Source: a virus
DNA length: 64,000 bases
Virus record (IMG/VR): IMGVR_UViG_3300037069_000806
Span: 3,493-67,492 of that record
Reading direction: 5' to 3' (one strand)
Part shown: positions 1 to 64,000 of the stretch, one piece after another
Numbering within the stretch: the first letter of the stretch is position 1
Layout: each line of letters begins with the position of its first letter
Translations under genes and position numbers: made by a program
Notes under the pieces: model-generated
What the model saw: the letters and a program-made list of their open reading frames with translations, nothing else
Database searches by the model: none
What the model was told of the DNA's origin: nothing

Positions 1-1513
1 CTGCTACGTCGTCCGCTCGATCCGGAGTGACGCGGTTGCGGGCACGCTGCACGTGGCGGACCGGCAGGCCATCGCGGCTCCCACGACCAAGGCGCGCGCA
101 GGGACGACTGCGACCATCACGACGGGCGCGCCACACGGGCTCCTGATCGGTCAGACGGTCACCGTCACGGGCGTGGACGCCGCGCTCGACGGCACTTGGC
201 CGGTTCTCTCCACCCCGACAAGCACGACCTTCACGTACGCGACAACGGCCTCAGGCACCATCGCCTCGGCAGCGGCCACCGGCACCATCGTGGTCAACGC
301 CATGGCGGTCTCCGCCGTCTCGGCGGGCGCGTGGGCTGGCAACGTCTACGTCGAGGTCCGCGACTCCGCGACTGCGGGCCCGGGTACCGGCCGGTTCGAT
401 CTGGTCGTTCGGTACGGCGGCACGGCGGACAGCAACGTGGTGGAGCGCTTCGCCGACGTCACGCTGAACCCGTTGGACAGCCGCTACGTCGTCGGCATCG
501 TCAACAGCGCCCAGTCAGGTTCGACCTACATCAACCTGACCAACCTGGAGGTTGGCACCTGGGCGGTCACCGAGACCCCCGTCGTGCTCGCTCCGGCTGC
601 GCTTGCCGGTGCTGCGGACGGTTCGGGCAGTTACAACCGGGTCGCGGACACGCAGGCTCTGGAAGCGGTGGGGACGGTCCTGGACGTCAACCTCCCGGGC
701 TACACCAACCAGACTGACCTGAACACCCTGATTGCCTGGGCCGAGACCAACAACAACTACTTCCTGGTGATCGACAGTCCGGCCACCGCCGCGACTGAGG
801 CGGCGACCATGTCCGCTATCCAGGCCTACCTCGTGGGCGGTGGCTCGGCGCTGACGCCGACCTCCAAGGCCGCGATCTACGGCCCGTGGCTGAACGTGGA
901 CGACCCGCTCCAGCAGATCCCCGGCTCGATCAAGCCGCTGCCCCCGGGCGGCGCGGTGCTCGGCCGGTTCTCGCAGAGCGACGCGACCCGTGGGGTGCAG
1001 AAGGCTCCGGCGGGAATCGACATTCCGCTACGCGGCATCGTCAGCGTCACCCAGCGGTTCGTGTCCTCCAACCAGGACACCCTGAACCAGGCGGGTTTCA
1101 ACCTGATCAAGCCGATCCCGGGCGCAGGCATCTGCGTCATGGGCGCGCGCACCCTGAAGTCAGGTACTCCGGACCGCTACGTCAGCATCCGACGCAGCCT
1201 TCAGGTGATCGAGAAGTCGCTGGTGGACAACACCCGGTTCGCGATCTTCGAGCCGAACGACAGCGACCTGTGGGACACCATCGGGGCGATCCTCACTCAG
1301 TACCTCACTGCGATGTTGCAGATCGGGGTCCTGAAGGGGGCCAGTCCCGAGGAGGCGTTCTACGTCAAGTGCGACAACGAGAACAACTCAGCCTCCGACG
1401 CGGCGAGCGGAATCGTCAACGTCGAGGTGGGCGTGGCTCTCGCATCTCCTGCGGAGTTCATCGTGATCCGCATCGGCCAGTTCGACGGTGGCACCGCCAC
1501 CTCTACTTCGTAA
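1..1513 (+). CDS. Contractile tail sheath protein (5' truncated by the window)
   Basis: Frame is open from position 2 (CYVVR, typical sheath N-terminal motif). C-terminal sheath motifs include YGPW, GVQKAPAG, GARTL, YVSIRR, FEPND..LW and PAEFIVIRI. Confidence 0.95.
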   Translation, partial: CYVVRSIRSDAVAGTLHVADRQAIAAPTTKARAGTTATITTGAPHGLLIGQTVTVTGVDAALDGTWPVLSTPTSTTFTYATTASGTIASAAATGTIVVNAMAVSAVSAGAWAGNVYVEVRDSATAGPGTGRFDLVVRYGGTADSNVVERFADVTLNPLDSRYVVGIVNSAQSGSTYINLTNLEVGTWAVTETPVVLAPAALAGAADGSGSYNRVADTQALEAVGTVLDVNLPGYTNQTDLNTLIAWAETNNNYFLVIDSPATAATEAATMSAIQAYLVGGGSALTPTSKAAIYGPWLNVDDPLQQIPGSIKPLPPGGAVLGRFSQSDATRGVQKAPAGIDIPLRGIVSVTQRFVSSNQDTLNQAGFNLIKPIPGAGICVMGARTLKSGTPDRYVSIRRSLQVIEKSLVDNTRFAIFEPNDSDLWDTIGAILTQYLTAMLQIGVLKGASPEEAFYVKCDNENNSASDAASGIVNVEVGVALASPAEFIVIRIGQFDGGTATSTS

Positions 1514-1527
1514 GGGTGAGGTAACTG

Positions 1528-2097
1528 ATGGCTGGGGCTACGAGCGTCACTGTCAAGCCGACCATCGCACACATCGCGACGGATCCGCTTCGCAACTTCA
1601 AGTTCATCGTCCAGATCTATCACCCCCGCATTCGTGGGTTCGCCACGATGGGCTTCATGTCCGTCAGTGGTCTGAACATCACGACGGAGGTGATCCCGTA
1701 CCGGCAGGGTGGGTTCAACACCACCACCCAGAAGATGCCTGGGCAGAGCGACTTCGCGCCGCTCACCTTGTCCAAGGGCCTTGCGGTCGGGTCGGACTCG
1801 GCGGCCTACCAGTGGATGAGCGAACTGTTCACGGTCATGCAGGGCACAGGCACGGGCTCTCCCGGCCAGGACTTCCGGCAGACCGTCGATGTCAAGGTGC
1901 TCGACCACCCCGTGACCACCAAGATCGTGCCGGTGAAGGCAGCCTTCCGCGTGTACAACGCGTGGCCGACCGCCATCGCCTTCAGCGACCTGGACGCGGG
2001 CGCGAACGCGATCATCATCAACCAGATGACGCTGGCTCACGAGGGCTGGCAGATGAAGTTGGCCGACAAGGTCGGCCCGCACGGGGTCTCGTTCTAG
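1528..2097 (+). CDS. Tail tube protein (T4 gp19-like)
   Basis: DPLRNFKF...SVSGL...EVIPYRQGG...KMPG...LTLSKG...YNAWP...LAHEG; directly follows the sheath; GAGGT SD. Confidence 0.93.
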   Translation: MAGATSVTVKPTIAHIATDPLRNFKFIVQIYHPRIRGFATMGFMSVSGLNITTEVIPYRQGGFNTTTQKMPGQSDFAPLTLSKGLAVGSDSAAYQWMSELFTVMQGTGTGSPGQDFRQTVDVKVLDHPVTTKIVPVKAAFRVYNAWPTAIAFSDLDAGANAIIINQMTLAHEGWQMKLADKVGPHGVSF

Positions 2098-2139
2098 TCC
2101 TGACCCCCGCACAACCCGTCGCACACTTAGGAGCACCTG

Positions 2140-2991
2140 ATGGAGTTTGCCAACGACCCGTTTGAGGACGAAGACAGCAAGACCGTGGACGCCACGGCAC
2201 CCGGGGCCGACACGGCCGCGATCAACGCAGCGGCTGCGTCTGTCACGTCCGGCACTGTTCATCAGGCTCCGACACTGGCTGGCCCGGAGGACGGATACGT
2301 CCGTCTTCCGGGTGGTCTTGTCATCGACGGGGAACTGGTGCAGTCAGCCGAGGTCCGGGAACTGACCGGCGAGGACGAGGAGTACATCGCTCGGGCGCGT
2401 GGTCACGTAACCCGGTACCTCAGCGCCATCCTGGATCGGGGCGTCGTGCGCATTGGTGACACCCCCGCAAACCCCACACTGCTGAAGGAACTCCTGCTCG
2501 GCGACCGGGACGCACTGCTGCTCGGGATCCGGGTGGTCACCTTCGGTCGGACGATCCCGGTGGAGAAGTACTCCTGCACCGGCTGCCAGCAGTCCATGGA
2601 CATCGAGGTCGACGTGACCACGATCCCGGTGCGCGACGGCGACGAGGCAGGCAAGGCGTACGAGGTTCCGCTGCGTAAGGGCGGGGTCGCCATGGTGCGG
2701 CTGCCTGTCGGTGCGGACCAGCGCGCGGTCTTCGAGAACCAGGATCTGAATCCGGCGGAGGCCAACACGATCCTGCTCGCCCGCGTGGTCGATTCGCTCG
2801 ACGGCAAGAAGGTCAAGCGGTCAACCGACACCGTGAAGCGTCTCGGTGTTGCGGACAGGAAGCGCATCCTGGACTTCATCTCCGAGAAGCAGCCTGGACC
2901 GCTGTACGATGAGATCACCTTCGTCCACGAGGAGTGCGAAACCGAGAACCACGTGTTCCTCGGAGTGGTGGACTTGTTTCGGGATCTCTGA
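2140..2991 (+). CDS. Tail assembly chaperone / baseplate hub assembly protein (T4 gp26-like)
   Basis: RELTGEDEE, LLLGDRDALLLGIRVVTFG and CxxC motifs; lies between tube and tape measure; AGGAG SD. Confidence 0.8.
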   Translation: MEFANDPFEDEDSKTVDATAPGADTAAINAAAASVTSGTVHQAPTLAGPEDGYVRLPGGLVIDGELVQSAEVRELTGEDEEYIARARGHVTRYLSAILDRGVVRIGDTPANPTLLKELLLGDRDALLLGIRVVTFGRTIPVEKYSCTGCQQSMDIEVDVTTIPVRDGDEAGKAYEVPLRKGGVAMVRLPVGADQRAVFENQDLNPAEANTILLARVVDSLDGKKVKRSTDTVKRLGVADRKRILDFISEKQPGPLYDEITFVHEECETENHVFLGVVDLFRDL

Positions 2992-3139
2992 TCCCAGGGA
3001 TGCGCATCACGAGATCGTCGCAATCATCGAGGAACACCCCGGCTGGAGCCTGACGGAAGTTCGCCGGTTGTCGGTGCGGGAGCGCGCCTTCTGGTACCAG
3101 AAGGCCCTCTATGACCTTGAGCGAAGGACGAACTCGTGA
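2978..3139 (+). CDS. C-terminal extension of the chaperone, probably reached by +1 frameshift
   Basis: GWSLTEVRRLSVRERAFW is typical of the second chaperone segment. It has no usable own start or SD and is in the +1 frame at TTG-TTT-CGG (2974-2982). Confidence 0.65.
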   Translation, partial: FGISDPRDAHHEIVAIIEEHPGWSLTEVRRLSVRERAFWYQKALYDLERRTNS

Positions 3140-6075
3140 GCGATGAGACGCCGGTAGGCGCTGGCCGCATCGCGGGTTCGAACAATCTCCAGCATTCCAT
3201 TGACGCCAACACCCGCGCGGTTCAGTCGCAGGCTGGTGTCCTCTCCCGTGTGGCCCAGGGCCTGTCCACCATGACCCGCAACAGCGGGGGCACCGGCACG
3301 ATCCGCAGCCAGGGCATGTCCGGCGGTATCGCCAACGGAGGCGGCGCGTCCTTCGGCTCTCTTGGTGGCATCCTTCGCATGGGCGGGGGCGTCGCCAGCG
3401 GTGGTGGCTTCCCTCGTATCGGTGGGGGCCTCGGATACGCCGGGGTCGCGGCTGATGTCGCTTCCTCCTACGGTGACATGCACATGGCCAACCAGGCCAT
3501 GCGGGACTACAACGCCAACCTGTTCGGGTCGGGTCCGTTCCGCTCGACCAACGGCGGCTACCGTGGCGCGCTCTACGGCATGTCCTACAACAAGAACTAC
3601 GGCCAGGGCACCGCTGACATGCAGTCCGCTCAGTGGACCCTGGGATGGGCCTCCAACCAGCAGGTCGGCTCGAACCGGTGGAACGCGATCCAGCAGTCGG
3701 TGGGTTCGTTCGGAACCATCGCCCGCTGGCGTTCGGCCTCTGACATCGCTGCCACCCAGGCGCGGCTCAACAGCGCCCAGGGCTACTACCAGATGTCCCA
3801 GTTCGGCATCCGAACGGACGTCCGAGGCCAGCAGCAGAGCATGGGCCAGATCAACAACCAGATCCTCGCTCGGTCCGGAGTCAGCCTCGGGGGGATGAAC
3901 CAGGCGCAGATCAAGGCCACGTTCTCAGACAACTCCGCGCTGGCTGGCAACTACGCCCGGATGGGCTTCTCCCAGGACGACATCCGGATGTTCATGCAGA
4001 ACAACGCCGCCAAGGCGCAGGCGATGTCCAAGGGCATGAGCGCCTCTGAGTACGACAAGAACGTCGCGGCGATGGCCAACAACGACTCCGGCGCGCGCAA
4101 GCGGCTGGAGGGTGCCATCGGCAAGAGCATGGTCGACTCCATCGGGAGCCGTCAGACCTCGGCCGAGAACCAGCAGGTCCAGCAGACCCAGGCCTTTGCC
4201 AACGCAACGATTGCTGCGACCGACGCGGTCAAGAAGTTCTCCGACATGCTCAATGTGGTCCTGGCCAAGTCGGGCCTGTCCATGCTTATGGGCGGTGGAG
4301 CGGGAGGTAGCAGCGTCCTCGACAGCGCGCTCGGCATGGGCAACCAGTTGAGTGGTCTGGGCGGCAGCCGAATGATGAGCAAGATCCCGGGTGTCGGCCG
4401 GTTGCTGGGTCGCTTCGGTGGAATCGCCGGGGAGGCTGAGCAGGGAGCGGGCCTCCTTGGTCGACTGGGTGGGCTGGGAAAGTTCGCCGGAGTTGGTGGG
4501 AAGTTGCTTCGGGGAGCGAGCATCGCAGGGTGGGCGTCCCTCGCTGGTGGCGCTATCGGAGGCATGATCTCTGACGGCCACGGCGGGGCTCGGGACAAGT
4601 GGGGACATGCCCTCAGCGGGGCAGCCACAGGCGCAGGCATCGGCGCGGCGGCCGGGTCCTTCATCCCCGGTGTGGGCACGGCCATCGGCGCGGGCATCGG
4701 TGGACTGATCGGCGCGGGCTGGTCTCTGTTCGGCGGCGGTAAGGGTGGCCCCAGCACCGGCCAGGCGGCGGGCGGCGGCCAGGGCAGTGGCACTATCCGC
4801 TCAGCCGGTGACGCGGTGTCCTGGGCTGAGCAGGAGGCCTACCACCCGTCGCAGAACTACTTCGACATGTGCGACTACTTCGTCGCGTCTTGCTTCGGCT
4901 TGTCCGCATCTGGATACGCCAGCGCCAAGGCGCACTGGAACAACATCCCGAACAAGATGAAGCACACGGACCGGAACCCTCCGGCCGGGGCCATGGTCTT
5001 CTGGGACATCGGATCGTACGGACACATCGCGCTGTCCGTCGGCGGCGGCAAGGTCGCGTCGACCGACATCATGGAGCGGGGCAAGGTCTCTGTGGTCCCG
5101 CTCGGGACCATCGAGAAGAAGTGGCGTGCCAAGTACCTGGGATGGGCTCCGCCCTACTACCAGGGCCGCACCGGCAGCGTCGGCGGCAACGCGGGCTCCT
5201 CCGGCGCATCGGTAAACGGGTCGCTGGCTGCCACCACCATCGGTTCGGCCGGTGCGACAGCGGCTGGTGGGTACTCCGACCTAGGGGGCAACAGTGAGGC
5301 AGCGATCATCGCGGCGGCCCTGGGTCGCTCGGCTTCCGGCACTCGCAGCGGCGTGAGCGCAGGCACCGGATCCCCGTCCGGCGGGCGCACCTCCGGCGGG
5401 CAAGCGGCGGCTGGTGGCGCACCTGGCAAGGCACCGACCGGAACCCTGGCCTCGTGGATCAACCAGGCCTTGAGCGACATGGGCATGAGCGGCGCGGGCA
5501 ACGCGGCGATCCTGAACACGATCATCAAGCACGAGTCAGGGGGCAACCCGCGCGCGATCAACAACTGGGACAGCAACGCCAAGGCTGGACACCCGTCCGA
5601 GGGTCTGATGCAGGTGATCGGCCCAACATTCAAGGCGCACATGATGTCCGGGCACGGAGACATCTGGAACCCGGTCGACAACATCATCGCCGGGACCCGC
5701 TACGCCCTGGGCCGCTACCACTCGCTGAACAACGTCCCTGGAATCGTCTCGCTGCGAAACGGCGGCAAGTACGTGGGGTACAAGGACGGTGCCTGGCGGA
5801 TCGGTGAAGATCAGGTCGCCCCGATCCACAAGGGCGAGATGGTCCTGGACGCCCGCTCTGCGGAGACCGTCCGGCAGGCCCTGATGCGTGACACCCACGG
5901 AAGCGCCAGCGGTGGCAAGGGTGGTGGAAGCGGCGCGGTTCTCGTGTTCAAGGAGGGCAGCGTAGTCATCCACGCTCGGGGCACCTCCGACGATGACATG
6001 CGCCAGGCCGCCAAGGTCTTCGCGGAGAACGTCGCGAACGACAACCGGATCAAGCAACTCCAGGACGGTTTCTGA
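3136..6075 (+). CDS. Tape measure protein with C-terminal NlpC/P60 (CHAP-like) and SLT lytic transglycosylase domains
   Basis: Long Gly/Ala-rich helical protein. MCDYFV...VFW..GSYGHIAL gives a Cys/His dyad. IIKHESGGNPRAINNWDSNA..GHPSEGLMQ is an SLT signature. Confidence 0.9.
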   Translation: MSDETPVGAGRIAGSNNLQHSIDANTRAVQSQAGVLSRVAQGLSTMTRNSGGTGTIRSQGMSGGIANGGGASFGSLGGILRMGGGVASGGGFPRIGGGLGYAGVAADVASSYGDMHMANQAMRDYNANLFGSGPFRSTNGGYRGALYGMSYNKNYGQGTADMQSAQWTLGWASNQQVGSNRWNAIQQSVGSFGTIARWRSASDIAATQARLNSAQGYYQMSQFGIRTDVRGQQQSMGQINNQILARSGVSLGGMNQAQIKATFSDNSALAGNYARMGFSQDDIRMFMQNNAAKAQAMSKGMSASEYDKNVAAMANNDSGARKRLEGAIGKSMVDSIGSRQTSAENQQVQQTQAFANATIAATDAVKKFSDMLNVVLAKSGLSMLMGGGAGGSSVLDSALGMGNQLSGLGGSRMMSKIPGVGRLLGRFGGIAGEAEQGAGLLGRLGGLGKFAGVGGKLLRGASIAGWASLAGGAIGGMISDGHGGARDKWGHALSGAATGAGIGAAAGSFIPGVGTAIGAGIGGLIGAGWSLFGGGKGGPSTGQAAGGGQGSGTIRSAGDAVSWAEQEAYHPSQNYFDMCDYFVASCFGLSASGYASAKAHWNNIPNKMKHTDRNPPAGAMVFWDIGSYGHIALSVGGGKVASTDIMERGKVSVVPLGTIEKKWRAKYLGWAPPYYQGRTGSVGGNAGSSGASVNGSLAATTIGSAGATAAGGYSDLGGNSEAAIIAAALGRSASGTRSGVSAGTGSPSGGRTSGGQAAAGGAPGKAPTGTLASWINQALSDMGMSGAGNAAILNTIIKHESGGNPRAINNWDSNAKAGHPSEGLMQVIGPTFKAHMMSGHGDIWNPVDNIIAGTRYALGRYHSLNNVPGIVSLRNGGKYVGYKDGAWRIGEDQVAPIHKGEMVLDARSAETVRQALMRDTHGSASGGKGGGSGAVLVFKEGSVVIHARGTSDDDMRQAAKVFAENVANDNRIKQLQDGF

Positions 6076-6956
6076 TGCCTGTTCCCCCGCCCCAGGACAA
6101 CAACATCGGCAGCGGCGACGCCACGATTGGCTCAGCCACCTACGACTACATCGTCGGCACCGGATCCAACGGCAAGCCGTCTAAGCAGGGACTGGTGTAC
6201 TACCAGCCTGCCTTCGACCCGCGCATCCTCACGACCCCGCACTGGGGCGGCGTTCCGGTGCAGCGCGGTCGGATCCGCACGGACCCTCAGTTCGCTCCCG
6301 ACCCTATCTACACCAACCTGGGTCTGAACTTCCTGTACAACCCCACCCAGTTGGACGAGTCCTTCTCGGTCGACCCGACCGCTCAGCCTGCTGACGTGAA
6401 GAGCCAGTACGACACGTCCAAGCAGATCGGCGCGATGGGGCAGATGAACTTCAGCCTGCTCTTCGACCGCACCTACGAACTGTGGGACCGCAAGTACGTC
6501 AACACCCCAGTGGGGCAACTCGGCGTCTACACCGACGTTCGTCAGTTGTACGCCATGGTAGGGATGATCGACGCCCAGAAGATCTTCAGCGAGAACATCG
6601 AGCCCATCGCATACCCCATGACCGGCGTCTCATGCTGGTTCTTCTTCGGCAACCAGTACGGGGACCCCCCTCACCGGAACCGTGGTCCCCAGCCGGTGAA
6701 GAGGGGCGCGCAGAACCGCTCCCTGATCTACTACGGCCGAATCATCGGTCTCGACGTGACGTACTCCTCGTGGACCGAGTCGATGACTCCCAAGCGGGCG
6801 GCCGTGAGCCTCACGGTGCAGATGATGACCCCGTCCCAGTCTCACATCGACTTCACCAACCCTCCGTGGAGCAACAACAACTCCGGGGGCGGCGCAGCCA
6901 GTCCGACCAAGCCCGCACCAAAGGCATCACCGCCTGTCTACTTCCGGGGGCACTGA
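6075..6956 (+). CDS. Baseplate / tail tube initiator protein
   Basis: FLYNPT, FSLLFDRTYE and YYGRI..LDVTY..W..SMTPKRA motifs; follows the tape measure. Confidence 0.7.
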   Translation: MPVPPPQDNNIGSGDATIGSATYDYIVGTGSNGKPSKQGLVYYQPAFDPRILTTPHWGGVPVQRGRIRTDPQFAPDPIYTNLGLNFLYNPTQLDESFSVDPTAQPADVKSQYDTSKQIGAMGQMNFSLLFDRTYELWDRKYVNTPVGQLGVYTDVRQLYAMVGMIDAQKIFSENIEPIAYPMTGVSCWFFFGNQYGDPPHRNRGPQPVKRGAQNRSLIYYGRIIGLDVTYSSWTESMTPKRAAVSLTVQMMTPSQSHIDFTNPPWSNNNSGGGAASPTKPAPKASPPVYFRGH

Positions 6957-7234
6957 TGATCTCGACACGATCCCGATACCGCACCAGTCCGCTCGGCCGC
7001 GTGGCCGACCGCAACGGTGTCCTCCAGACCGCGATCCTGCCCTCCTTCCCGTCCACGATGATCGTGAACTACACGGAGTACCAGTGGGCGTCGGGCGACC
7101 GACCGGACCTTCTAGCGACAGCCTTCTTCGGCGACCCCGCGTCGTGGTGGCGCATCGCCAACACCAATCCAGAGATCCTCATCTGGGACGAGGTGCTGGC
7201 GGGCACCGTCATCAGGATCCCTGATGTCAGTTAG
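6956..7234 (+). CDS. LysM-like baseplate (tail X-like) protein
   Basis: ATG overlaps the previous stop; SRY...GDRPDLLA..FFGDP..WWRIA..NP....GTVIRIP. Confidence 0.85.
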   Translation: MISTRSRYRTSPLGRVADRNGVLQTAILPSFPSTMIVNYTEYQWASGDRPDLLATAFFGDPASWWRIANTNPEILIWDEVLAGTVIRIPDVS

Positions 7235-8465
7235 CCCTCCGATGCTCAACCGGTACCTGGCGACCCGCCCGTTCCTGTCTCCCCGGATCGTCGTCGGACA
7301 GATTGCTGAGAGTCGAGATGTGGTCGGCTTCGACCTCATCGAGGAAGACGGCAAGCACGACGTTGCGATGATCACGATTCGCTACCCTCTGCCCGCACGG
7401 GGGAACCGTCCCACGGTGTCCTCGGCCGCCCTCTGGCCCACGAGCACCCCGGTGTCTGTCACGTGGGACCCGAAGGGGATCTACACCGACACCTTCTATG
7501 GCTACGTGCGCGGGCACACCGCCAAGCGGGACATCACCAAGACTCTGAACCGAGTCCTCTACGACGTGACCTACATCTGCACCGGCTCCTCTTTCCCCAT
7601 GATGTCTACCAACTCCAAGGACTGGGGAACCGTCTCGGCGTCGTACATCGCGACCACGCTTGCCAAGGCTTATGGACTCCGTGCCGTGGTCGACCCGCAC
7701 CCCCTGGTCCAGCCGTTCAACCAGTTCCGCACCAGCGACTACAAGTTCCTGGCTGACCTGGCCAATCGAATCGGCTACCGGTTCCGGGTGACCGGCGGCA
7801 CGCTCTACTTCACCAACCCGATGCGCGAGTTCGAGATGGGACGTCGCCAGGGCGTGGCGGAGTTCTCGATGTATCAAAGGCCTAACCAGACAGACACCCT
7901 GCGCACCTTCCAGACCGTAGAAGGCGAGACCCTTTCCGACGGGGGAGTAGCAGCCAAGCACGAGATCACTCTGTCTCGCGGGAACGGCCGACCGCTGAAG
8001 GCAACCAGTGCGGCGTACCAGCACACAGTCTTCGGGGAGTCCGAGGGCGGCGGCCCGAACCTGAACCTGACCTTGGCATCTACCCAGTACACGCCGACCA
8101 ACTACGCCGAGGCTCAGGCCCTGGTCGACGCTGAAGCGCTGAAGAACTTCTACTGGGTCGCTGCCACCGCAACGACAGCCGGTGACGCTCGCGTTCATCC
8201 TGGCGGTGTGGTCATGCTCGACGGTGACGCGCTTAACACGGAGTACCAAGGATCGTGGATGGTTAAGAGAGCGCACCACCGCATCTCGCGCAGCACATAC
8301 GGGCGAACCTGGCGGGAGGCATACGACATGGACCTGACCTTGGGACGCAACGCAACGGCCCAGAGTGTGACCCGCGTGATCCCCGCCGAGTGGTTGGCAG
8401 CGGTGGCAGAGGTTCCCGTCGTGCAGCAGAACGGCTTGTGGATCGCAGGAGCCCCCGGTGGCTGA
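7224..8465 (+). CDS. Baseplate hub protein (GpD/gp27-like)
   Basis: [17 protein letters not shown] and [11 protein letters not shown]...[10 protein letters not shown] motifs; synteny. Confidence 0.8.
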
Positions 8466-10140
8466 CCTCTGCCTGTATCACGCCGTGGTTGTCACCGCTC
8501 GCACTGACGGCTCAGTTCGCGTCCGCATCCCCTCTCTCCTGGGCAGCGGCCTCAGTGGGTGGGTCAAGCCAAGCACTTCGGGAGCCACCGCACCGGCCCG
8601 GGGCACGGGTGTCTACATCGCGTTCGAGGGCGGCGATGTAACCAAGCCCGTCTACTTCACAGGTGGAGGAGGAGGTGGTGGCGGGGGAGGCGCAACCGGT
8701 CCGACCGGCCCCACCGGACCGACAGGCCCCCCGGGTGCTACTGGCCCAGCAGGTGCCACAGGGGCAACTGGCGCGCCTGGCACACCCGGTGCCGCTGGTG
8801 CGGCCGGGGCTGCCGGAGCAACTGGTCCTGCGGGAGCCGCAGGCCCCACGGGCTCGGCCGGGTCCGCAGGATCTACCGGGCCGACCGGGCCGACCGGGTC
8901 CACCGGACCGACAGGGCCAGCCGGGATGATCTGGGACGGGGCCTGGGCGTCGACCGTGTCGTACGTGCCGACCGACGTTGTGTCGTACGGCGGTTCCTCC
9001 TTCATCGCAATGCTCGCCAACCTCAACTACACCCCCGTGGTGGAGATGGTCTCCCGGGACTCCTTCACCCGGGCCGACTCCGCTACCTCGGCCGGATCCA
9101 TGGAGACCGGAGAGCCGTGGAACGCAGCGGCTGGTGTCTGGGGAATCTCCGGCGGCCAGTTGTATAGCGTGTCTCAGTCAGGGGCCGGGTCGCTGCTGAT
9201 CGCCGATGTGGCCAAGAGCGATCTGACGTTGTCCTACGACATCTTCCTGAACGGGTGTGGGCAGGCAGACTTTCGCTTTCGTTCCGATGTCACGGGGACC
9301 ACCGGACTGGAGATCCTCCTAACCGCTACCACCCTCTTCCTTTACGACATCGACGCGGCGGTGACCCGGGCGAGTGCGGCGGTCAGTACCGGGGGAACGC
9401 ACACCGTCAAGGTGGTCGCCGTCGGCACCAGCATCCAGGTGTACTGGGACGGCGGGCTCGCGATCACCTACTCCGGGGACACCCACTCCGGAACCTACAT
9501 CGGTCCTCACCTCTACAACGCGGACCCGTTCTTCGGCGACGCCCGGTTCGACAATGTCGTCGCGGCCCCGGCTGTCTGGGAACTGGTGGCGGAGGGTGGG
9601 ACCACCGGCTCAGTAGGTGCCACCGGGCCCGCTGGTGTGACCGGTCCCGTGGGGGCAACCGGTCCCGTCGGGGCCACCGGCTCCATCGGGGCAACCGGAG
9701 CGATTGGCCCCACCGGATCCACCGGTCCTGTGGGAGCAGGGGCTACTGGCGCAACCGGACCCGCCGGTCCAGCAGGTGCTACGGGCGCAACCGGACCAGC
9801 CGGTGCTGGCTCGACCGGACCGACCGGCCCTGCGGGCCCCGCTGGCGCTACCGGCGCGACCGGTCCTGCGGGGGCGGGATCGACCGGGCCTACTGGTCCG
9901 GCTGGTCCTGCCGGGGCTACCGGACCTACCGGTGCGGGAGCGACCGGGCCGACCGGCCCTGCGGGGCCTGCCGGGGCTACCGGCGCGACCGGGCCAACCG
10001 GGGCAGGGCTCACTGGAGCCACTGGACCGACTGGTGCGACGGGCCCCGCCGGGAGCACCGGACCCGGTGTTCTCGTCCTGAACTCTGGCGCGGCAGTGCC
10101 GGGCGGTACCCCAGCGGGCACCGTCATCCTTCGGAGGTAG
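8458..10140 (+). CDS. Baseplate spike (gpV/Gp5 OB-fold) fused to collagen-like repeats and a lectin/CBM-like domain
   Basis: N-terminal [31 protein letters not shown]. Two G-X-Y tracts flank [16 protein letters not shown] and a beta-sandwich. Confidence 0.8.
8690..8925 (+). repeat. Collagen-like G-X-Y coding repeat 1
   Basis: GAT/GPT/GPA triplets. Confidence 0.9.
9598..10068 (+). repeat. Collagen-like G-X-Y coding repeat 2, with a higher-order unit of about 23 aa ([23 protein letters not shown])
   Basis: Visible in the translation; interrupted by GA-G breaks. Confidence 0.9.
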
Positions 10141-10144
10141 GCCA

Positions 10145-10882
10145 GTGCAATACATCGGATCGGTAGGAAGCAAGGCGGAAACCGCAACCAGCCCAACCTG
10201 CGTGATCACCGTCGGTATCGCGGTGCCCAAGGGATCCAAGGTGTGCGTGGCGGCTGTCCACAACGCATCCGCTCTCCCCACCGGGATCGCCGACTCGCGC
10301 GGGAACACCTACACCCTGGACAAGACCGCCTCACCCTCCGGCGCACCGGTTACCCAGACGACGGTTGGCGCTTCGACATTGAGCGTTGCCCTCCAGGTGG
10401 GTGACACGATCACGGTTACTTGGGCCACCGGACAGTCCCGCCTGTGCGCCGTGGCTGACGCTTTCTCCCCGGCCGGGGCGTTGGATGTGAGTGCCGAGGC
10501 CACGGGATCATCGACGGCACCCAGTGCCGGATCGTCCGGCACCCTGGGTCACGCGGATGAAGTTGTCTATGTCGCTCACGGCGTTGGGGCGAGCACCGTC
10601 CCCACGATGACTGGGGGATTCAGCGCGGCCTCCTCGGTAGCCACAGCCAGGGGGTCTAACGAGCGGGCAGTGGCGGCCGGGTACCAGTTCACCACGGCCA
10701 CCACAGCGGTCACCGGATCGGCGACCCTGTCAGCCTCGGCCTCGTGGTGCTCGGCCATGGTCTCTTACCCGATGACTCCCCAGTGGAGCGAGTGGAACGG
10801 CACAACAGAGGCACCCCTCACGGTCGACGGCGAGTGGAATGGAACCGCCATCGGAGCCCTCTCATTCGACTTCGTGACTTAG
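10145..10882 (+). CDS. Minor tail / adhesin-like protein
   Basis: Thr/Ser/Ala-rich beta protein (DSRGNTYT motif); GGAGGT SD; tail module. Confidence 0.65.
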   Translation: MQYIGSVGSKAETATSPTCVITVGIAVPKGSKVCVAAVHNASALPTGIADSRGNTYTLDKTASPSGAPVTQTTVGASTLSVALQVGDTITVTWATGQSRLCAVADAFSPAGALDVSAEATGSSTAPSAGSSGTLGHADEVVYVAHGVGASTVPTMTGGFSAASSVATARGSNERAVAAGYQFTTATTAVTGSATLSASASWCSAMVSYPMTPQWSEWNGTTEAPLTVDGEWNGTAIGALSFDFVT

Positions 10883-11010
10883 CACCTGGGCAACCGGTTC
10901 AGATAGCCTGGAACCCGGGATCCCAACATCGAAGCACCTCTCGAAGCACTTCCTGATCTCCCCGTTGCATACACGGATCCGGCCAACACCTCGACCGACG
11001 GAGATCACGC

Positions 11011-11460
11011 ATGGGATTCACAGCGTCTCTTCCCTTCCGCCTGGGCCCTGATGGCTCGGTGGCGCTGGAGACCGATCCCAACGTCCAGACGGACCAGCGG
11101 ATTCGTGCGCTCGTGGGGACCGTCCCGACCCAGCGCCTCATGCGTCTCGACTACGGGGTGAACCTTCCGGCCCTGGTCTTCGAGGACGAAGACATTGCCG
11201 AGGGAGAACTCCTACAGATGGTGACCAACTCCATGGCGATGTGGGAGCCGGGGGTCCAGGTCCAGAGCGTGGACGCGGTCCGTTCCAGCACATCCGCTGA
11301 CATTCCCAGCGAGGGTTGGGGACCCGATGACCCCATCGTGGACGTCTCTGTCCGCTACCAGCGAGTCGACTCGTACACCAGCCCGGTGTCCGTGGCCAAG
11401 AAGTTGCACACGGCTGTGATCCGCGTCGGCGGAGAGGTGATGGAGGTTCTCGGTGGCTAA
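11011..11460 (+). CDS. Baseplate wedge protein (GpW/gp25-like)
   Basis: SLPF...QRIRALVGT.P.QRLMRLDYG..L..LVFE...WEP. Confidence 0.88.
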   Translation: MGFTASLPFRLGPDGSVALETDPNVQTDQRIRALVGTVPTQRLMRLDYGVNLPALVFEDEDIAEGELLQMVTNSMAMWEPGVQVQSVDAVRSSTSADIPSEGWGPDDPIVDVSVRYQRVDSYTSPVSVAKKLHTAVIRVGGEVMEVLGG

Positions 11461-12967
11461 CGTCAACGCCGACTACACCAGCAAGGACTACGACGGCTTC
11501 CGGGCCTCTTTGCTGTCGTACGCCCGCGCTACCTACCCCGACTGGTCCGGTGCTCAGACGGAGCACCCCAGCGACTTCGGCGTGATGCTGGTCGAGTTGT
11601 TCTCGTACATGGGTGACATCCTGTCCTTCTACGGAGACCGGGCCGTGCTGGAATCCTTCCTCAGCACCGCCACCCTGCGCTCTTCGGTCCTGGCGCACGC
11701 CGAGACCCTGGGCTACGTACCCGTGGGTCGGGTGGCTGCAACTGGAACGGTCACCGTGAACAACCAGAGCACGGTTGCCTCGGTCATTCCGGCGGGCACC
11801 AAGTTCATGACCGACTTCGTCACGGACCTCGACAGCCCGATCTTCTTCGAGTCCACGGCCGACGTGACTATCGCCCCCTCCAGCAACGGCAACGTCACTG
11901 TGAGCGAGGGATCCAGCCAGGGCACGATGACCATCACCGTGAACGATGGCACCGCCTCGCAGCAGAACGTCCTGGTCGAACTGCTCGGCACCTCGGACGG
12001 AACGATTGATCAGGTCTTCGTTCTTCGCGCCGCGAACGCTATTGATGCCAGCGTTCGGGTCTTCTCCGATGAGATCAACCCGAACACGTTGACCACCAAG
12101 GAGGAGTACACACGCTTCCTCTTCATCGTCAACGCGACCCCGCTGGACCTGGCCTACGAACTCCGGTACGACGACAAGGGCATCGCCTCCATCACCTTCG
12201 GGGACGGCGTCAACGGCATCGTCCCTCCCGCCGGGACGCAGGTCTACGCGGCCTACCAAGTGGGCGTTGGCGTTCGGGGCAACCTACCGTCCGCCGCCAT
12301 CACAGAGATCGCCAGCGCGGTGGACGACGGGATCTCACTGGTGACCAGCAGTGCCACAACGGGGGGCACGGACGAAGAAGACACACAGTCGATCCGGACC
12401 AACGCCCCGCTCGTGTGGCAGACACAGAACCGGGCCGTCACCGTCCAGGACTACGCAAACCTGGCGCTGGCCACACCCAGCGTGTCCAAGGCGAAGGCCG
12501 TGTCCGCCAGTGCTGGAAGCGTGTCCATCTTCATCTTGGGGCCGGGTGGGAACCCCGCCTCCTCGTCCCTCATGGGTAGCGTCCAGTCGTTCGTGCAGGA
12601 CCGCTGCATGGCAGGGACCACCGTCTCCTGCCTCGCGGGTACTGCCGTCCCGGTGAACCTAGGAACTGCGGGCAGCCCGGTGGTCATCGGTGTCAACGAC
12701 CGTGCCATCGCGACAGTCACCAAGGACTCAGTCAACCAGGCCCTGATCACTCTGCTGAGCCCCATCAACCGAGACTTCGGCAAGCGCGTGACGATCTCGG
12801 AGATCTACCGCGCCATCGCCAACGTCCCGGGCGTGGACTACGCCATCGTCACGATGATGGCCCGCGCCGACGCGACCCAGTCCGGAACCAGCGATGCCGT
12901 CATGGCGGACTGGGAGATCCCTTCCCCCGGCACCTTCTACCTGACCGCCGAGGGCGGCATTGCGTAA
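11453..12967 (+). CDS. Baseplate J-like wedge protein
   Basis: DYTSKDY, SDFGVMLVELFSYMGDILSFYGD, FGDGVNG..PP and GG.DEE...IR..AP...QNRAVT..DY motifs. Confidence 0.93.
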   Translation: MANVNADYTSKDYDGFRASLLSYARATYPDWSGAQTEHPSDFGVMLVELFSYMGDILSFYGDRAVLESFLSTATLRSSVLAHAETLGYVPVGRVAATGTVTVNNQSTVASVIPAGTKFMTDFVTDLDSPIFFESTADVTIAPSSNGNVTVSEGSSQGTMTITVNDGTASQQNVLVELLGTSDGTIDQVFVLRAANAIDASVRVFSDEINPNTLTTKEEYTRFLFIVNATPLDLAYELRYDDKGIASITFGDGVNGIVPPAGTQVYAAYQVGVGVRGNLPSAAITEIASAVDDGISLVTSSATTGGTDEEDTQSIRTNAPLVWQTQNRAVTVQDYANLALATPSVSKAKAVSASAGSVSIFILGPGGNPASSSLMGSVQSFVQDRCMAGTTVSCLAGTAVPVNLGTAGSPVVIGVNDRAIATVTKDSVNQALITLLSPINRDFGKRVTISEIYRAIANVPGVDYAIVTMMARADATQSGTSDAVMADWEIPSPGTFYLTAEGGIA

Positions 12968-12979
12968 GGACGAGGAATC

Positions 12980-13585
12980 ATGAGTGCTGTCTGGCCTGCT
13001 GGCATCAAGTCGTTCACCACCAAGGTGAACAACGTCAACGTCGTGGACGCTGGCGATGTCGACTCGCTCCAGGACGAGGTCAACGCCCTGGAGACGATCC
13101 TCGGCGTGAACCCCCACGGCTCTTACCTGACCGTGGCGGATCGCCTTGCCGCCCTGAACCCGGGCGCGTACCCCACCCCGATAACAGTGGTTGGGCCAGC
13201 ACAGAGCATCACGGCCACGGAGTGGGCCTACCTCCCGTCGCAGGTCTCGACCATCTTCACCTTGCCCGCCCCGGCCATCGTCCAGGCCTCATACGGTGCC
13301 TGGCTGTCGCTTGGTCCGACGCCCTCCACCAACGACGTCCGGCTAGGTTGCGTGATCTCGACCGGCGCAACCATCTCTCCGACCGACCCGTCGTGGGGGG
13401 CCGTCCCATACTTGTTCAACTCCTCCAGTACGGACACGGCTGCGAGCCAGGGCTTCGCGACGAAGACCTTCACCTGCAACGCAGGAGCATCCGCTGCGGC
13501 GCTCTATGCCTACCGGACCAACACCTCCTCCACGGCTGCCGTGAGTTACGCCTTCCTCACCATCACCGTCCTGCGCTGGCTGTAA
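12980..13585 (+). CDS. Minor tail protein
   Basis: AVWP..IKSFTTK...VDAGDV..LQDEVNALE..LG.NP N-terminal motif; synteny. Confidence 0.65.
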   Translation: MSAVWPAGIKSFTTKVNNVNVVDAGDVDSLQDEVNALETILGVNPHGSYLTVADRLAALNPGAYPTPITVVGPAQSITATEWAYLPSQVSTIFTLPAPAIVQASYGAWLSLGPTPSTNDVRLGCVISTGATISPTDPSWGAVPYLFNSSSTDTAASQGFATKTFTCNAGASAAALYAYRTNTSSTAAVSYAFLTITVLRWL

Positions 13586-13588
13586 CCC

Positions 13589-16033
13589 ATGGCCGTCTAT
13601 GGGGTCGACTACTACGGGACCGTCCGGTACGGAAGCGGCTCGGGCGGCAGTGGCAGCAGCGCATTCACCGTCGAGGACATCCGTGGCGCTAGCGTTGCTC
13701 CTCTCAGCGCGGTCCTCAATGACTTCGGCGTCGTCACGCTCAACTGGACATCCCCGGACACGCTGGGGGCCCAGGGATCCATCTACCAGATGGTCCGGAT
13801 CGTTCGCAGCCTGCGCGGGTACCCGATCTCGTTCGATGACGGAGACCTTGCCTTCCAGTCCGCGTACCCGGCCACGTCCTACACCGACTCAGGGCTGCTG
13901 CCGGGTCGGTTCTACTACTACTCGGCCTTCATCGGTCTGACGCCGGTCAAGTGGGACAGCACCATCACGTACATCCAGAACGAGTTGGTCACGGGTTCCG
14001 ACGGACACCCCTACCTCGCGCTGGCGAACAACACGGCCACCGATCCCACTACGAACCCGGGCACATGGGAACTCCTCGCGGACGGTGCGGTTGTCTGGGT
14101 CAAGGCCGAGGGGATCACGGTGCTGCCGACCGCCAACCACTACTACAAGAATGCGGTCTACCAGAGCATCCCCGCCCCATACCGCGCGCTGAGCGACAGC
14201 GTCGGCACCTCTCCGGCCGAGGTCGACAACCCGGACCTGCGCAAGTTCACCGACGTCTTCGCCTTCGCCCTGGATCAGATCCGCACCGACTACGACCAAA
14301 TCCCTTTGTCTAGGGACGTAGACAAGATGCGGGCGTCTCTTCTCGACGTCCTCGCGGCTGACCTGGGCGATGGCACCTACCCGTCGGTTCCGTACCGGCA
14401 ACGGCGGGCGCGCGCGAAGTCCTTCAGCATGATCAGCAGGCTGAAGGGCTCAGTGGAGGGCATCCGTTCGTCGGTCAACTCGGTCACCGACTGGGACATC
14501 GTGATCGACCCCGGCACCAACATGATGCTTGACCTGGACGTGGCGGAGTTCCGGTACCCGATTGTTCCCGTGTGGAGCCTGGCGGTCTCTTACCCAGCCG
14601 GAGCCGTCGTGAAGGACGGGGCCTACTACTACCAGTGCAAGACCGGCGGGGCCCTTGGGACGGGCCAGGCACCCAGCGGGGCGGCCACCACCAATACGTG
14701 GTGGACCTACCTGACCGAGGCGAACACGGAGTACCCGTACGTCGGGGACTACAGCCCGAACACCATCTACGGGAAGAGTTGCGTGGTCTCGTACAGCGGC
14801 CACTTCTACCTCTCGGCGAACACCGGGCTGCTCGGCTCTGCTCCGACCGGGGCCGCGACCAGCAACGCGAACTGGACCTACCTGACGGACGACCTCGGTG
14901 TCCTCAACGACGGCAACGTGGACACCGGAGGGTTCAGCGGCTGGGAGGCAGGTATCGGGACGCTGGACAAGGTCGCGACCGATCCCTACATCTTCAACTA
15001 CTTCATGACGAAGGCGCACAACCAAACAGGGCCCGACGGCAGCGCCAACGCGTCGAACCTGCTGAAGGTCACAAACCTGTCGGGTAGCACGCAGTCCGTC
15101 GGAGCGCGATCCGTTCCTCGCATGTTGTCGACGGCCGCCCTCTCGAACGTGCTCACCCAGGGAGACGTGGCCAAGTGGGGTGTACCGATCCCCACGCCTG
15201 AAGACTGGGCGAGCAACAAGAAGTACCACGCGGCGGACGTGGTCCAGTGGGGGCCCTCTCGGTACGTCTGCGTCGCCGACAACGTCGGAGTCTCCCCAAC
15301 GGGAACCACCAACGGCAACCTCTACTGGGCATACCTCAGCCGGGTTGAGGACGTGGCATACACGGCTTCGTACTCGACCCAGAAGGCCGGGGCGACGGGG
15401 CGGGTGGCCCGCGCGCAGATCGAGTGGTACTCCGGCGATGGCGTCCTCATCGCAACCGCTGCTGAGTGGCTGGATAACACCGACATCGGGATGCAGTACG
15501 CCGACACTTTCGCGGGCTTCGGGATCCTCGACGTCCGGCATCTTCCGTTCCGGGCAGGTACCGCCGTGGATGCGACTTGGACCACGGTCGCCTCGTCGGC
15601 ATGGCGGGTCGGGTACAACGTGGCCTACCTCGATCCTTCGGTTGCTGGCCAGCCCACTAGGGACTTCGCGTGGTTCACAGGCGAGACCAACGGGACAGTG
15701 GCCATCACCTTCCGCGACATCCCGGCGTCTGCTACGCGGGGCTCCGGCGTGCTCTTTCGAGGGTCAGACGACTCCAACTACTGGTACGCGACCAGCAGGG
15801 CGCTGGTGAAGGTCGTGGCGGGGACAGCGACCACTCTTGCTACCTGGACACCCCTTAGCCCGGGCGACCGGATGAGGGTGAACTTCTCTGACAGCGCCGG
15901 GGGCGTCGAGGTTCTTAAGTACAACTCGGTCGACCAGTGGGTGGCGAACGGACGCTTCACGTCCCTGGCTATTTCCGCTGACACGTTCAACCAGACCGCG
16001 ACCCGCGTCGGGGTCTACGCCGACTTCCTATAG
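13589..16033 (+). CDS. Tail protein with a P2 gpI-like segment and four CBM5/12-like repeats
   Basis: MAVYGVDYYG start; LLDVLAADLG..RLKGS..GI; repeats WDSTITY, WSLAVSY, YSPNTIY and WASNKKY. Confidence 0.75.
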   Translation: MAVYGVDYYGTVRYGSGSGGSGSSAFTVEDIRGASVAPLSAVLNDFGVVTLNWTSPDTLGAQGSIYQMVRIVRSLRGYPISFDDGDLAFQSAYPATSYTDSGLLPGRFYYYSAFIGLTPVKWDSTITYIQNELVTGSDGHPYLALANNTATDPTTNPGTWELLADGAVVWVKAEGITVLPTANHYYKNAVYQSIPAPYRALSDSVGTSPAEVDNPDLRKFTDVFAFALDQIRTDYDQIPLSRDVDKMRASLLDVLAADLGDGTYPSVPYRQRRARAKSFSMISRLKGSVEGIRSSVNSVTDWDIVIDPGTNMMLDLDVAEFRYPIVPVWSLAVSYPAGAVVKDGAYYYQCKTGGALGTGQAPSGAATTNTWWTYLTEANTEYPYVGDYSPNTIYGKSCVVSYSGHFYLSANTGLLGSAPTGAATSNANWTYLTDDLGVLNDGNVDTGGFSGWEAGIGTLDKVATDPYIFNYFMTKAHNQTGPDGSANASNLLKVTNLSGSTQSVGARSVPRMLSTAALSNVLTQGDVAKWGVPIPTPEDWASNKKYHAADVVQWGPSRYVCVADNVGVSPTGTTNGNLYWAYLSRVEDVAYTASYSTQKAGATGRVARAQIEWYSGDGVLIATAAEWLDNTDIGMQYADTFAGFGILDVRHLPFRAGTAVDATWTTVASSAWRVGYNVAYLDPSVAGQPTRDFAWFTGETNGTVAITFRDIPASATRGSGVLFRGSDDSNYWYATSRALVKVVAGTATTLATWTPLSPGDRMRVNFSDSAGGVEVLKYNSVDQWVANGRFTSLAISADTFNQTATRVGVYADFL

Positions 16034-16041
16034 GACTACTG

Positions 16042-18078
16042 ATGACTGTCTTCTTCCCTGGCCCCCTGAGCGGCCACGTCGGGCTCTCCGGTGACATCAC
16101 GCTGCGCAAGTTCGTGCCCGCCAACAGCCTGTCCGACTTCGCCTACTGGCACACCAAGCGCAGCCAGATCACCGCAGGGAACGACCGGCCGGACCCGATC
16201 ATGACGCTGGTCACGCAGTCCGACGAGTACACCAACACGACCTGGGTCCGGCCCGCTGTGGCCGCGACCGCTCCCCGCGAGTACTACAAGACCTTCGACC
16301 CAGTTAACCCGGACTCCTCGGTTCTGCTCTGGCCACGGGCGAAGTTCGCGGCGGTCAAGGCGATCTGGGATGCGGTCCCCAACAACGAGGCGCACCTGCT
16401 GACGGACGTCCAGTTCGAGCAGTCCCAGGGCAGCCTTCGCAACCTGCTGTCCTTCGAGGCCGCGACCATGGAGGGGCGCGTCTTCCCCTACGTGGAGTGG
16501 GTCGGGGGCGGCACCGCCACGCTTGACGTCAATGGGTACCCCGGCGTGGACCAGAGCACTGACCGGGCCTTCTCCGGCACGCACTCCTGCAAGGTGCTCG
16601 GGGCTTCGGACGGAGCGAACTACTCCCCGATCACCACTCCCTTCTTGGGAATGGGGGACGTCGCTGGGATGGATGGCGAGTACATCACGGGCCAAGCGAT
16701 GATCAGCGCTTCCACCAGCGGCAGGCAGTACGAGTTGAACGTTCGGTTCTACGACGCGAACGGTGCGGCCCTCGGCACCGTGACCTCCTCGACCATGACG
16801 AGCAACGGCACCGACACCTGGATTCCGGTGACCATGATCGCTCTCGTCCCGGCTGGAGCCATCTGGGCTTCGGTGGTGGGCGTCGGGCTGGCGCAGAAGT
16901 ACAAGTCTGCGACGGCAGCCTCCTGGTCGTACGACTCCACCAGCGGCAAGAACACAGTCACGACCACAGCCGCCCACAACTTCGACGCTGGGCAGGAGGT
17001 CATAGTCAACACGAGCGAGGCCGACATCAACGGCACCTTCGTGATCACCGACGTGACCAGCACCACCTTCTCGTACCGGGTCTCACCGGCCCCCGTCTCG
17101 TCGGGAACCTGCACCGGGACCGCGCAGGCATACGACGTGTTCTACGTGGATGACACCCGGCTGCTAGCGCCGCAGGCTTCCTACGGCCCTCGCGCCTACC
17201 AGTCGCCCCGCTCGTTCAACATCAAGGTGCGCCCTCAGAGCATCAACCGGGTCCGGAATCCCAGCATCGAGGACGCGACCATCGGAACACGCGGCTACGC
17301 GGCCTTCGGTCCTGGCACCCCGGCGGTCAGTCGCGACACGACAGTAGCCAAGAGCGGCGCGGCGTCCCTCCACGTTCACGTCCCCTACAACGCGGGAGCG
17401 ACGACCGACACCTACGGGGTTCGAACGACCACGTCAGCCGACGGGGTCAACAACTCGCTGGTGACCGGTCTGAAGCCCTCCACGACGTACACCTTCAGCA
17501 CCTGGCTCAAGCAGGGACCCGGCTGCCCCAACGTCCGGACGCTCTTCGGAGTGGGGGAGGACCGGTTCAGCGGGCTAACCGCAGCAGACATCCGGGCCAT
17601 GCATTCCAACAACCCCATGTACGTGGATGGGGACTGGACCCGGCTCTTCTACACCTTCACGACCTCCGACAGCGAACTCACGGGCGAGTGCTTCCTCAAG
17701 GCCTACATCGCCAACGACGACCAGCAGTCTGGGGTCAACTCCGACTTCTGGATCGACATGACCATGGTCATCGAGGGCAACCTGCCGGGCGACTACTTCG
17801 ACGGCGGCACCAGCATCGACACGATGTGGACCGGCACCCCGTCCTGGTCACGCAGCCATTACTACCCGGGGCTCCGCGAGCGGTCAACCGTCTTGACCGA
17901 ACTGGTTACGAATGCGCTTCCCAGAGATGCGGCTTTCACTGTTACATTCGGAGTGGACGAAGACCAGTACATCCCGTCCGTCGGAACACCCGCTGCCCCC
18001 GGCGCACCTGGACCGCGCTACCTCGGGCGCGACTCGCCATACCCGGAGCGGCTCATCGCCGCCCTGTCGTCGTACTAG
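16042..18078 (+). CDS. Tail protein with carbohydrate-binding (CBM4/9-like) domains
   Basis: NLLSFE, NRVRNPSIE, GLKPSTTYTFS.W and YFDG..W.GTP..SRS.YY motifs. Confidence 0.7.
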   Translation: MTVFFPGPLSGHVGLSGDITLRKFVPANSLSDFAYWHTKRSQITAGNDRPDPIMTLVTQSDEYTNTTWVRPAVAATAPREYYKTFDPVNPDSSVLLWPRAKFAAVKAIWDAVPNNEAHLLTDVQFEQSQGSLRNLLSFEAATMEGRVFPYVEWVGGGTATLDVNGYPGVDQSTDRAFSGTHSCKVLGASDGANYSPITTPFLGMGDVAGMDGEYITGQAMISASTSGRQYELNVRFYDANGAALGTVTSSTMTSNGTDTWIPVTMIALVPAGAIWASVVGVGLAQKYKSATAASWSYDSTSGKNTVTTTAAHNFDAGQEVIVNTSEADINGTFVITDVTSTTFSYRVSPAPVSSGTCTGTAQAYDVFYVDDTRLLAPQASYGPRAYQSPRSFNIKVRPQSINRVRNPSIEDATIGTRGYAAFGPGTPAVSRDTTVAKSGAASLHVHVPYNAGATTDTYGVRTTTSADGVNNSLVTGLKPSTTYTFSTWLKQGPGCPNVRTLFGVGEDRFSGLTAADIRAMHSNNPMYVDGDWTRLFYTFTTSDSELTGECFLKAYIANDDQQSGVNSDFWIDMTMVIEGNLPGDYFDGGTSIDTMWTGTPSWSRSHYYPGLRERSTVLTELVTNALPRDAAFTVTFGVDEDQYIPSVGTPAAPGAPGPRYLGRDSPYPERLIAALSSY

Positions 18079-18086
18079 GAGAACCC

Positions 18087-18533
18087 ATGTCTTCTCAGAC
18101 CATTCAACTCATCACCTGGGCCATCACCGTTGTGGCTCCCCTGATCGTCGGGCTCGTCACCAAGTCCTCCACCAACAGCCGGGTCAAGTCCCTGCTGCTC
18201 GCGGCCCTAAGCCTGGCAGTCGGTGTCGGCAACCAGGCCGTGACCGCAGCCAACGCGCACGCCGCGTTCAACCTAACCGGCGCGCTGTACGCATCGACAA
18301 CGGCCCTGGTGACCTCGGTGGCCCTGCACTACGGCGTGTTCAAGCCGACCGGTGCCGCTGCGGCCGTGGCCAGCACCCTGGTCAAGGATGTTCCGGCCCT
18401 GGCCCCCGTTGTTGCCGACATCGAGGCGGCCCTTCCTGCGGCTCCGGCCCCGGCGGACGTGGCGACAGAGTCTGCGGATGTCGCGTCGGCCGTGGCGGCT
18501 GACCCGGCGGTCGCCTCCGACCACGGTGCTTGA
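18087..18533 (+). CDS. Holin-like membrane protein
   Basis: Three hydrophobic segments (PLIVGLVTK..VKSLLLAALS..VALHYGVFKP); AGGAG SD. Confidence 0.65.
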   Translation: MSSQTIQLITWAITVVAPLIVGLVTKSSTNSRVKSLLLAALSLAVGVGNQAVTAANAHAAFNLTGALYASTTALVTSVALHYGVFKPTGAAAAVASTLVKDVPALAPVVADIEAALPAAPAPADVATESADVASAVAADPAVASDHGA

Positions 18534-18792
18534 TCTGATCCTGCTCGTCCTCGCAGTGTTCTGGGCCTGGGAGGGGCTGCTCCCGCTGCTCCCCTCCTGG
18601 GTGCCGGACGCCGCCAAGGCCGGGCTCGTTGCCGCCCTCGCCTTCGGGTTCACCTACCTCCCGCGCAGCGTCCTCCTGGCCCTGGCGGGCGCAGGCGCTG
18701 TGGGGCTGCTGCACGTCGCGTTCGTCCGTCCCAAGGAGCAGGCAACCACTGTCGCCCGGGCCGGTCGAGGACGGATCCCCGGTCTCCCATAG
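18526..18792 (+). CDS. Small membrane protein
   Basis: Hydrophobic segments; overlaps the previous gene by 8 bp. Confidence 0.6.
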   Translation: MLDLILLVLAVFWAWEGLLPLLPSWVPDAAKAGLVAALAFGFTYLPRSVLLALAGAGAVGLLHVAFVRPKEQATTVARAGRGRIPGLP

Positions 18793-18794
18793 GG

Positions 18795-18868
18795 GGCGTG
18801 TCGGTGGACTTCGAACCGCTTCTTCCGTTACGGTTTCTGGTGGAGTGTATTAACTACCACCAGGGAGC
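18795..18868 (+). promoter_or_regulatory. Class-II promoter (GGCGTGTCG...AACCGCTT-N7-TACGGT) with a hairpin over the SD
   Basis: Same layout as at 33658 and 46494; CTGGTGG/CCACCAG stem. Confidence 0.65.
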
Positions 18869-18873
18869 ACCCA

Positions 18874-20016
18874 TTGGCTGACCAGAAGATTCTGTTGGGC
18901 TTCTACGGACCCGGCGACTCAACCACGGCGAACACCGCCGAACTGCTTGACGACTTCCTTGATCATGAGGACGAGATCACCGTCGTGGTCCCGGCCGCCA
19001 AGCGCCCTAGCAAGGGCATCCAGTCCGTCTACGACTGGATCATGGAGGGCCAGGCCCCGCTCCAACAGGTCATCATCACTGGCGACGAGGATCTGCCCCG
19101 GGACTACCCGGAGGAAGACCTGGCGGACGCCCGGGACGACGACCCGTTCGGCGTGGTGTTCTCCGCCGAGGCGGACGAGGCCTACGACAAGGTCTTCCTC
19201 ATCGTCTTGTGGGGCGAGGACGGCGACGAGGCCACTGAGTCCCTGGTCCTGAGCGCCCAGCGCGCCGTGGGCATCAAGGTGCTCGATCTGACCTCCGGCC
19301 TGGACGTCATCGTGCTCGCGCCCCCGGCTGCCGAACCGGCTGAGGATGAGGCAACAGCGCCCGCTCCGGCCCCGCTGAAGAAGAAGCGTCCCTCCGTGGC
19401 GGAGAAGGCAGCCGAGGCCGCAGAGGCCGCTGTAGAGGCTCCCCCTCCGGACGACGAAAGGGCCGCTGCGCCGGACAACCCCGACGAGGACGCTGCGCCA
19501 CGGTCGGCACGGGAGATCCGCGAGGCCATCGAGGCGACGACGTGCAAGTTCTCTGACGAAGAGCGGGCTGCTGATCGCCTTCGGCTCCAGTCCCTTCAGG
19601 ACGGAGCGGCCTACGAGCCAGTCGACCTGCCGCACGACGGTGGCGGTGCTCACGTCGAGCGCAACTACCTGACTGAGTTCGAGGAGTCCTACGAGCGGAT
19701 GATGGCCGCCGCCCGGGCGCTGATCGCGGACAACATGGAGCGGGCAGTCCAGCACGAGCAGGAGATGGCTGACCTGCACTTCTCCCACACCGGGGAGCGG
19801 ACACCGGCTGAGGCCCCCGCCAAGACCCGTGGACGGCCCCGCAAGGACGGTTCCCCGGCGCAGCCCAGGGACACCCGCGTGCGGGTGCTGGTGGACGCCT
19901 CAGGGCAGGTCATCGGTAAGCGCGGATCGGGTCGGCCACCGGCTGACACCACGACCCTGAGCCTCGACCCGGAGGAGTACGCCGTGCTCGCCGGTCACCT
20001 CGGACTGGAGGACTGA
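18874..20016 (+). CDS. Acidic protein with C-terminal AT-hook-like motifs (putative DNA-binding)
   Basis: TRGRPRK and GSGRPP motifs; GGGAG SD before TTG. Confidence 0.65.
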   Translation: MADQKILLGFYGPGDSTTANTAELLDDFLDHEDEITVVVPAAKRPSKGIQSVYDWIMEGQAPLQQVIITGDEDLPRDYPEEDLADARDDDPFGVVFSAEADEAYDKVFLIVLWGEDGDEATESLVLSAQRAVGIKVLDLTSGLDVIVLAPPAAEPAEDEATAPAPAPLKKKRPSVAEKAAEAAEAAVEAPPPDDERAAAPDNPDEDAAPRSAREIREAIEATTCKFSDEERAADRLRLQSLQDGAAYEPVDLPHDGGGAHVERNYLTEFEESYERMMAAARALIADNMERAVQHEQEMADLHFSHTGERTPAEAPAKTRGRPRKDGSPAQPRDTRVRVLVDASGQVIGKRGSGRPPADTTTLSLDPEEYAVLAGHLGLED

Positions 20017-20162
20017 TGTCCATGTGGGACGTACTAATCAAGAAGGCAGAGAAGGCTGACGGGACCAACCTCGTCGTGGCTCTCCTGCTGTTCGCGCTGG
20101 TGGCTTGTGGCGCTGTCTTGGGGTTCGTCGCAGTGCTGGCTGCTTGGTCGAATCACCACTGA
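20016..20162 (+). CDS. 48-aa single-TM protein (below the ORF-track cutoff)
   Basis: MSMWDVLIKKAEKADGTNLVVALLLFALVACGAVLGFVAVLAAWSNHH; TGATG coupling. Confidence 0.55.
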   Translation: MSMWDVLIKKAEKADGTNLVVALLLFALVACGAVLGFVAVLAAWSNHH

Positions 20163-20172
20163 CAGGAAAGGG

Positions 20173-20212
20173 GAGAGGGCCCGGGAGCAATGCGCTCAGA
20201 CCGGGCCCTCTC
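20173..20212 (+). terminator. GC-rich hairpin
   Basis: GAGAGGGCCCGG / CCGGGCCCTCTC perfect 12-bp stem. Confidence 0.55.
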
Positions 20213-20268
20213 ATTGGCCAGCGAGCCCACCACAAACCCGCCGAACCGACACGAGAGAAGCGTATCAG

Positions 20269-21195
20269 ATGACACATCAAACAGAAGCGACACGCCGGGA
20301 CTGGAAGAGGTGGGCCTTGAACTTCGACGGACTCACGACGACCCAGAAGATGGTGCTCATCGTCCTGGCAGATCACGTCAACGACGTCGCTTCCTGCTTC
20401 CCTTCCATCGCCAGCATTGCGCACACCTCGGGACTGAAGGAGCGGGCCGTCTACATGGCCCTGAACGACCTCGAAGCGGCCGGTGCCATCAAACGCGAGA
20501 GCCGGTCAGCGGACCGCAAGTCGACCGTCTACCACCTGCTGATCCCGGTCACGGTGGAGGGCGATTGGACCGATGAGGACCCCCTGCATGACGTGCATCC
20601 CCTGCATCAGATGCACCCTTCCGAACCGGTTCAAAGAAGGGCAAACCGGACAGACCCCCTGCATCAGATGCACCCTAAGGTAACTGATGTATCTAAGGAT
20701 CAGATGGTAGGGACTTCGTCCCTACTGCCGACTACGTCGGCAGGTTCTGGAACCAGAGTTCGTTCGAAGCCCAAGAGGAACCAGCCGGTCCTGGATGAGG
20801 ATCCCCAGTCGGTTGCCCTGCGGGACATCGAGTCGACCGGCCAACCAGCGGTCCCGGAGATCCGCGAACGGCCCCGGCCTTCCGGCCGCCGGGATGTCGA
20901 TCCGGACACCGGTCTCGGGCTGGCTCAGTACCTGACCAAGGCCGCCAACCAGCGGGTCCCGTCGTTCGGCGACGAGAACATCCTCGCTTCGAAGATCAAG
21001 ACCTGGGGCCAGGACCCTGCGGTCGTCCGGCTCATGGCGGACGTGTACGTGGCGAGCGGCTACCACCGTGGCGCGCGGTCGATCTGGCTGGACTTCATCA
21101 GCCGCCGGGAGGAACTACTCCGGCTGGTCGAGGGCCGTGTCGAGCGGGACCAGGACGAGTCGAACCGGGATGACCCGACGCGCTGGGTCTGGTGA
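20269..21195 (+). CDS. Helix-turn-helix replication initiator protein
   Basis: KMVLIVLADH...CFPSIASIA..SGLKERAVYMAL..LEAAGAI; internal iterons; followed by a DnaC-like gene. Confidence 0.8.
   Translation: MTHQTEATRRDWKRWALNFDGLTTTQKMVLIVLADHVNDVASCFPSIASIAHTSGLKERAVYMALNDLEAAGAIKRESRSADRKSTVYHLLIPVTVEGDWTDEDPLHDVHPLHQMHPSEPVQRRANRTDPLHQMHPKVTDVSKDQMVGTSSLLPTTSAGSGTRVRSKPKRNQPVLDEDPQSVALRDIESTGQPAVPEIRERPRPSGRRDVDPDTGLGLAQYLTKAANQRVPSFGDENILASKIKTWGQDPAVVRLMADVYVASGYHRGARSIWLDFISRREELLRLVEGRVERDQDESNRDDPTRWVW
20581..20743. repeat. Putative replication origin (three iterons, AT-rich patch, two hairpins)
   Basis: CCCCTGCATGACGTGCAT at 20581; CCCCTGCATCAGATGCAC at 20599 and 20656; AT-rich 20676-20700; hairpins at 20707-20725 and 20725-20743. 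Confidence 0.7.
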
Positions 21196-21260
21196 GCCAA
21201 GCCAAGAACCGGTTCTTCTGGTACGGTTCATGGGAACCACCACGAACGGAGCATGCCACC

Positions 21261-21932
21261 ATGGAGAAGTCCAGCGACACCATCGCCCCGGCGACGATGC
21301 TCCGGGTATATCAAGGCGAGGCCAAGATTCCCGTGGCCTACCGAGGTGCCCGGCTAACCCCGGACTCTCCGCGCGAGGCGTGGCAGTTCGTGGATCATCT
21401 CCGTGACCACTACGTGACCAAGCACCGCCCGTTGGACGAGTACCCCGACGACCCCCGCAAGATCGGTCGCGGTCTTTGGCTCGCGGGCCCCGCCGGTACC
21501 GGCAAGACATGGCTGGCCTGCGCCATTCTCAACGAGATCATCATCAACAAGCGGCACGCCGACGGTAAGCGCCTCGACCCGTACTTCATGCGAATCCAGG
21601 ACTACTTCGCAGCCCGGCTCCGCCTCCCCAAACTCCGCGACGATGACATCGAGGGCTTCTACCTCTCCCGGGAGGTCGCCAACGTCGAGCAGTCCTGCGT
21701 CGTGGTGCTGGACGACCTCGGCAAGGAGCACTCCAACGAGCGCGGCTGGTCCCAGACGGAGATCAACCGGATCGTCCGAGCGCGGCAGATGGACGGTATG
21801 CCCACGATCATCACGACCAACCTGAAGCATTCCGACTTGGCCGAGAGGTACCGGGACCCGGCGTTCGCTGACTTCGTGACCGGGGCATTCACTCCCGTCG
21901 GTCTCGCGGGTGGCTCTAGGCGGCGTGACTGA
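21261..21932 (+). CDS. DnaC/IstB-like AAA+ helicase loader
   Basis: Walker A GPAGTGKT, Walker B VVVLDDLG, PTIITTN. Start chosen by the GGAG SD and upstream promoter motif (alternative GTG at 21192). Confidence 0.9.
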   Translation: MEKSSDTIAPATMLRVYQGEAKIPVAYRGARLTPDSPREAWQFVDHLRDHYVTKHRPLDEYPDDPRKIGRGLWLAGPAGTGKTWLACAILNEIIINKRHADGKRLDPYFMRIQDYFAARLRLPKLRDDDIEGFYLSREVANVEQSCVVVLDDLGKEHSNERGWSQTEINRIVRARQMDGMPTIITTNLKHSDLAERYRDPAFADFVTGAFTPVGLAGGSRRRD

Positions 21933-22108
21933 TGTCCTTCGTCAACTTCTCGGAGGGCCTTTTACACGACGGGGTGTGTCTCTGGTGTCTCACGGTCTTC
22001 GACAAGCGCGAGAGCAAGCGGGAGCACTACTGCTCCCTCTACTGCGAGCGGACGTACAAGGCCGCCACGGCCTGGCAGATCGAGGAGGCGTCACGTGCTG
22101 AAGGGTGA
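21932..22108 (+). CDS. Small zinc-finger protein (58 aa, not in the ORF track)
   Basis: CLWC...YCSLYC; TGATG coupling. Confidence 0.55.
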   Translation: MSFVNFSEGLLHDGVCLWCLTVFDKRESKREHYCSLYCERTYKAATAWQIEEASRAEG

Positions 22109-22544
22109 CATCGACAACGCTGTCGAGCCGCGTCTGCTGCTTGTGTGGGAGAACCTTGTGGCGCTCCCTCCGCAGGAGGCCGAGGGCGTCAAGCGCTGGT
22201 TCCAGCGGAAGACCCTGGCCAAGGCGGTCAACGCCTGGACCCTGAACAGCCCGCTCGCCCTGCGGCTGTACGACATCACGTACCGCAAGGGCTACAACGT
22301 CGACGTCGTCTCGTTCATGGACCATGAGTTCGAAGAGGCCATCCGGGACTGGTGTGAGGACCGGCATCATCTACCCGTCGGCCAGGTCTACACCACCGAC
22401 CCCGACATCCTGGCCCGTGAGATCGCGTGGCGTCCCGAGGTCGCCGCGATCTACGACCCGAACCCCGGGCACATCTTCACCTGGGGGAGCAAGGGACGCA
22501 TCGTCAACTCTGCTGCTCCTGACCTATTTGGCCTCGGCCGATGA
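22095..22544 (+). CDS. Conserved phage protein, degenerate HAD-like fold
   Basis: GDIDN..PRLLLVWENLV; good SD; fold assignment is inference. Confidence 0.55.
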   Translation: MLKGDIDNAVEPRLLLVWENLVALPPQEAEGVKRWFQRKTLAKAVNAWTLNSPLALRLYDITYRKGYNVDVVSFMDHEFEEAIRDWCEDRHHLPVGQVYTTDPDILAREIAWRPEVAAIYDPNPGHIFTWGSKGRIVNSAAPDLFGLGR

Positions 22545-23821
22545 GTCAGGACTTCGAGCACCTACTCATCCGGAAGATCCTCGGCGAAGAGGACTTCGGC
22601 CCGGTCGCGGACGCAGGCGTCACCCGCAAGTTCTTCCTGAACAAGGGTCACCGCGACGTCTTCGACATGATCGTGTCGCACAAGGCCGAGTACGGCGTAG
22701 TACCCACGGTCGAGACAGTGCAGGCCGACTTCCCCACGTACAACCTGAAGGAAGCCGCAACCGAGGCCTACCCGTTCCTGATCGAGCGGCTTCAACACCG
22801 GCACGCCATGGCCCTCGCCGAGCACGGCCTGGCCGAGGCAGCCGAGGCGCACGATGACGGGGACCTGGAGACCTTCAAGGCGAAGATCGCCTCCACTCTG
22901 TACGAGATAGAGAAGGACGTACCCCGAGCCCGCGACACCGACATCACGAAGACTCGTGAGGACCGGTGGGCTCGCTACATGCAACTGAAGAACCAGAAGG
23001 ACGGCCTGCGCGGGATCCCCACCGGCTTCCGCACCATCGACAAGGCGACTCAGGGTCTCCAGCCAAAGCAGTTGGTCACCTTCATCGGGCCGCCGAAGGC
23101 TGGCAAGTCCACCCTCATGCTGCTTGCTGGTATGAGTGCGGCGCGTGACCTCAACCGTGTGTTGTTCGTCGGGTTCGAGATGTCCAACGATGAGCAGGAG
23201 GAGCGCTTCGACGCGATCCATGCGGGCATCTCCCACTCGCACCTGCGTGGCGGTCAGATGACCGCCGAGGAGGAGAAACGGCTGGTCCGCTCGATGAAGA
23301 TCATCGAGGAGTACCCCGACTACATCCTCAGCAACGACACCTCGGGGGCCATGACGCTGACCGGGATCGCCTCGAAGGTCGAGCACTACCGACCAGAGAT
23401 CCTGTTCGTGGACGGAATGTACATGATGCACGACGAGCAGTCCGGCGAGACCAACACCTCGCAGGCGCTGACGAACCTGACCCGTGGCTTCAAGCGGCTG
23501 GCACAGAGCCTGGACATCCCCATCGTCATCAGCACCCAGGTGCTGGAGTGGAAGATGGACAAGAAGAAGGGCGTCACCAGCCAGAGCATCGGCTACTCGT
23601 CCTCGTTCGCACAGGACTCCGACGTGATCCTCGGTGTCGAGCGCGTGGACCCGGAGATCGAGGAGAACCTCAACAAGGTCAAGGTCGTCCTGTCCCGAAA
23701 CTGCCCGCCCATGGAGTCCTACATCCGCTGGGACTGGGAGCACGGCAAGTTCCAGGAGCAGGCCGAGGACTACGTGCCCGGCGGCGACGACGAGAGCGGT
23801 GTTCCTCGTGCGGCGTTCTAA
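22541..23821 (+). CDS. dnaB: DnaB-like replicative helicase
   Basis: GIPTGF..ID..T.GLQ, GPPKAGKS, FEMS, LFVDG and AQDSDVILG motifs. Confidence 0.95.
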   Translation: MSQDFEHLLIRKILGEEDFGPVADAGVTRKFFLNKGHRDVFDMIVSHKAEYGVVPTVETVQADFPTYNLKEAATEAYPFLIERLQHRHAMALAEHGLAEAAEAHDDGDLETFKAKIASTLYEIEKDVPRARDTDITKTREDRWARYMQLKNQKDGLRGIPTGFRTIDKATQGLQPKQLVTFIGPPKAGKSTLMLLAGMSAARDLNRVLFVGFEMSNDEQEERFDAIHAGISHSHLRGGQMTAEEEKRLVRSMKIIEEYPDYILSNDTSGAMTLTGIASKVEHYRPEILFVDGMYMMHDEQSGETNTSQALTNLTRGFKRLAQSLDIPIVISTQVLEWKMDKKKGVTSQSIGYSSSFAQDSDVILGVERVDPEIEENLNKVKVVLSRNCPPMESYIRWDWEHGKFQEQAEDYVPGGDDESGVPRAAF

Positions 23822-24842
23822 GCGGGGGCCTGGTTACGACAATCTCCCGATCTTCGACACGCCCATCCCTGGCAACGTCCAAGCGTGTCTGGATGAGTTG
23901 GGCGTGGAGATCCTCCGCATCATCGGTGATGAGGCGACCGGCAAGTGCCCGGGTCACGTGGCTCGCCTGGGCAAGCAGGACCGCCACCCGTCCTGGTCCG
24001 TCAACCTGGACTCCGGCGTTCACAACTGCTTCTCCTGCGGGTTCGCCGGACCCTTCGTGACCATAGTCCAGGAGGTGCTGGGCTGCGACCGGCTGACTGC
24101 TGTCGAGTGGGTCCGCGCGCGCGGCGGCATCGAGCGGGTCAGAGCGATCCTCAACAAGAACAAGGTTTCCGCCGCCGACCTTGCTGATACGACCAAGCAG
24201 ATGAACGAGGCCAGCCTGGCGCTGTTCGTGGACCCGCCCGACAAGCAGTTGACGAAGCGCAAGATGACGCTGCGGGCCGCCCGTCACTACGGCGTGCTGT
24301 GGGACGCGGACGCCAAGATGTGGATCCTCCCCATCCGCGAGCCGGAGACGGGGAAGTTGCGGGGCTGGCAGGAGAAGGCTCCCGGCCACTTCAAGAACTA
24401 CCCCTTCAACATGGAGAAGAAGGACTGCCTGTTCGGCTACGAGTGGCTGGCCGACCAGGGCCTGGCAATCCTCGTTGAGTCACCGCTCGACGTGCCACGC
24501 ATGTACGCGTCGGGAATCGAGGGCGCTGTCGCGTCGTACGGGGCCAAGGTCAGCGACGAGCAGTTGGACCTGATCGCTGCGAAGACGGACCGACTCATCG
24601 TGGCTCTGGACAACCCGTACATCGACCCCGAGGGAAGCGAGCAGGCAGAGAAGATCCTCGTCCGGGCGGCCGGGCGGTTCCGTCTGTGGTTCCTCAACTA
24701 CGAGGGGCTCGACGCCAAAGACCCGGGGGAGATGAGCGATGAGCAACTTGCTGGGGCCATCCGCACTTCAATCAAGTCGTCCTACGTTCGCGGAGGAAAG
24801 CGGCGAGAGCGTTCCGTGCGCGCACTGCGGGACCGATCTTGA
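23799..24842 (+). CDS. DNA primase (CHC2 zinc finger + Toprim)
   Basis: CPGH..DRHPSW..HNCFSCG; LVESPLD; ALDN; KDPGEM. Confidence 0.92.
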   Translation: MFLVRRSKRGPGYDNLPIFDTPIPGNVQACLDELGVEILRIIGDEATGKCPGHVARLGKQDRHPSWSVNLDSGVHNCFSCGFAGPFVTIVQEVLGCDRLTAVEWVRARGGIERVRAILNKNKVSAADLADTTKQMNEASLALFVDPPDKQLTKRKMTLRAARHYGVLWDADAKMWILPIREPETGKLRGWQEKAPGHFKNYPFNMEKKDCLFGYEWLADQGLAILVESPLDVPRMYASGIEGAVASYGAKVSDEQLDLIAAKTDRLIVALDNPYIDPEGSEQAEKILVRAAGRFRLWFLNYEGLDAKDPGEMSDEQLAGAIRTSIKSSYVRGGKRRERSVRALRDRS

Positions 24843-24987
24843 CCGGCAAGCAGCGACCGTTTCTCGGACCTGGAGCCGGACCGAACTTCGAGACCCGCTC
24901 CGATGGATCCCGAACTGGTCAACGACCATCTCGGAGCACCGATACTTCTGCGACCGGGAGTGCGCAGACCGGTTCCATAGGCCCTGA
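24739..24987 (+). CDS. Small zinc-finger protein
   Basis: CAHC...YFCDREC; overlaps primase, so the start is uncertain. Confidence 0.4.
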   Translation: MSNLLGPSALQSSRPTFAEESGESVPCAHCGTDLDRQAATVSRTWSRTELRDPLRWIPNWSTTISEHRYFCDRECADRFHRP

Positions 24988-24990
24988 CCT

Positions 24991-26592
24991 ATGTTGAGTC
25001 TCAGCCTCTACCCCTACCAGGACTCTGCGGTCGACAAGTTTCTCGACCGTGGTTCCCTCCTGGTCGCGTACGAGATGGGCCTGGGCAAGTCCATCATCGC
25101 CACCGCTGCCGCTGAGGAACTGTTCGGCGAGGACGAGATCGACATGTGCGCCCTGGTCGTCCCGGCCGCACTGAAGTACCAGTGGGCCAAGAACCTGGCC
25201 AAGTACACCGACGTGGACACCCGGACCATCAAGGTCCAGGGCGAGCAGATAGTCGTCCCCACGGAGGAGTACTGCTCCATCATCGACGGCACCCCCAAGC
25301 AGCGCGAGGCCGCGTACCGCATGGCTGCGCTTCGCCGGGTCGACTACGTGATCCTCGGGTACGAAAACGTGGTCAACGACTGGCTTCTCGTCAAGAGGCT
25401 GGACCCCGGCATGATCGTGCTGGACGAGGCCACCGCCATCAAGTCGTTCAAGGCGCAGCGGAGCAAGAAGGTGAAGCGGTGGGACGCCCCGTACCGAATG
25501 GCCCTGACCGGGACCCCTGTTGAGAACCGACCCGAGGAACTCTTCTCGATCATGCAGTGGGTGGACCCCGACCTCCTCGGCCGGTTCGATCTGTTCGACA
25601 AGTCCTTCATCGTCCGCAACCACTTCGGCGGAGTGAAGGCCTACAAGAATCTGCCCACCCTGCACGGCAAGGTCCAGCAGGTCGTGTCCAGGAAGAAGCG
25701 CCTCGACCCTGACGTCCGGGACTACCTGCCTGAGGTGAGCGAGGACGTATGGCGCGTGAAGGTCGACCCCCGGATCCGGGAGACGTACACCAAGATCGCC
25801 GACGATCTGCTGGCTGAACTGGAGTCCATCAACATGTCGGGGGGCTTCGACGTGGGGGCCTACTACTCCGGGAAGATGCAGCCGGATGAGAACACGGCTC
25901 TCGGGAAGATCATGTCCCGTCAGCAGGCGATGGAGATGCTGCTCGACCACCCTGCCCTGGTCGTGGCCTCAGCCACCAAGTACAACGATCCGGCCAGCAA
26001 GGAGGGATCGAAGTACGCGGCCGAACTCCTGGCAGGTGGCTGGCTGGAGGGACTGAAGTCCAGTGCCAAGTTGGACCGGGTCTACGAAGAGGTGGTCGAC
26101 ATCCTGGACAGCCACCCCGGCAACAAGGTGGTCATCTTCAGCGTCTACCGGGAGATGGGCCGGGTGCTGGCCGTGACCCTGCCCTACAAGAGCGTCCTGT
26201 TCCACGGAGAGATGAACGCCGGGCAGAAGGCGGCAGCCCAGGCCCAGTTCGAGAAGGACCCGGATACCCGGCTCTTCCTGTCATCCCATGCCGGAGGTTA
26301 CGGGGTCGACCTGTTCATGGCCAACCACCTGATCAACTACGACCTCGCCTGGTCGGCAGGCAAGCAGGATCAGATCAACGCCCGACACGTCCGGGCCAGC
26401 AGCGAGTTCTCCAACGTCTTCATCCACAACGTGCTGGTGGCCAACACGGTGGAGGACCGGAAGTACCAGATGCTGGCCCACAAGCGCCGGGTCGCGGGGT
26501 CGATCATCGACGGCATCGGGTCGGACACCAAAGGAAAGATCGAGAACGACCTCGTGTCGCTGTCAGAGTTCCTTCGTGGCCGGGTATCTTAG
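24991..26592 (+). CDS. SNF2-family helicase
   Basis: LYPYQ, EMGLGKS, DEAT, ALTGTPVEN, GGYGVDL and QINARHVR motifs. Confidence 0.92.
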   Translation: MLSLSLYPYQDSAVDKFLDRGSLLVAYEMGLGKSIIATAAAEELFGEDEIDMCALVVPAALKYQWAKNLAKYTDVDTRTIKVQGEQIVVPTEEYCSIIDGTPKQREAAYRMAALRRVDYVILGYENVVNDWLLVKRLDPGMIVLDEATAIKSFKAQRSKKVKRWDAPYRMALTGTPVENRPEELFSIMQWVDPDLLGRFDLFDKSFIVRNHFGGVKAYKNLPTLHGKVQQVVSRKKRLDPDVRDYLPEVSEDVWRVKVDPRIRETYTKIADDLLAELESINMSGGFDVGAYYSGKMQPDENTALGKIMSRQQAMEMLLDHPALVVASATKYNDPASKEGSKYAAELLAGGWLEGLKSSAKLDRVYEEVVDILDSHPGNKVVIFSVYREMGRVLAVTLPYKSVLFHGEMNAGQKAAAQAQFEKDPDTRLFLSSHAGGYGVDLFMANHLINYDLAWSAGKQDQINARHVRASSEFSNVFIHNVLVANTVEDRKYQMLAHKRRVAGSIIDGIGSDTKGKIENDLVSLSEFLRGRVS

Positions 26593-26629
26593 GAAGCGAT
26601 TCCCAAGAACCGGTTTCGGAGGGTGCTCG

Positions 26630-27001
26630 ATGGCCTCACCGCTCGACATGCCCGGCCGTCGTCCCGCCGCTATCACCTCGACGCCGTCCGCTCCGTCTCC
26701 CCGACGGCAGGAGTTCGAGGGTGGGTACCGGCCCTCCCATCACCTGATGAAGAAGGCCCGCAGCCAGAACATAGACCTCGTTCCCGTGCTGCGCGCGGCC
26801 AACGACCCGAGCCACACCTACCCGAACCTCGGACGGCCCGGCCAGTTCCGGCACGTGCGCGACGGGGTGGTCGCCGTGGTTGACCCCACTGTGAAGCACG
26901 TCATCACCACGTACAAGGACCAAGTCGAGACGCCGATCCGACAGGACCAGCGTGGTGACCGCCGGGCGCAGGCCTTCGAGCACAGCCGTACTCAGAGATA
27001 G
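26630..27001 (+). CDS. DUF4258/RelE-like (BECR-fold) small protein
   Basis: SHHL..KAR..NID..V..A..DP...VVAVVD...VITTY pattern; GGAGG SD. Confidence 0.55.
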   Translation: MASPLDMPGRRPAAITSTPSAPSPRRQEFEGGYRPSHHLMKKARSQNIDLVPVLRAANDPSHTYPNLGRPGQFRHVRDGVVAVVDPTVKHVITTYKDQVETPIRQDQRGDRRAQAFEHSRTQR

Positions 27002-27036
27002 GAAGCGACACGCCGAGAACCGGTTCGGAATGGTGA

Positions 27037-27088
27037 TTGTCGGAAGTACCTACTACGATCAGTTCATCGGAACCGCCACTGATCGGAG
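27037..27088 (+). promoter_or_regulatory. RecA-NDp (PafBC-type) promoter tTGTCGG-N10-TACGAT with an SD-occluding hairpin
   Basis: TGTCGG at 27038-43 and TACGAT at 27054-59; stem CTACGATCAGT/ACTGATCGGAG. Confidence 0.65.
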
Positions 27089-27094
27089 CAAACA

Positions 27095-27547
27095 TTGTCG
27101 ACTGCAACCGTCCCCGCCCGGGCCTCCCGCTCCAGGGTCGTCCCCATCGAGCGCCAGGCCGTGGAGTTCCTCACCCTGAAGCGCGAGTCCGACCTCATCG
27201 GCAAGCGCATGACCGACATCAAGAAGTCGATCATGGAGGTGCTCGCCAATCAAGAGGAGACGGACGAGAAGGGCAGCAAGTTCTACGGGCTGTCCAAGCC
27301 CATCGAGTCCGGCGGCAAGACGTACACCACCCTGAAGCGCGAGCGGGTGCTCACGCAGATGGTGGACGAGGACGAGGCCGAGACGATCCTCACCAAGAAG
27401 GGCCTCTACGACGAGTGCCTCGTTCTTGAGCCGCGCCTCGATCATGACAAGGTCTATGCCCTGTACCAGGAGGGCAAGATCTCCGAGGCCGAGATCGACC
27501 GGATCTTCACCTACAAGGAGTCGTTCCGGCTCCAGACACTCGTGTGA
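27095..27547 (+). CDS. Hypothetical protein
   Basis: GGAG SD + TTG; phage-like codon usage. Confidence 0.75.
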   Translation: MSTATVPARASRSRVVPIERQAVEFLTLKRESDLIGKRMTDIKKSIMEVLANQEETDEKGSKFYGLSKPIESGGKTYTTLKRERVLTQMVDEDEAETILTKKGLYDECLVLEPRLDHDKVYALYQEGKISEAEIDRIFTYKESFRLQTLV

Positions 27548-27969
27548 TGGGGGTCCTGGACCGCTTCTCGGAGGACACCGAGTACTTCCCGGGAAGCAAC
27601 CGCCCTGTCGTCCGCGAACCGGCCGCGCCCAAGGACGAGACCGCGTGGGATGCCAAGCCCAAGGTGTACGTGGTGGCTGGTCGTGAGGTGGAGTTCTTCA
27701 CCGTCGGCATGCTCGCACGCGCGCTTCATCGCGAGGCCGTGACCATCCGGAAGTGGGAGCGCGAGGGGATCATCCCCAAGGCCACCTACCGGGGCCAGTC
27801 GGTGGACCCGCGCGGCAAGCGGCGTCTGTACACCCGCGATCAGGTCGAGGGAATGCTCAAGATCGCGTGGGCCGAGGGTCTGATGTCCGGCCGCAAGGTG
27901 CAGATCCGCAGGACCCAGTTCACCAAGCGCGTGGTCGACCTGTTCAAGTCGCTTGGGGGCCCGGCATGA
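27547..27969 (+). CDS. MerR-like HTH DNA-binding protein
   Basis: FTVGMLARALHR..VTIRKWEREGIIP...GKRRLYT. Confidence 0.85.
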   Translation: MGVLDRFSEDTEYFPGSNRPVVREPAAPKDETAWDAKPKVYVVAGREVEFFTVGMLARALHREAVTIRKWEREGIIPKATYRGQSVDPRGKRRLYTRDQVEGMLKIAWAEGLMSGRKVQIRRTQFTKRVVDLFKSLGGPA

Positions 27970-28184
27970 AGGTCTGCAAGTCAGTCACGCACCACATCTC
28001 CATGGGCGAGTACGAGTGGGTCGAGTTGCGGGCCTACGTCGAACTGAACCCCGAGGACCACGAGGGCCAGAACCCTGAAGCGGTCATGGCCACCGAGATC
28101 ACCGCGCTCCTCGCTGACGACATCAAGCAGGCCCGCGCGCTCACCGCACGAGACGACTCGTACATCATCGAATGGAAGGGCTGA
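27966..28184 (+). CDS. Hypothetical protein
   Basis: ATGA overlap; ISMGEYEWVE motif. Confidence 0.7.
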   Translation: MKVCKSVTHHISMGEYEWVELRAYVELNPEDHEGQNPEAVMATEITALLADDIKQARALTARDDSYIIEWKG

Positions 28185-28189
28185 ACCCT

Positions 28190-29053
28190 ATGGCACGCAC
28201 AGCACTGCGGTCCCGCAGCCGGGACGACGAAGACATCCGGGACGATGAGGAGCCGCGCTCCAGCCGTCGGCGTGACGAGGACGAGGCCCCGGCCACCGCA
28301 CGTCGGCGCAGGCCCGTGCGCACCGATGAGGAGCCCGAGGACGACGAGGCCGACCGGCCCCGCAGGTCCCGGTCCCTCGCTGACGATGACGCGGAGGAAA
28401 CCCCTCGCCGTCGCAGGCGCACCGAGGATGACGACGACGAGCGGCCCCGCGAGCGGAGCAAGTCCAGTGTCCGCCGGTCGTCCGGAGGCTTCGACTCCTT
28501 CGACAAGGCCAAGGCTCAAGGCAGCGGCAAGTACCCGGAGCGCTTCAAGCCGGAGGTGGACGAGGAGAAGATCGTCAAGTTCCGGGACAAGGTGCCATTC
28601 ACCTCGGTGTTCCAGCACTGGATCAACAAGAAGCCGTACACCTGCATCGCGGACGATGAAGGCGAGGGCTGCCCGCTCTGCGACAAGGGCGACGTGGCTC
28701 AGGGCCAGTGGTACTTCCATGTGATCGACATGTCCGAGACGAAGCCGGTCCTCAAGGTCTGGCAGGCGGGCATGCGCCCGACCGGGCTGATCAAGAAGAT
28801 CAACGAGAAGGGCAAGTTGGCTCCGGTCGACCGCGAAGACCTGTACTTCATGGTCACCAAGCCGGACAACAACTCGTTCACCATCTCCGCCATCAAGGAG
28901 CGGGACCTGGACGAGGAGTGGGGCGTCGACCCGCTGACCGAGAAGCAGATCGCGGCGTTCGATGAGAGGCGGTGGGACGACTCGATCATCTACGAGCCCA
29001 CCAAGGATGAACTGCGGAAGGCAGCGCGGCTGCTCACCGACGCGGACGACTGA
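28190..29053 (+). CDS. ssDNA-binding protein (T4 gp32-like) with an R/D/E-rich N-terminus
   Basis: FQHW..YTC...CPLC zinc motif with an OB-fold-like core; directly upstream of the polymerase. Confidence 0.75.
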   Translation: MARTALRSRSRDDEDIRDDEEPRSSRRRDEDEAPATARRRRPVRTDEEPEDDEADRPRRSRSLADDDAEETPRRRRRTEDDDDERPRERSKSSVRRSSGGFDSFDKAKAQGSGKYPERFKPEVDEEKIVKFRDKVPFTSVFQHWINKKPYTCIADDEGEGCPLCDKGDVAQGQWYFHVIDMSETKPVLKVWQAGMRPTGLIKKINEKGKLAPVDREDLYFMVTKPDNNSFTISAIKERDLDEEWGVDPLTEKQIAAFDERRWDDSIIYEPTKDELRKAARLLTDADD

Positions 29054-29079
29054 ACACCTAGTCGCCCTCCCGCAGTCCC

Positions 29080-29117
29080 GAGGCCCCCGGCTGACCCCTT
29101 CCCCGGCCGGGGGCCTC
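29080..29117 (+). terminator. Hairpin between ssb and pol
   Basis: GAGGCCCCCGGCT / GGCCGGGGGCCTC. Confidence 0.55.
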
Positions 29118-29144
29118 ACCTCCCACCACCACATGAGGAGTCTT

Positions 29145-31079
29145 GTGTCCAACATCGTCACCGACCCGAACCACCTGCGCGAGGTGCTCGCGTACTTCGA
29201 GCGGCAGGATGCGTTCGCGTTCGACGTCGAGTCCTTCGGCGAGAACCGGGGCGAGCCGACGCAGAACACCCTCAACTGGCTGTCTATGGCCACCAAGGGC
29301 ATGGCCGTGGCGATCCCCTTCGGTCACCCCAACGGGGACCGGCTCATCTCCAAGGCGACCCGTCGCATGGACAAGGCGACGCGGAAGTTCACCCAGATCC
29401 CGGCGCGCTACGAAGACCCGCCCGCACAGATGCGGCCGAGTGAGGTCTTCGGGACGCTGCGCCCGCTGTTCTTCGGGGACCAGATCAAGATCGCGCACAA
29501 CGCGACGTTCGACCTCGTGTCCGTGGCCAAGTACTTCGGCGGCGAGTGCCCGACAGGTCCCTACGAGGACACCATCGTTATGCAATGGCTCCTGGACGAG
29601 AACCTGAAGACCAAGGGCCTGAAGGACATGACCATCAAGCGCTACGGCGTGTCCTACGACGACGAACACGTCGGCCGGATGGTGGAGGCCCACCCGTTCA
29701 GCAAGGTCGGCCGGTACGCCTACCTCGACGCCAAGTACACCTGGCTTCATCGCCAGCGGATGCGTCCGCTGCTGGAGGAGCAGGGTCTGTGGCCTGTGTT
29801 CGACCTGGAGATGGACGTCCTCAAGGTTCTGCTGGGCATGAAGATGCACGGTGCAGTCGTGGATGAGGAGGCCATCCGCAACCTGGAGGTGGACCTGTCC
29901 GAGCGGCTGGTCGACATCGAGGCCACCATCTACCAGCGCGCCGGTCGACGGTTCAACATCAACTCGACGGCCGACAAGGTCAAGGTGCTCTACGACCCCA
30001 AGGACGAGGGTGGGCAGGGACTCCGTCCCCTGAAGGAGACGCCCGGCGGCCAACCCAGCACCGACCGGGAGTCGCTGGAGGCGCACGAGTCCAACCCCCT
30101 GGTCCAGGCGTTGTTGGAGTACGCGGAGATCAACAAGTTGCTGGGCACCTACGTGCGCGGCTACCTGGGGGACCCCGAGGACCCGAAGAAACCGAGCATC
30201 ATCTACGACGGGCGGATCCACGCGGACCTCGTCCAGTACGGCACGGTCACCGGCCGATTCTCCTGTCGCGAGCCCAACCTCCAGAACATCCCTCGCCCGG
30301 ACAGTGACCTGGGCAAGAAGATCCGAGGCCTGTTCGTTGCCCCTCCGGGGTACAAGATGATCGTCGCGGACTACGGGCAGATCGAGATGGTCCTGCTCGC
30401 CCACTACATCGGCAAGGGCCGCCTATTCAACGACCTGCTCGACGGTGGAGACCCGCACTCAGCCACGGCCGCCGCCCTGATGGGGCTGGACTACGCCGAG
30501 TTCATCGAGCGGATGGATGGTGGCGACGCTGAGTGCAAGCAGATGCGACAGGTCGCCAAGGGCCTCAACTTCGCCATCGTCTACGGCGCGGGCCCAGACA
30601 AGGTCGCTGCGATGGCTGGCATCTCCGTGAAGGAGGCCAAGCGCTTCCTCAAGATGCATGCTGAGACCTTTCCCGAGATCCACAAGTTCAAGGACCGGGT
30701 GATCGAGACCTGCAAGGCCCGCCGCCCGGCCCACATCGTCACCCTCCTGGGCCGCAAGCGTCGCCTCCCGACCATCTTCTCCAAGGACTGGAGCGTCGCG
30801 GGCTACGCCGAGCGCCAGGCGGTGAACTCCCTGGTCCAAGGGAGCGCAGCAGACATCATCAAGTTGGCCATGGTCCGGCTAGACGCGGCCCTGCCCGAGG
30901 ACATGCACCTGATCCTCTCGGTCCATGACGAACTCGTAACCCTTGCGCCGGAACATCGGGTCGAGGAGGCCGTCGAACTGGTCCGAGAGGCTATGCTAGG
31001 AACCGGTATTAAAGAACTGATTCACGTGCCCCTGAAGTCCGACATCAAGGTCGTTGACCGGTGGGCTGAGGCCAAGTGA
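29145..31079 (+). CDS. polA: DNA polymerase family A (3'-5' exonuclease + polymerase)
   Basis: FDVE, HNATFD and YAYLDA exonuclease motifs; TGRFS..PNLQNIP; ADYGQIE; AKGLNFAIVYG (Phe at the 762-equivalent position); VHDEL. Confidence 0.96.
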   Translation: MSNIVTDPNHLREVLAYFERQDAFAFDVESFGENRGEPTQNTLNWLSMATKGMAVAIPFGHPNGDRLISKATRRMDKATRKFTQIPARYEDPPAQMRPSEVFGTLRPLFFGDQIKIAHNATFDLVSVAKYFGGECPTGPYEDTIVMQWLLDENLKTKGLKDMTIKRYGVSYDDEHVGRMVEAHPFSKVGRYAYLDAKYTWLHRQRMRPLLEEQGLWPVFDLEMDVLKVLLGMKMHGAVVDEEAIRNLEVDLSERLVDIEATIYQRAGRRFNINSTADKVKVLYDPKDEGGQGLRPLKETPGGQPSTDRESLEAHESNPLVQALLEYAEINKLLGTYVRGYLGDPEDPKKPSIIYDGRIHADLVQYGTVTGRFSCREPNLQNIPRPDSDLGKKIRGLFVAPPGYKMIVADYGQIEMVLLAHYIGKGRLFNDLLDGGDPHSATAAALMGLDYAEFIERMDGGDAECKQMRQVAKGLNFAIVYGAGPDKVAAMAGISVKEAKRFLKMHAETFPEIHKFKDRVIETCKARRPAHIVTLLGRKRRLPTIFSKDWSVAGYAERQAVNSLVQGSAADIIKLAMVRLDAALPEDMHLILSVHDELVTLAPEHRVEEAVELVREAMLGTGIKELIHVPLKSDIKVVDRWAEAK

Positions 31080-31102
31080 TGGGCGACCCCGAGGAGAACG
31101 AC

Positions 31103-31519
31103 ATGACGGATGACTTGACGCATCTCGAAGAGGGCCTCAGTAACCTCCAGATCGAGAACTACGACACCCTCCGTCGGAAGTTGATGTACGACCTCTTCCC
31201 TCACACCATGCTGACCGAGGGCTTCGCCGCTTTGGGTATCGTGCCCGGCTCTGACGAGGTAGTCGACCTGGAGCACATGGCATCCCATGTCCGCGACGCG
31301 AAGATGAGCAGCACCCTTCATCAGGTGACCCTCTTCATTGGGGCCATAGCGGGTGAGGTTCTAGCGTCCGCCCAGTTGATGGGCTCCGATGCCAAGGGAC
31401 TCCCTGCCGAGAAGAAGCAGCAGTACAGGTACGAGATCGCACAGGTCGTTCAGGTCGCGTCCGTCGCAGTGGTGGCGGAACTGCTGGACCTGGGCGTAAT
31501 CGCGCAGATGGGCCAGTGA
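31103..31519 (+). CDS. Hypothetical protein
   Basis: GAGGAG SD. Confidence 0.65.
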   Translation: MTDDLTHLEEGLSNLQIENYDTLRRKLMYDLFPHTMLTEGFAALGIVPGSDEVVDLEHMASHVRDAKMSSTLHQVTLFIGAIAGEVLASAQLMGSDAKGLPAEKKQQYRYEIAQVVQVASVAVVAELLDLGVIAQMGQ

Positions 31520-31520
31520 C

Positions 31521-31967
31521 ATGGGCTTCTGGGACAACGTAGCCGGATCCGCGCCTCAACAGCAGCCTGCGCAGGCCCGTCAAGAGCCTGTGCGGAACTC
31601 CCCGCAGCCCTGGTGGGCCCCTGCCCCACCGCAGCAAGCGCAGCCGCAAGTACAGGCGATCCCGCAACCTGAGATGAATGAAGATGAGGCCGAGTGGAAT
31701 GGCTATGTTGGATCAACGCAGCCGAAGAAGGCCCTGTCTCGCCTGAAGCATGACCGTTGTCCCTCGTGCGATAGCACGAACTACGGTCAGCCCCAAGGGC
31801 ATCCGAACGCTGTCGCGCAGTGCTACGAGTGCGGGTACAACCCTCGCTTCCACCAGGAGACTTCCGCGCTCCCTAGCAACGGTGGGCCCATCCAGGCGAC
31901 CAAGCAGGTCAGCACCGCGAACAACTGGAACCCGCAGGGCATCGTCGGCAACGTCAACAGCGTCTGA
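31521..31967 (+). CDS. Zinc-ribbon protein with a P/Q-rich N-terminus
   Basis: CPSCDS.NY...CYECGY. Confidence 0.75.
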   Translation: MGFWDNVAGSAPQQQPAQARQEPVRNSPQPWWAPAPPQQAQPQVQAIPQPEMNEDEAEWNGYVGSTQPKKALSRLKHDRCPSCDSTNYGQPQGHPNAVAQCYECGYNPRFHQETSALPSNGGPIQATKQVSTANNWNPQGIVGNVNSV

Positions 31968-32015
31968 CCTTCGCCAACCCGATCTAACGCTCGCACAAGG
32001 GAGTGCTATCTCTTC

Positions 32016-33647
32016 ATGTCTGTTTCCGTTCGCCCTGCCACGTCTATGTCCGACTTTGCGCGCACCATCTACGAGCAGAAGTATCGCCAGCCCGATGAGA
32101 CCGACTGGGTGGACACGGCCCGTCGGGTGGTCGCCACGGTGATGGAGCCGTACTTCCCAGAGATGGTCGAGGAGACCGTGGCTCTCGTGGCAGCGCGGAA
32201 GTTCATGCCAGGCGGCAGGTACCTATACGCCACAGGGAAGCGCTTCCACCAGACCCAGAACTGTCTGCTCCTCCGAGTCGAGGACAGTCGCGAGGGTTGG
32301 GCCAGCCTGATGCAGCGGATCACCAACGGGCTCATGACCGGGGCCGGTATCGGCTGCGTCTACTCCGCCTTGCGGCCGAGCGGGGCACTGGTCAAGGGCA
32401 TGGGCGGGCTCTCCACCGGACCGCTGGCGCTCATGCAGATGGTCAACGAGTCGGGCCGCCACATCATGCAGGGAGGCTCGCGACGGGCCGCTATCTGGGC
32501 GGGTCTTCATTGGAACCACGCCGATGTCTTCGACTTCATCCGGATCAAGGACTGGTCCGACGACATCAAGGTGATGAAGGAGCAGGACTACAACTTCCCC
32601 GCGCCGATGGACATGACCAACATCTCGGTGATCCTGGACGACGACTTCTTCGAGGCTTACGCCAACGCCGACGACCCGATGCATGACTGGGCCCACCGGG
32701 TGTACTGGGAGACGGTCGAGCACATGCTCACCACCGCCGAGCCTGGCTTCTCCGTAGACAGTGGCGCGAACGCGGGGGAGAACCTGCGCAACGCCTGCAC
32801 CGAGGTCACCTCGTCCGACGACAACGACATCTGCAACCTCGGCTCGCTCAACCTCGCCCAGTTCGACACCATCGAGGAGTTCGAGCGCGCGGTCTTCCTG
32901 GGCACGGCCTTTCTCCTCTGCGGCACCCTCTACTCCAAGGTCCCCTACGAGGAGGTGGCTGAGGTTCGGACGAAGAACCGCCGCCTCGGCCTGGGTCTCA
33001 TGGGCATCTACGAGTGGCTGGTCACCCGGGGCTACGAGTACAAGGAGAACGACGAACTGGCCCTGTGGCTGGATCAGTACGCGCTCAGCGGGGAGTACGC
33101 CAACACTCTGGCTGACTTCCTCGGCATCTCTCGGCCGGTCAAGACGCGGGCCATCGCGCCGACCGGCACCATCGGCATCCTCGCCGAGACCACGACCGGC
33201 ATCGAGCCCCTGTTCGCGACCGCGCTGAAGCGTCGGTACCTCAAGGGCACCGAGTGGAAGTTCCAGTACGTCGTGGATGCCACCGCACAGCGGCTGCTGG
33301 ACAAGGGCGTGGACCAGTCCCTCCTAGTGGACGCCTACGACCTGGCGGAGAACCCAGAGCAGCGCGTTGCGTTCCAGGCATGGGTGCAGCAGTGGGTGGA
33401 CCACGGAATCTCCAGCACCCTCAACCTCCCGGCCCGCGACCAGCAGTCGTTCACCACCCGGGAGTTCGGGGACATGCTGATGGGCTACCTGCCACGCCTT
33501 CGCGGGGTCACGTGCTACCCCGACGGCGCGCGCGGTGGACAGCCGTTGACCAAGGTCCCACTCGCCGAGGCCATGGAGTGGGAAGGCCTGGAGTGGGATG
33601 AGGTCGGCAACGGACTTGCGTGTGTGTCAGGGGTCTGTGGTATTTGA
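32016..33647 (+). CDS. nrdJ: Class II (B12-dependent) ribonucleotide reductase
   Basis: FMPGGRYL, QNC, RNACTE, CNLGSLNL, RRLGLG and IAPTGT motifs; C-terminal CVSGVC; no beta subunit nearby. Confidence 0.9.
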   Translation: MSVSVRPATSMSDFARTIYEQKYRQPDETDWVDTARRVVATVMEPYFPEMVEETVALVAARKFMPGGRYLYATGKRFHQTQNCLLLRVEDSREGWASLMQRITNGLMTGAGIGCVYSALRPSGALVKGMGGLSTGPLALMQMVNESGRHIMQGGSRRAAIWAGLHWNHADVFDFIRIKDWSDDIKVMKEQDYNFPAPMDMTNISVILDDDFFEAYANADDPMHDWAHRVYWETVEHMLTTAEPGFSVDSGANAGENLRNACTEVTSSDDNDICNLGSLNLAQFDTIEEFERAVFLGTAFLLCGTLYSKVPYEEVAEVRTKNRRLGLGLMGIYEWLVTRGYEYKENDELALWLDQYALSGEYANTLADFLGISRPVKTRAIAPTGTIGILAETTTGIEPLFATALKRRYLKGTEWKFQYVVDATAQRLLDKGVDQSLLVDAYDLAENPEQRVAFQAWVQQWVDHGISSTLNLPARDQQSFTTREFGDMLMGYLPRLRGVTCYPDGARGGQPLTKVPLAEAMEWEGLEWDEVGNGLACVSGVCGI

Positions 33648-33657
33648 TCACGAGTCC

Positions 33658-33731
33658 GGGCGTGTCGGCTGACTTGAACCGGTTCCAGGGATACGGTTCC
33701 CCTGATGATTCCAAGACAGGGAGAACCGTAT
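33658..33731 (+). promoter_or_regulatory. Class-II promoter (GGGCGTGTCG..AACCGGTT-N7-TACGGT) with an SD/ATG-occluding hairpin
   Basis: ATACGGTTCCCCTG (33691-704) pairs with CAGGGAGAACCGTAT (33717-731). Confidence 0.75.
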
Positions 33732-34023
33732 GTCTACTCTCGCTGAAGCACTCACCCAGGTCGAGTCCACCACCGACCCCGGGTGGCGGGCCGCCACCGA
33801 GATCGTCATCGACGGTCTGATCCGGGTCGGCGAGACGTTCACTGCTGACGATGTGTGGGAGGGCTTGGAGGACTACGAGGTCTCCACTCCCGAGCCCCGT
33901 GCCATGGGCGCGGTGCTGACGTCCTACGTCAACGCCGGGAAGATCCGCGCCGTCGGTGGCACCAAGAGCCGTCGGCCCCAGCGGCACTCAGGATGGGTCA
34001 CCGTCTTCGAGGTCATTGCATGA
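33730..34023 (+). CDS. Hypothetical protein (possible winged helix)
   Basis: FTADDVW...EPRAMGAV motif. Confidence 0.75.
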   Translation: MSTLAEALTQVESTTDPGWRAATEIVIDGLIRVGETFTADDVWEGLEDYEVSTPEPRAMGAVLTSYVNAGKIRAVGGTKSRRPQRHSGWVTVFEVIA

Positions 34024-35246
34024 ACGACGAAGCCAAAGCATTGATGGCGAAGATCAACAAGCAACACGGCGACGGCACCGTTGTGCTCGCCTCGGACATG
34101 CGGGTCGCCCGCCGCTTCACCTCCGGCTCCCTGTCTTTGGACATCTCCCTCGGTGGCGGCTGGCCCGCCAACCAGTGGATCGAGGTCCGGGGCCGGGAGA
34201 GCCACGGCAAGACCGCCATCGTCCTGAAGACCATCGCGGCCAATCAGGCTGCGGATCCCAACTTCACGACGCTGTGGATCGCGGCCGAGCACTACGACGT
34301 CGACCAAGCGACAGCCCTTGGCATCGACAACGACCGCATGATCGTGGTCAACACGCAGCAGATGGAGTTCGCATTCACCACGATGCTGGATTTCGCGAAC
34401 AGCCGGTCGGTCGACGCCATCGTTCTGGACTCCTACCCGGCACTCATCCCGGACGACGAGGCCGCCAAGGACATGGACGAGATGACTGTGGCGCTAGGTG
34501 CCCGGCTCCTCGGCAAGTTCTTCCGCAAGGCGGGCCCCGCAACCAAGCGCTCGCTTTCGGACACCGAGGACCGGCCCATCGTCGGCTTCGTCATCAACCA
34601 GTTCCGTGACCAGATCGGTGGCTTCTCACCGCACGGCGTCCCGCAGACCACCCCGGGTGGTAAGGCCAAGAACTATGCCTTCTACGTGCAGGTCGACGTC
34701 GCGCGCGCGGAGTTCATCGAGGAGGCCCGGCCCGGTAAGGGCAAGGTCAAGGTGGGCCAGACCATCAAGGCCACGACCGTCAAGAACAAGAGCGCCCCGC
34801 CCCGTCAGGTGGCCACGGTCGACTTCTACTTCCGCGACGCCCCCTTCCTCGGATTCGTCCGGGGTGAGTACGACGAGGTCAAGGAGATCGTGACCCTCGG
34901 CGTCGTGTTCGACGTCATCACCCGGCGCGGTGCCTACTTCGAGTTCGAGGGCGGCCGTTGGCAGGGCAAGGAGTCCATGATCCAGGCGTTCCGAGAAGAC
35001 CTGGGCCTGCGGGCTACCGCACGTGAACGCATTCTCATCGCAGCGACCGAGCCCGACGCCCCCGTGCTGGAGGAGTCAGTGGTTGCTGCTGCCACCACCG
35101 CTGGGGTCCGGACTATCAGGAGGACCAGTGGACCGACAGATCAAGAGGTCGCGGCAGCAGGAGACGAGGCTGGCGAAGGACATCGGGGGCAGCCGGAACG
35201 CGATGAGCGGAGCGGGTTGGCTCCGGAAGAACGACGTGCAATCTGA
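34020..35246 (+). CDS. recA: RecA-like recombinase
   Basis: SGSLSLDISLGGGWP, GRESHGKT, IVLDS, INQFR and TPGG motifs. Confidence 0.95.
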   Translation: MNDEAKALMAKINKQHGDGTVVLASDMRVARRFTSGSLSLDISLGGGWPANQWIEVRGRESHGKTAIVLKTIAANQAADPNFTTLWIAAEHYDVDQATALGIDNDRMIVVNTQQMEFAFTTMLDFANSRSVDAIVLDSYPALIPDDEAAKDMDEMTVALGARLLGKFFRKAGPATKRSLSDTEDRPIVGFVINQFRDQIGGFSPHGVPQTTPGGKAKNYAFYVQVDVARAEFIEEARPGKGKVKVGQTIKATTVKNKSAPPRQVATVDFYFRDAPFLGFVRGEYDEVKEIVTLGVVFDVITRRGAYFEFEGGRWQGKESMIQAFREDLGLRATARERILIAATEPDAPVLEESVVAAATTAGVRTIRRTSGPTDQEVAAAGDEAGEGHRGQPERDERSGLAPEERRAI

Positions 35247-35490
35247 AGATGTTTCGGTCGAGGCCAAGTACACCGACAAGAAGTCGTTCAGCCTGAAGGT
35301 GGACGACCTTCTCCTCGCCGAGAAGTACGCGCTCTTGGACGACCGCGACCTCGTCTTCGCCATCGAGTTCTCCACGGCTGGCCGCACCTTCGCGGTCATC
35401 TCGTGGGAGGACTACCTCGGACTCAAGGCCACATCGAATCTCATCGGGGGTGAACGCCATGGTAATGCGCCTGAGAACACCGGCTCCTGA
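35128..35490 (+). CDS. PD-(D/E)xK nuclease, Holliday junction resolvase-like
   Basis: QE.RLAK..GG..SGAGW.RKNDV...VEAKYT; AGGAGG SD. Confidence 0.8.
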   Translation: MDRQIKRSRQQETRLAKDIGGSRNAMSGAGWLRKNDVQSEDVSVEAKYTDKKSFSLKVDDLLLAEKYALLDDRDLVFAIEFSTAGRTFAVISWEDYLGLKATSNLIGGERHGNAPENTGS

Positions 35491-35845
35491 CTGGAGCAGG
35501 GCCAAGTGCGTCCGCTTCCCACCCAAGCGGGACGCTGACCCCTGGTACGACGACATGGACGAGGCTATTCAGGTCTGCAACGGGGACGCCGACGGCATCG
35601 TCTGCCCGCTCCGCCAGCAGTGCCTGGAGTTCGCGCTCGTCAACAACCTGGCGCACGGGATCTTCGGTGGCATGTACGAGCATGACCGCCGCCGCCTGCG
35701 ACGCGACGCCCGCGAGGTCAAGAAGCCGTGGCATCAGGCCATCGAGGACGGTGATTGGACATGGCAGGAGCCAACCGAGTTGTGCGACGACGCACCGGAG
35801 GAAGTGGAGCCGGAGGAGGACGAGTACGACCCCGAGGCAGCCTAG
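35459..35845 (+). CDS. whiB: WhiB-family transcription factor
   Basis: W..AKC...C(x8)CP.RQQCLEFAL...HGIFGG...DRRRL. Confidence 0.88.
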   Translation: MVMRLRTPAPDWSRAKCVRFPPKRDADPWYDDMDEAIQVCNGDADGIVCPLRQQCLEFALVNNLAHGIFGGMYEHDRRRLRRDAREVKKPWHQAIEDGDWTWQEPTELCDDAPEEVEPEEDEYDPEAA

Positions 35846-36885
35846 AGGCCCTGGCCACCGCCCGGAACAAGGAGTCGATCCTCGGCGACATGGAGGAGCA
35901 CCTCCTAGCCAAGTACCAGGAGGAGAACGACCGGCGGCAGGACGTCATCCATCCCTCGGAGATGGCCAAGGCTGACTGGTGTCCTCGTGCTACCTACTAC
36001 CGGATCCGCGACGCACGTCTGGGTCTGTACACGAACACGGCTGAGAAGTTCAGCGGCCAGCGCGAGCGCATCTTCCAAGAGGGCCACGACATCCATCACA
36101 AGTACCAGGGCTACCTGCGCGCGATGGGTGTGCTCTGGGGCAAGTGGACGCGGCTCGACAAGGCCGACACCTACGTGGGTCTACCCCCCGAGAAGGAGAT
36201 GCGGCCAGGACAGTGGCGCTACGACGAGGTCCCCCTGTCGTCGCCCCGGCTGCTGATCTCTGGCCACGCCGACGGGGGGCTGCCGTACCGTTCCGGGATC
36301 CTTGAGGTCAAGTCCATCGGCACCGGGACGCTGCGGTTCGAGAACCCCACGTTGCTGACCAAGCACACCGTCGAGGCGACCACCGTGACCGGGGTCACCA
36401 AGAAGATCGTGGATCTGGACGGGCTCTGGCGTGACATCAAGCGCCCCCTCGGCAGCCACCTCAAGCAGACCTTCATCTACGGAGTGCTCGCCACCGAGAT
36501 GGGGCTCCCGTTCGACAAGACGATCTTCATCTACGAGAACAAGGCCACCCAGGCGGTGAAGCAGTTCGAAGTGAAGTTCGATCCCGAAGCGGTTGACAAG
36601 CAGATCGGCGCGGCGCTTGACATCAAAGCAGCGCTGGACGATTCTGGACATCTACCCAAGAGGCCCCGCCACACGGGCACCGACACCAAGATCTGCAAGG
36701 CCTGCCCGTTCCTGAAGGAGTGCTACGAGAATGAGCCGACGGACGACCGCGAGACGAGCGCCCATGAAGATGGGGTCGAGCAGCCGCGCCGCGTCCGAGT
36801 CGTTGACGACTCAGGGACTTCATCTGCCGGAGCGCCCGAGAGGCGACGTGCCCGGGTTGCCCGACGACCCTACCGGCCTGACTGA
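35761..36885 (+). CDS. Cas4-like PD-(D/E)xK exonuclease
   Basis: HPSE...CPR, GHADG...ILEVKS, HLKQ..IY and CKACPF..EC motifs. Confidence 0.88.
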   Translation: MAGANRVVRRRTGGSGAGGGRVRPRGSLEALATARNKESILGDMEEHLLAKYQEENDRRQDVIHPSEMAKADWCPRATYYRIRDARLGLYTNTAEKFSGQRERIFQEGHDIHHKYQGYLRAMGVLWGKWTRLDKADTYVGLPPEKEMRPGQWRYDEVPLSSPRLLISGHADGGLPYRSGILEVKSIGTGTLRFENPTLLTKHTVEATTVTGVTKKIVDLDGLWRDIKRPLGSHLKQTFIYGVLATEMGLPFDKTIFIYENKATQAVKQFEVKFDPEAVDKQIGAALDIKAALDDSGHLPKRPRHTGTDTKICKACPFLKECYENEPTDDRETSAHEDGVEQPRRVRVVDDSGTSSAGAPERRRARVARRPYRPD

Positions 36886-37246
36886 CAGCCAACTGATGTC
36901 GCTGTTCGTCCAGTTGACGGAGTGGGCGGCGTACATGGGCACGCAACTCGCCGTGGCCGAGGTCGATGAGCGACACGACCTGTCTGTGGTCGAGAGGTGC
37001 CGCGCCATCAGCACGTCAGCCAACAGCGGAGGCAAGACCACGGTCACTGCCGCCAAGGCACAGGCATACAACGACCCCGAGTTCCTGGAGTCCACAGAGA
37101 AGGCAGCCACCAGCCACGCGTATCGCAAGTTGGTGGAGGCGCTGTACAACGCGACCGACCGCAAGGCACAGGTGCTGTCCCGGGAACTGACCCGTCGGGT
37201 AGGCCGCGAGCCGCGCGAGAACCGAAGGGACAGGTACACCGCATGA
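36731..37246 (+). CDS. UvsY-like recombination mediator
   Basis: Helical protein ending LSRELTRR; next to recA and the exonuclease; assignment is inference. Confidence 0.6.
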   Translation: MSRRTTARRAPMKMGSSSRAASESLTTQGLHLPERPRGDVPGLPDDPTGLTDSQLMSLFVQLTEWAAYMGTQLAVAEVDERHDLSVVERCRAISTSANSGGKTTVTAAKAQAYNDPEFLESTEKAATSHAYRKLVEALYNATDRKAQVLSRELTRRVGREPRENRRDRYTA

Positions 37247-37422
37247 GTGAGCACGTTCATGACTGGAAGTCCGAGGGCATCTTTGACCTCGGCAAGTACG
37301 AGAAGCAGTCCTGTCAGAAGCCGTTCTGCGACGCGGTGCAGTGGTTCTCCGGCCCCGTTGGACTGCTGCCTAACGTCCCCCCGGGGTTCCCGGTCGACGC
37401 CCCTGCATGGGCCACATCATGA
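37243..37422 (+). CDS. Small hypothetical protein (H/C-rich)
   Basis: ATGA overlaps on both sides. Confidence 0.55.
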   Translation: MSEHVHDWKSEGIFDLGKYEKQSCQKPFCDAVQWFSGPVGLLPNVPPGFPVDAPAWATS

Positions 37423-37772
37423 CCAGCATCTGGCGTGCTCAGGTCACTCGTCCCACTGAGCCCTGGCGGTTCAGTGGCGAATACGGCGCGCTCCTCAATG
37501 TGGACGTCGCCCTCTCCCCGGACTACGGGTCGGATTGGGCGGTCTTCTGGAGCGGTGGCGAAACGTTGACCCACGTCCGGTTCACCGAGGAGGGGGTCCG
37601 TCCTGCGAGTCCCCAGGTCCGGATCCCAGAGGAGGCGGCCAGGGCCCTGTATGACGCGCTGGGCTACTACTTCGGCGGCCACTCCACCCCCAACCAGGCC
37701 GCCCTGGCTGATGCGCTGAAGGTCGAGCGCGGCCGGGTGGACCTCGTCCTGAAGAAACTCCTGGAGGACTGA
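37419..37772 (+). CDS. Hypothetical protein
   Basis: Translationally coupled ORF. Confidence 0.65.
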   Translation: MTSIWRAQVTRPTEPWRFSGEYGALLNVDVALSPDYGSDWAVFWSGGETLTHVRFTEEGVRPASPQVRIPEEAARALYDALGYYFGGHSTPNQAALADALKVERGRVDLVLKKLLED

Positions 37773-37969
37773 TGAGCGAGCAGACGTTCAAGAACACCCA
37801 GTCCTCGAAGACGGAGGAAGCGGATGTGGTGGCTCCGGTTCCCACCGAGAGCATCGCGGATCAAGAACTGATGAAGAGCACCGACGACCTGCTGGACGAG
37901 ATCGACACGCTGCTGGAGCCCAACGCCCAGGAGTTCGTGGACGGTTTCGTTCAGAAGGGCGGCGAGTGA
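37772..37969 (+). CDS. pup: Prokaryotic ubiquitin-like protein Pup (GGE terminus)
   Basis: TDDLLDEIDTLLEPNAQEFVDGFVQKGGE matches the Pup C-terminal consensus (DDLLDEID.VLE.NA..FV..YVQKGG[QE]); GGAGG SD. Confidence 0.95.
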   Translation: MSEQTFKNTQSSKTEEADVVAPVPTESIADQELMKSTDDLLDEIDTLLEPNAQEFVDGFVQKGGE

Positions 37970-38670
37970 TGCGGCTGCGCTCTGACATGACCGTCGAACT
38001 GGTCCAGAAGATGGGGGACGACGAGACCCTGTGCAAGGCCGCTCGCGTGTCCACGCTGGGTACCGCCAGCCTTGAGACGACCGAGAGCAGTGGCCTCCTC
38101 AACTTCCTGATGAAGGGGAGGCACGGAAGCCCGTTCGAACACGGGTCCATGACGTTCCTGATCGAGGCCCCGATCTTCGTGTTCCGGGAGTTCCACCGGC
38201 ACAGGGTCGGCTGGTCGTACAACGAGACGTCGGGTCGGTACCGGCAACTGGAGCCGGTCTTCTACGTGCCCCCGACCAACCGCCCCCTCAAGCAGGTGGG
38301 TAAGGCCGGGGAGTACTCGTTCGAGCCGGGAACGTCCGAGCAGAGGGGCCTCATCGCGAAGGCCGCCGGAGTTTGCTACGGGACGGCGTGGAGCGCGTAC
38401 AAGTCGATGCTCGCAGAGGGTGTCGCCAAAGAGGTCGCCCGGATGGTGCTGCCTGTCGGCATCTACTCCTCGATGTACGCCACCTGCAACCCGCGCTCGC
38501 TGATGCACTTCCTCAGCCTGCGGACCACCGAGCCGTCCCCGTCGGCCACCTTCCCCTCGCACCCGCAGTACGAGATCGAGTTGGTCGCCCGGCAGATGGA
38601 GTTCATCTTCGCCGACCTCTTCCCGCTCACCACGGTGGCCTGGAACCTCAACGGAAGGGTGGCACCCTGA
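37969..38670 (+). CDS. thyX: Flavin-dependent thymidylate synthase
   Basis: H.SPFEH, RHR.GWSYNETSGRY, EVARMVLP, NPRSLMHFL.LR and QYEI motifs. Confidence 0.96.
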   Translation: MRLRSDMTVELVQKMGDDETLCKAARVSTLGTASLETTESSGLLNFLMKGRHGSPFEHGSMTFLIEAPIFVFREFHRHRVGWSYNETSGRYRQLEPVFYVPPTNRPLKQVGKAGEYSFEPGTSEQRGLIAKAAGVCYGTAWSAYKSMLAEGVAKEVARMVLPVGIYSSMYATCNPRSLMHFLSLRTTEPSPSATFPSHPQYEIELVARQMEFIFADLFPLTTVAWNLNGRVAP

Positions 38671-38942
38671 TGGCGAAGCAGACGTTCTACGCGGTGGCTG
38701 AGCCTGTGTTCAGCAAGTGGGCCAGGGACAAGGACGGCGACCCTCGGCTTGACTCGTTCAGGGTGACCAAGGTGTTGCAGACCCGCCCGGTCGGCACACT
38801 CAAGGCCGGGTCTCTGGCCGTCAAGTTGACGATGGAGATTCCAGACCGGGCCTTCGCCCCGTTGCGCCCTGAGGTCAACATCGTCATCCCCGAGGAACTG
38901 GTGCAGTACCCGGTGGCTGTGGTCGCGGCGGACGAAGGATGA
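38670..38942 (+). CDS. Hypothetical protein
   Basis: TGATG coupling. Confidence 0.65.
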   Translation: MAKQTFYAVAEPVFSKWARDKDGDPRLDSFRVTKVLQTRPVGTLKAGSLAVKLTMEIPDRAFAPLRPEVNIVIPEELVQYPVAVVAADEG

Positions 38943-39259
38943 TCCACCCCCGTCGCTGGCGCATTGTGCGCTCGATCCGCCGCCGTCTCGGTCTTCCGTG
39001 CCTGTCCGGTGCATGCGTTCGCAGCGGTCAGTGGGGCGCGCATCACACGAAGTGGTGTCACTGCGAGGACACGGACCTGACGCTCCGCGACCGCGCCATG
39101 ACCTGGCCGAGCCTGACCCTCGGCGTCGAGGTGCTGCCCTGGAACTGGGAGTTCCGGTGGTGGCAGGACTGGGACATGACGTCATCCTTCGACCTTCGGT
39201 TCCTGTTCCTGCGGGTTGCGTGGTTCGCCAACCGACCGATGTTCCGGGACACGCCGTGA
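38939..39259 (+). CDS. Hypothetical protein (Trp-rich)
   Basis: ATGA overlap. Confidence 0.5.
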   Translation: MIHPRRWRIVRSIRRRLGLPCLSGACVRSGQWGAHHTKWCHCEDTDLTLRDRAMTWPSLTLGVEVLPWNWEFRWWQDWDMTSSFDLRFLFLRVAWFANRPMFRDTP

Positions 39260-39690
39260 TCGAACTGGTCGTGGTCCTGTTCATCCTGCTTGTGCTGGCG
39301 GGGGCCCTCTGGCTCCGCAGCAGCATCGTCAACAACCATCTCGAAGACATGATCGACTTGATGTCCGAACGCCTGGTCGCTGGACAGGATCGCGAGGCGG
39401 TGTGGAAGCGCCAGATGCAGAAGGTGGTCAACACCTTCGAAGAGGCCAACAAGAACATGAACCCGAACGCTCGTGGTGCGGCGCTGGCCAGTGCCCTGGC
39501 CTACAGCCAGGAAGCACAGCGGGTCACTTGGGAGCGGGACGTCATGTACGCCTGCGAGGCCGTTCCCGGCATCGTCACCACCCGCCACATGAGAGCCCGC
39601 AAGGCAGTGGCGCTTGCGTCCGACGCAGAAGCCGCGCGCCAGGGGATCACTCCCGCCCAACTCTTCTTCTCGTCCCTCAAACCCCTTTAG
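39256..39690 (+). CDS. Membrane-anchored hypothetical protein
   Basis: N-terminal TM segment IELVVVLFILLVLAGALW. Confidence 0.65.
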   Translation: MIELVVVLFILLVLAGALWLRSSIVNNHLEDMIDLMSERLVAGQDREAVWKRQMQKVVNTFEEANKNMNPNARGAALASALAYSQEAQRVTWERDVMYACEAVPGIVTTRHMRARKAVALASDAEAARQGITPAQLFFSSLKPL

Positions 39691-39700
39691 GAGGTCCCGC

Positions 39701-40378
39701 ATGCCAATGGTCGTCGGTCTTCATGGTTACGCCCAGTCCGGCAAGGACACCGTGGCGAAGGTGCTCATCGAGCGCTACGGCTTCAAGCGACTGGCCTTCG
39801 CCGATGCCCTGCGGGAGGCGCTCTACCGGCTCAACCCCTGGGTCTGCGTCGTGTTGCCCTTCAACTTCGACGTTCCCAAGGAAGACTACGTTCGGCTCCG
39901 CGACTTGGTCGACACCTACGGGTGGGACGAGGCCAAGCAATACCACGAGGTCCGTGTCCTCCTCCAGGCTATGGGAACCGAGGTCGGCCGGGAGGTCATC
40001 AGCGACACGGTCTGGATCGACATCGTCCTTCGGCAGATCGAGCAGCAGTGGGACGGCCGGTTCGTGATCACCGACGTCCGGTTCGAGAACGAGGCCCAGG
40101 CGCTGGACGATGCGTTCGGAAACACCTCCGGGGCGTCCCTGGTCCTGGCCAAGATTGTCCGCCCGGGCGTTGGGCCCGTGAACGCCCACGTGTCGGACGC
40201 CGGACTCCCCGACTTCTACTTCGATGAGACGATCAACAACGACGGGACCCTGGAAGATCTGGGGCGCGAGGTCACCGCCCTCCTGGGCCCCCTCGTCACC
40301 GGCCCCCCGGCCTCCTCTCTGCCGGTCGACCCGGTGGCGCTTGAGGCCAACGCCCTCTTCGATTCGTACGTTGGCTAG
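39701..40378 (+). CDS. Deoxynucleoside monophosphate kinase
   Basis: GLHGYAQSGKDT, FADAL, R.LLQ.MGTE.GR and VITDVRFENE motifs. Confidence 0.92.
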   Translation: MPMVVGLHGYAQSGKDTVAKVLIERYGFKRLAFADALREALYRLNPWVCVVLPFNFDVPKEDYVRLRDLVDTYGWDEAKQYHEVRVLLQAMGTEVGREVISDTVWIDIVLRQIEQQWDGRFVITDVRFENEAQALDDAFGNTSGASLVLAKIVRPGVGPVNAHVSDAGLPDFYFDETINNDGTLEDLGREVTALLGPLVTGPPASSLPVDPVALEANALFDSYVG

Positions 40379-40712
40379 TCGGTCACGGGTTCATCGGGGG
40401 CGCAAGACCCAGGAACTCGTCGCTCAGTGGTTCGAGAAGAGGGGCTGGCCCCGGGCGTACTCCAAGGGAGCGAGCGCGTCTGGCAAGGACATCATGAGGA
40501 TGACCGGTCTATCCCCTGAGGTGAAGGCCACCACGGGCAGTGACTATCTCGGGGCCCTTCGCCAGGCGGAGGCGAATGCGGAGCCCGGAGACGTCTCCTT
40601 CGTTGTCCACCGGCCCAACGGATACGGACCCGAGAAGATCGACCGATGGCTCATGATCCTCCGCCTGGAGGACGGGACCGAACTGCTGAAGAAGGCTGGT
40701 TACCAAGACTGA
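40371..40712 (+). CDS. Hjc-like PD-(D/E)xK resolvase
   Basis: RG..TQ.LVA...G.DI....PEVKA. Confidence 0.75.
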   Translation: MASRSRVHRGRKTQELVAQWFEKRGWPRAYSKGASASGKDIMRMTGLSPEVKATTGSDYLGALRQAEANAEPGDVSFVVHRPNGYGPEKIDRWLMILRLEDGTELLKKAGYQD

Positions 40713-40720
40713 CCGAATCC

Positions 40721-40766
40721 TTCGTACCCTCGTTTCGGGAATCACTTGACAACCGAGGGGTACGAA
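40721..40766 (+). promoter_or_regulatory. SD-occluding hairpin with a -10-like TACCCT in the 5' arm
   Basis: TTCGTACCCTCG / CGAGGGGTACGAA, immediately before ATG 40767. Confidence 0.65.
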
Positions 40767-41057
40767 ATGGGCGCACAAGTTGATCGTGATGAGGAGAACC
40801 TGCTGCGGGTAGCCGCTACCAGCGCTCCCTCTGAGTTGGCCGCCGCTATCTCCCATGCGTTGTACGACAGCAAGCGCGTGGTTCTGCGGGCCATTGGAGC
40901 AGGAGCCGTCAACCAGTCGGTGAAGGCCATCGCCATCGCTCAGTCCTACGTGGGCCAGCGGGGGCTGTACCTGACCTGCCGACCAGGCTTTGCCACCGTG
41001 AAGATGCCGGACGGCAAAGAGGTCTCGGCCATCGTCTTCCGCGTTGAGGCGAACTGA
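40767..41057 (+). CDS. spoVS: SpoVS-family (Alba-like) protein
   Basis: LRVAATS.P..LA.AI....RAIGAGAVNQSVKAIAIA...L.C.PGF. Confidence 0.88.
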   Translation: MGAQVDRDEENLLRVAATSAPSELAAAISHALYDSKRVVLRAIGAGAVNQSVKAIAIAQSYVGQRGLYLTCRPGFATVKMPDGKEVSAIVFRVEAN

Positions 41058-41065
41058 TACTTCCC

Positions 41066-41111
41066 AACCGGTTCCTCCTACACTTCAAGTAGGCCTATGC
41101 CTGGAGGAACT
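41066..41111 (+). promoter_or_regulatory. AACCGGTT-N5-TACACT promoter with an anti-SD stem
   Basis: GTTCCTCC (41071-78) is complementary to GGAGGAAC (41103-110). Confidence 0.65.
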
Positions 41112-41112
41112 T

Positions 41113-41394
41113 GTGGACGGAACCAACCCATACCAGGGCCCGAGTACGGGTCAGGGTCGTCGGGCTGCGTTCATTCAGCAGGCGCTGGCGCACACAGCGC
41201 CGTACCAGCGTCGATCTGTTCTCGACTCGACTCCTTCAGGCACCGGCTACGCAGCGGCCGACCGGTCTCGGATGCTCCCGAGCGGCGACTTCTTGCACAC
41301 CCCCAACGGGGTCGCCCAGGACACCTGGCAGACACGCCAGAACTCCTACCTGGACGCCCCCGCATCGAAGTTCTCGTACCGGCCGTTCGGCTAA
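41113..41394 (+). CDS. Hypothetical protein
   Basis: GGAGG SD + GTG. Confidence 0.6.
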   Translation: MDGTNPYQGPSTGQGRRAAFIQQALAHTAPYQRRSVLDSTPSGTGYAAADRSRMLPSGDFLHTPNGVAQDTWQTRQNSYLDAPASKFSYRPFG

Positions 41395-41405
41395 GGAGTC
41401 CGCGC

Positions 41406-41801
41406 ATGTCTGCTTCCGCTTCCCTCAACCGTCCTGCTGGGTCTTGGACGGGCTACCCCGACCCGAGCAAGACCAACCTGATCTCCGACGCCGACGTGCG
41501 CGGCGGCAGCGCGAACTTCCCGGCCGAGGGCACCGAGGTCGCGACCCGGGTTTCCAACGTGTCCGCTGCGCCGAGCAAGAACACCAAGCCGCGCAAGAAG
41601 GGCAACGCGTCCGGCGGTGCCATCGAGGCCGCGACCGCGACCCACAAGGCCAACATCGCCGAGCGCCTGGGTGCCAAGTGTGCCCCGACGGTCCCGATGT
41701 ACAAGGCGAACGCGCCCGAGGCTGGGCTGACCGGCCGCAACGTCCGCATCCTTCCTTCCTCGATGGGTAGCCGGGACTTCTACGACCGTCGCGACGCGTA
41801 G
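41406..41801 (+). CDS. Hypothetical basic, low-complexity protein (possibly virion-associated)
   Basis: AAGGAG SD. Confidence 0.7.
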   Translation: MSASASLNRPAGSWTGYPDPSKTNLISDADVRGGSANFPAEGTEVATRVSNVSAAPSKNTKPRKKGNASGGAIEAATATHKANIAERLGAKCAPTVPMYKANAPEAGLTGRNVRILPSSMGSRDFYDRRDA

Positions 41802-41803
41802 CC

Positions 41804-42310
41804 GTGGCTGCGGTCCAGCGGCCTACGACAAGGAGTCGCCGGGCCCACTTCGACACGGGCGTGACCCGGGATCATGCGCAGGAAGCCACCGAGGCCATAT
41901 CTCGGTTGCAGTCGGCTGATCCCTCGTCGTACTGGCGCGTAAGCCCTCCCGAGCCCGGGGCCGCCGTTCATCCGATTCATGGTGCGCGGGGAGAGACGGC
42001 TGGCTTCGTCGCTCTCAAGCCTGAGGGCAACCACAAGGTCAACATCGGCGGTCTCGTCGCGAAGCCCGGGCACAGCGGCATCACCCGCGCTGCGCTGGAG
42101 GTCGCAGACCGTCGGCACCCCGACCGGTCACAGCACCTTGACGCGTTCGACGGCCACCTGCCCCAGATCTACGCCAAGCACGGCTTCCAGGAGACCGGCC
42201 GCCTTCCCTTCGATGAGAAGTACGCGCCCGCCTCGTGGAAGCCCGAGTTCGGCAAGCCCGACGTCGTCTTCATGTCCCGGCCTTCGGCCCGCGAGCGAGG
42301 TGTGGGATGA
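41804..42310 (+). CDS. GNAT-like acetyltransferase
   Basis: IGGLVAKPG..GI..AAL..A; LDAFDGHLPQIYAKHGF.ETGRLPF...PDVVFM. Confidence 0.7.
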   Translation: MAAVQRPTTRSRRAHFDTGVTRDHAQEATEAISRLQSADPSSYWRVSPPEPGAAVHPIHGARGETAGFVALKPEGNHKVNIGGLVAKPGHSGITRAALEVADRRHPDRSQHLDAFDGHLPQIYAKHGFQETGRLPFDEKYAPASWKPEFGKPDVVFMSRPSARERGVG

Positions 42311-42837
42311 GCGCCCAGAACTGGCTTTCGACCCAGGATGGGCTTCCGAGTACCCCCGTTCGCTCCAACGGCGGTGGGGGAACTCAGATTGTCGGCTTCC
42401 GGTCGGTCCTGGACGCGCGCCGGGCGATGTTGGGCCAGCGGGCCCCATCTGCTGAGTACCCCGACGGCTACCTCGGCACGATCATCGACCGTCGCCAGGA
42501 CAAGTTGCTCAAGGAAGTCCAGAACCGACTGACCAGCCGGTCCTATCAGCGCGGAGTCCACAAGGGGGAGCGCGTTGATCCCCGCGACTACCGCTGGAAC
42601 GGGGACGTCGATCCCCAGGCCGGTCTGCGGGCTGAGGCGCGCGGTGAGAAGTGGACCGCCGCCGGAGCCACCCCGCAAGAGAAGTTGGCGCACATGGGCA
42701 AGGTCGACGCCCTGACGCCGCAAGAGATGGACGCGCTCTACCAGAAGTTCGGGGTGGATCCGTCCATGCGTGACCTCACCGTGGCATCGCCAGAACGGCA
42801 GTCACGTCTCGCCGAACTGCGACCCCGCTGGAGGTAA
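42307..42837 (+). CDS. Hypothetical protein (PSAEYPDGYLGT motif)
   Basis: ATGA overlap; GAGGTG SD. Confidence 0.7.
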   Translation: MSAQNWLSTQDGLPSTPVRSNGGGGTQIVGFRSVLDARRAMLGQRAPSAEYPDGYLGTIIDRRQDKLLKEVQNRLTSRSYQRGVHKGERVDPRDYRWNGDVDPQAGLRAEARGEKWTAAGATPQEKLAHMGKVDALTPQEMDALYQKFGVDPSMRDLTVASPERQSRLAELRPRWR

Positions 42838-42843
42838 GCCAAC

Positions 42844-44202
42844 ATGGCCCGGCAACGTAACCCTCAAGAGCCCCTCCAGTGGGACAACCTGTCCTCGGCG
42901 GACCAGAGGACTGGCGCGCAGAACGTTCGCGCGTACGGCCAGCACCTGGGCGACCTTGCCAACAAGCAGGCCGACAGCAAGGAGCGCCAGGCGGAGAAGT
43001 CCAAGCCGTCCTCGGCCAAGACCCAGCGTGTCGCCGCTGCTCGCATGCGCAAGGCGGCCGACGCCATCGGCGGTGTCGACCTGACCCTGGGACGAGCCAC
43101 CCGTAACCGAGTCTCGGCGGTCGAGGATGCAGCGACCTCGCACCGGATGCCCCACGAGTCGGTTGCTGGCGCGGGATGGTACTTCGACGCGCATCGTGCA
43201 GTCCGTGAGGCCGCCCCGAACCTTCCAGTTCACCGGGCCATCGGTGCCTCCTCCTCTCTGTCTCCGGGCGCACGGCCCGAGGACGAGCGCAAGGCTCTGG
43301 GTGGGATCGCGGACGCGAACGAGAAGGGCTCCGTCACCATGCACCCCCGCCTGGTGCAGCACCTGGAGTCGCGCGGCGTCAGTGTCCCGGACGAGGTCAA
43401 GGGCAAGTCCGTGAAGTTCTCCGACCTGCCCGGCCACGTGGTCGGTGCAATGGCGGCTCCGGAGTCGCGGGCCTCGGTAGCCAAGCACTCGCGTGGTGTG
43501 GAGTGGGACCGTATCAGCGCTGTCTCGAACCCGCTGACCCTTGGCAAGGCGCACGACGTCGTCCGTGGTCACATCGAGCAGGCGCAGGACCCGAGTGCGG
43601 CCCCCAAGACGTGGTCCTACACGCAGAACCAGGAGCACTCCGTTCCTGGAACGCCCGAGCATCACGAGTACATGGACCGCGCCGACGACCTGGGCAAGCG
43701 GATTCGTGGCGAAGTCCCGAAGGGCCAGGCGACTCTGGACCTGTATGGCCGTCACCAGTCCAACGAGGGTCCGCTGTCCAACCACGGCCACACTGCCGAG
43801 GACTCCTGGCAGCGCTCGATCTCCATCGACCGCAAGCACCCGAATCTCTCCAAGTCACTGGGTGACCAGGCCCCTCCGCCCAAGGGCGCGGTCGGCAAGG
43901 GTGACACCTCGGTCACGGCGGGCGGCGTATACCACGCCTGGAACAACGAGGCGACGCGCCGTGCCTCCGTCCACCTTCAGGACAAGCACGGGATGGACCG
44001 GACCGTGCCGACCACGCTGGTGCAGGAGACGGGCTGGACATCGACGCGCCGACGGGCGGCCAACGAGGGTCGTGGCGAAGCAGGCAGCAAGGACCCGCAG
44101 TGGAACGCGCACGTGCGAAGCCGCAACGCCGAGGCGAAGGCCGGGGCTGACGCGCTGAAGGCCGACGCGAAGCCCATCAAAGGCCAAGGAAAGTTGTTCT
44201 GA
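42844..44202 (+). CDS. Protein with a phage HhH-glycosylase-like core and C-terminal QGKLF
   Basis: GWYFDAH..A.GA.S.LSP, PKTWSY..N, TAEDSW and VQETGW pattern; fold is inference. Confidence 0.6.
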   Translation: MARQRNPQEPLQWDNLSSADQRTGAQNVRAYGQHLGDLANKQADSKERQAEKSKPSSAKTQRVAAARMRKAADAIGGVDLTLGRATRNRVSAVEDAATSHRMPHESVAGAGWYFDAHRAVREAAPNLPVHRAIGASSSLSPGARPEDERKALGGIADANEKGSVTMHPRLVQHLESRGVSVPDEVKGKSVKFSDLPGHVVGAMAAPESRASVAKHSRGVEWDRISAVSNPLTLGKAHDVVRGHIEQAQDPSAAPKTWSYTQNQEHSVPGTPEHHEYMDRADDLGKRIRGEVPKGQATLDLYGRHQSNEGPLSNHGHTAEDSWQRSISIDRKHPNLSKSLGDQAPPPKGAVGKGDTSVTAGGVYHAWNNEATRRASVHLQDKHGMDRTVPTTLVQETGWTSTRRRAANEGRGEAGSKDPQWNAHVRSRNAEAKAGADALKADAKPIKGQGKLF

Positions 44203-44516
44203 TGATCGGCGGCGGCCCGGGACCGTGGGAGAGCAACCAGGAGCGGCTGGTATCCGACTCTCTGTACGCGAACACACACGAGAACCGGCTGATCGAGCAG
44301 GCCCTGGCGGAGTACACCGCCTCCAACGATGAGATCCGGGGAATCCGACCCCCGCTCCCGCAGATCCAGATGTGGCCGGACCGGAACCAGCCGAACCGAC
44401 CGGTGATCGGCATTGAGGACATTGCGCGACTGGACGACCTGTACCAGCGGATCGACTTCTCGGGCAGTCAGAGCGGTTACCAGGGAACTGGATACCCCGC
44501 TCTCGGCGTGTCCTAG
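44202..44516 (+). CDS. Hypothetical protein
   Basis: TGATG coupling; RPPLPQI motif. Confidence 0.65.
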   Translation: MIGGGPGPWESNQERLVSDSLYANTHENRLIEQALAEYTASNDEIRGIRPPLPQIQMWPDRNQPNRPVIGIEDIARLDDLYQRIDFSGSQSGYQGTGYPALGVS

Positions 44517-44553
44517 TACCGGTTCAATAGAACCGTAGGGGAGAATCGGTTCC

Positions 44554-44721
44554 ATGAGTCGTCGTCCTCTGAAGTCAACCGACAAGCGTCGGACGAAGTC
44601 TGGTTCCGATGGTGGCGGTCGCCACAAGATCGAAGCCTCGGAGAACGGATCGGGCGGTGGGTTCTCCCTCTTCAACGACCGCCGCAAGGGCAAGAACGGA
44701 ACCGGAAAGAGAGCGTCCTGA
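44554..44721 (+). CDS. 55-aa basic protein (not in the ORF track)
   Basis: MSRRPLKSTDKRRTKSG...KGKNGTGKRAS; GGGGAG SD; coupled to the next gene. Confidence 0.55.
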   Translation: MSRRPLKSTDKRRTKSGSDGGGRHKIEASENGSGGGFSLFNDRRKGKNGTGKRAS

Positions 44722-44999
44722 TGGCATACCCCCGATCTCGTTCCATGAACCTCGACCTGAGCGAGGGCATGACAGACGGCAAGTACAAGAAGGTCACTCG
44801 CGACCGTGGCGGTGATGTCGAGCGCACCACACAGGAGTCCCGCAAGGACTTGGACGACACGTGGTTCGGCATTCACGAGCAGCAGCCCAAGGTGCTGCCG
44901 GATGGCGTTCAGCACGCCACCCCGCAGTTCATTCCGACCAAGCCTGTCGACCCCATGACCGTGGCATCGCTTCGTGGTCAGGCAAACGACGGGCGCTAA
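44721..44999 (+). CDS. Hypothetical protein
   Basis: SRSMN..L.EG.TDGKYKK motif. Confidence 0.7.
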   Translation: MAYPRSRSMNLDLSEGMTDGKYKKVTRDRGGDVERTTQESRKDLDDTWFGIHEQQPKVLPDGVQHATPQFIPTKPVDPMTVASLRGQANDGR

Positions 45000-45010
45000 G
45001 GAGCAACCGC

Positions 45011-45973
45011 ATGGCGACCTACAACGGCTTCCCCTACATCCCCGCTTCGCACTACGGTCCGCTGCGCTCGCGCACGCGGCTCGTGGTGGTTCATACCGCC
45101 GAGACCCCTCTCCAGGAGGGCATCGCCCGGGCCGTGGCGAACTTCTTCCACAACCAGCCCGCGAACGACCCGAACCCGACCAGCGCGCACGCGATGGCGG
45201 ACGACAAGAGCCTCATCCGTATGGTCCCTGACGAGAACATGGCCTGGGCCGCTGGCCCGCATGGCAACGTCGTTGGCCTCCACATCGAGCACGCAGGCGA
45301 GGCTTCCTTCTCGGCGGCACAGTGGAGCGGTCCGTACGCCAAGGAGATGCTCGTCTACTCCGCCCACCAGATCGCAATGTGGTGCGTCAAGTACCACATC
45401 CCCGTCGTGAAACTGACCTCGGCTGAGGTCGCTCGCGGCTACGCGGGGATCTGCGGACACGTGGACCTGTCCCACGCCTATCCCCAGGACACGAGCCACA
45501 CCGATCCGGGCGCTGACTGGCCATGGGCCCTGCACCTCAGCCTGATCCGGGCCGAGGTTGCGCGGCTGACCAAGCCACCTACGCATGCCAAGCCGAAGCC
45601 CGACGCGCACGCCCTGGCGGTCCTGCACCGGCTTCACCTCAAGAGCAAGGGCATCGTCAGCAAGATCATCCATCCCTTGAGGCCGACCGTTGTGTCGCTG
45701 TCCCGTCTCCAGGCGGCTGCGCACCACGACCCGGCTGCACCTGGCACGCCCAAGGAGTACGCGTCAACTGTGCTCCCCGTCGAGAAGGCTCTCGCTGCTG
45801 AGGGTCTCCTGCCCAAGCAGTACGTCGATGGCTCCTACGGAACCCTGACAGTGAAGGCTTACGCCGGGTGGCAGCACCGCCTCGGCTACACCGGGAACGC
45901 CGCTGACGGCATCCCCGGTCCCGCCTCACTAGCCGCCCTCGGGAAGCGGCGCGGTTTCGTAGTCGGTAAGTGA
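45011..45973 (+). CDS. Endolysin: N-acetylmuramoyl-L-alanine amidase + peptidoglycan-binding domain
   Basis: VVVHTAE, SAH, AWAAG, IEH, CGH.D and HTDPG..WPW motifs; C-terminal VDG.YG..T..AY..WQ..LGY....ADGIPG..SL. Confidence 0.93.
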   Translation: MATYNGFPYIPASHYGPLRSRTRLVVVHTAETPLQEGIARAVANFFHNQPANDPNPTSAHAMADDKSLIRMVPDENMAWAAGPHGNVVGLHIEHAGEASFSAAQWSGPYAKEMLVYSAHQIAMWCVKYHIPVVKLTSAEVARGYAGICGHVDLSHAYPQDTSHTDPGADWPWALHLSLIRAEVARLTKPPTHAKPKPDAHALAVLHRLHLKSKGIVSKIIHPLRPTVVSLSRLQAAAHHDPAAPGTPKEYASTVLPVEKALAAEGLLPKQYVDGSYGTLTVKAYAGWQHRLGYTGNAADGIPGPASLAALGKRRGFVVGK

Positions 45974-46491
45974 GGGTCGGCCGCGTCCTGGCGGGCGCGC
46001 TCATCCCCCTGACGGTTCTGTTCGGTGCTGCTCTTGACGAGCGGACACCGACAGAACTGGCTGCGGGGCCTCAGGTAACCCCACCGATCAGCGAGACCTT
46101 CGTGCATCCCAAGGCGGCGGCCAAGCCACGGGTTCGCAGCCCTCGCCGGGTGCGACCGAAACCCCGACCGAAGCCGGTAGCGCATCTGCTACCGAAACAC
46201 GCCGCGTCCCCGCCACCGATTCCGGGCTACGGGACATCGGCATGGGTCAACCGAGTTCGGCTGTGCATCATGCACTTCGAGAGCCACGGAAACTATCGGG
46301 CTCAGAACCCGACTGACACCGCGTCGGGTGCCTACCAGTTCGTCAACACGACATGGATGGCGATCACCGGGCTGCCCGGACCGGCCAAGGCGTACAGCCC
46401 GGCCATTCAGGACCACGCCTTCTACGTCCTGTTCGCCAACGGTCGCGGGGCGCACAACTGGGCGACTTGGCCGCTCTGTGCCTCCCTATAG
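45970..46491 (+). CDS. Secreted Rpf-like transglycosylase
   Basis: N-terminal hydrophobic segment; CI.HFES.GNY.A.N...ASGAYQF..TTW...Q...F....G..NW..WP.C. Confidence 0.85.
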   Translation: MRVGRVLAGALIPLTVLFGAALDERTPTELAAGPQVTPPISETFVHPKAAAKPRVRSPRRVRPKPRPKPVAHLLPKHAASPPPIPGYGTSAWVNRVRLCIMHFESHGNYRAQNPTDTASGAYQFVNTTWMAITGLPGPAKAYSPAIQDHAFYVLFANGRGAHNWATWPLCASL

Positions 46492-46493
46492 TC

Positions 46494-46532
46494 GGGCGTG
46501 TCGCTAGCGTCGAACCGGTTTCGAAGTACCGT
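46494..46532 (+). promoter_or_regulatory. Class-II promoter (GGGCGTGTCG..AACCGGTT-N6-TACCGT)
   Basis: Matches the elements at 18795 and 33658. Confidence 0.65.
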
Positions 46533-46563
46533 TTCACTTGAGCCGAACACAAGGAGCACATAC

Positions 46564-46947
46564 ATGGCGCATCACAACAGCACGCCCCAAAGCGTCCTGG
46601 ACGCCCCGACTATCACGCGCACGTGGGAGTCCAAGCGCGGGGCCGACGATGGCCCGGTGGTCACCGTTCATACGGACGGGGAGACCGGACTCCAGACCTG
46701 GGACCCGAAGGCACCGCGCCGGTACCGCAGGCAGTCGACCATCCTCGGTCGCCGTCAGGCGCGCCGGAGCATGGAGCGGATGCTCGTGGAGAACCCGTCG
46801 CCCGAGCACAAGGTCAACCTGAAGTCTCCGCATTGGCTGCGCGTGCTCAAGTTCGAGAAGGCTCGCGCCGCTGCGATGCAGGCTATGGCCGACCGCGACC
46901 TGGACACCCAGGCCCGCGCCGCGTTGGAGAAGTTGCGCAATGGCTGA
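46564..46947 (+). CDS. Hypothetical protein
   Basis: AAGGAG SD. Confidence 0.7.
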   Translation: MAHHNSTPQSVLDAPTITRTWESKRGADDGPVVTVHTDGETGLQTWDPKAPRRYRRQSTILGRRQARRSMERMLVENPSPEHKVNLKSPHWLRVLKFEKARAAAMQAMADRDLDTQARAALEKLRNG

Positions 46948-47464
46948 GGCCAAGGTCCGCCTCCTCATCTGTCTCAAGTGCAAGAGCCTGGAGGAACTGC
47001 CGGACTACGAGGGCCCGGTCGAGAACGACCACCTGCTGGAGCACCTCGCCTCTGAGCACGCGCGCCGTCATCCGCACGCCATGAACAGCGGCAACCTCGT
47101 CAAGGTTCCTGCTGCGGCGTGGGACCTGCCCGAGACGCGCGCGCAGATCCAGGACGAGATCCGCAAGGCCATCGGCGGCGGTGAGACCGGTCTGGGATCA
47201 GCGTTCTACGAGGCCCGCAACACGTTCCTGGAAGACGCGATGACCTGCTTCGCGGCGCACCAGCGCAACCCGGCGTGCAGCGACTACAAGGACGACAGCA
47301 AGGCCCTCGGCGTCACCGAGGACATCAAGCAGACCTGGAAGGACGCGGGCATCAAGCGGACCAAGTACGTGGACCGCGCGCAGCGTCGCTTCCTCTGTGA
47401 GTTCTGCCCGGTCCACTCACTCGTGCAGCAAGCAGCCCGCCGCAAGGCCGGGCTCGACAAGTAG
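46940..47464 (+). CDS. Cys-rich (zinc-binding) hypothetical protein
   Basis: CLKC...H..H; C..H...C...CEFCP. Confidence 0.75.
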   Translation: MAEAKVRLLICLKCKSLEELPDYEGPVENDHLLEHLASEHARRHPHAMNSGNLVKVPAAAWDLPETRAQIQDEIRKAIGGGETGLGSAFYEARNTFLEDAMTCFAAHQRNPACSDYKDDSKALGVTEDIKQTWKDAGIKRTKYVDRAQRRFLCEFCPVHSLVQQAARRKAGLDK

Positions 47465-47477
47465 AACGGAGCACCAC

Positions 47478-47876
47478 ATGCCCAACCTCGCTGGAGTCAT
47501 CGACCTGTCCTCGCTCTCTGCTGACGACCAGGCGGCGGTCGATGTCATGGCGGAAGGCGTCGAGCCCGAGTCGGAGTCCGAGACCGCCGGGCTGGACGCC
47601 CGCCAGCCGGTGGACACCCTGTTCGTCGTCTTCCGCGCGCTCGATGGCCAGGTCATCGGGACAGCCGACCCGGACATCCTCAACGTGATCCGACCGCTGC
47701 GTCAGGCCACGGCCGACGACCTGTACGGCATGTCCGCCGTCGTCCAGAAGGACATCACCGCTGCGGAGTCCGGCCAGGCCGCAGGACAGGCGGTCCAGGC
47801 GGCACTGATGCAGCAGATGCAGCAGGTCAAGGCCGCGCAGGAGGAAGCCCAGATCCGCTCCCGTCTCAAGATCTGA
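47478..47876 (+). CDS. Hypothetical protein
   Basis: GGAG SD. Confidence 0.7.
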   Translation: MPNLAGVIDLSSLSADDQAAVDVMAEGVEPESESETAGLDARQPVDTLFVVFRALDGQVIGTADPDILNVIRPLRQATADDLYGMSAVVQKDITAAESGQAAGQAVQAALMQQMQQVKAAQEEAQIRSRLKI

Positions 47877-47891
47877 GAGGAGGGAATCACC

Positions 47892-48068
47892 ATGGCTATT
47901 CAGAAGCGAACTGTCATCTCACTGAACGTGTGGACCGCTGGGTCACCCGTCACTCTCGGCGACCTCCAGGAGTTCATCAACACGGCGCGCACAGCGGGGC
48001 TAGACGAGTCGACCGCTCTCCATTACGCGGGCAGCGGCTCCATCGAGGTCGCACTCCCAGAGGCGTGA
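47892..48068 (+). CDS. 58-aa hypothetical protein (not in the ORF track)
   Basis: Strong GAGGAGG SD; MAIQKRTVISLNVW... Confidence 0.6.
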   Translation: MAIQKRTVISLNVWTAGSPVTLGDLQEFINTARTAGLDESTALHYAGSGSIEVALPEA

Positions 48069-48073
48069 CGCCC

Positions 48074-48304
48074 ATGCTCTGGTCCTTCCTTCTCACCATC
48101 ATCGGAGTCTTCGGGCTCTGGTTGGTGGGTAGGAAGGACTGGCGCGGGTTCGTCGTCGGTATCTGTGCTCAGGTGCTCTGGGCCACGTACGCCACGGCCA
48201 CCCATCAGTGGGGCTTCTACATCTCGTGCATCGCCTATGGGTGGATCAACCTCAAGAACCTTCGGGGTTGGCACTCATCGGAACCGGTTCTCAGAAACCG
48301 GTAG
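48074..48304 (+). CDS. PnuC-like small membrane protein
   Basis: W..LL..IG..GLWLVGRK.W.GF..G...Q.LW..YA....QWGF. Confidence 0.7.
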   Translation: MLWSFLLTIIGVFGLWLVGRKDWRGFVVGICAQVLWATYATATHQWGFYISCIAYGWINLKNLRGWHSSEPVLRNR

Positions 48305-48313
48305 ACTTGCGGT

Positions 48314-49075
48314 ATGTCACGACGCTCCCGACCCGAGTTCGACATGAGGTCGAACATCAAGGCCGCGCCGGGCAGCCAAGGCACCCTCTTCCAAGGCGGA
48401 CAGAAGTCCGGCAATAAGTGGGCCCGTGGCTACGCGCCCGAGCGACTGGCCGAGGTTCGTGACGCCCTGGCACACACACCCGTCGTCGGAGGCGACCGAC
48501 CACGCCAGGTGGGAGTGAACGAGGCCGGAGAACCACGCTACGACAGCCCACAGTTGCGCTCATTCGTCACTCAGGAACTGGCACGCTCGTCTGTCCCCGC
48601 GCAGCAGATGCAGGGCATCGCGCGCATCGGCGCAGCGACAGGTGAGGGTCGTCAAGGTGCCTACTGGCCGAAGACCCGGACCATGGACCTCAAGGTCGGT
48701 CCCGACGTCTCGATCCACAAGGCGGGTGCCACCCTGATCCACGAACTGGGGCACCACGTCGACCTGAGCGAGGGCCACACGGCTACTACCCTGGATCCCC
48801 TGCTCCAGCAGGACCACCGGACCTACGCCCCGCAGGCCAAGGGCCGCGCCGAGGGGTTCGCGGACACCTTCATGGAGAACCACTTCGTCCCCCACCCCAA
48901 TAGCCCGTACCAGGACGCGAAGCACGTCCCCGGTGGCACGTACGACCAGCGATTCAACACCCGGGAGTTAGCCAGCCACTACCCCGGCTACCTCACCACG
49001 CGGCCGGGCCCCCGGCGCACGCTCGACCACCTGGGTCCGCAGTTCGGCCAGCACCAGCAGCAGGAACTATTCTGA
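48314..49075 (+). CDS. HExxH zincin-like metallopeptidase-domain protein
   Basis: TLIHELGHHVD...AEGFAD. Leaderless layout: TAGACT-N6-ATG after AACCGGTT. Confidence 0.7.
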   Translation: MSRRSRPEFDMRSNIKAAPGSQGTLFQGGQKSGNKWARGYAPERLAEVRDALAHTPVVGGDRPRQVGVNEAGEPRYDSPQLRSFVTQELARSSVPAQQMQGIARIGAATGEGRQGAYWPKTRTMDLKVGPDVSIHKAGATLIHELGHHVDLSEGHTATTLDPLLQQDHRTYAPQAKGRAEGFADTFMENHFVPHPNSPYQDAKHVPGGTYDQRFNTRELASHYPGYLTTRPGPRRTLDHLGPQFGQHQQQELF

Positions 49076-49284
49076 TGGCCGCCTCCGATCACCTGAGCCC
49101 ACGACAGTTTAACGAGTACGGCTTCAGCAAGGACCGCAGGTGCTACTCGTCGGACTGCCACAACCCTGTCAGTGGGTGGACGCCCAGGTCGGCCATCGTA
49201 GCGGGGGCCAAGGGTGACGACGCGGTCCACACCTGCTCGTCCTGCCACAAGTTCTACACCGGGGAAGAGAGGCCGAAGAAGTGA
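49075..49284 (+). CDS. Small Cys-rich protein with N-terminal HLSPRQF
   Basis: C....C...C..C; TGATG coupling. Confidence 0.65.
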   Translation: MAASDHLSPRQFNEYGFSKDRRCYSSDCHNPVSGWTPRSAIVAGAKGDDAVHTCSSCHKFYTGEERPKK

Positions 49285-49769
49285 GCGCCGTCGTGCTCTC
49301 GGTTGAGGGCATCCTCAAGGACCACCGTGGAACCCCCATCGACGGGGGCATCATGCTCTTCGAGTCCCTGAAGAAGGGATTCTCGGTGGTGCTGGTCAGC
49401 AGCGAGACCAACCTCGACAAGGTCAACCAGTGGTTGCAGATTGCGGGAGTCAAGGGCGCGCACTACCTGCTGGTCGCGAAGCCTGAGGACTCCGAGGAGG
49501 ACGAGAAGCGCTGGCTCGCACAGATGAAGCGGGCCGAGGCGACCCTGACGGACATCCGGTTCGTGGTGGTGGCCGACCCTGGCGTCGCCGCCGTTCTTAC
49601 CGACCACTCCTTCCCCGTACTGCTGTCGGTGCGGCCCGAGTACCTACGTCCCGAGTTTCGTCCGGATCACAAGCATGAAGTAACTCCGTGGGACACTTTG
49701 GTTGCGAACGTAGACCGCCAGCGGACCATGCGCGCGGCCGACTCGCGGCCCTATGAGGAGGTTCTGTGA
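49281..49769 (+). CDS. Degenerate HAD-superfamily protein
   Basis: VVLSVEGIL at the DxDG position; PIDGG..LF..L....VVLVS. Confidence 0.6.
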   Translation: MSAVVLSVEGILKDHRGTPIDGGIMLFESLKKGFSVVLVSSETNLDKVNQWLQIAGVKGAHYLLVAKPEDSEEDEKRWLAQMKRAEATLTDIRFVVVADPGVAAVLTDHSFPVLLSVRPEYLRPEFRPDHKHEVTPWDTLVANVDRQRTMRAADSRPYEEVL

Positions 49770-50161
49770 GCGGCATCCTGAACGTGCATCAGTTCGTCAC
49801 CAATGCTCAGAATCAGTGGTGGACCCGCGAGCACCCGAGGTCGGTCCAGCCCATGAACGTGCAGGCGCAGCGGTCCATCGAGATCGAGCAGAGCGAGTTG
49901 GGGAACATCGAGCACCTGCGTCAGAACGACGACGCCGACCACACGGGCTCGACCCCTCCGTCCGTCCCGTCCGAGTCTGCGACTCCGGCTCCCAGGAAGA
50001 CCCTGCCGTCTCTGAAGGCGTCCGCCCGGCGCAAGGCCAACGTCCCGGTCATGCCGTCATCCCGGGGTCGGGTCGCATCCCCTGGCATGACCGTGTCCTC
50101 TCGCACACCCCGACCGAATCCGAAGAAGCAGGCTGGACCCGGACAGGGGTCCATGTTCTAG
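49766..50161 (+). CDS. Disordered basic protein (ILNVHQF ... QGSMF)
   Basis: GAGGAGG SD; GTGA overlap. Confidence 0.6.
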   Translation: MSGILNVHQFVTNAQNQWWTREHPRSVQPMNVQAQRSIEIEQSELGNIEHLRQNDDADHTGSTPPSVPSESATPAPRKTLPSLKASARRKANVPVMPSSRGRVASPGMTVSSRTPRPNPKKQAGPGQGSMF

Positions 50162-50201
50162 CGAATCCCTGATCCAACGAAGAACCGACCTGGGGAACGA
50201 C

Positions 50202-51710
50202 ATGAAGATCTGGTACGGCGGGAGCGAGATCCCTGGCTGGCGCACGCTCCTGGAAGAGGAGCAGATCCCGCATGTCGCCCTGTCCTTCGTCGGCCTCGGC
50301 CGCAGGAACAAGTTCACCAAGCCTTGGATCGTCGCCGAGCGGTACCCGGACTGGCAGCAGGTCTTCCTCGACTCAGGTGCGCACTCGCTGAACAAGCGGG
50401 ACGACATCGAAGAGGACACCCTCCTGGACCTGTACGAGAAGTACCGATCTCTGGTCATGGCCAACCTGGACCGGATCGCGATGGTCTCCGAGTTCGACGC
50501 CCTGGCCCTCGGGACCGATTGGATGGAGCGGCAGCGGACCGACTTCTGGGCTGACATCCCGACCGATAAGTTCGTCCCCATCTGGCACGCTGAACAAGGC
50601 CTGGGGGCGCTGGAGGCGCTGTGCGACCGCTTCCCCCAGGTCGGCGTGACCGCCTCAGCGATGGGCGGTAGGGACCTCGCGCCGTTCCTCGGCAGGCTTC
50701 ACCGCACCTACGGGACGTGGCTGCACGGGGTCAACATGTCCAAGGTCGAGGAGATGCAGACCCTCCCGTGGCACTCCATCTCGACAATCTCGTGGCTCTC
50801 CCCGGCCCAGTACGGCGACACCATTGTGTGGACCGGTCGGGAACTCAAGCGCTACCCGAAGAAGATGAAGGAGCAGGCGCGAAAGCGGCACCGCACCGTC
50901 ATTTCCGGAGCCGGTCTGAATCCGGAACTGATAGAGAACGACGACCCCAAAGAGGTGCTTCGACTGTCGCTGTGGTCCTGGCGTCAACTGGAGGCCAAGA
51001 TCGACCGCCGACACCTCGCGGTGGTCCCGGAGGGCGAAAGTAGTAACTCTTTCGCCGAACAGACGTCAGGAGCGAACGTGGTCACCGACGACACAGATGT
51101 TGATACGAAGGCTCCGGAGGCTGCGTACGAAGGTACAACTTCGGCGGTGCTGAAGGTTCGCGAACGTATCAACTTGCCCATCTTCGGACAGATCACGAAG
51201 ACGGTCCCTGGGTTCGGGGAGGACGGGGCCCCGGAGGAGCAGGAGATCACCCTCCTGAACAGCCGTTCGGAGTCCCTCCGGATGTGCGACACCTGCTTCC
51301 TGGCGTCCAAGTGTCCGGCAATGGAGCCCAAGAGCAACTGCGTCTATGACATCCCGATGGAGATCCGCACCAAGGACCAACTGGACGCTCTCCAGGACTC
51401 CCTCATCGAAATCCAGGCCCAGAGGGTCGCTTTCATGCGGATGTCGGAGGATCTGGAGGGCGGATATGCGGATCCCAACCTCTCCAACGAACTCGACCGC
51501 CTCGGCAAGATGATCCAGCGCAAGCAGGACAGCCAGGACGAGCGGGTCTCGATCAACATCCAGGCACAGGCTCGTGGCCAGGCCGGGATGATCTCGCGAA
51601 TCTTCGGGAGGGACGCTGGGGACTCCGTCCGAGCACTCCCCGGCGGCCCTATCTCGGTCGAGCGGGCCATGGAGGACTCACCGATTCTGGACGCTGAGGT
51701 CATCGACTGA
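50202..51710 (+). CDS. TGT/DpdA-like TIM-barrel protein with a C-terminal Cys4 domain
   Basis: VFLDSGAHS, EFD, FVPIWH, LHGVNM and PWHSISTISW motifs; CDTC....KC.......C. Confidence 0.75.
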   Translation: MKIWYGGSEIPGWRTLLEEEQIPHVALSFVGLGRRNKFTKPWIVAERYPDWQQVFLDSGAHSLNKRDDIEEDTLLDLYEKYRSLVMANLDRIAMVSEFDALALGTDWMERQRTDFWADIPTDKFVPIWHAEQGLGALEALCDRFPQVGVTASAMGGRDLAPFLGRLHRTYGTWLHGVNMSKVEEMQTLPWHSISTISWLSPAQYGDTIVWTGRELKRYPKKMKEQARKRHRTVISGAGLNPELIENDDPKEVLRLSLWSWRQLEAKIDRRHLAVVPEGESSNSFAEQTSGANVVTDDTDVDTKAPEAAYEGTTSAVLKVRERINLPIFGQITKTVPGFGEDGAPEEQEITLLNSRSESLRMCDTCFLASKCPAMEPKSNCVYDIPMEIRTKDQLDALQDSLIEIQAQRVAFMRMSEDLEGGYADPNLSNELDRLGKMIQRKQDSQDERVSINIQAQARGQAGMISRIFGRDAGDSVRALPGGPISVERAMEDSPILDAEVID

Positions 51711-51890
51711 GGTTCGCAAGGTAGTTGGTATTTCACCGACCGAACCCCTGCGTACTGGTGTCGCGCGAGCCCGACCGATTCGGGGACCGATGAGCACACA
51801 GGCTGGGCTACAGTCCGCGACCGATCTGGGCTACAGAACGCGGTCGATGGGACACGCCGAACCGTAAACCGGCTAACCGTAAACCGATTT
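51711..51890. repeat. Repeat-rich non-coding junction
   Basis: CTGGGCTACAG x2 (51803, 51826), AACCGTAAACCG x2 (51860, 51875), several GACCGA copies, GACACGCC. Confidence 0.6.
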
Positions 51891-52021
51891 ACCAGAAGCG
51901 CGCCACTTGGGGCACCGGCCATCAGAAAGTGATTGCCGAAGACATCTCGACATTCTCCTTTCGGGATCTTGCTGCCCTGGCCCGCCTTGACTCCCTGCCC
52001 CGGCCATTGGCTGACCCCTCA

Positions 52022-52084
52022 CACGCAACACACCGGGCGAAACCCCTTGACAACCGGTTCACGGGGCCTCAACCTGGAGGCATG
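52022..52084 (+). promoter_or_regulatory. Leaderless promoter P1
   Basis: TTGACA-N17-CAACCT-N6-ATG (52082). Confidence 0.85.
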
Positions 52085-52324
52085 TCAACCGGACGCCGCG
52101 CCATCATGAACCGCAAGTCGGGCACCTGCCACTGCGGTGCCCACGTCCCGAGCGGGACCGGTCTCGCAGTCGCCCCCAGCGGTTACGGCCGGAAGCCCTG
52201 GGAGGTGCTCTGCCCCACCCACGCCGCTGACCACCAGCGCCAGTACCAGGCCGTCGAGGACGACCGGCTGGCGTACTACGGCAGCGCCGAGCGGGCCGAC
52301 TCCTTCGCCCCGAGTGGCTGGTGA
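52082..52324 (+). CDS. Early small Zn-binding protein
   Basis: CHCG...C.TH; leaderless start. Confidence 0.7.
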   Translation: MSTGRRAIMNRKSGTCHCGAHVPSGTGLAVAPSGYGRKPWEVLCPTHAADHQRQYQAVEDDRLAYYGSAERADSFAPSGW

Positions 52325-52896
52325 CCGTGGACGACTTCGGGCTCTGCCCTCACCTCGACAACCAGTGCGACCCAGCCTCTGCACCGTGCGGCGGCTGCCG
52401 ACAGGACCAGGAGACAACGTCATGAGCAAGACCTACCGGGACGCTCACGTGGACCGCGTGCAGGAACTGCGCCGGGGGAGCCGGACCGACCGGTTCAGCC
52501 CGACCAAGGACCGCCGGGTCAAGGGCGGCCGTTCCGACCAGCGGCGGATCCTCGCCACCCTCAACCTGAAGGGCGAGTACTGATCATGTACCCGAACTCC
52601 TCCTCCTGCCCCTACGGCGAGACGTGCTGCCCCCGCGAGGGGTCGTCCTGGCCTCTCACCACCGTTCACCTCAAGGACGGCGACAACGGTGTCCAGGTCC
52701 GGGGTCGGCTGACCACCACGGACGACGAGGTCACCCTGACCACGAAGAGCGGACGGCGTTACGTCTTCCCGCGCGAGGGTGTCGCGTACTGGATCGTGGA
52801 GGCCTGATGCTCGACCGGCCCTTTGCCGTCGCGCTGTTCATCGTGTCCGTCGTCGCCTTCCTCTGGGTGATTCTTCGCGACGACAGCATCGACTGA
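52321..52896 (+). CDS. Block of four tiny coupled ORFs (52321-52425, 52422-52583, 52586-52807, 52807-52896)
   Basis: Start/stop overlaps; the last ORF is a single-TM peptide. Confidence 0.55.
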
Positions 52897-52955
52897 CAAG
52901 CCTTTCTGTGAAACCTATTGACCACCACCCACGGAAGCCCCACACTGGAGCCATG
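52893..52955 (+). promoter_or_regulatory. Leaderless promoter P2
   Basis: TTGACC-N17-CACACT-N6-ATG (52953). Confidence 0.85.
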
Positions 52956-53762
52956 GACCTCACCACGCCCGCTCAGATCGACACCCGCCTCGCCGCCATC
53001 TACTGGGAGGAGGCCAAGGTCCGCGCCGAGCGCGACCAGGCGCTCGCCAACCTCCGCCGGATCGTCGCGGCGCAGGGCACTTACGAGGCGGCGTACTACT
53101 GGAACAGCCCGGAGAAGCAGGCCGAGGCCGAGCGCGTGATCAACGCGGCCGACGCCGAGATCACCCGCCTGGGGAACGAGGCCGAGCCGCTGGAGGCGCA
53201 GTACGCCGCACGTCGCTGGACCCGGTACTACCTCGTGACCAACAGCAACGGGCACGTCCACTCCTCCACCTCGTGCGACACCTGCTTCCCGACGACCCAG
53301 TACGCGTGGCTGACCGAGCAGTCCGGCATGACAGCCGAGGCGCTGGTCGACCTGGCGGGCGAGTCGGCATGCACCGTCTGCTTCCCGTGGGCACCGGTCG
53401 CGGTGCTCGCGCGCCCCTCGGTGCTGGAGGCCCCGGAGCGAAAGGCGGCGCGCGAGGAGCGCGAGGCCAAGCGGGCAGCGCGGGACGCGAAGAAGGTCGA
53501 GAAGGCGCTCTTCACCGACGAGCCCGACCGGGTGATCAAGATCGACGTCCACTACCTGGGCACCGTGGCTGCTGCCCGCTCGTGGCTGACCGATGCGGCG
53601 CAGTGGAAGGGCTGGTACGAGGCCGATGGGCGCGAGGGCGGCCACCCCTCCTACCCGCCGGAGGGCGTCGCCCAGGTCGCCCAGGCCGTCGCTGCCAAGG
53701 AAGGCAAGACCACCGAGACCGTGCTGGACGAGGCTGCCAAGCGCGCAGCGAAGAGGAAGTGA
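52953..53762 (+). CDS. Early protein with an H/C zinc-binding domain
   Basis: WTRYYLV..SNGHVHSS.SCDTC...ACTVCFP.AP. Confidence 0.8.
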   Translation: MDLTTPAQIDTRLAAIYWEEAKVRAERDQALANLRRIVAAQGTYEAAYYWNSPEKQAEAERVINAADAEITRLGNEAEPLEAQYAARRWTRYYLVTNSNGHVHSSTSCDTCFPTTQYAWLTEQSGMTAEALVDLAGESACTVCFPWAPVAVLARPSVLEAPERKAAREEREAKRAARDAKKVEKALFTDEPDRVIKIDVHYLGTVAAARSWLTDAAQWKGWYEADGREGGHPSYPPEGVAQVAQAVAAKEGKTTETVLDEAAKRAAKRK

Positions 53763-53766
53763 CATC

Positions 53767-54075
53767 ATGATCACGTACAGCCTGTTCCTCCCGGTGCTGA
53801 CCCGGGACCCGGACGCGATCCGGCGCGCGCTCTACGCGCACTCGTCGGTGGTCAAAGAGGTCGAGGTCAGCGCCAACCACGCCGCCCTCATCGTCCGCGT
53901 GGACGCGGCCACCAACGACGCCGAGGTCGGCCCGGTCAGGAGCCGGGCGCAGTTTCTGGCCGAGTACCAGCGCGGTCGGCTGCTCTCGTTCCTGGGCACC
54001 GCCGTGATCGAGCCCCAGGAGACCGAGGAGACGGCGTACGCCCTCCTGGTCGATCTGGTCGGCGCGCTGGTCTGA
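53767..54075 (+). CDS. Hypothetical early protein
   Basis: GAGG SD. Confidence 0.65.
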   Translation: MITYSLFLPVLTRDPDAIRRALYAHSSVVKEVEVSANHAALIVRVDAATNDAEVGPVRSRAQFLAEYQRGRLLSFLGTAVIEPQETEETAYALLVDLVGALV

Positions 54076-54085
54076 CCTTCACCGG

Positions 54086-54148
54086 TAGTCAAGGATCTCC
54101 GCGAAACCCCTTGACCACCGGTTCGGACGGCCCCATACTGGACACATG
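54086..54148 (+). promoter_or_regulatory. Leaderless promoter P3
   Basis: TTGACC-N17-CATACT-N6-ATG (54146). Confidence 0.88.
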
Positions 54149-54974
54149 ACGAACCGCGCCCAGGCCCCGCAGGACTTCATCGGCTCGTACGGCTCGACCT
54201 GGCGCGCAGGCGTCATCTCCGAGCACGTCCCCGCGTTCGTGGCAGCAGGCGGCCAGGTCCGCCCGGCCGCATCCGGCTCCGGTCTCTCGTGGGCGGTCAT
54301 GACCGACGCCAACGGCTGGGCGCTCCCCGTCGTGTGCTCTGCCCTGGTGGCGGTCTACACCGAGGACGGCGCGCAGACGGGTCGCTGCGGCGCGGACGCC
54401 ACGGTCGACGGCTCGTGCCCCGGTCACGCCGAGGAGGCCGCCTCCTGGCTGGCAGCCAGCGAGGCCGAGCGCGTCCGCTGGGAGAAGGACGCCGACGCGT
54501 GGGCCGTCCAGGTCGCACCCGGGCTGTGGGTGTGACCACGCTCGCGCGCAACAGCCGACGGGCCGACCTGGCCGCGATGGGGACGCCGTCCCCGTTCCGC
54601 GCCAAGGCCGACAGCCGTCGCGCCCGTGAGGCGCAGGCCATGATCAACAAGCGGGTCGCCGAGGTCGCCTGGCTCCGCACCCTGCTCGACCAGCCGATGC
54701 CTGCGGCCCGCCGTCGCATCGCCCAGCAGCGGCTGTCCGCCACCCAGGCCAGCCTGGCGTCGTGGGTCACGTACCTGGACGACGGTGCCGAGCGCGAACC
54801 CCGAGCCGTGGCGAAGGTGACGCGGTGACCGTCGAGGGCCACGTGTTCCCCGGGCGCGACCAGGCATGCGCCCGAGCGGGCTGCACTGTGACCCAGGCCG
54901 AGGTGTGGCTGGACATCGACTGCGCCCGCGACTCCCACCACCAGGGCAGCCGCTGTGTCGGCTTTCCCCTCTGA
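54146..54974 (+). CDS. Three coupled early ORFs (54146-54535, 54532-54828, 54825-54974)
   Basis: GTGA overlaps. Confidence 0.65.
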
Positions 54975-54978
54975 GCGA

Positions 54979-55041
54979 CACGCAAGAAGATTGGGTAAAG
55001 TGCTTGACAACCGGTTGGCCAGGCCTCATTCTGGACACATG
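54979..55041 (+). promoter_or_regulatory. Leaderless promoter P4
   Basis: TTGACA-N17-CATTCT-N6-ATG (55039). Confidence 0.88.
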
Positions 55042-56805
55042 CACCCCACCACTTCAGACTTCGTTGTTGCTCCCGAGGGCGAGATCACCCGCGTCGTGAA
55101 GGCCGCCAAGGTCGTCAAGGACAAGGTCGCGCTCGTCTGGAAGAACGTGGACGAGCGCCAGGACGACGCGCTCTCCCTCAAGGTCCGTGACCTGCCCGGA
55201 CGCACCTACCTGCGCTCGAAGAAGATCAACGTGGTCGACCTCTCCAAGGAGGTTGTCGACTTCCTGTTCGCCGAGCGCTTCCTCGGTCTGGACGAGGTCG
55301 AGGCGGCGTACGCCGCGCTCCTGGCCGCCGAGGCCGCCGAGCGTGCCCGCAAGGCCGCTGCGATTGAGGCCAGCAAGGCCCAGGACACCGACCGCGAGGT
55401 CGCGCTGTCCCAGTTCCTGTACGGCTACCAGAAGGCGGGCGTCGAGTACGTCCTCGACCACGCGGACGGCCGCGCGATCATCGGCGATGAGATGGGGCTG
55501 GGCAAGAGCATCCAGGCCATCGCTGCCATCGAGGACGCCGACGCGTACCCGGCCATGGTCGCCTGCCCCCCGCACCTCGTGCGCAACTGGGTTCGGGAGT
55601 TCGGCAAGTTCAACCCCCAGCGCAAGGTCGTGATCGCCAAGGGCGTCACCCCGGACCCTGCCACCATCGCAGGCGCGGACGTGGTCGTCATCGGCTACGC
55701 GGTCCTGTCAGCGTGGGTCGGCTACCGGGTCGGTGACCCGCTGACCGGCGACCTGCTGTTCAAGAACGTCAAGTCGGTTGTCTTCGATGAGGCGCACTAC
55801 CTGAAGAACGACAAGTCGAGCCGGGCCAAGGCCGCACACGCACTGGCCCAGCGGCTGGACCCGAGCGCCCTGCGCCTGGCCCTGACCGGCACGGCTGTCC
55901 TCAACCGGGCGGACGAGATCCTGTCGCTCATCGAGGTCATCGGTCGCTGGAAGGAGTTCGGCTCCAAGGCCGAGTTCTTCCGCACCTACGTCGAGGGCAC
56001 GAGCCAGGAGACCCTGGAAGGCCTGAACGAGCGCCTGCGCAGCCTCTGCTACGTGCGTCGGCTGAAGTGCGACGTGCTGCCCGACCTCCCGGCCAAGCGC
56101 CGCGTGGACGCGTACTGCGAGGCCCCGGCCGACATCGCGCGCCAGTACGAGCGGGCCGCCAAGGACGTGATCGCGTTCCTGCTGGAGACGGCTGGCGAGA
56201 AGAAGGCCTCTTTCGCGGCGCGCGCCCAGGCGCTGGTTCGCCTCAACCTGCTGCGTCGCCTGGCCGGTCAGGCCAAGGTCGAGGCGGCAGTCGAGTGGGC
56301 CGAGGAGTTCGTCGGCAACAGCGAGCGCTCGCTGGTCGTGTTCGCCACGCACAAGGACGTCCAGGACGGGATCTACGACGGTCTGGTCGACGCCGGTGTC
56401 TCGGTCGCCCGGGTTCACGGCGACGACAACGACACCAAGGTCGAGACCGAGATCGCCCGGTTCCAGGCCAAGGGCGCGCGGGTCATCGTCTGCGGGCTCA
56501 AGAAGGCAGGCACCGGCATCACCCTCACGGCTGCCAGCGACGTGCTGATCGTGGAGCAGGACTGGACCCCGGCCAACCTGAACCAGGCTGAGGACCGGGT
56601 CCACAGGATCGGCCAGGAAGAGTCCGTCATGGCCACCCACCTCGTGGTGGACCTGCCCATTGATGAGCACCTGCGGTCCGTGGTCGCCCGCAAGCAGGTC
56701 ATCTGCGACGCAGTCAACCAGGGCCAGGGCAGCACCGAGGAACTGACCGAGGGTTCGGTCATGGACGAGGTGATCGACCTCCTCACCGGCCGCAAGGCCT
56801 CGTGA
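55039..56805 (+). CDS. SNF2-family (SMARCAL1/HARP-like) helicase
   Basis: GDEMGLGKS, DEAHYLKN, LTGT.VLNR, GTGITLTAA and QAEDRVHRIGQ motifs. Confidence 0.93.
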   Translation: MHPTTSDFVVAPEGEITRVVKAAKVVKDKVALVWKNVDERQDDALSLKVRDLPGRTYLRSKKINVVDLSKEVVDFLFAERFLGLDEVEAAYAALLAAEAAERARKAAAIEASKAQDTDREVALSQFLYGYQKAGVEYVLDHADGRAIIGDEMGLGKSIQAIAAIEDADAYPAMVACPPHLVRNWVREFGKFNPQRKVVIAKGVTPDPATIAGADVVVIGYAVLSAWVGYRVGDPLTGDLLFKNVKSVVFDEAHYLKNDKSSRAKAAHALAQRLDPSALRLALTGTAVLNRADEILSLIEVIGRWKEFGSKAEFFRTYVEGTSQETLEGLNERLRSLCYVRRLKCDVLPDLPAKRRVDAYCEAPADIARQYERAAKDVIAFLLETAGEKKASFAARAQALVRLNLLRRLAGQAKVEAAVEWAEEFVGNSERSLVVFATHKDVQDGIYDGLVDAGVSVARVHGDDNDTKVETEIARFQAKGARVIVCGLKKAGTGITLTAASDVLIVEQDWTPANLNQAEDRVHRIGQEESVMATHLVVDLPIDEHLRSVVARKQVICDAVNQGQGSTEELTEGSVMDEVIDLLTGRKAS

Positions 56806-56893
56806 GGATCCGGTCTGGCCCCCACGTCGCGACGTGGGACCACCCGCACCGCACACGAGCGATTCGTGCCGACGCTGGTGGGGGCCAGGCCCG

Positions 56894-56927
56894 GGGGAGA
56901 GGGAGTTACCGGGGGCTCCCTCTCCCC
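56894..56927 (+). terminator. Hairpin upstream of P5
   Basis: GGGGAGAGGGAG / CTCCCTCTCCCC. Confidence 0.55.
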
Positions 56928-56934
56928 TCCACCA

Positions 56935-56997
56935 CTGACAAGTGGTAGCCCGAAGAGACTTGACCACCCTCGCAGGAAGCCTCATACTGAAGACATG
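56935..56997 (+). promoter_or_regulatory. Leaderless promoter P5
   Basis: TTGACC-N17-CATACT-N6-ATG (56995). Confidence 0.88.
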
Positions 56998-57165
56998 ACC
57001 AAGACCTTCGCCCCCGGCGACCGCGTCCAGTACCGCCTCCCGATGAACCACACCTGGACGACCGGCCTCGTCCTCGACGTCCACCAGGGCGCGGGAACCG
57101 CCGCTGCCTACCTCGTGGACTACGCACCCACCGGTCTCTGGACCTCGACTGTGAAGGCAGCCTGA
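56995..57165 (+). CDS. Small SH3/KOW-like early protein
   Basis: FAPGDRVQY...GLV; leaderless start. Confidence 0.65.
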   Translation: MTKTFAPGDRVQYRLPMNHTWTTGLVLDVHQGAGTAAAYLVDYAPTGLWTSTVKAA

Positions 57166-57166
57166 C

Positions 57167-58165
57167 GTGAGCACCTCGACCCTGGACGACGTCTTCGGCG
57201 ACCTGGACTTTGACGACCTGGAGGAAGAGGTCGCGCAGGTCTCGTCCGAGAACGTGTGGGACCGGCACGACCGCCTGAAGAGTGAGATGGAGGCGGCCCA
57301 GGCCGCAGCCGAAGCGGCCCGCGACTCGTGGTTCGAGCGGAAGATCCGCGTGTCCCCGTCGTACTTCAACCGGAGCACCTGGGCGCTTCTAGCGCGCAAT
57401 CTCGACAACCTGGAAGACCGGGACATGGATCGCGCGACGCGCTACTTCAACGGAGACGTTGAGGGCATGTCCGGCCGCCAGGTCGCCGAGCACATCCTGT
57501 CGATGGTGCGCCGCGACCGGGAGGTGCTGCTCGCTGAGACCGAGTCGCAGCAGGTCTACGCCGCCGCCAAGGACGAGGCCGAGAAGGCCGGGTTCCCGGT
57601 CGGCTCCGTGGTCGCATTCAAGACGACCAAGGGTCAGAGCAACCACATGCACGCGGAGGGTGTCGTCCGCGAGGTGACCACCGCCAACTACATCGTGACC
57701 ATCGACAAGCAACGCAGCGACTACGACATGCGCGAGCAGGACACAGCGCGGATCAAGATCGCACGGGCCACCAAGTCCGCGTGGTCCGGCGGCCGAGAGA
57801 TGGTGCTGGTGTGGGGACCGTCCAGCGCCAGCGCGTACCAGGCCCGGATGGCCGAGGAGGCCCGCAAGGCGCGCGAGGAGCAGCGTCGCAACGCGGCTGC
57901 GCAGAACGCGTGGCGCGCGGCGCAGGCCAAGTGGAGCGAGGTCCAAACCTCGTGGGCAGACTACGAGCAGGCCCAGCGCGCTGTCGTGGGCAACGCCGCT
58001 GCGGCAGCCCTTCAGGTGCTGATCCAGCGCCACCAGGACGAGATGGCCCGGCTGGTGGCCGAGAAGACCAACACCCTGACCGCTAACCTGCGGGTGCCGA
58101 ACGTCGCCAAGTACGAGCGCCCGTCCAACCGCTGGCAGGACTACCTGGAGGGTGAGCAGGCATGA
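57167..58165 (+). CDS. Hypothetical early protein (acidic N-terminus, coiled coils)
   Basis: Long ORF with strong GC3 bias. Confidence 0.75.
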   Translation: MSTSTLDDVFGDLDFDDLEEEVAQVSSENVWDRHDRLKSEMEAAQAAAEAARDSWFERKIRVSPSYFNRSTWALLARNLDNLEDRDMDRATRYFNGDVEGMSGRQVAEHILSMVRRDREVLLAETESQQVYAAAKDEAEKAGFPVGSVVAFKTTKGQSNHMHAEGVVREVTTANYIVTIDKQRSDYDMREQDTARIKIARATKSAWSGGREMVLVWGPSSASAYQARMAEEARKAREEQRRNAAAQNAWRAAQAKWSEVQTSWADYEQAQRAVVGNAAAAALQVLIQRHQDEMARLVAEKTNTLTANLRVPNVAKYERPSNRWQDYLEGEQA

Positions 58166-58641
58166 GTGACCACCAGCGCCAGCGCGCGTACCGGGCCGAG
58201 TGGAAGGTGCGACACCTCGGTGTCCACCTCCCCAGCGCCGACCACGTCAAGGCCCTGATCAAGATCGCCGAGCGGCTGCCTTGGATCCCCGAGGGCCGCA
58301 AGGGCTGCATGGTCGAGGTGTCGATGGTCACCACGCGCGCGTACTACGGCGGGGGAGTGATGCACATCCCGGCCAAGAGCATCGGTCCGTCGGGTGACTG
58401 GGCGTGGACTGACATCGTGGTTCTGCACGAGTACGCGCACCACCTGGCAACTACTGACCACGGTCATGATGACGTCTTCACCAGCACCCTGCTGCGCCTG
58501 CTGCGCGGCGTGGGCAGGGACGAGGTGGCAGATGCCCTGGAAGCGGCCTACAAGGCCACCGGAGCGGCTGTCAGGGACTGCCAAGAGGTTACCCCCAACC
58601 CCTTGTCAACGGCTTCCGTAGGCCCCACAATGGACTCATGA
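58162..58641 (+). CDS. HExxH metallohydrolase (SprT-like)
   Basis: QR.RAYRAE...VVLHEYAHHL....HGH..F. Confidence 0.75.
   Translation: MSDHQRQRAYRAEWKVRHLGVHLPSADHVKALIKIAERLPWIPEGRKGCMVEVSMVTTRAYYGGGVMHIPAKSIGPSGDWAWTDIVVLHEYAHHLATTDHGHDDVFTSTLLRLLRGVGRDEVADALEAAYKATGAAVRDCQEVTPNPLSTASVGPTMDS
58578..58640 (+). promoter_or_regulatory. Leaderless promoter P6
   Basis: TTGTCA-N17-CACAAT-N6-ATG (58638). Confidence 0.8.
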
Positions 58642-60301
58642 CCACCACTGACTTCGGCCCCGTGTACGTCGGCACCGAAACACTGAGCCCCGCATCCGAA
58701 CGGTACGGCGAGAACAGCACCACCGGACAGGAGTGATGACCACCACAGAGCGCACCGTGCCCTGGTGGGTCCGTCACCACCACGAGTTCAGCCAGCAGAC
58801 CACCACCAAGGAGAGCGCCGTGCCCACCACTGTCACCCGCGACCAGGCCGAGGCCGCCCTCCAGGCGGTCAAGGACTACTTCGCCAAGTGGACCGCCGAC
58901 CTGATCCTGGACGGTGAGAACTTCGGCCCGACCATCGACACCCAGCCGGTGCTCCTCCAGGGGCTGGACGGCGTCTACCAGATCATCTGGGAGGACGGCC
59001 CTGACGACTGGGCCATGACGCGCATCCACGGGGAGGACACCGAGGAGGACCGCGCACTGCGGGCCGAGGCTGGTCTCCCGAACTACCGCACCACCCCACG
59101 CAAGGCGCTCGTGCTGCCCAAGGGCGTCCACGCCGAGCCCTACATGTCCTTCGTCCTCTCGCTCTACACGGAAGGCTGACCATGAGCAAGCAGGTAACCA
59201 TCTTCCTGCCCGACGGCTACGAGGACGCGGACTACGCGGTGCTCGTGGACGCCAACCGGCACGTGGGCCCTAAGGCCGAGTGGGCCGCCCACGTGATCCG
59301 GCTGAACGTCGAGCCGGATGCCAACAGCGAGGTCGAGGAGATCGGCATCGCGGGCGCGCTCAATGCGCTCATGCTGGACGCGGCCAAGGTCATCAGGAAG
59401 GACGCGTCATGACGGACAAGGACATCACCCTGACCGCGAGCGACGCGGACACCATCTCCATGCTGCTGGGGCACGCTGTCGACTACTTCAACCAGCAGGC
59501 CGTGAACATGGAGGACGAAGACGCGGCCGTCGCCGAGTCCTACCGCGACCTGGCCGAGATGGCCCAGCACTACCAGGACAAGATGATGAGGAGCCGGTAG
59601 CCATGACCACCCTGCTGCGTTGGCTGACGGGCAAGGAAAAGGAAGCACCGCCTGCCCAGTCGCAGATCGGCACCACGCCGATGACGTCGTACTGGGTCGA
59701 AGGCGCGGTGCCCCACGGCCTGGAGGCGTCGGGCTACGTCGAGGCCGATGGCTGGGAGATCCCGGCCTGGCAGATCAACATCTACCGCGCGCTGCGCGGC
59801 CTGGGTTGGGACCACGACATGGCGTACGCCGGTCTCCAGTTCGCTTCACCGCTGGCCGACGAGGGCATCACGGACGAGAACACGTTGCTGCGCCGCGCGC
59901 TGAGGGTGGGTGACTGACATGGGGTGCCTGCACTGCCGTCAGGAGGTCACGAAGAGCGGCCCCTCTGGCTGGTGGATCCACGTCAAGGGTGGAGGCACGT
60001 GGTGTACGTATCCGGGCTTCTACGGCAACCGCGCCGAGCCCACAAAAGAGGTGACGGTCTGATGGCCACCCGTCCTCTGTCGTCCGATGAGCACTACCGG
60101 CGAGCCGAGTCGATCCTGACGGGGGTCGAGAACGGCGAGTACACGAACCACACGCACATGCTGCGGCTCGCCCAGATCCACGCCACGCTCTCGCTGCGGT
60201 CGAACCCGCTGCGTCCGAACCCGCTGATCACGAGCACCGGGGAGGACTGGGAGCAGAAGGACTGGGAGAAGCGACAGAAGGCGCATCCCCCAACCGGCTG
60301 A
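58638..60301 (+). CDS. Block of small early ORFs (58638-58736, 58736-59179, 59182-59412, 59409-59600, 59603-59917, 59919-60062, 60062-60301)
   Basis: Tight start/stop coupling and coding-like GC3. Confidence 0.6.
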
Positions 60302-60360
60302 CAAGAAACACCCCGAAACCCCTGGACAACCGGTTCCCCCAGCCCCATACTTGAGGCATG
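60298..60360 (+). promoter_or_regulatory. Leaderless promoter P7
   Basis: TGGACA-N17-CATACT-N6-ATG (60358). Confidence 0.85.
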
Positions 60361-61206
60361 ACCTCCTCTACCACCACCGCTGCCCCTGCTGACGACGTCT
60401 TCGGCGACCTGGCCGCCATCGAGGCCGAACTTCAGATGGTCGAGGACGCCGCGCAGGCCGAGCGCGAGGACGCCTCCAAGTACACGGGCCGCGTGGGCGG
60501 GTCGGCCACCAGCAACCAGTACGGCACCTTCCAGGTCCACTACGTCACGGGCCGCCAGTTGTCCTTCCTCTCCCGCCTGGTGGCCGAGCGCGACACCGTA
60601 GGCCTGGGCATCCCCGCCGACCTGGCCAAGGTCAGCAAGGACTCCGCCTCGCGCTTCATCGACGCGCTGCTCAAGCGTCCGGTGCGCGCGGGCGTCGAGG
60701 TCGTCGCCCCCAAGGCCAGCGACGCGCAGGTCAACTTCATCAAGTCGCTCATCGAGCAGCGCGACCTCAGCGTCCTCCCGACCGGTGGCGCTGACCGCAC
60801 CCTCATCGCCAACATGGAGGCGGGCACCCTGACCAAGGCTGGCGCGTCCGACCTGATCGCGACGCTCAAGTCCTGCCCCCGCCCGGCGCTCACCACCACC
60901 CAGGCCCTGGCCGAGCGCAAGGACGGGATGTACCTGAAGGACGGCGTGGTCTTCAAGGTCCAGTACAACCTGGCCAAGACCGGCTGCTACGCCAAGCGCC
61001 TCGTGCAGGACGGTCACGGCGAGGCCCACTTCGACTACGCGGGATCGCTGGCGGCCAACGGCCTGAAGCCCGAGCACAAGATGACCCTGGAGCAGGCCAA
61101 GGAGTACGGCTCGCTCTACGGCACCTGCTGCAACTGCGGCCGGACGCTGACCGACGAGCAGTCCATCGCAGCGGGAATCGGCCCGATCTGCGCCTCCAAG
61201 TTCTGA
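60358..61206 (+). CDS. Early protein with a C-terminal DUF6011-like zinc finger
   Basis: CCNCGRTLTDEQSIAAGIGPIC; two AS..Q..FI/AS..ID.L helical repeats. Confidence 0.82.
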   Translation: MTSSTTTAAPADDVFGDLAAIEAELQMVEDAAQAEREDASKYTGRVGGSATSNQYGTFQVHYVTGRQLSFLSRLVAERDTVGLGIPADLAKVSKDSASRFIDALLKRPVRAGVEVVAPKASDAQVNFIKSLIEQRDLSVLPTGGADRTLIANMEAGTLTKAGASDLIATLKSCPRPALTTTQALAERKDGMYLKDGVVFKVQYNLAKTGCYAKRLVQDGHGEAHFDYAGSLAANGLKPEHKMTLEQAKEYGSLYGTCCNCGRTLTDEQSIAAGIGPICASKF

Positions 61207-61280
61207 TGATCAAGGCCCAGCGCCGGGCGTTCATCAGGGACGCCAAGCACCGAGCCCGTCGCCACCACCCAAGGAGAGAC

Positions 61281-63146
61281 ATGGCACAGACCACCGCCCC
61301 GGTCATCCCGACAACGGAGGACATCTGGGCCTGGGACCCCCAGACCACCGCTGGCGTCGTCGCGGCTCTCGGAGCACGCGCCAAGTTCTTCCACCAGAAC
61401 GTGCGGGCGGCCATCGCCCAGGCCCTACTGGTCGACCTGCTGGTCGAGATGGAGGAGAACGACCGTGGCTGACGAGACGTTCACCTTCACCCTTGAGGCC
61501 AAGGAGGTGAGCCCGCAGTCCTACCGCGCGCTGGCCAAGATGATCGAGTCGCGCGGGCCCGAGCCGATGCGTGAAGCGCTCTGGTTCATCCTCCAGGGGT
61601 TGCGGCACGGTGACGTGGTGCTCACGGCGGCGGGTCAGTGAGCCTGTACATCGCCACTCTCGTGTACCTGGATGGCATACCCAAGATCCGGGTGCGCACC
61701 GAGAACGGCTACCTCGTCGGCTACTTCACCGACGTCAACAAGATCACCTACCACGGCATGCCAGTCGACCTGGCGGACGTGACCATCGAGGAGCGCCTGT
61801 GAGCGAGCACACCCACCGCCCCGGATCCCTGGGGGAGTACCTGCACAGCCAGGACATCCCCGGGGTCCCGTGCAGGTCCGAACTGGACGTTCTGCGTGAG
61901 GCAGCCGACAACGTGGTCAAGGCCCACGCGGTGCTGAAGAGCCCCGAGGCCGAGTTGATGTCCTCGTGGGAAGAGGCCACTGCGATGGTCAACCTCACCC
62001 GGGCACTGGACGAACTGGCGGACGTGCGCGCAGGTGTTCGCACGTGATCACGATCATCGCCAGCACCTACCGCCGTGGCGACTACTACGCGCGCCGCGAG
62101 GCCGGGCTGCGGCCCGGCAACTTCCGTGTGGTCACCCACGGAGCACAACTGCGAGGCATCGGCCAGGACGAGGAAGTGCGCGTGGTCGACCCCGCCAACC
62201 TGTCACCGGCCATGCACGAAGAGATCCACCGGCTGGTATGGCTGGTGAGCAAGGTGGTGTACGCGTGACCTGTCCCGCGTGCGGACAACGTGTGTACACG
62301 GTGACTAACGGCGCGCAGACGTTCGCGGTCACTACCCTGGGGGGCCGGGTTGAGTGCCCCAACGGCTGGATCTTCGGAGGTAAGAGATGACCACCGTGAC
62401 CGTAGACCTGGAAGACCTGCGAACCGTGCTGCTGGCGCTCCAGCCCATGGTGACCGTGGGCAACCAGCGACTGGTCGGTGCGGCTGACCGCCTCGGTGAC
62501 GAGTTGTGCAAGGTCTCGCTGGCCACGCAACTGGCCAAGGAGAAGCGCGAGCGCCTGTTCAAGGAGATGGAGACCTGGCTGGAGAAGTACCCCACCCTGA
62601 CCAACGGTGATTACTTCACCAGCGACTACCTGTTCGCGTGGGCCGAGCACGCAGCCGTGGTGAAGGGTGACCCGGATGGATCCGAGGCCATCCTGATGTG
62701 GGCCCGCAAGGTCAGGGACAACGAGCAGCAGGCGGCGACGGCATGACCATCGCTGAGTTGATCCAGCGCCTGGGCGTCTACCAGGACAAGAACATGGAGG
62801 TGCTGATCGACATGGAGTACACCTACCACCCGGTGTTCTCTGTGGAGCGGCGGCACATCGGGCTGACTGGTAGCGAAGCCGTGGTGCTCTCATGACCGTC
62901 GCTGCCCATTGTCGATGTGGTGGGCTGGGGTGTGTCCACTGCGTGGCCGCCGAGCGTCAGGCCAACGACATGGACAAGAAGATCGTCGTCCACCCCAAGG
63001 TGGCCGAGATGTGGATCGACACGTACGGCGAGCCGCTGCCCCCTGACGTGCTGGTCGCTGAGGTCCCCGGCTACCAGCCCCGTCAGGAGATCTTCTGGCC
63101 GGACGATCTGATCCCTGGCACGTACACCCTGCGACGTCCGGAGTAG
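61281..63146 (+). CDS. Block of small coupled early ORFs (61281-61472, 61465-61641, 61638-61802, 61799-62047, 62044-62268, 62265-62390, 62387-62746, 62743-62895, 62892-63146)
   Basis: Consecutive GTGA/ATGA overlaps with SD sequences. Confidence 0.6.
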
Positions 63147-63155
63147 GCTCCCACT

Positions 63156-63208
63156 GAGCGCGTCCCTGGCTGCAACCCCCGTCGGCCAGTGGGCGCGCTC
63201 TTGTGTGT
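63156..63208 (+). terminator. Intrinsic terminator closing the early region
   Basis: GAGCGCGTCCCTGGC / GCCAGTGGGCGCGCTC followed by TTGTGTGT. Confidence 0.65.
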
Positions 63209-64000
63209 GCTGGCTCACTGCCCTCTGAGGTTTCGGGGGCACAAGCGACCGGGCAATCCGTCTCTCATGAACGACCACCACATCACCCTGGAGGAGAGCA
63301 TCCGCTCCGTGCGTGATGCCTGGCACACCATGATCACCCTGGCCGTCAGCATCCTGCCTCCCTGGTAAGCCCCTTACGGGAATCGGGGGGCTGGGACAAC
63401 CGCCCCTCTACCTCCTCACCATGAGAGAGAGAGAGACAGACACCACCACCACCTGCATGCCCATGGCTCGCTGGTCACTGTGCAGCCATCGGCTGCGTAC
63501 GCACGTACCAACTACCACCCCCCGTACACCCCTCCATTTCCTGGCCATAGAACCAGACACGCGACTTGACATCTGGGTCAGTGGCCTACTCACGGGTCGA
63601 CAGGGGGGAGGGCCAGGCCATCGGCACGTCTATGTGTGGACCCTGCGCGATGGCCAAGAGTCGTTGCTGCGCAAGGGGTTTGGGCAGCGAGACCCCCCAC
63701 CCTTAAGTCGCGCACCAGCGGACGAGGCGGCCAGGAGCGCCGCGTAGGTTGGGGATCCGATCTCCATACAGTGGCCGGGGGGAGCGGCGGCATGGGGGCG
63801 TAAACCTCGAAAATGGGGGTGGGGAAACCCCGTAAATAGGGGGCTAGGGCGCACCGGGGGCTTCGCCGGAGTCGACTGCTGGGTAGTCTACGCAGGAGTA
63901 GACAAACAAGTACCGGTACCCCGGGGCCGTGGGGCCTGAGGCGAAAGCACACAGTGGCCTGGCCAGCGTACGCAATGTGCAAGACGCGCAAGACGCGCAG

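Follow-up and report, generated by a model that had tools for sequence, protein, structure and literature searches.

An orphan phage gene for Pup, a ubiquitin-like protein of prokaryotes, suggests that a virus supplies a ready-made degradation tag to the protein-tagging machinery of its host

A genuine phage carries a genuine Pup-family gene that is orphaned from its pathway, suggesting that the virus supplies a ready-made degradation tag to the protein-tagging machinery of its host. The gene lies in a 64,000-nucleotide stretch of viral DNA (hereafter, the window), which comprises bases 3493-67492 of a 67,492-bp linear IMG/VR virus record that is 68% complete by CheckV. Pupylation has so far been described as a cellular pathway with its genes in one conserved locus. 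A Pup gene that occurs outside this locus, in numerous phages unrelated to one another, would give the first direct indication from genomes that phages engage the Pup system.

The open reading frame (ORF) at 37772..37969 on the plus strand starts with ATG, encodes 65 amino acids and ends in ...FVQKGGE followed by TGA, as given by the ORF list and by direct reading. A Shine-Dalgarno (SD)-like GGAGGA was read directly from the same strand at 37763..37768, with 3 nt between it and the ATG. The deduced protein matched Pfam PF05639 over residues 7-65 with 62.4 bits (E 8e-17) and NCBIfam TIGR03687 over residues 36-65 with 60.8 bits (E 8.9e-17), the curated cut-offs being 27 and 41.45 bits, respectively, and a search of the DNA of the whole record with PF05639 gave 61.3 bits. 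No PHROGs family matched the protein. All 14 of the 14 invariant columns (M1, L41, D42, I44, D45, E49, N51, A52, F55, Q61, K62, G63, G64 and E65) were kept; these were read from an alignment of 21 Pups, namely the window Pup and 20 Pups of a collection of 5.8 billion proteins. Because two curated models score the ORF above their cut-offs and every invariant column is kept, the ORF is, as judged from its sequence, a true member of the Pup family, and a chance match is ruled out. The earlier note had described a 65-aa Pup ORF with its own SD, a coupling to thyX and a GGE end, all of which the sequence and both HMMs bear out, and the Pup HMM hit that its claim required was obtained well above the cut-off of each model.

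The ligated Glu of known Pups sits in the C-terminal block. In the window Pup, the conserved C-terminal block corresponds to codons 37-65 (TDDLLDEIDTLLEPNAQEFVDGFVQKGGE; 37880..37966, plus strand), as delimited by the TIGR03687 match over residues 36-65 and by the modelled PafA interface. The block of known Pups consists of two helices that lie in the PafA/Dop groove in a two-helix binding mode, according to part of the text of PMC8599861, and the window Pup has this conserved two-helix block with one departure, D at position -9. Its Gly-Gly-Glu stands immediately before the stop codon (TGA, 37967-37969), as is expected of either Gly-Gly-Glu or Gly-Gly-Gln in Pups, and its 65 residues fall within the family range of about 60-70 (given in part of PMC3511204). 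The whole protein contains four Lys (K7, K13, K35 and K62).

Pups bind the Mpa/ARC coiled coil by way of a long helix, and their disordered N-terminus is threaded into the pore. Codons 1-36 (37772..37879, plus strand) encode a variable, polar N-terminal half, which in known Pups contains both the segment used for threading and part of the helix that binds Mpa, as described in part of PMC8755798. It had been proposed in the earlier note that the divergence of this half could make the protein a poor degradation signal; the argument is not supported, as N-terminal halves vary in every Pup lineage, both the identity and the length of this one are ordinary among Pups, and nothing in it hints at poor threading. 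Its median identity to cellular Pups was 0.22, the cell-to-cell median being 0.24 (range 0.14-0.36), and 39 residues precede the conserved block, the median length being 42. Like other N-terminal halves it is polar and acidic, although it contains neither Gly nor Arg. Its best match reached 0.33, and 5 of 79 cellular rows had a best match at or below this value; the low best match reflects the absence of a close relative and not an odd sequence.

Because stop and start codons overlap on both sides, the Pup gene is predicted to sit within a run of translationally coupled phage genes. Upstream, the stop codon (TGA) of a 121-aa ORF (37407..37772, plus strand) overlaps the ATG of Pup by its final A (TGATG); this ORF matched no Pfam or PHROG family and had no relative in the 60 other Pup-bearing viral loci. 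Downstream, the TGA of Pup overlaps the start of the thymidylate synthase gene thyX (37966..38670, plus strand; phrog_85, E 2.1e-70), which would be either GTG at 37966 or ATG at 37969. Pup is held within a co-directional DNA-metabolism module (32016..41057, plus strand) that was recognised by PHROG and Pfam matches and includes RNR, a UvsX/RecA-like recombinase, a resolvase, WhiB, a Cas4-like exonuclease and three unknown ORFs, along with ThyX, a dNMP kinase, a RusA-like protein and SpoVS. A promoter and terminator scan of positions 31000-43000 found no promoter-like site, and terminator-like sites were no commoner than in shuffled sequences.

The genes of the record are nearly all on one strand, and its G+C content is 63-69%. 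PHROG and Pfam matches to structural proteins (tail sheath, tape measure and tail fibre) were accompanied by replication matches (two helicases, a DnaB-like helicase, a primase, an SNF2 helicase, DNA polymerase I and RNR), and other matches included a UvsX/RecA-like recombinase, resolvases, a Cas4-like exonuclease, WhiB, dNMP kinase, SpoVS and an amidase. The DNA polymerase of the window shares 51-52% identity with its counterparts in Streptomyces phages LuckySocke, Alone3 and BRock. Likeness to cultured phages at the DNA level was seen for thyX only, which is 78.6% identical to thyX of Streptomyces phage Zuko. WhiB, the base composition of about 65% G+C, and the likeness of DNA polymerase and thyX to those of Streptomyces phages together point to a probable actinobacterial host. 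Soil metagenome runs contain the stretch, three of them with all sampled words, which may be the source samples; among the sequencing runs listed as matching there was no RNA run.

The window Pup travels without the enzymes of its pathway. PF03136 (PafA/Dop) and PF00227 (proteasome) had no match in the 67,492-bp record at its CheckV completeness of 68%, and tblastn with Mpa, Dop, PrcB, PrcA and PafA of Arthrobacter glacialis found no match in the window. Pup here does not lie beside dop, prcBA, pafA and mpa as in the pupylation locus, which is a feature of the context and not of the protein. The same absence extended to the other viruses: PF03136 matched none of 61 Pup-bearing virus records including that of the window (0/49 and 0/12), and PF00227 matched none of the 49 such records searched. 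In a cellular control consisting of the best 80 of 554 Pup relatives, Dop, PafA, PrcB, PrcA and Mpa were found at most 4 kb from Pup in 76, 76, 75, 70 and 62 of the 80 loci, respectively, whereas the same approach found each of the five in 0 of 61 viral loci (60 plus the window). As no Pup-bearing phage record has a ligase of its own, the tag must rely on host enzymes, and the natural reading is that the window Pup depends on host PafA. These HMM and tblastn negatives agree with what had been noted at the outset, that pafA, dop, mpa and prcAB are absent from the window, and support the description of a phage Pup that lacks its own enzymes inside a thyX-coupled phage operon.

Relatives in other viruses came to light only with suitable queries. 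The window Pup had no match by tblastn against 50,697 GenBank phage records, and an IMG/VR scan with this single sequence found no relative. The IMG/VR scan with the 21-Pup alignment matched 90 stretches, of which 60, on 60 contigs, encode a relative; this count is a lower bound, since exact matches to two short patterns were required and the window's own record may have been left out. Orphan Pups are thus carried by at least 61 of about 2.9 million IMG/VR contigs. The C-terminal end stood directly before the stop codon on all 60 other contigs (35 GGE, 24 GGQ and 1 SGQ); the start codon was missing for loci L012, L027 and L049, and in the latter two the match opens at locus base 2. Several findings indicate that these contigs are viral. 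Of the first 49 Pup-bearing records, 13 were at least 90% complete, and five had direct terminal repeats (44-296 kb). Ten proteins flanking Pup were scanned at nine representative loci, giving eight PHROG matches; a phage function is named for seven of these, with terminase large subunit in three cases and endolysin, head maturation protease, portal and helicase in one each. Grouping by shared local gene families, which rests on crude gene calling that missed Pup in most high-G+C loci, divided the 60 viral loci into 11 groups plus 15 singletons and left the window by itself, giving about 27 groups. For 13 loci, genes were also called with a GC3 filter. The flanks vary by lineage (endolysin, head protease, terminase, portal, helicase or thyX), and the G+C content of the contigs ranges from 38 to 70%. 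The orphan Pup is therefore a recurrent class of phage genes, and the local gene content indicates that no phage-encoded partner travels with it.

A further tblastn search used a high-G+C viral Pup and the Arthrobacter Pup as queries, each of which matched two GenBank records, Streptomyces phage Dagobah and MT835496.1. In Dagobah (MT711977; host S. coelicolor M600), the gene HUN42_00036 (QMP84414.1) is annotated as 'ubiquitin-like protein Pup'; it lies directly after the endolysin gene and encodes 79 residues ending in VQVGGE. No Dop or PafA was found in the 12.2-kb stretch around HUN42_00036 (6 kb on each side). The other record, titled 'UNVERIFIED Bacteriophage sp.' (MT835496.1), was not accepted as a case of a phage Pup, since its Pup lies in a cell-like arrangement between Mpa/Dop and PafA matches; this scaffold is most likely bacterial DNA. 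The three Pup queries thus found one cultured phage with a Pup among the 50,697 GenBank phage records.

The protein encoded in the window occurs in identical form on 3 contigs. The closest protein to it in the collection of 5.8 billion proteins showed 55% identity, and the closest cellular Pup found, that of A. glacialis, was 57% identical over residues 1-65. A tree built from 124 Pups over 65 columns, in which 9 of its 120 branches were starred, identified no donor or host for the window Pup, and the all-viral cluster of 10 that holds it was unstarred.

Within lineages, phage Pups evolve under purifying selection. In two lower-G+C groups with usable (unsaturated) dS, dN/dS was 0.05-0.33, and several pairs of phage Pups differ by 1-3 silent changes with zero amino-acid changes; the high-G+C groups gave higher values of 0.3-0.95, but here the distances were large and the alignment of the variable half uncertain. 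The earlier note had called the GGE terminus ready to ligate, which is upheld for the window Pup but not as a feature specific to phages, as 20 of 44 viral Pups end in Q. After dereplication, the viral Pups divide into 24 with a final E and 20 with a final Q, and the 70 cellular Pups into 28 and 42, respectively, a rough comparison given that the cellular set was ranked by likeness to a GGE query. In one lineage, loci L046 and L047 (GGE) differ from L048 (GGQ) at five nucleotides and, in the protein, at the last residue only, and the E/Q state is therefore labile within a lineage. The Pups ending in Q would be useful only where Dop and PafA process them.

Two basic positions distinguish cellular from viral Pups. 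Position -4 is K in 70 of 70 cellular Pups and in 32 of 44 viral Pups including that of the window, the remaining viral Pups having R (6), Q (4), S (1) or A (1). Position -9 is R or K in 69 of 70 cellular Pups compared with 23 of the 44 viral ones. A second helix-1-like segment occurs in several viral Pups, namely those of the Dagobah-like group, L002 and L018. K61 of mycobacterial Pup is the pupylation site on free Pup, and Lys-to-Arg variants of Pup tag PanB normally, as reported in part of PMC4783102; loss of the Lys at -4 should therefore leave ligation intact. For position -9, the accessible text of PMC8599861 has no residue-level statement, the contacts being in a figure.

The compatibility of the window Pup with PafA was assessed in an ESMFold2 model of its complex with PafA of A. 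glacialis, chosen as the genome with the closest cellular Pup, using alignments of 26 rows for PafA and 21 rows for Pup. The complex scored 0.82, against 0.01 for the best of 3 controls; 58 of the 80 solved complexes used for reference attain the mark set for such models, as do 2 of the 110 mismatched pairs. Contact agreement among the runs was at least 97%, and the pLDDT of the partner was at least 60. The modelled interface comprises Pup residues 36-38, 40-41, 43-44, 47-49 and 51-65 (span 36-65), with residues 51-65 reaching PafA residues 11, 13-15 and 57-61. The PafA-Pup complex of C. glutamicum has already been solved (PDB 4BJR, as stated in part of PMC8599861), and the model therefore shows likeness to the known complex and not binding by the window copy. 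The window Pup may thus be compatible with the PafA groove, with A. glacialis PafA as a stand-in for the host enzyme.

Weighing these results, we consider it somewhat probable that the window gene encodes a working Pup tag, which is conjugated by host PafA and sustains or raises pupylation after takeover of the cell. The phage would make PupE together with its DNA-replication and nucleotide-metabolism genes, and the terminal Glu would be phosphorylated on its gamma-carboxylate by host PafA, which would attach the phage Pup to lysines of host, and possibly phage, proteins. The Glu end would bypass the Dop deamidation needed by Pups ending in GGQ, a distinction between GGQ and GGE Pups that is set out in part of PMC3511204. 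Tagged proteins would then continue to reach the Mpa/ARC unfoldase and, in hosts that have one, the proteasome, and the benefit may lie in amino-acid supply, in the removal of hindering host proteins or in the replacement of a used-up tag. For the window Pup itself, its conjugation in living cells, the proteins that it tags and the gain for the phage are what we infer.

The contrary scenario, that free phage Pup is a decoy that occupies PafA, Dop and the Mpa/ARC coiled coils, jamming pupylation and sparing lysine-bearing phage proteins, seems unlikely to us but has points in its favour. Free Pup binds all three host partners via the region conserved here (parts of PMC8755798 and PMC8599861), and an inhibitor of PafA or Dop would also need the C-terminal block, so that the evidence from family membership, selection and modelling is compatible with a decoy. 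Actinophage proteins have been proposed to be under pupylation pressure in work on lysine deserts (parts of PMC10665810 and PMC13696103), and the replication proteins of this phage contain 5-7% Lys. No lysine avoidance was seen in the proteins of this phage, where Lys makes up 3.8% of the proteome overall and a Lys-free stretch of at least half the length occurs in 5 of 31 proteins of at least 150 aa, figures to be read as lacking a proper baseline. As the phage proteins are not lysine-poor, raised pupylation could therefore hit them too. The relaxation of positions -4 and -9 in viral Pups, with D at -9 in the window Pup, also fits a decoy; together with the ordinary lysine content, it keeps both this scenario and that of an altered tag alive. 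However, a blocker could dispense with the exact GG[EQ]-stop end, yet an end of the form [GS]G[EQ] is kept in 61 of 61 viral Pups, and a ligatable PupE would end up conjugated and not merely bound. Furthermore, the GGQ forms bind Dop only for conversion into a substrate, and the length and make-up of the N-terminal half are ordinary. That every viral Pup has the GG[EQ]-stop end, and that GGQ forms are frequent, speaks more for genuine conjugation than for simple blocking.

A tag that is selective or non-degradative, placed on certain host or phage proteins for regulation, for unfolding by ARC or as a shield against host Pup and not for bulk proteolysis, for example in a host without a 20S proteasome, strikes us as quite improbable. 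To our knowledge, PafA does not select its substrates by which Pup is held. Some actinobacteria pupylate without proteasome genes (part of PMC3511204). In our Corynebacterium glutamicum control, PF00227 had no match, whereas the Pup and Pup-ligase controls matched. The differences at -4 and -9 between viral and cellular Pups could likewise suit a tag of this kind, and the loss of the K61 equivalent should abolish Pup-on-Pup linkage but not ligation (part of PMC4783102). However, the window Pup keeps K at -4 and is ordinary except for D at -9, and no phage-encoded adaptor is evident in the Pup-bearing viral loci. It is very improbable that the gene is a passenger, either a host fragment captured recently and without a role in the phage or an assembly chimera. 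Phages do acquire host genes, and the tree names no donor, but identities of only 55-57% to the closest proteins indicate that the capture of Pup was not recent. The passenger account also sits poorly with the overlaps with phage genes on both sides, the identical protein on 3 contigs and the three soil runs with all sampled words (though these may be the source samples), the purifying selection on Pups of other phage lineages and the recurrence of orphan Pups in about 27 local gene-content groups. A working tag that relies on host PafA is therefore the reading that we retain for the window Pup.

More speculatively, and with doubt, it is possible that phages of Actinomycetota routinely carry their own tag and reprogramme the host proteome via the host ligase, with the tag tuned for one-way tagging. 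Phages of other Pup-bearing phyla would perhaps be included, given the contigs with 38-70% G+C. The tuning would consist of the loss of the Lys at -4, the loss of the basic residue at -9 and the duplication of helix 1, and the phage tags may be removed poorly by host Dop or be unable to form Pup-Pup links. Should this reading hold, the phage tag would correspond, among viruses of bacteria, to the ubiquitin that other viruses encode. Provided that phage Pups are conjugated, they would represent a new class of host-takeover gene and provide natural variants for studies on the specificity of PafA, Dop and Mpa/ARC.

As far as our searches reach, the class of phage Pups is undescribed except for one unremarked GenBank annotation, that in Dagobah. 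The words ubiquitin, Pup, pupylation and proteasome are all absent from the main text of the Dagobah paper (PMC7650747), and a full-text search for pupylation or Pup with phage or Streptomyces coelicolor gave no paper on a phage-encoded Pup among the matches listed. The lysine-desert proposal, in which actinophage proteins avoid lysines and thereby escape pupylation (parts of PMC10665810 and PMC13696103), is within the same reach the sole link between phages and pupylation found in print, and the available text of these two papers makes no mention of a phage Pup.

Compared with cellular Pups, for example those of A. glacialis, Mycolicibacterium smegmatis and C. glutamicum, the window Pup matches in family, size, C-terminal block and GGE end, and it is modelled in the same PafA groove. 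Unlike them, it is phage-encoded and lies outside the mpa-dop-pup-prcBA-pafA locus, which is called rigidly conserved in part of a review (PMC3511204). It differs furthermore by an Asp at -9, a position that is Arg or Lys in 69 of 70 cellular Pups, and by its GGE end, since the cellular Pups nearest to it in identity, those of the Micrococcaceae, all have GGQ (9 of 9). The Dagobah Pup is the sole cultured precedent found and resembles the window Pup in being an orphan in an actinobacterial phage with a GGE end. Dagobah is, however, an unrelated phage with a 47-kb genome, in which Pup adjoins the endolysin gene and not thyX; its Pup has 79 aa, a duplicated helix-1-like segment and V at -4, compared with 65 aa and K at -4 in the window. 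Because Dagobah and its tractable host Streptomyces coelicolor exist, the question of phage Pups is directly testable.

Viruses of eukaryotes carry ubiquitin genes, such as v-ubi of baculoviruses, and phage auxiliary genes replace host components with a fast turnover, such as psbA of cyanophages. Like v-ubi, the phage Pup is a host modifier carried without conjugating enzymes, so that host ligases are needed. The chemistry and the domain of the host differ between the two, and the folds are unrelated, ubiquitin being a beta-grasp protein and Pup intrinsically disordered (part of PMC3511204). The likeness to cyanophage psbA is one of analogy only: each is a single host-derived gene without its pathway, which plausibly sustains a host process during takeover, Pup as a post-translational tag and genes of the psbA type as metabolic or photosynthetic proteins.

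Orphan Pup genes encoding a [GS]G[EQ] end immediately before the stop codon were present on 60 viral contigs from IMG/VR (L002–L061), and neither PafA nor Dop was found on any of the 60. The contigs ranged from 4 to 296 kb in size and from 38% to 70% in G+C content, fell into about 26 groups by local gene content, and in five cases carried terminal repeats. The G+C content of one 174-kb contig (L031; 38%) was well under that typical of Actinomycetota, and this virus may infect either a low-G+C actinobacterium or a host from a different phylum that has Pup. Furthermore, the cultured Streptomyces phage Dagobah has a Pup gene (L142:6001–6237, corresponding to MT711977 22613–22849; annotated in GenBank as 'ubiquitin-like protein Pup') directly 3' of its endolysin gene. 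This Pup ends in VQVGGE and is not mentioned in the main text of the paper describing the phage (PMC7650747). In the GenBank record MT835496.1 (38615–48716), labelled 'UNVERIFIED: Bacteriophage sp.', Pup is flanked as in cells, in the arrangement Mpa-Dop-Pup-PafA, and the record, whose Pup was rejected as a phage Pup, is probably bacterial DNA filed under phage.

The window also encodes a homologue of the stage V sporulation protein SpoVS (40746–41057, + strand; PF04232, 83.8 bits) and WhiB (35450–35845), which are phage-borne regulators of host development. As raw values without a baseline, lysine accounted for 0.7–2.7% of residues in the lysine-poor tail and fibre proteins (53–18078), several of which contain lysine-free stretches of 140–258 residues, and for 5–7% in the replication proteins (22541–31079), compared with 3.8% overall.

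The near-identical Pups of L046 (2092–2286) and L047 (4786–4980), both ending in GGE, differed from that of L048 (5918–6112), ending in GGQ, by 5 nt and a single residue, the terminal one. Judging from these sequences, ligation-ready and Dop-dependent forms of Pup interconvert inside a single phage lineage. The Pups of eight loci (L002, L015, L018, L038, L041, L042, L045 and the Dagobah locus) were longer, at 74–85 aa, with an extra helix-1-like segment (…IDDVLDEQ…) N-terminal to …LLADIDDLLEENA…, resembling a duplication of the binding helix. Viral Pups also departed from the cellular pattern at conserved positions. The lysine of QKGG (−4 from the C-terminus), which all 70 cellular Pups share, was substituted in 12 of 44 viral Pups, and the viral Pup at L049:2–151, which has a very long branch in the tree, ends in QQSGQ, the first glycine of the di-glycine being replaced by serine. 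At position −9, a basic residue was retained by only 23 of 44 viral Pups, against 69 of 70 among the cellular ones, and the window Pup has aspartate there (codon 57, 37940–37942).
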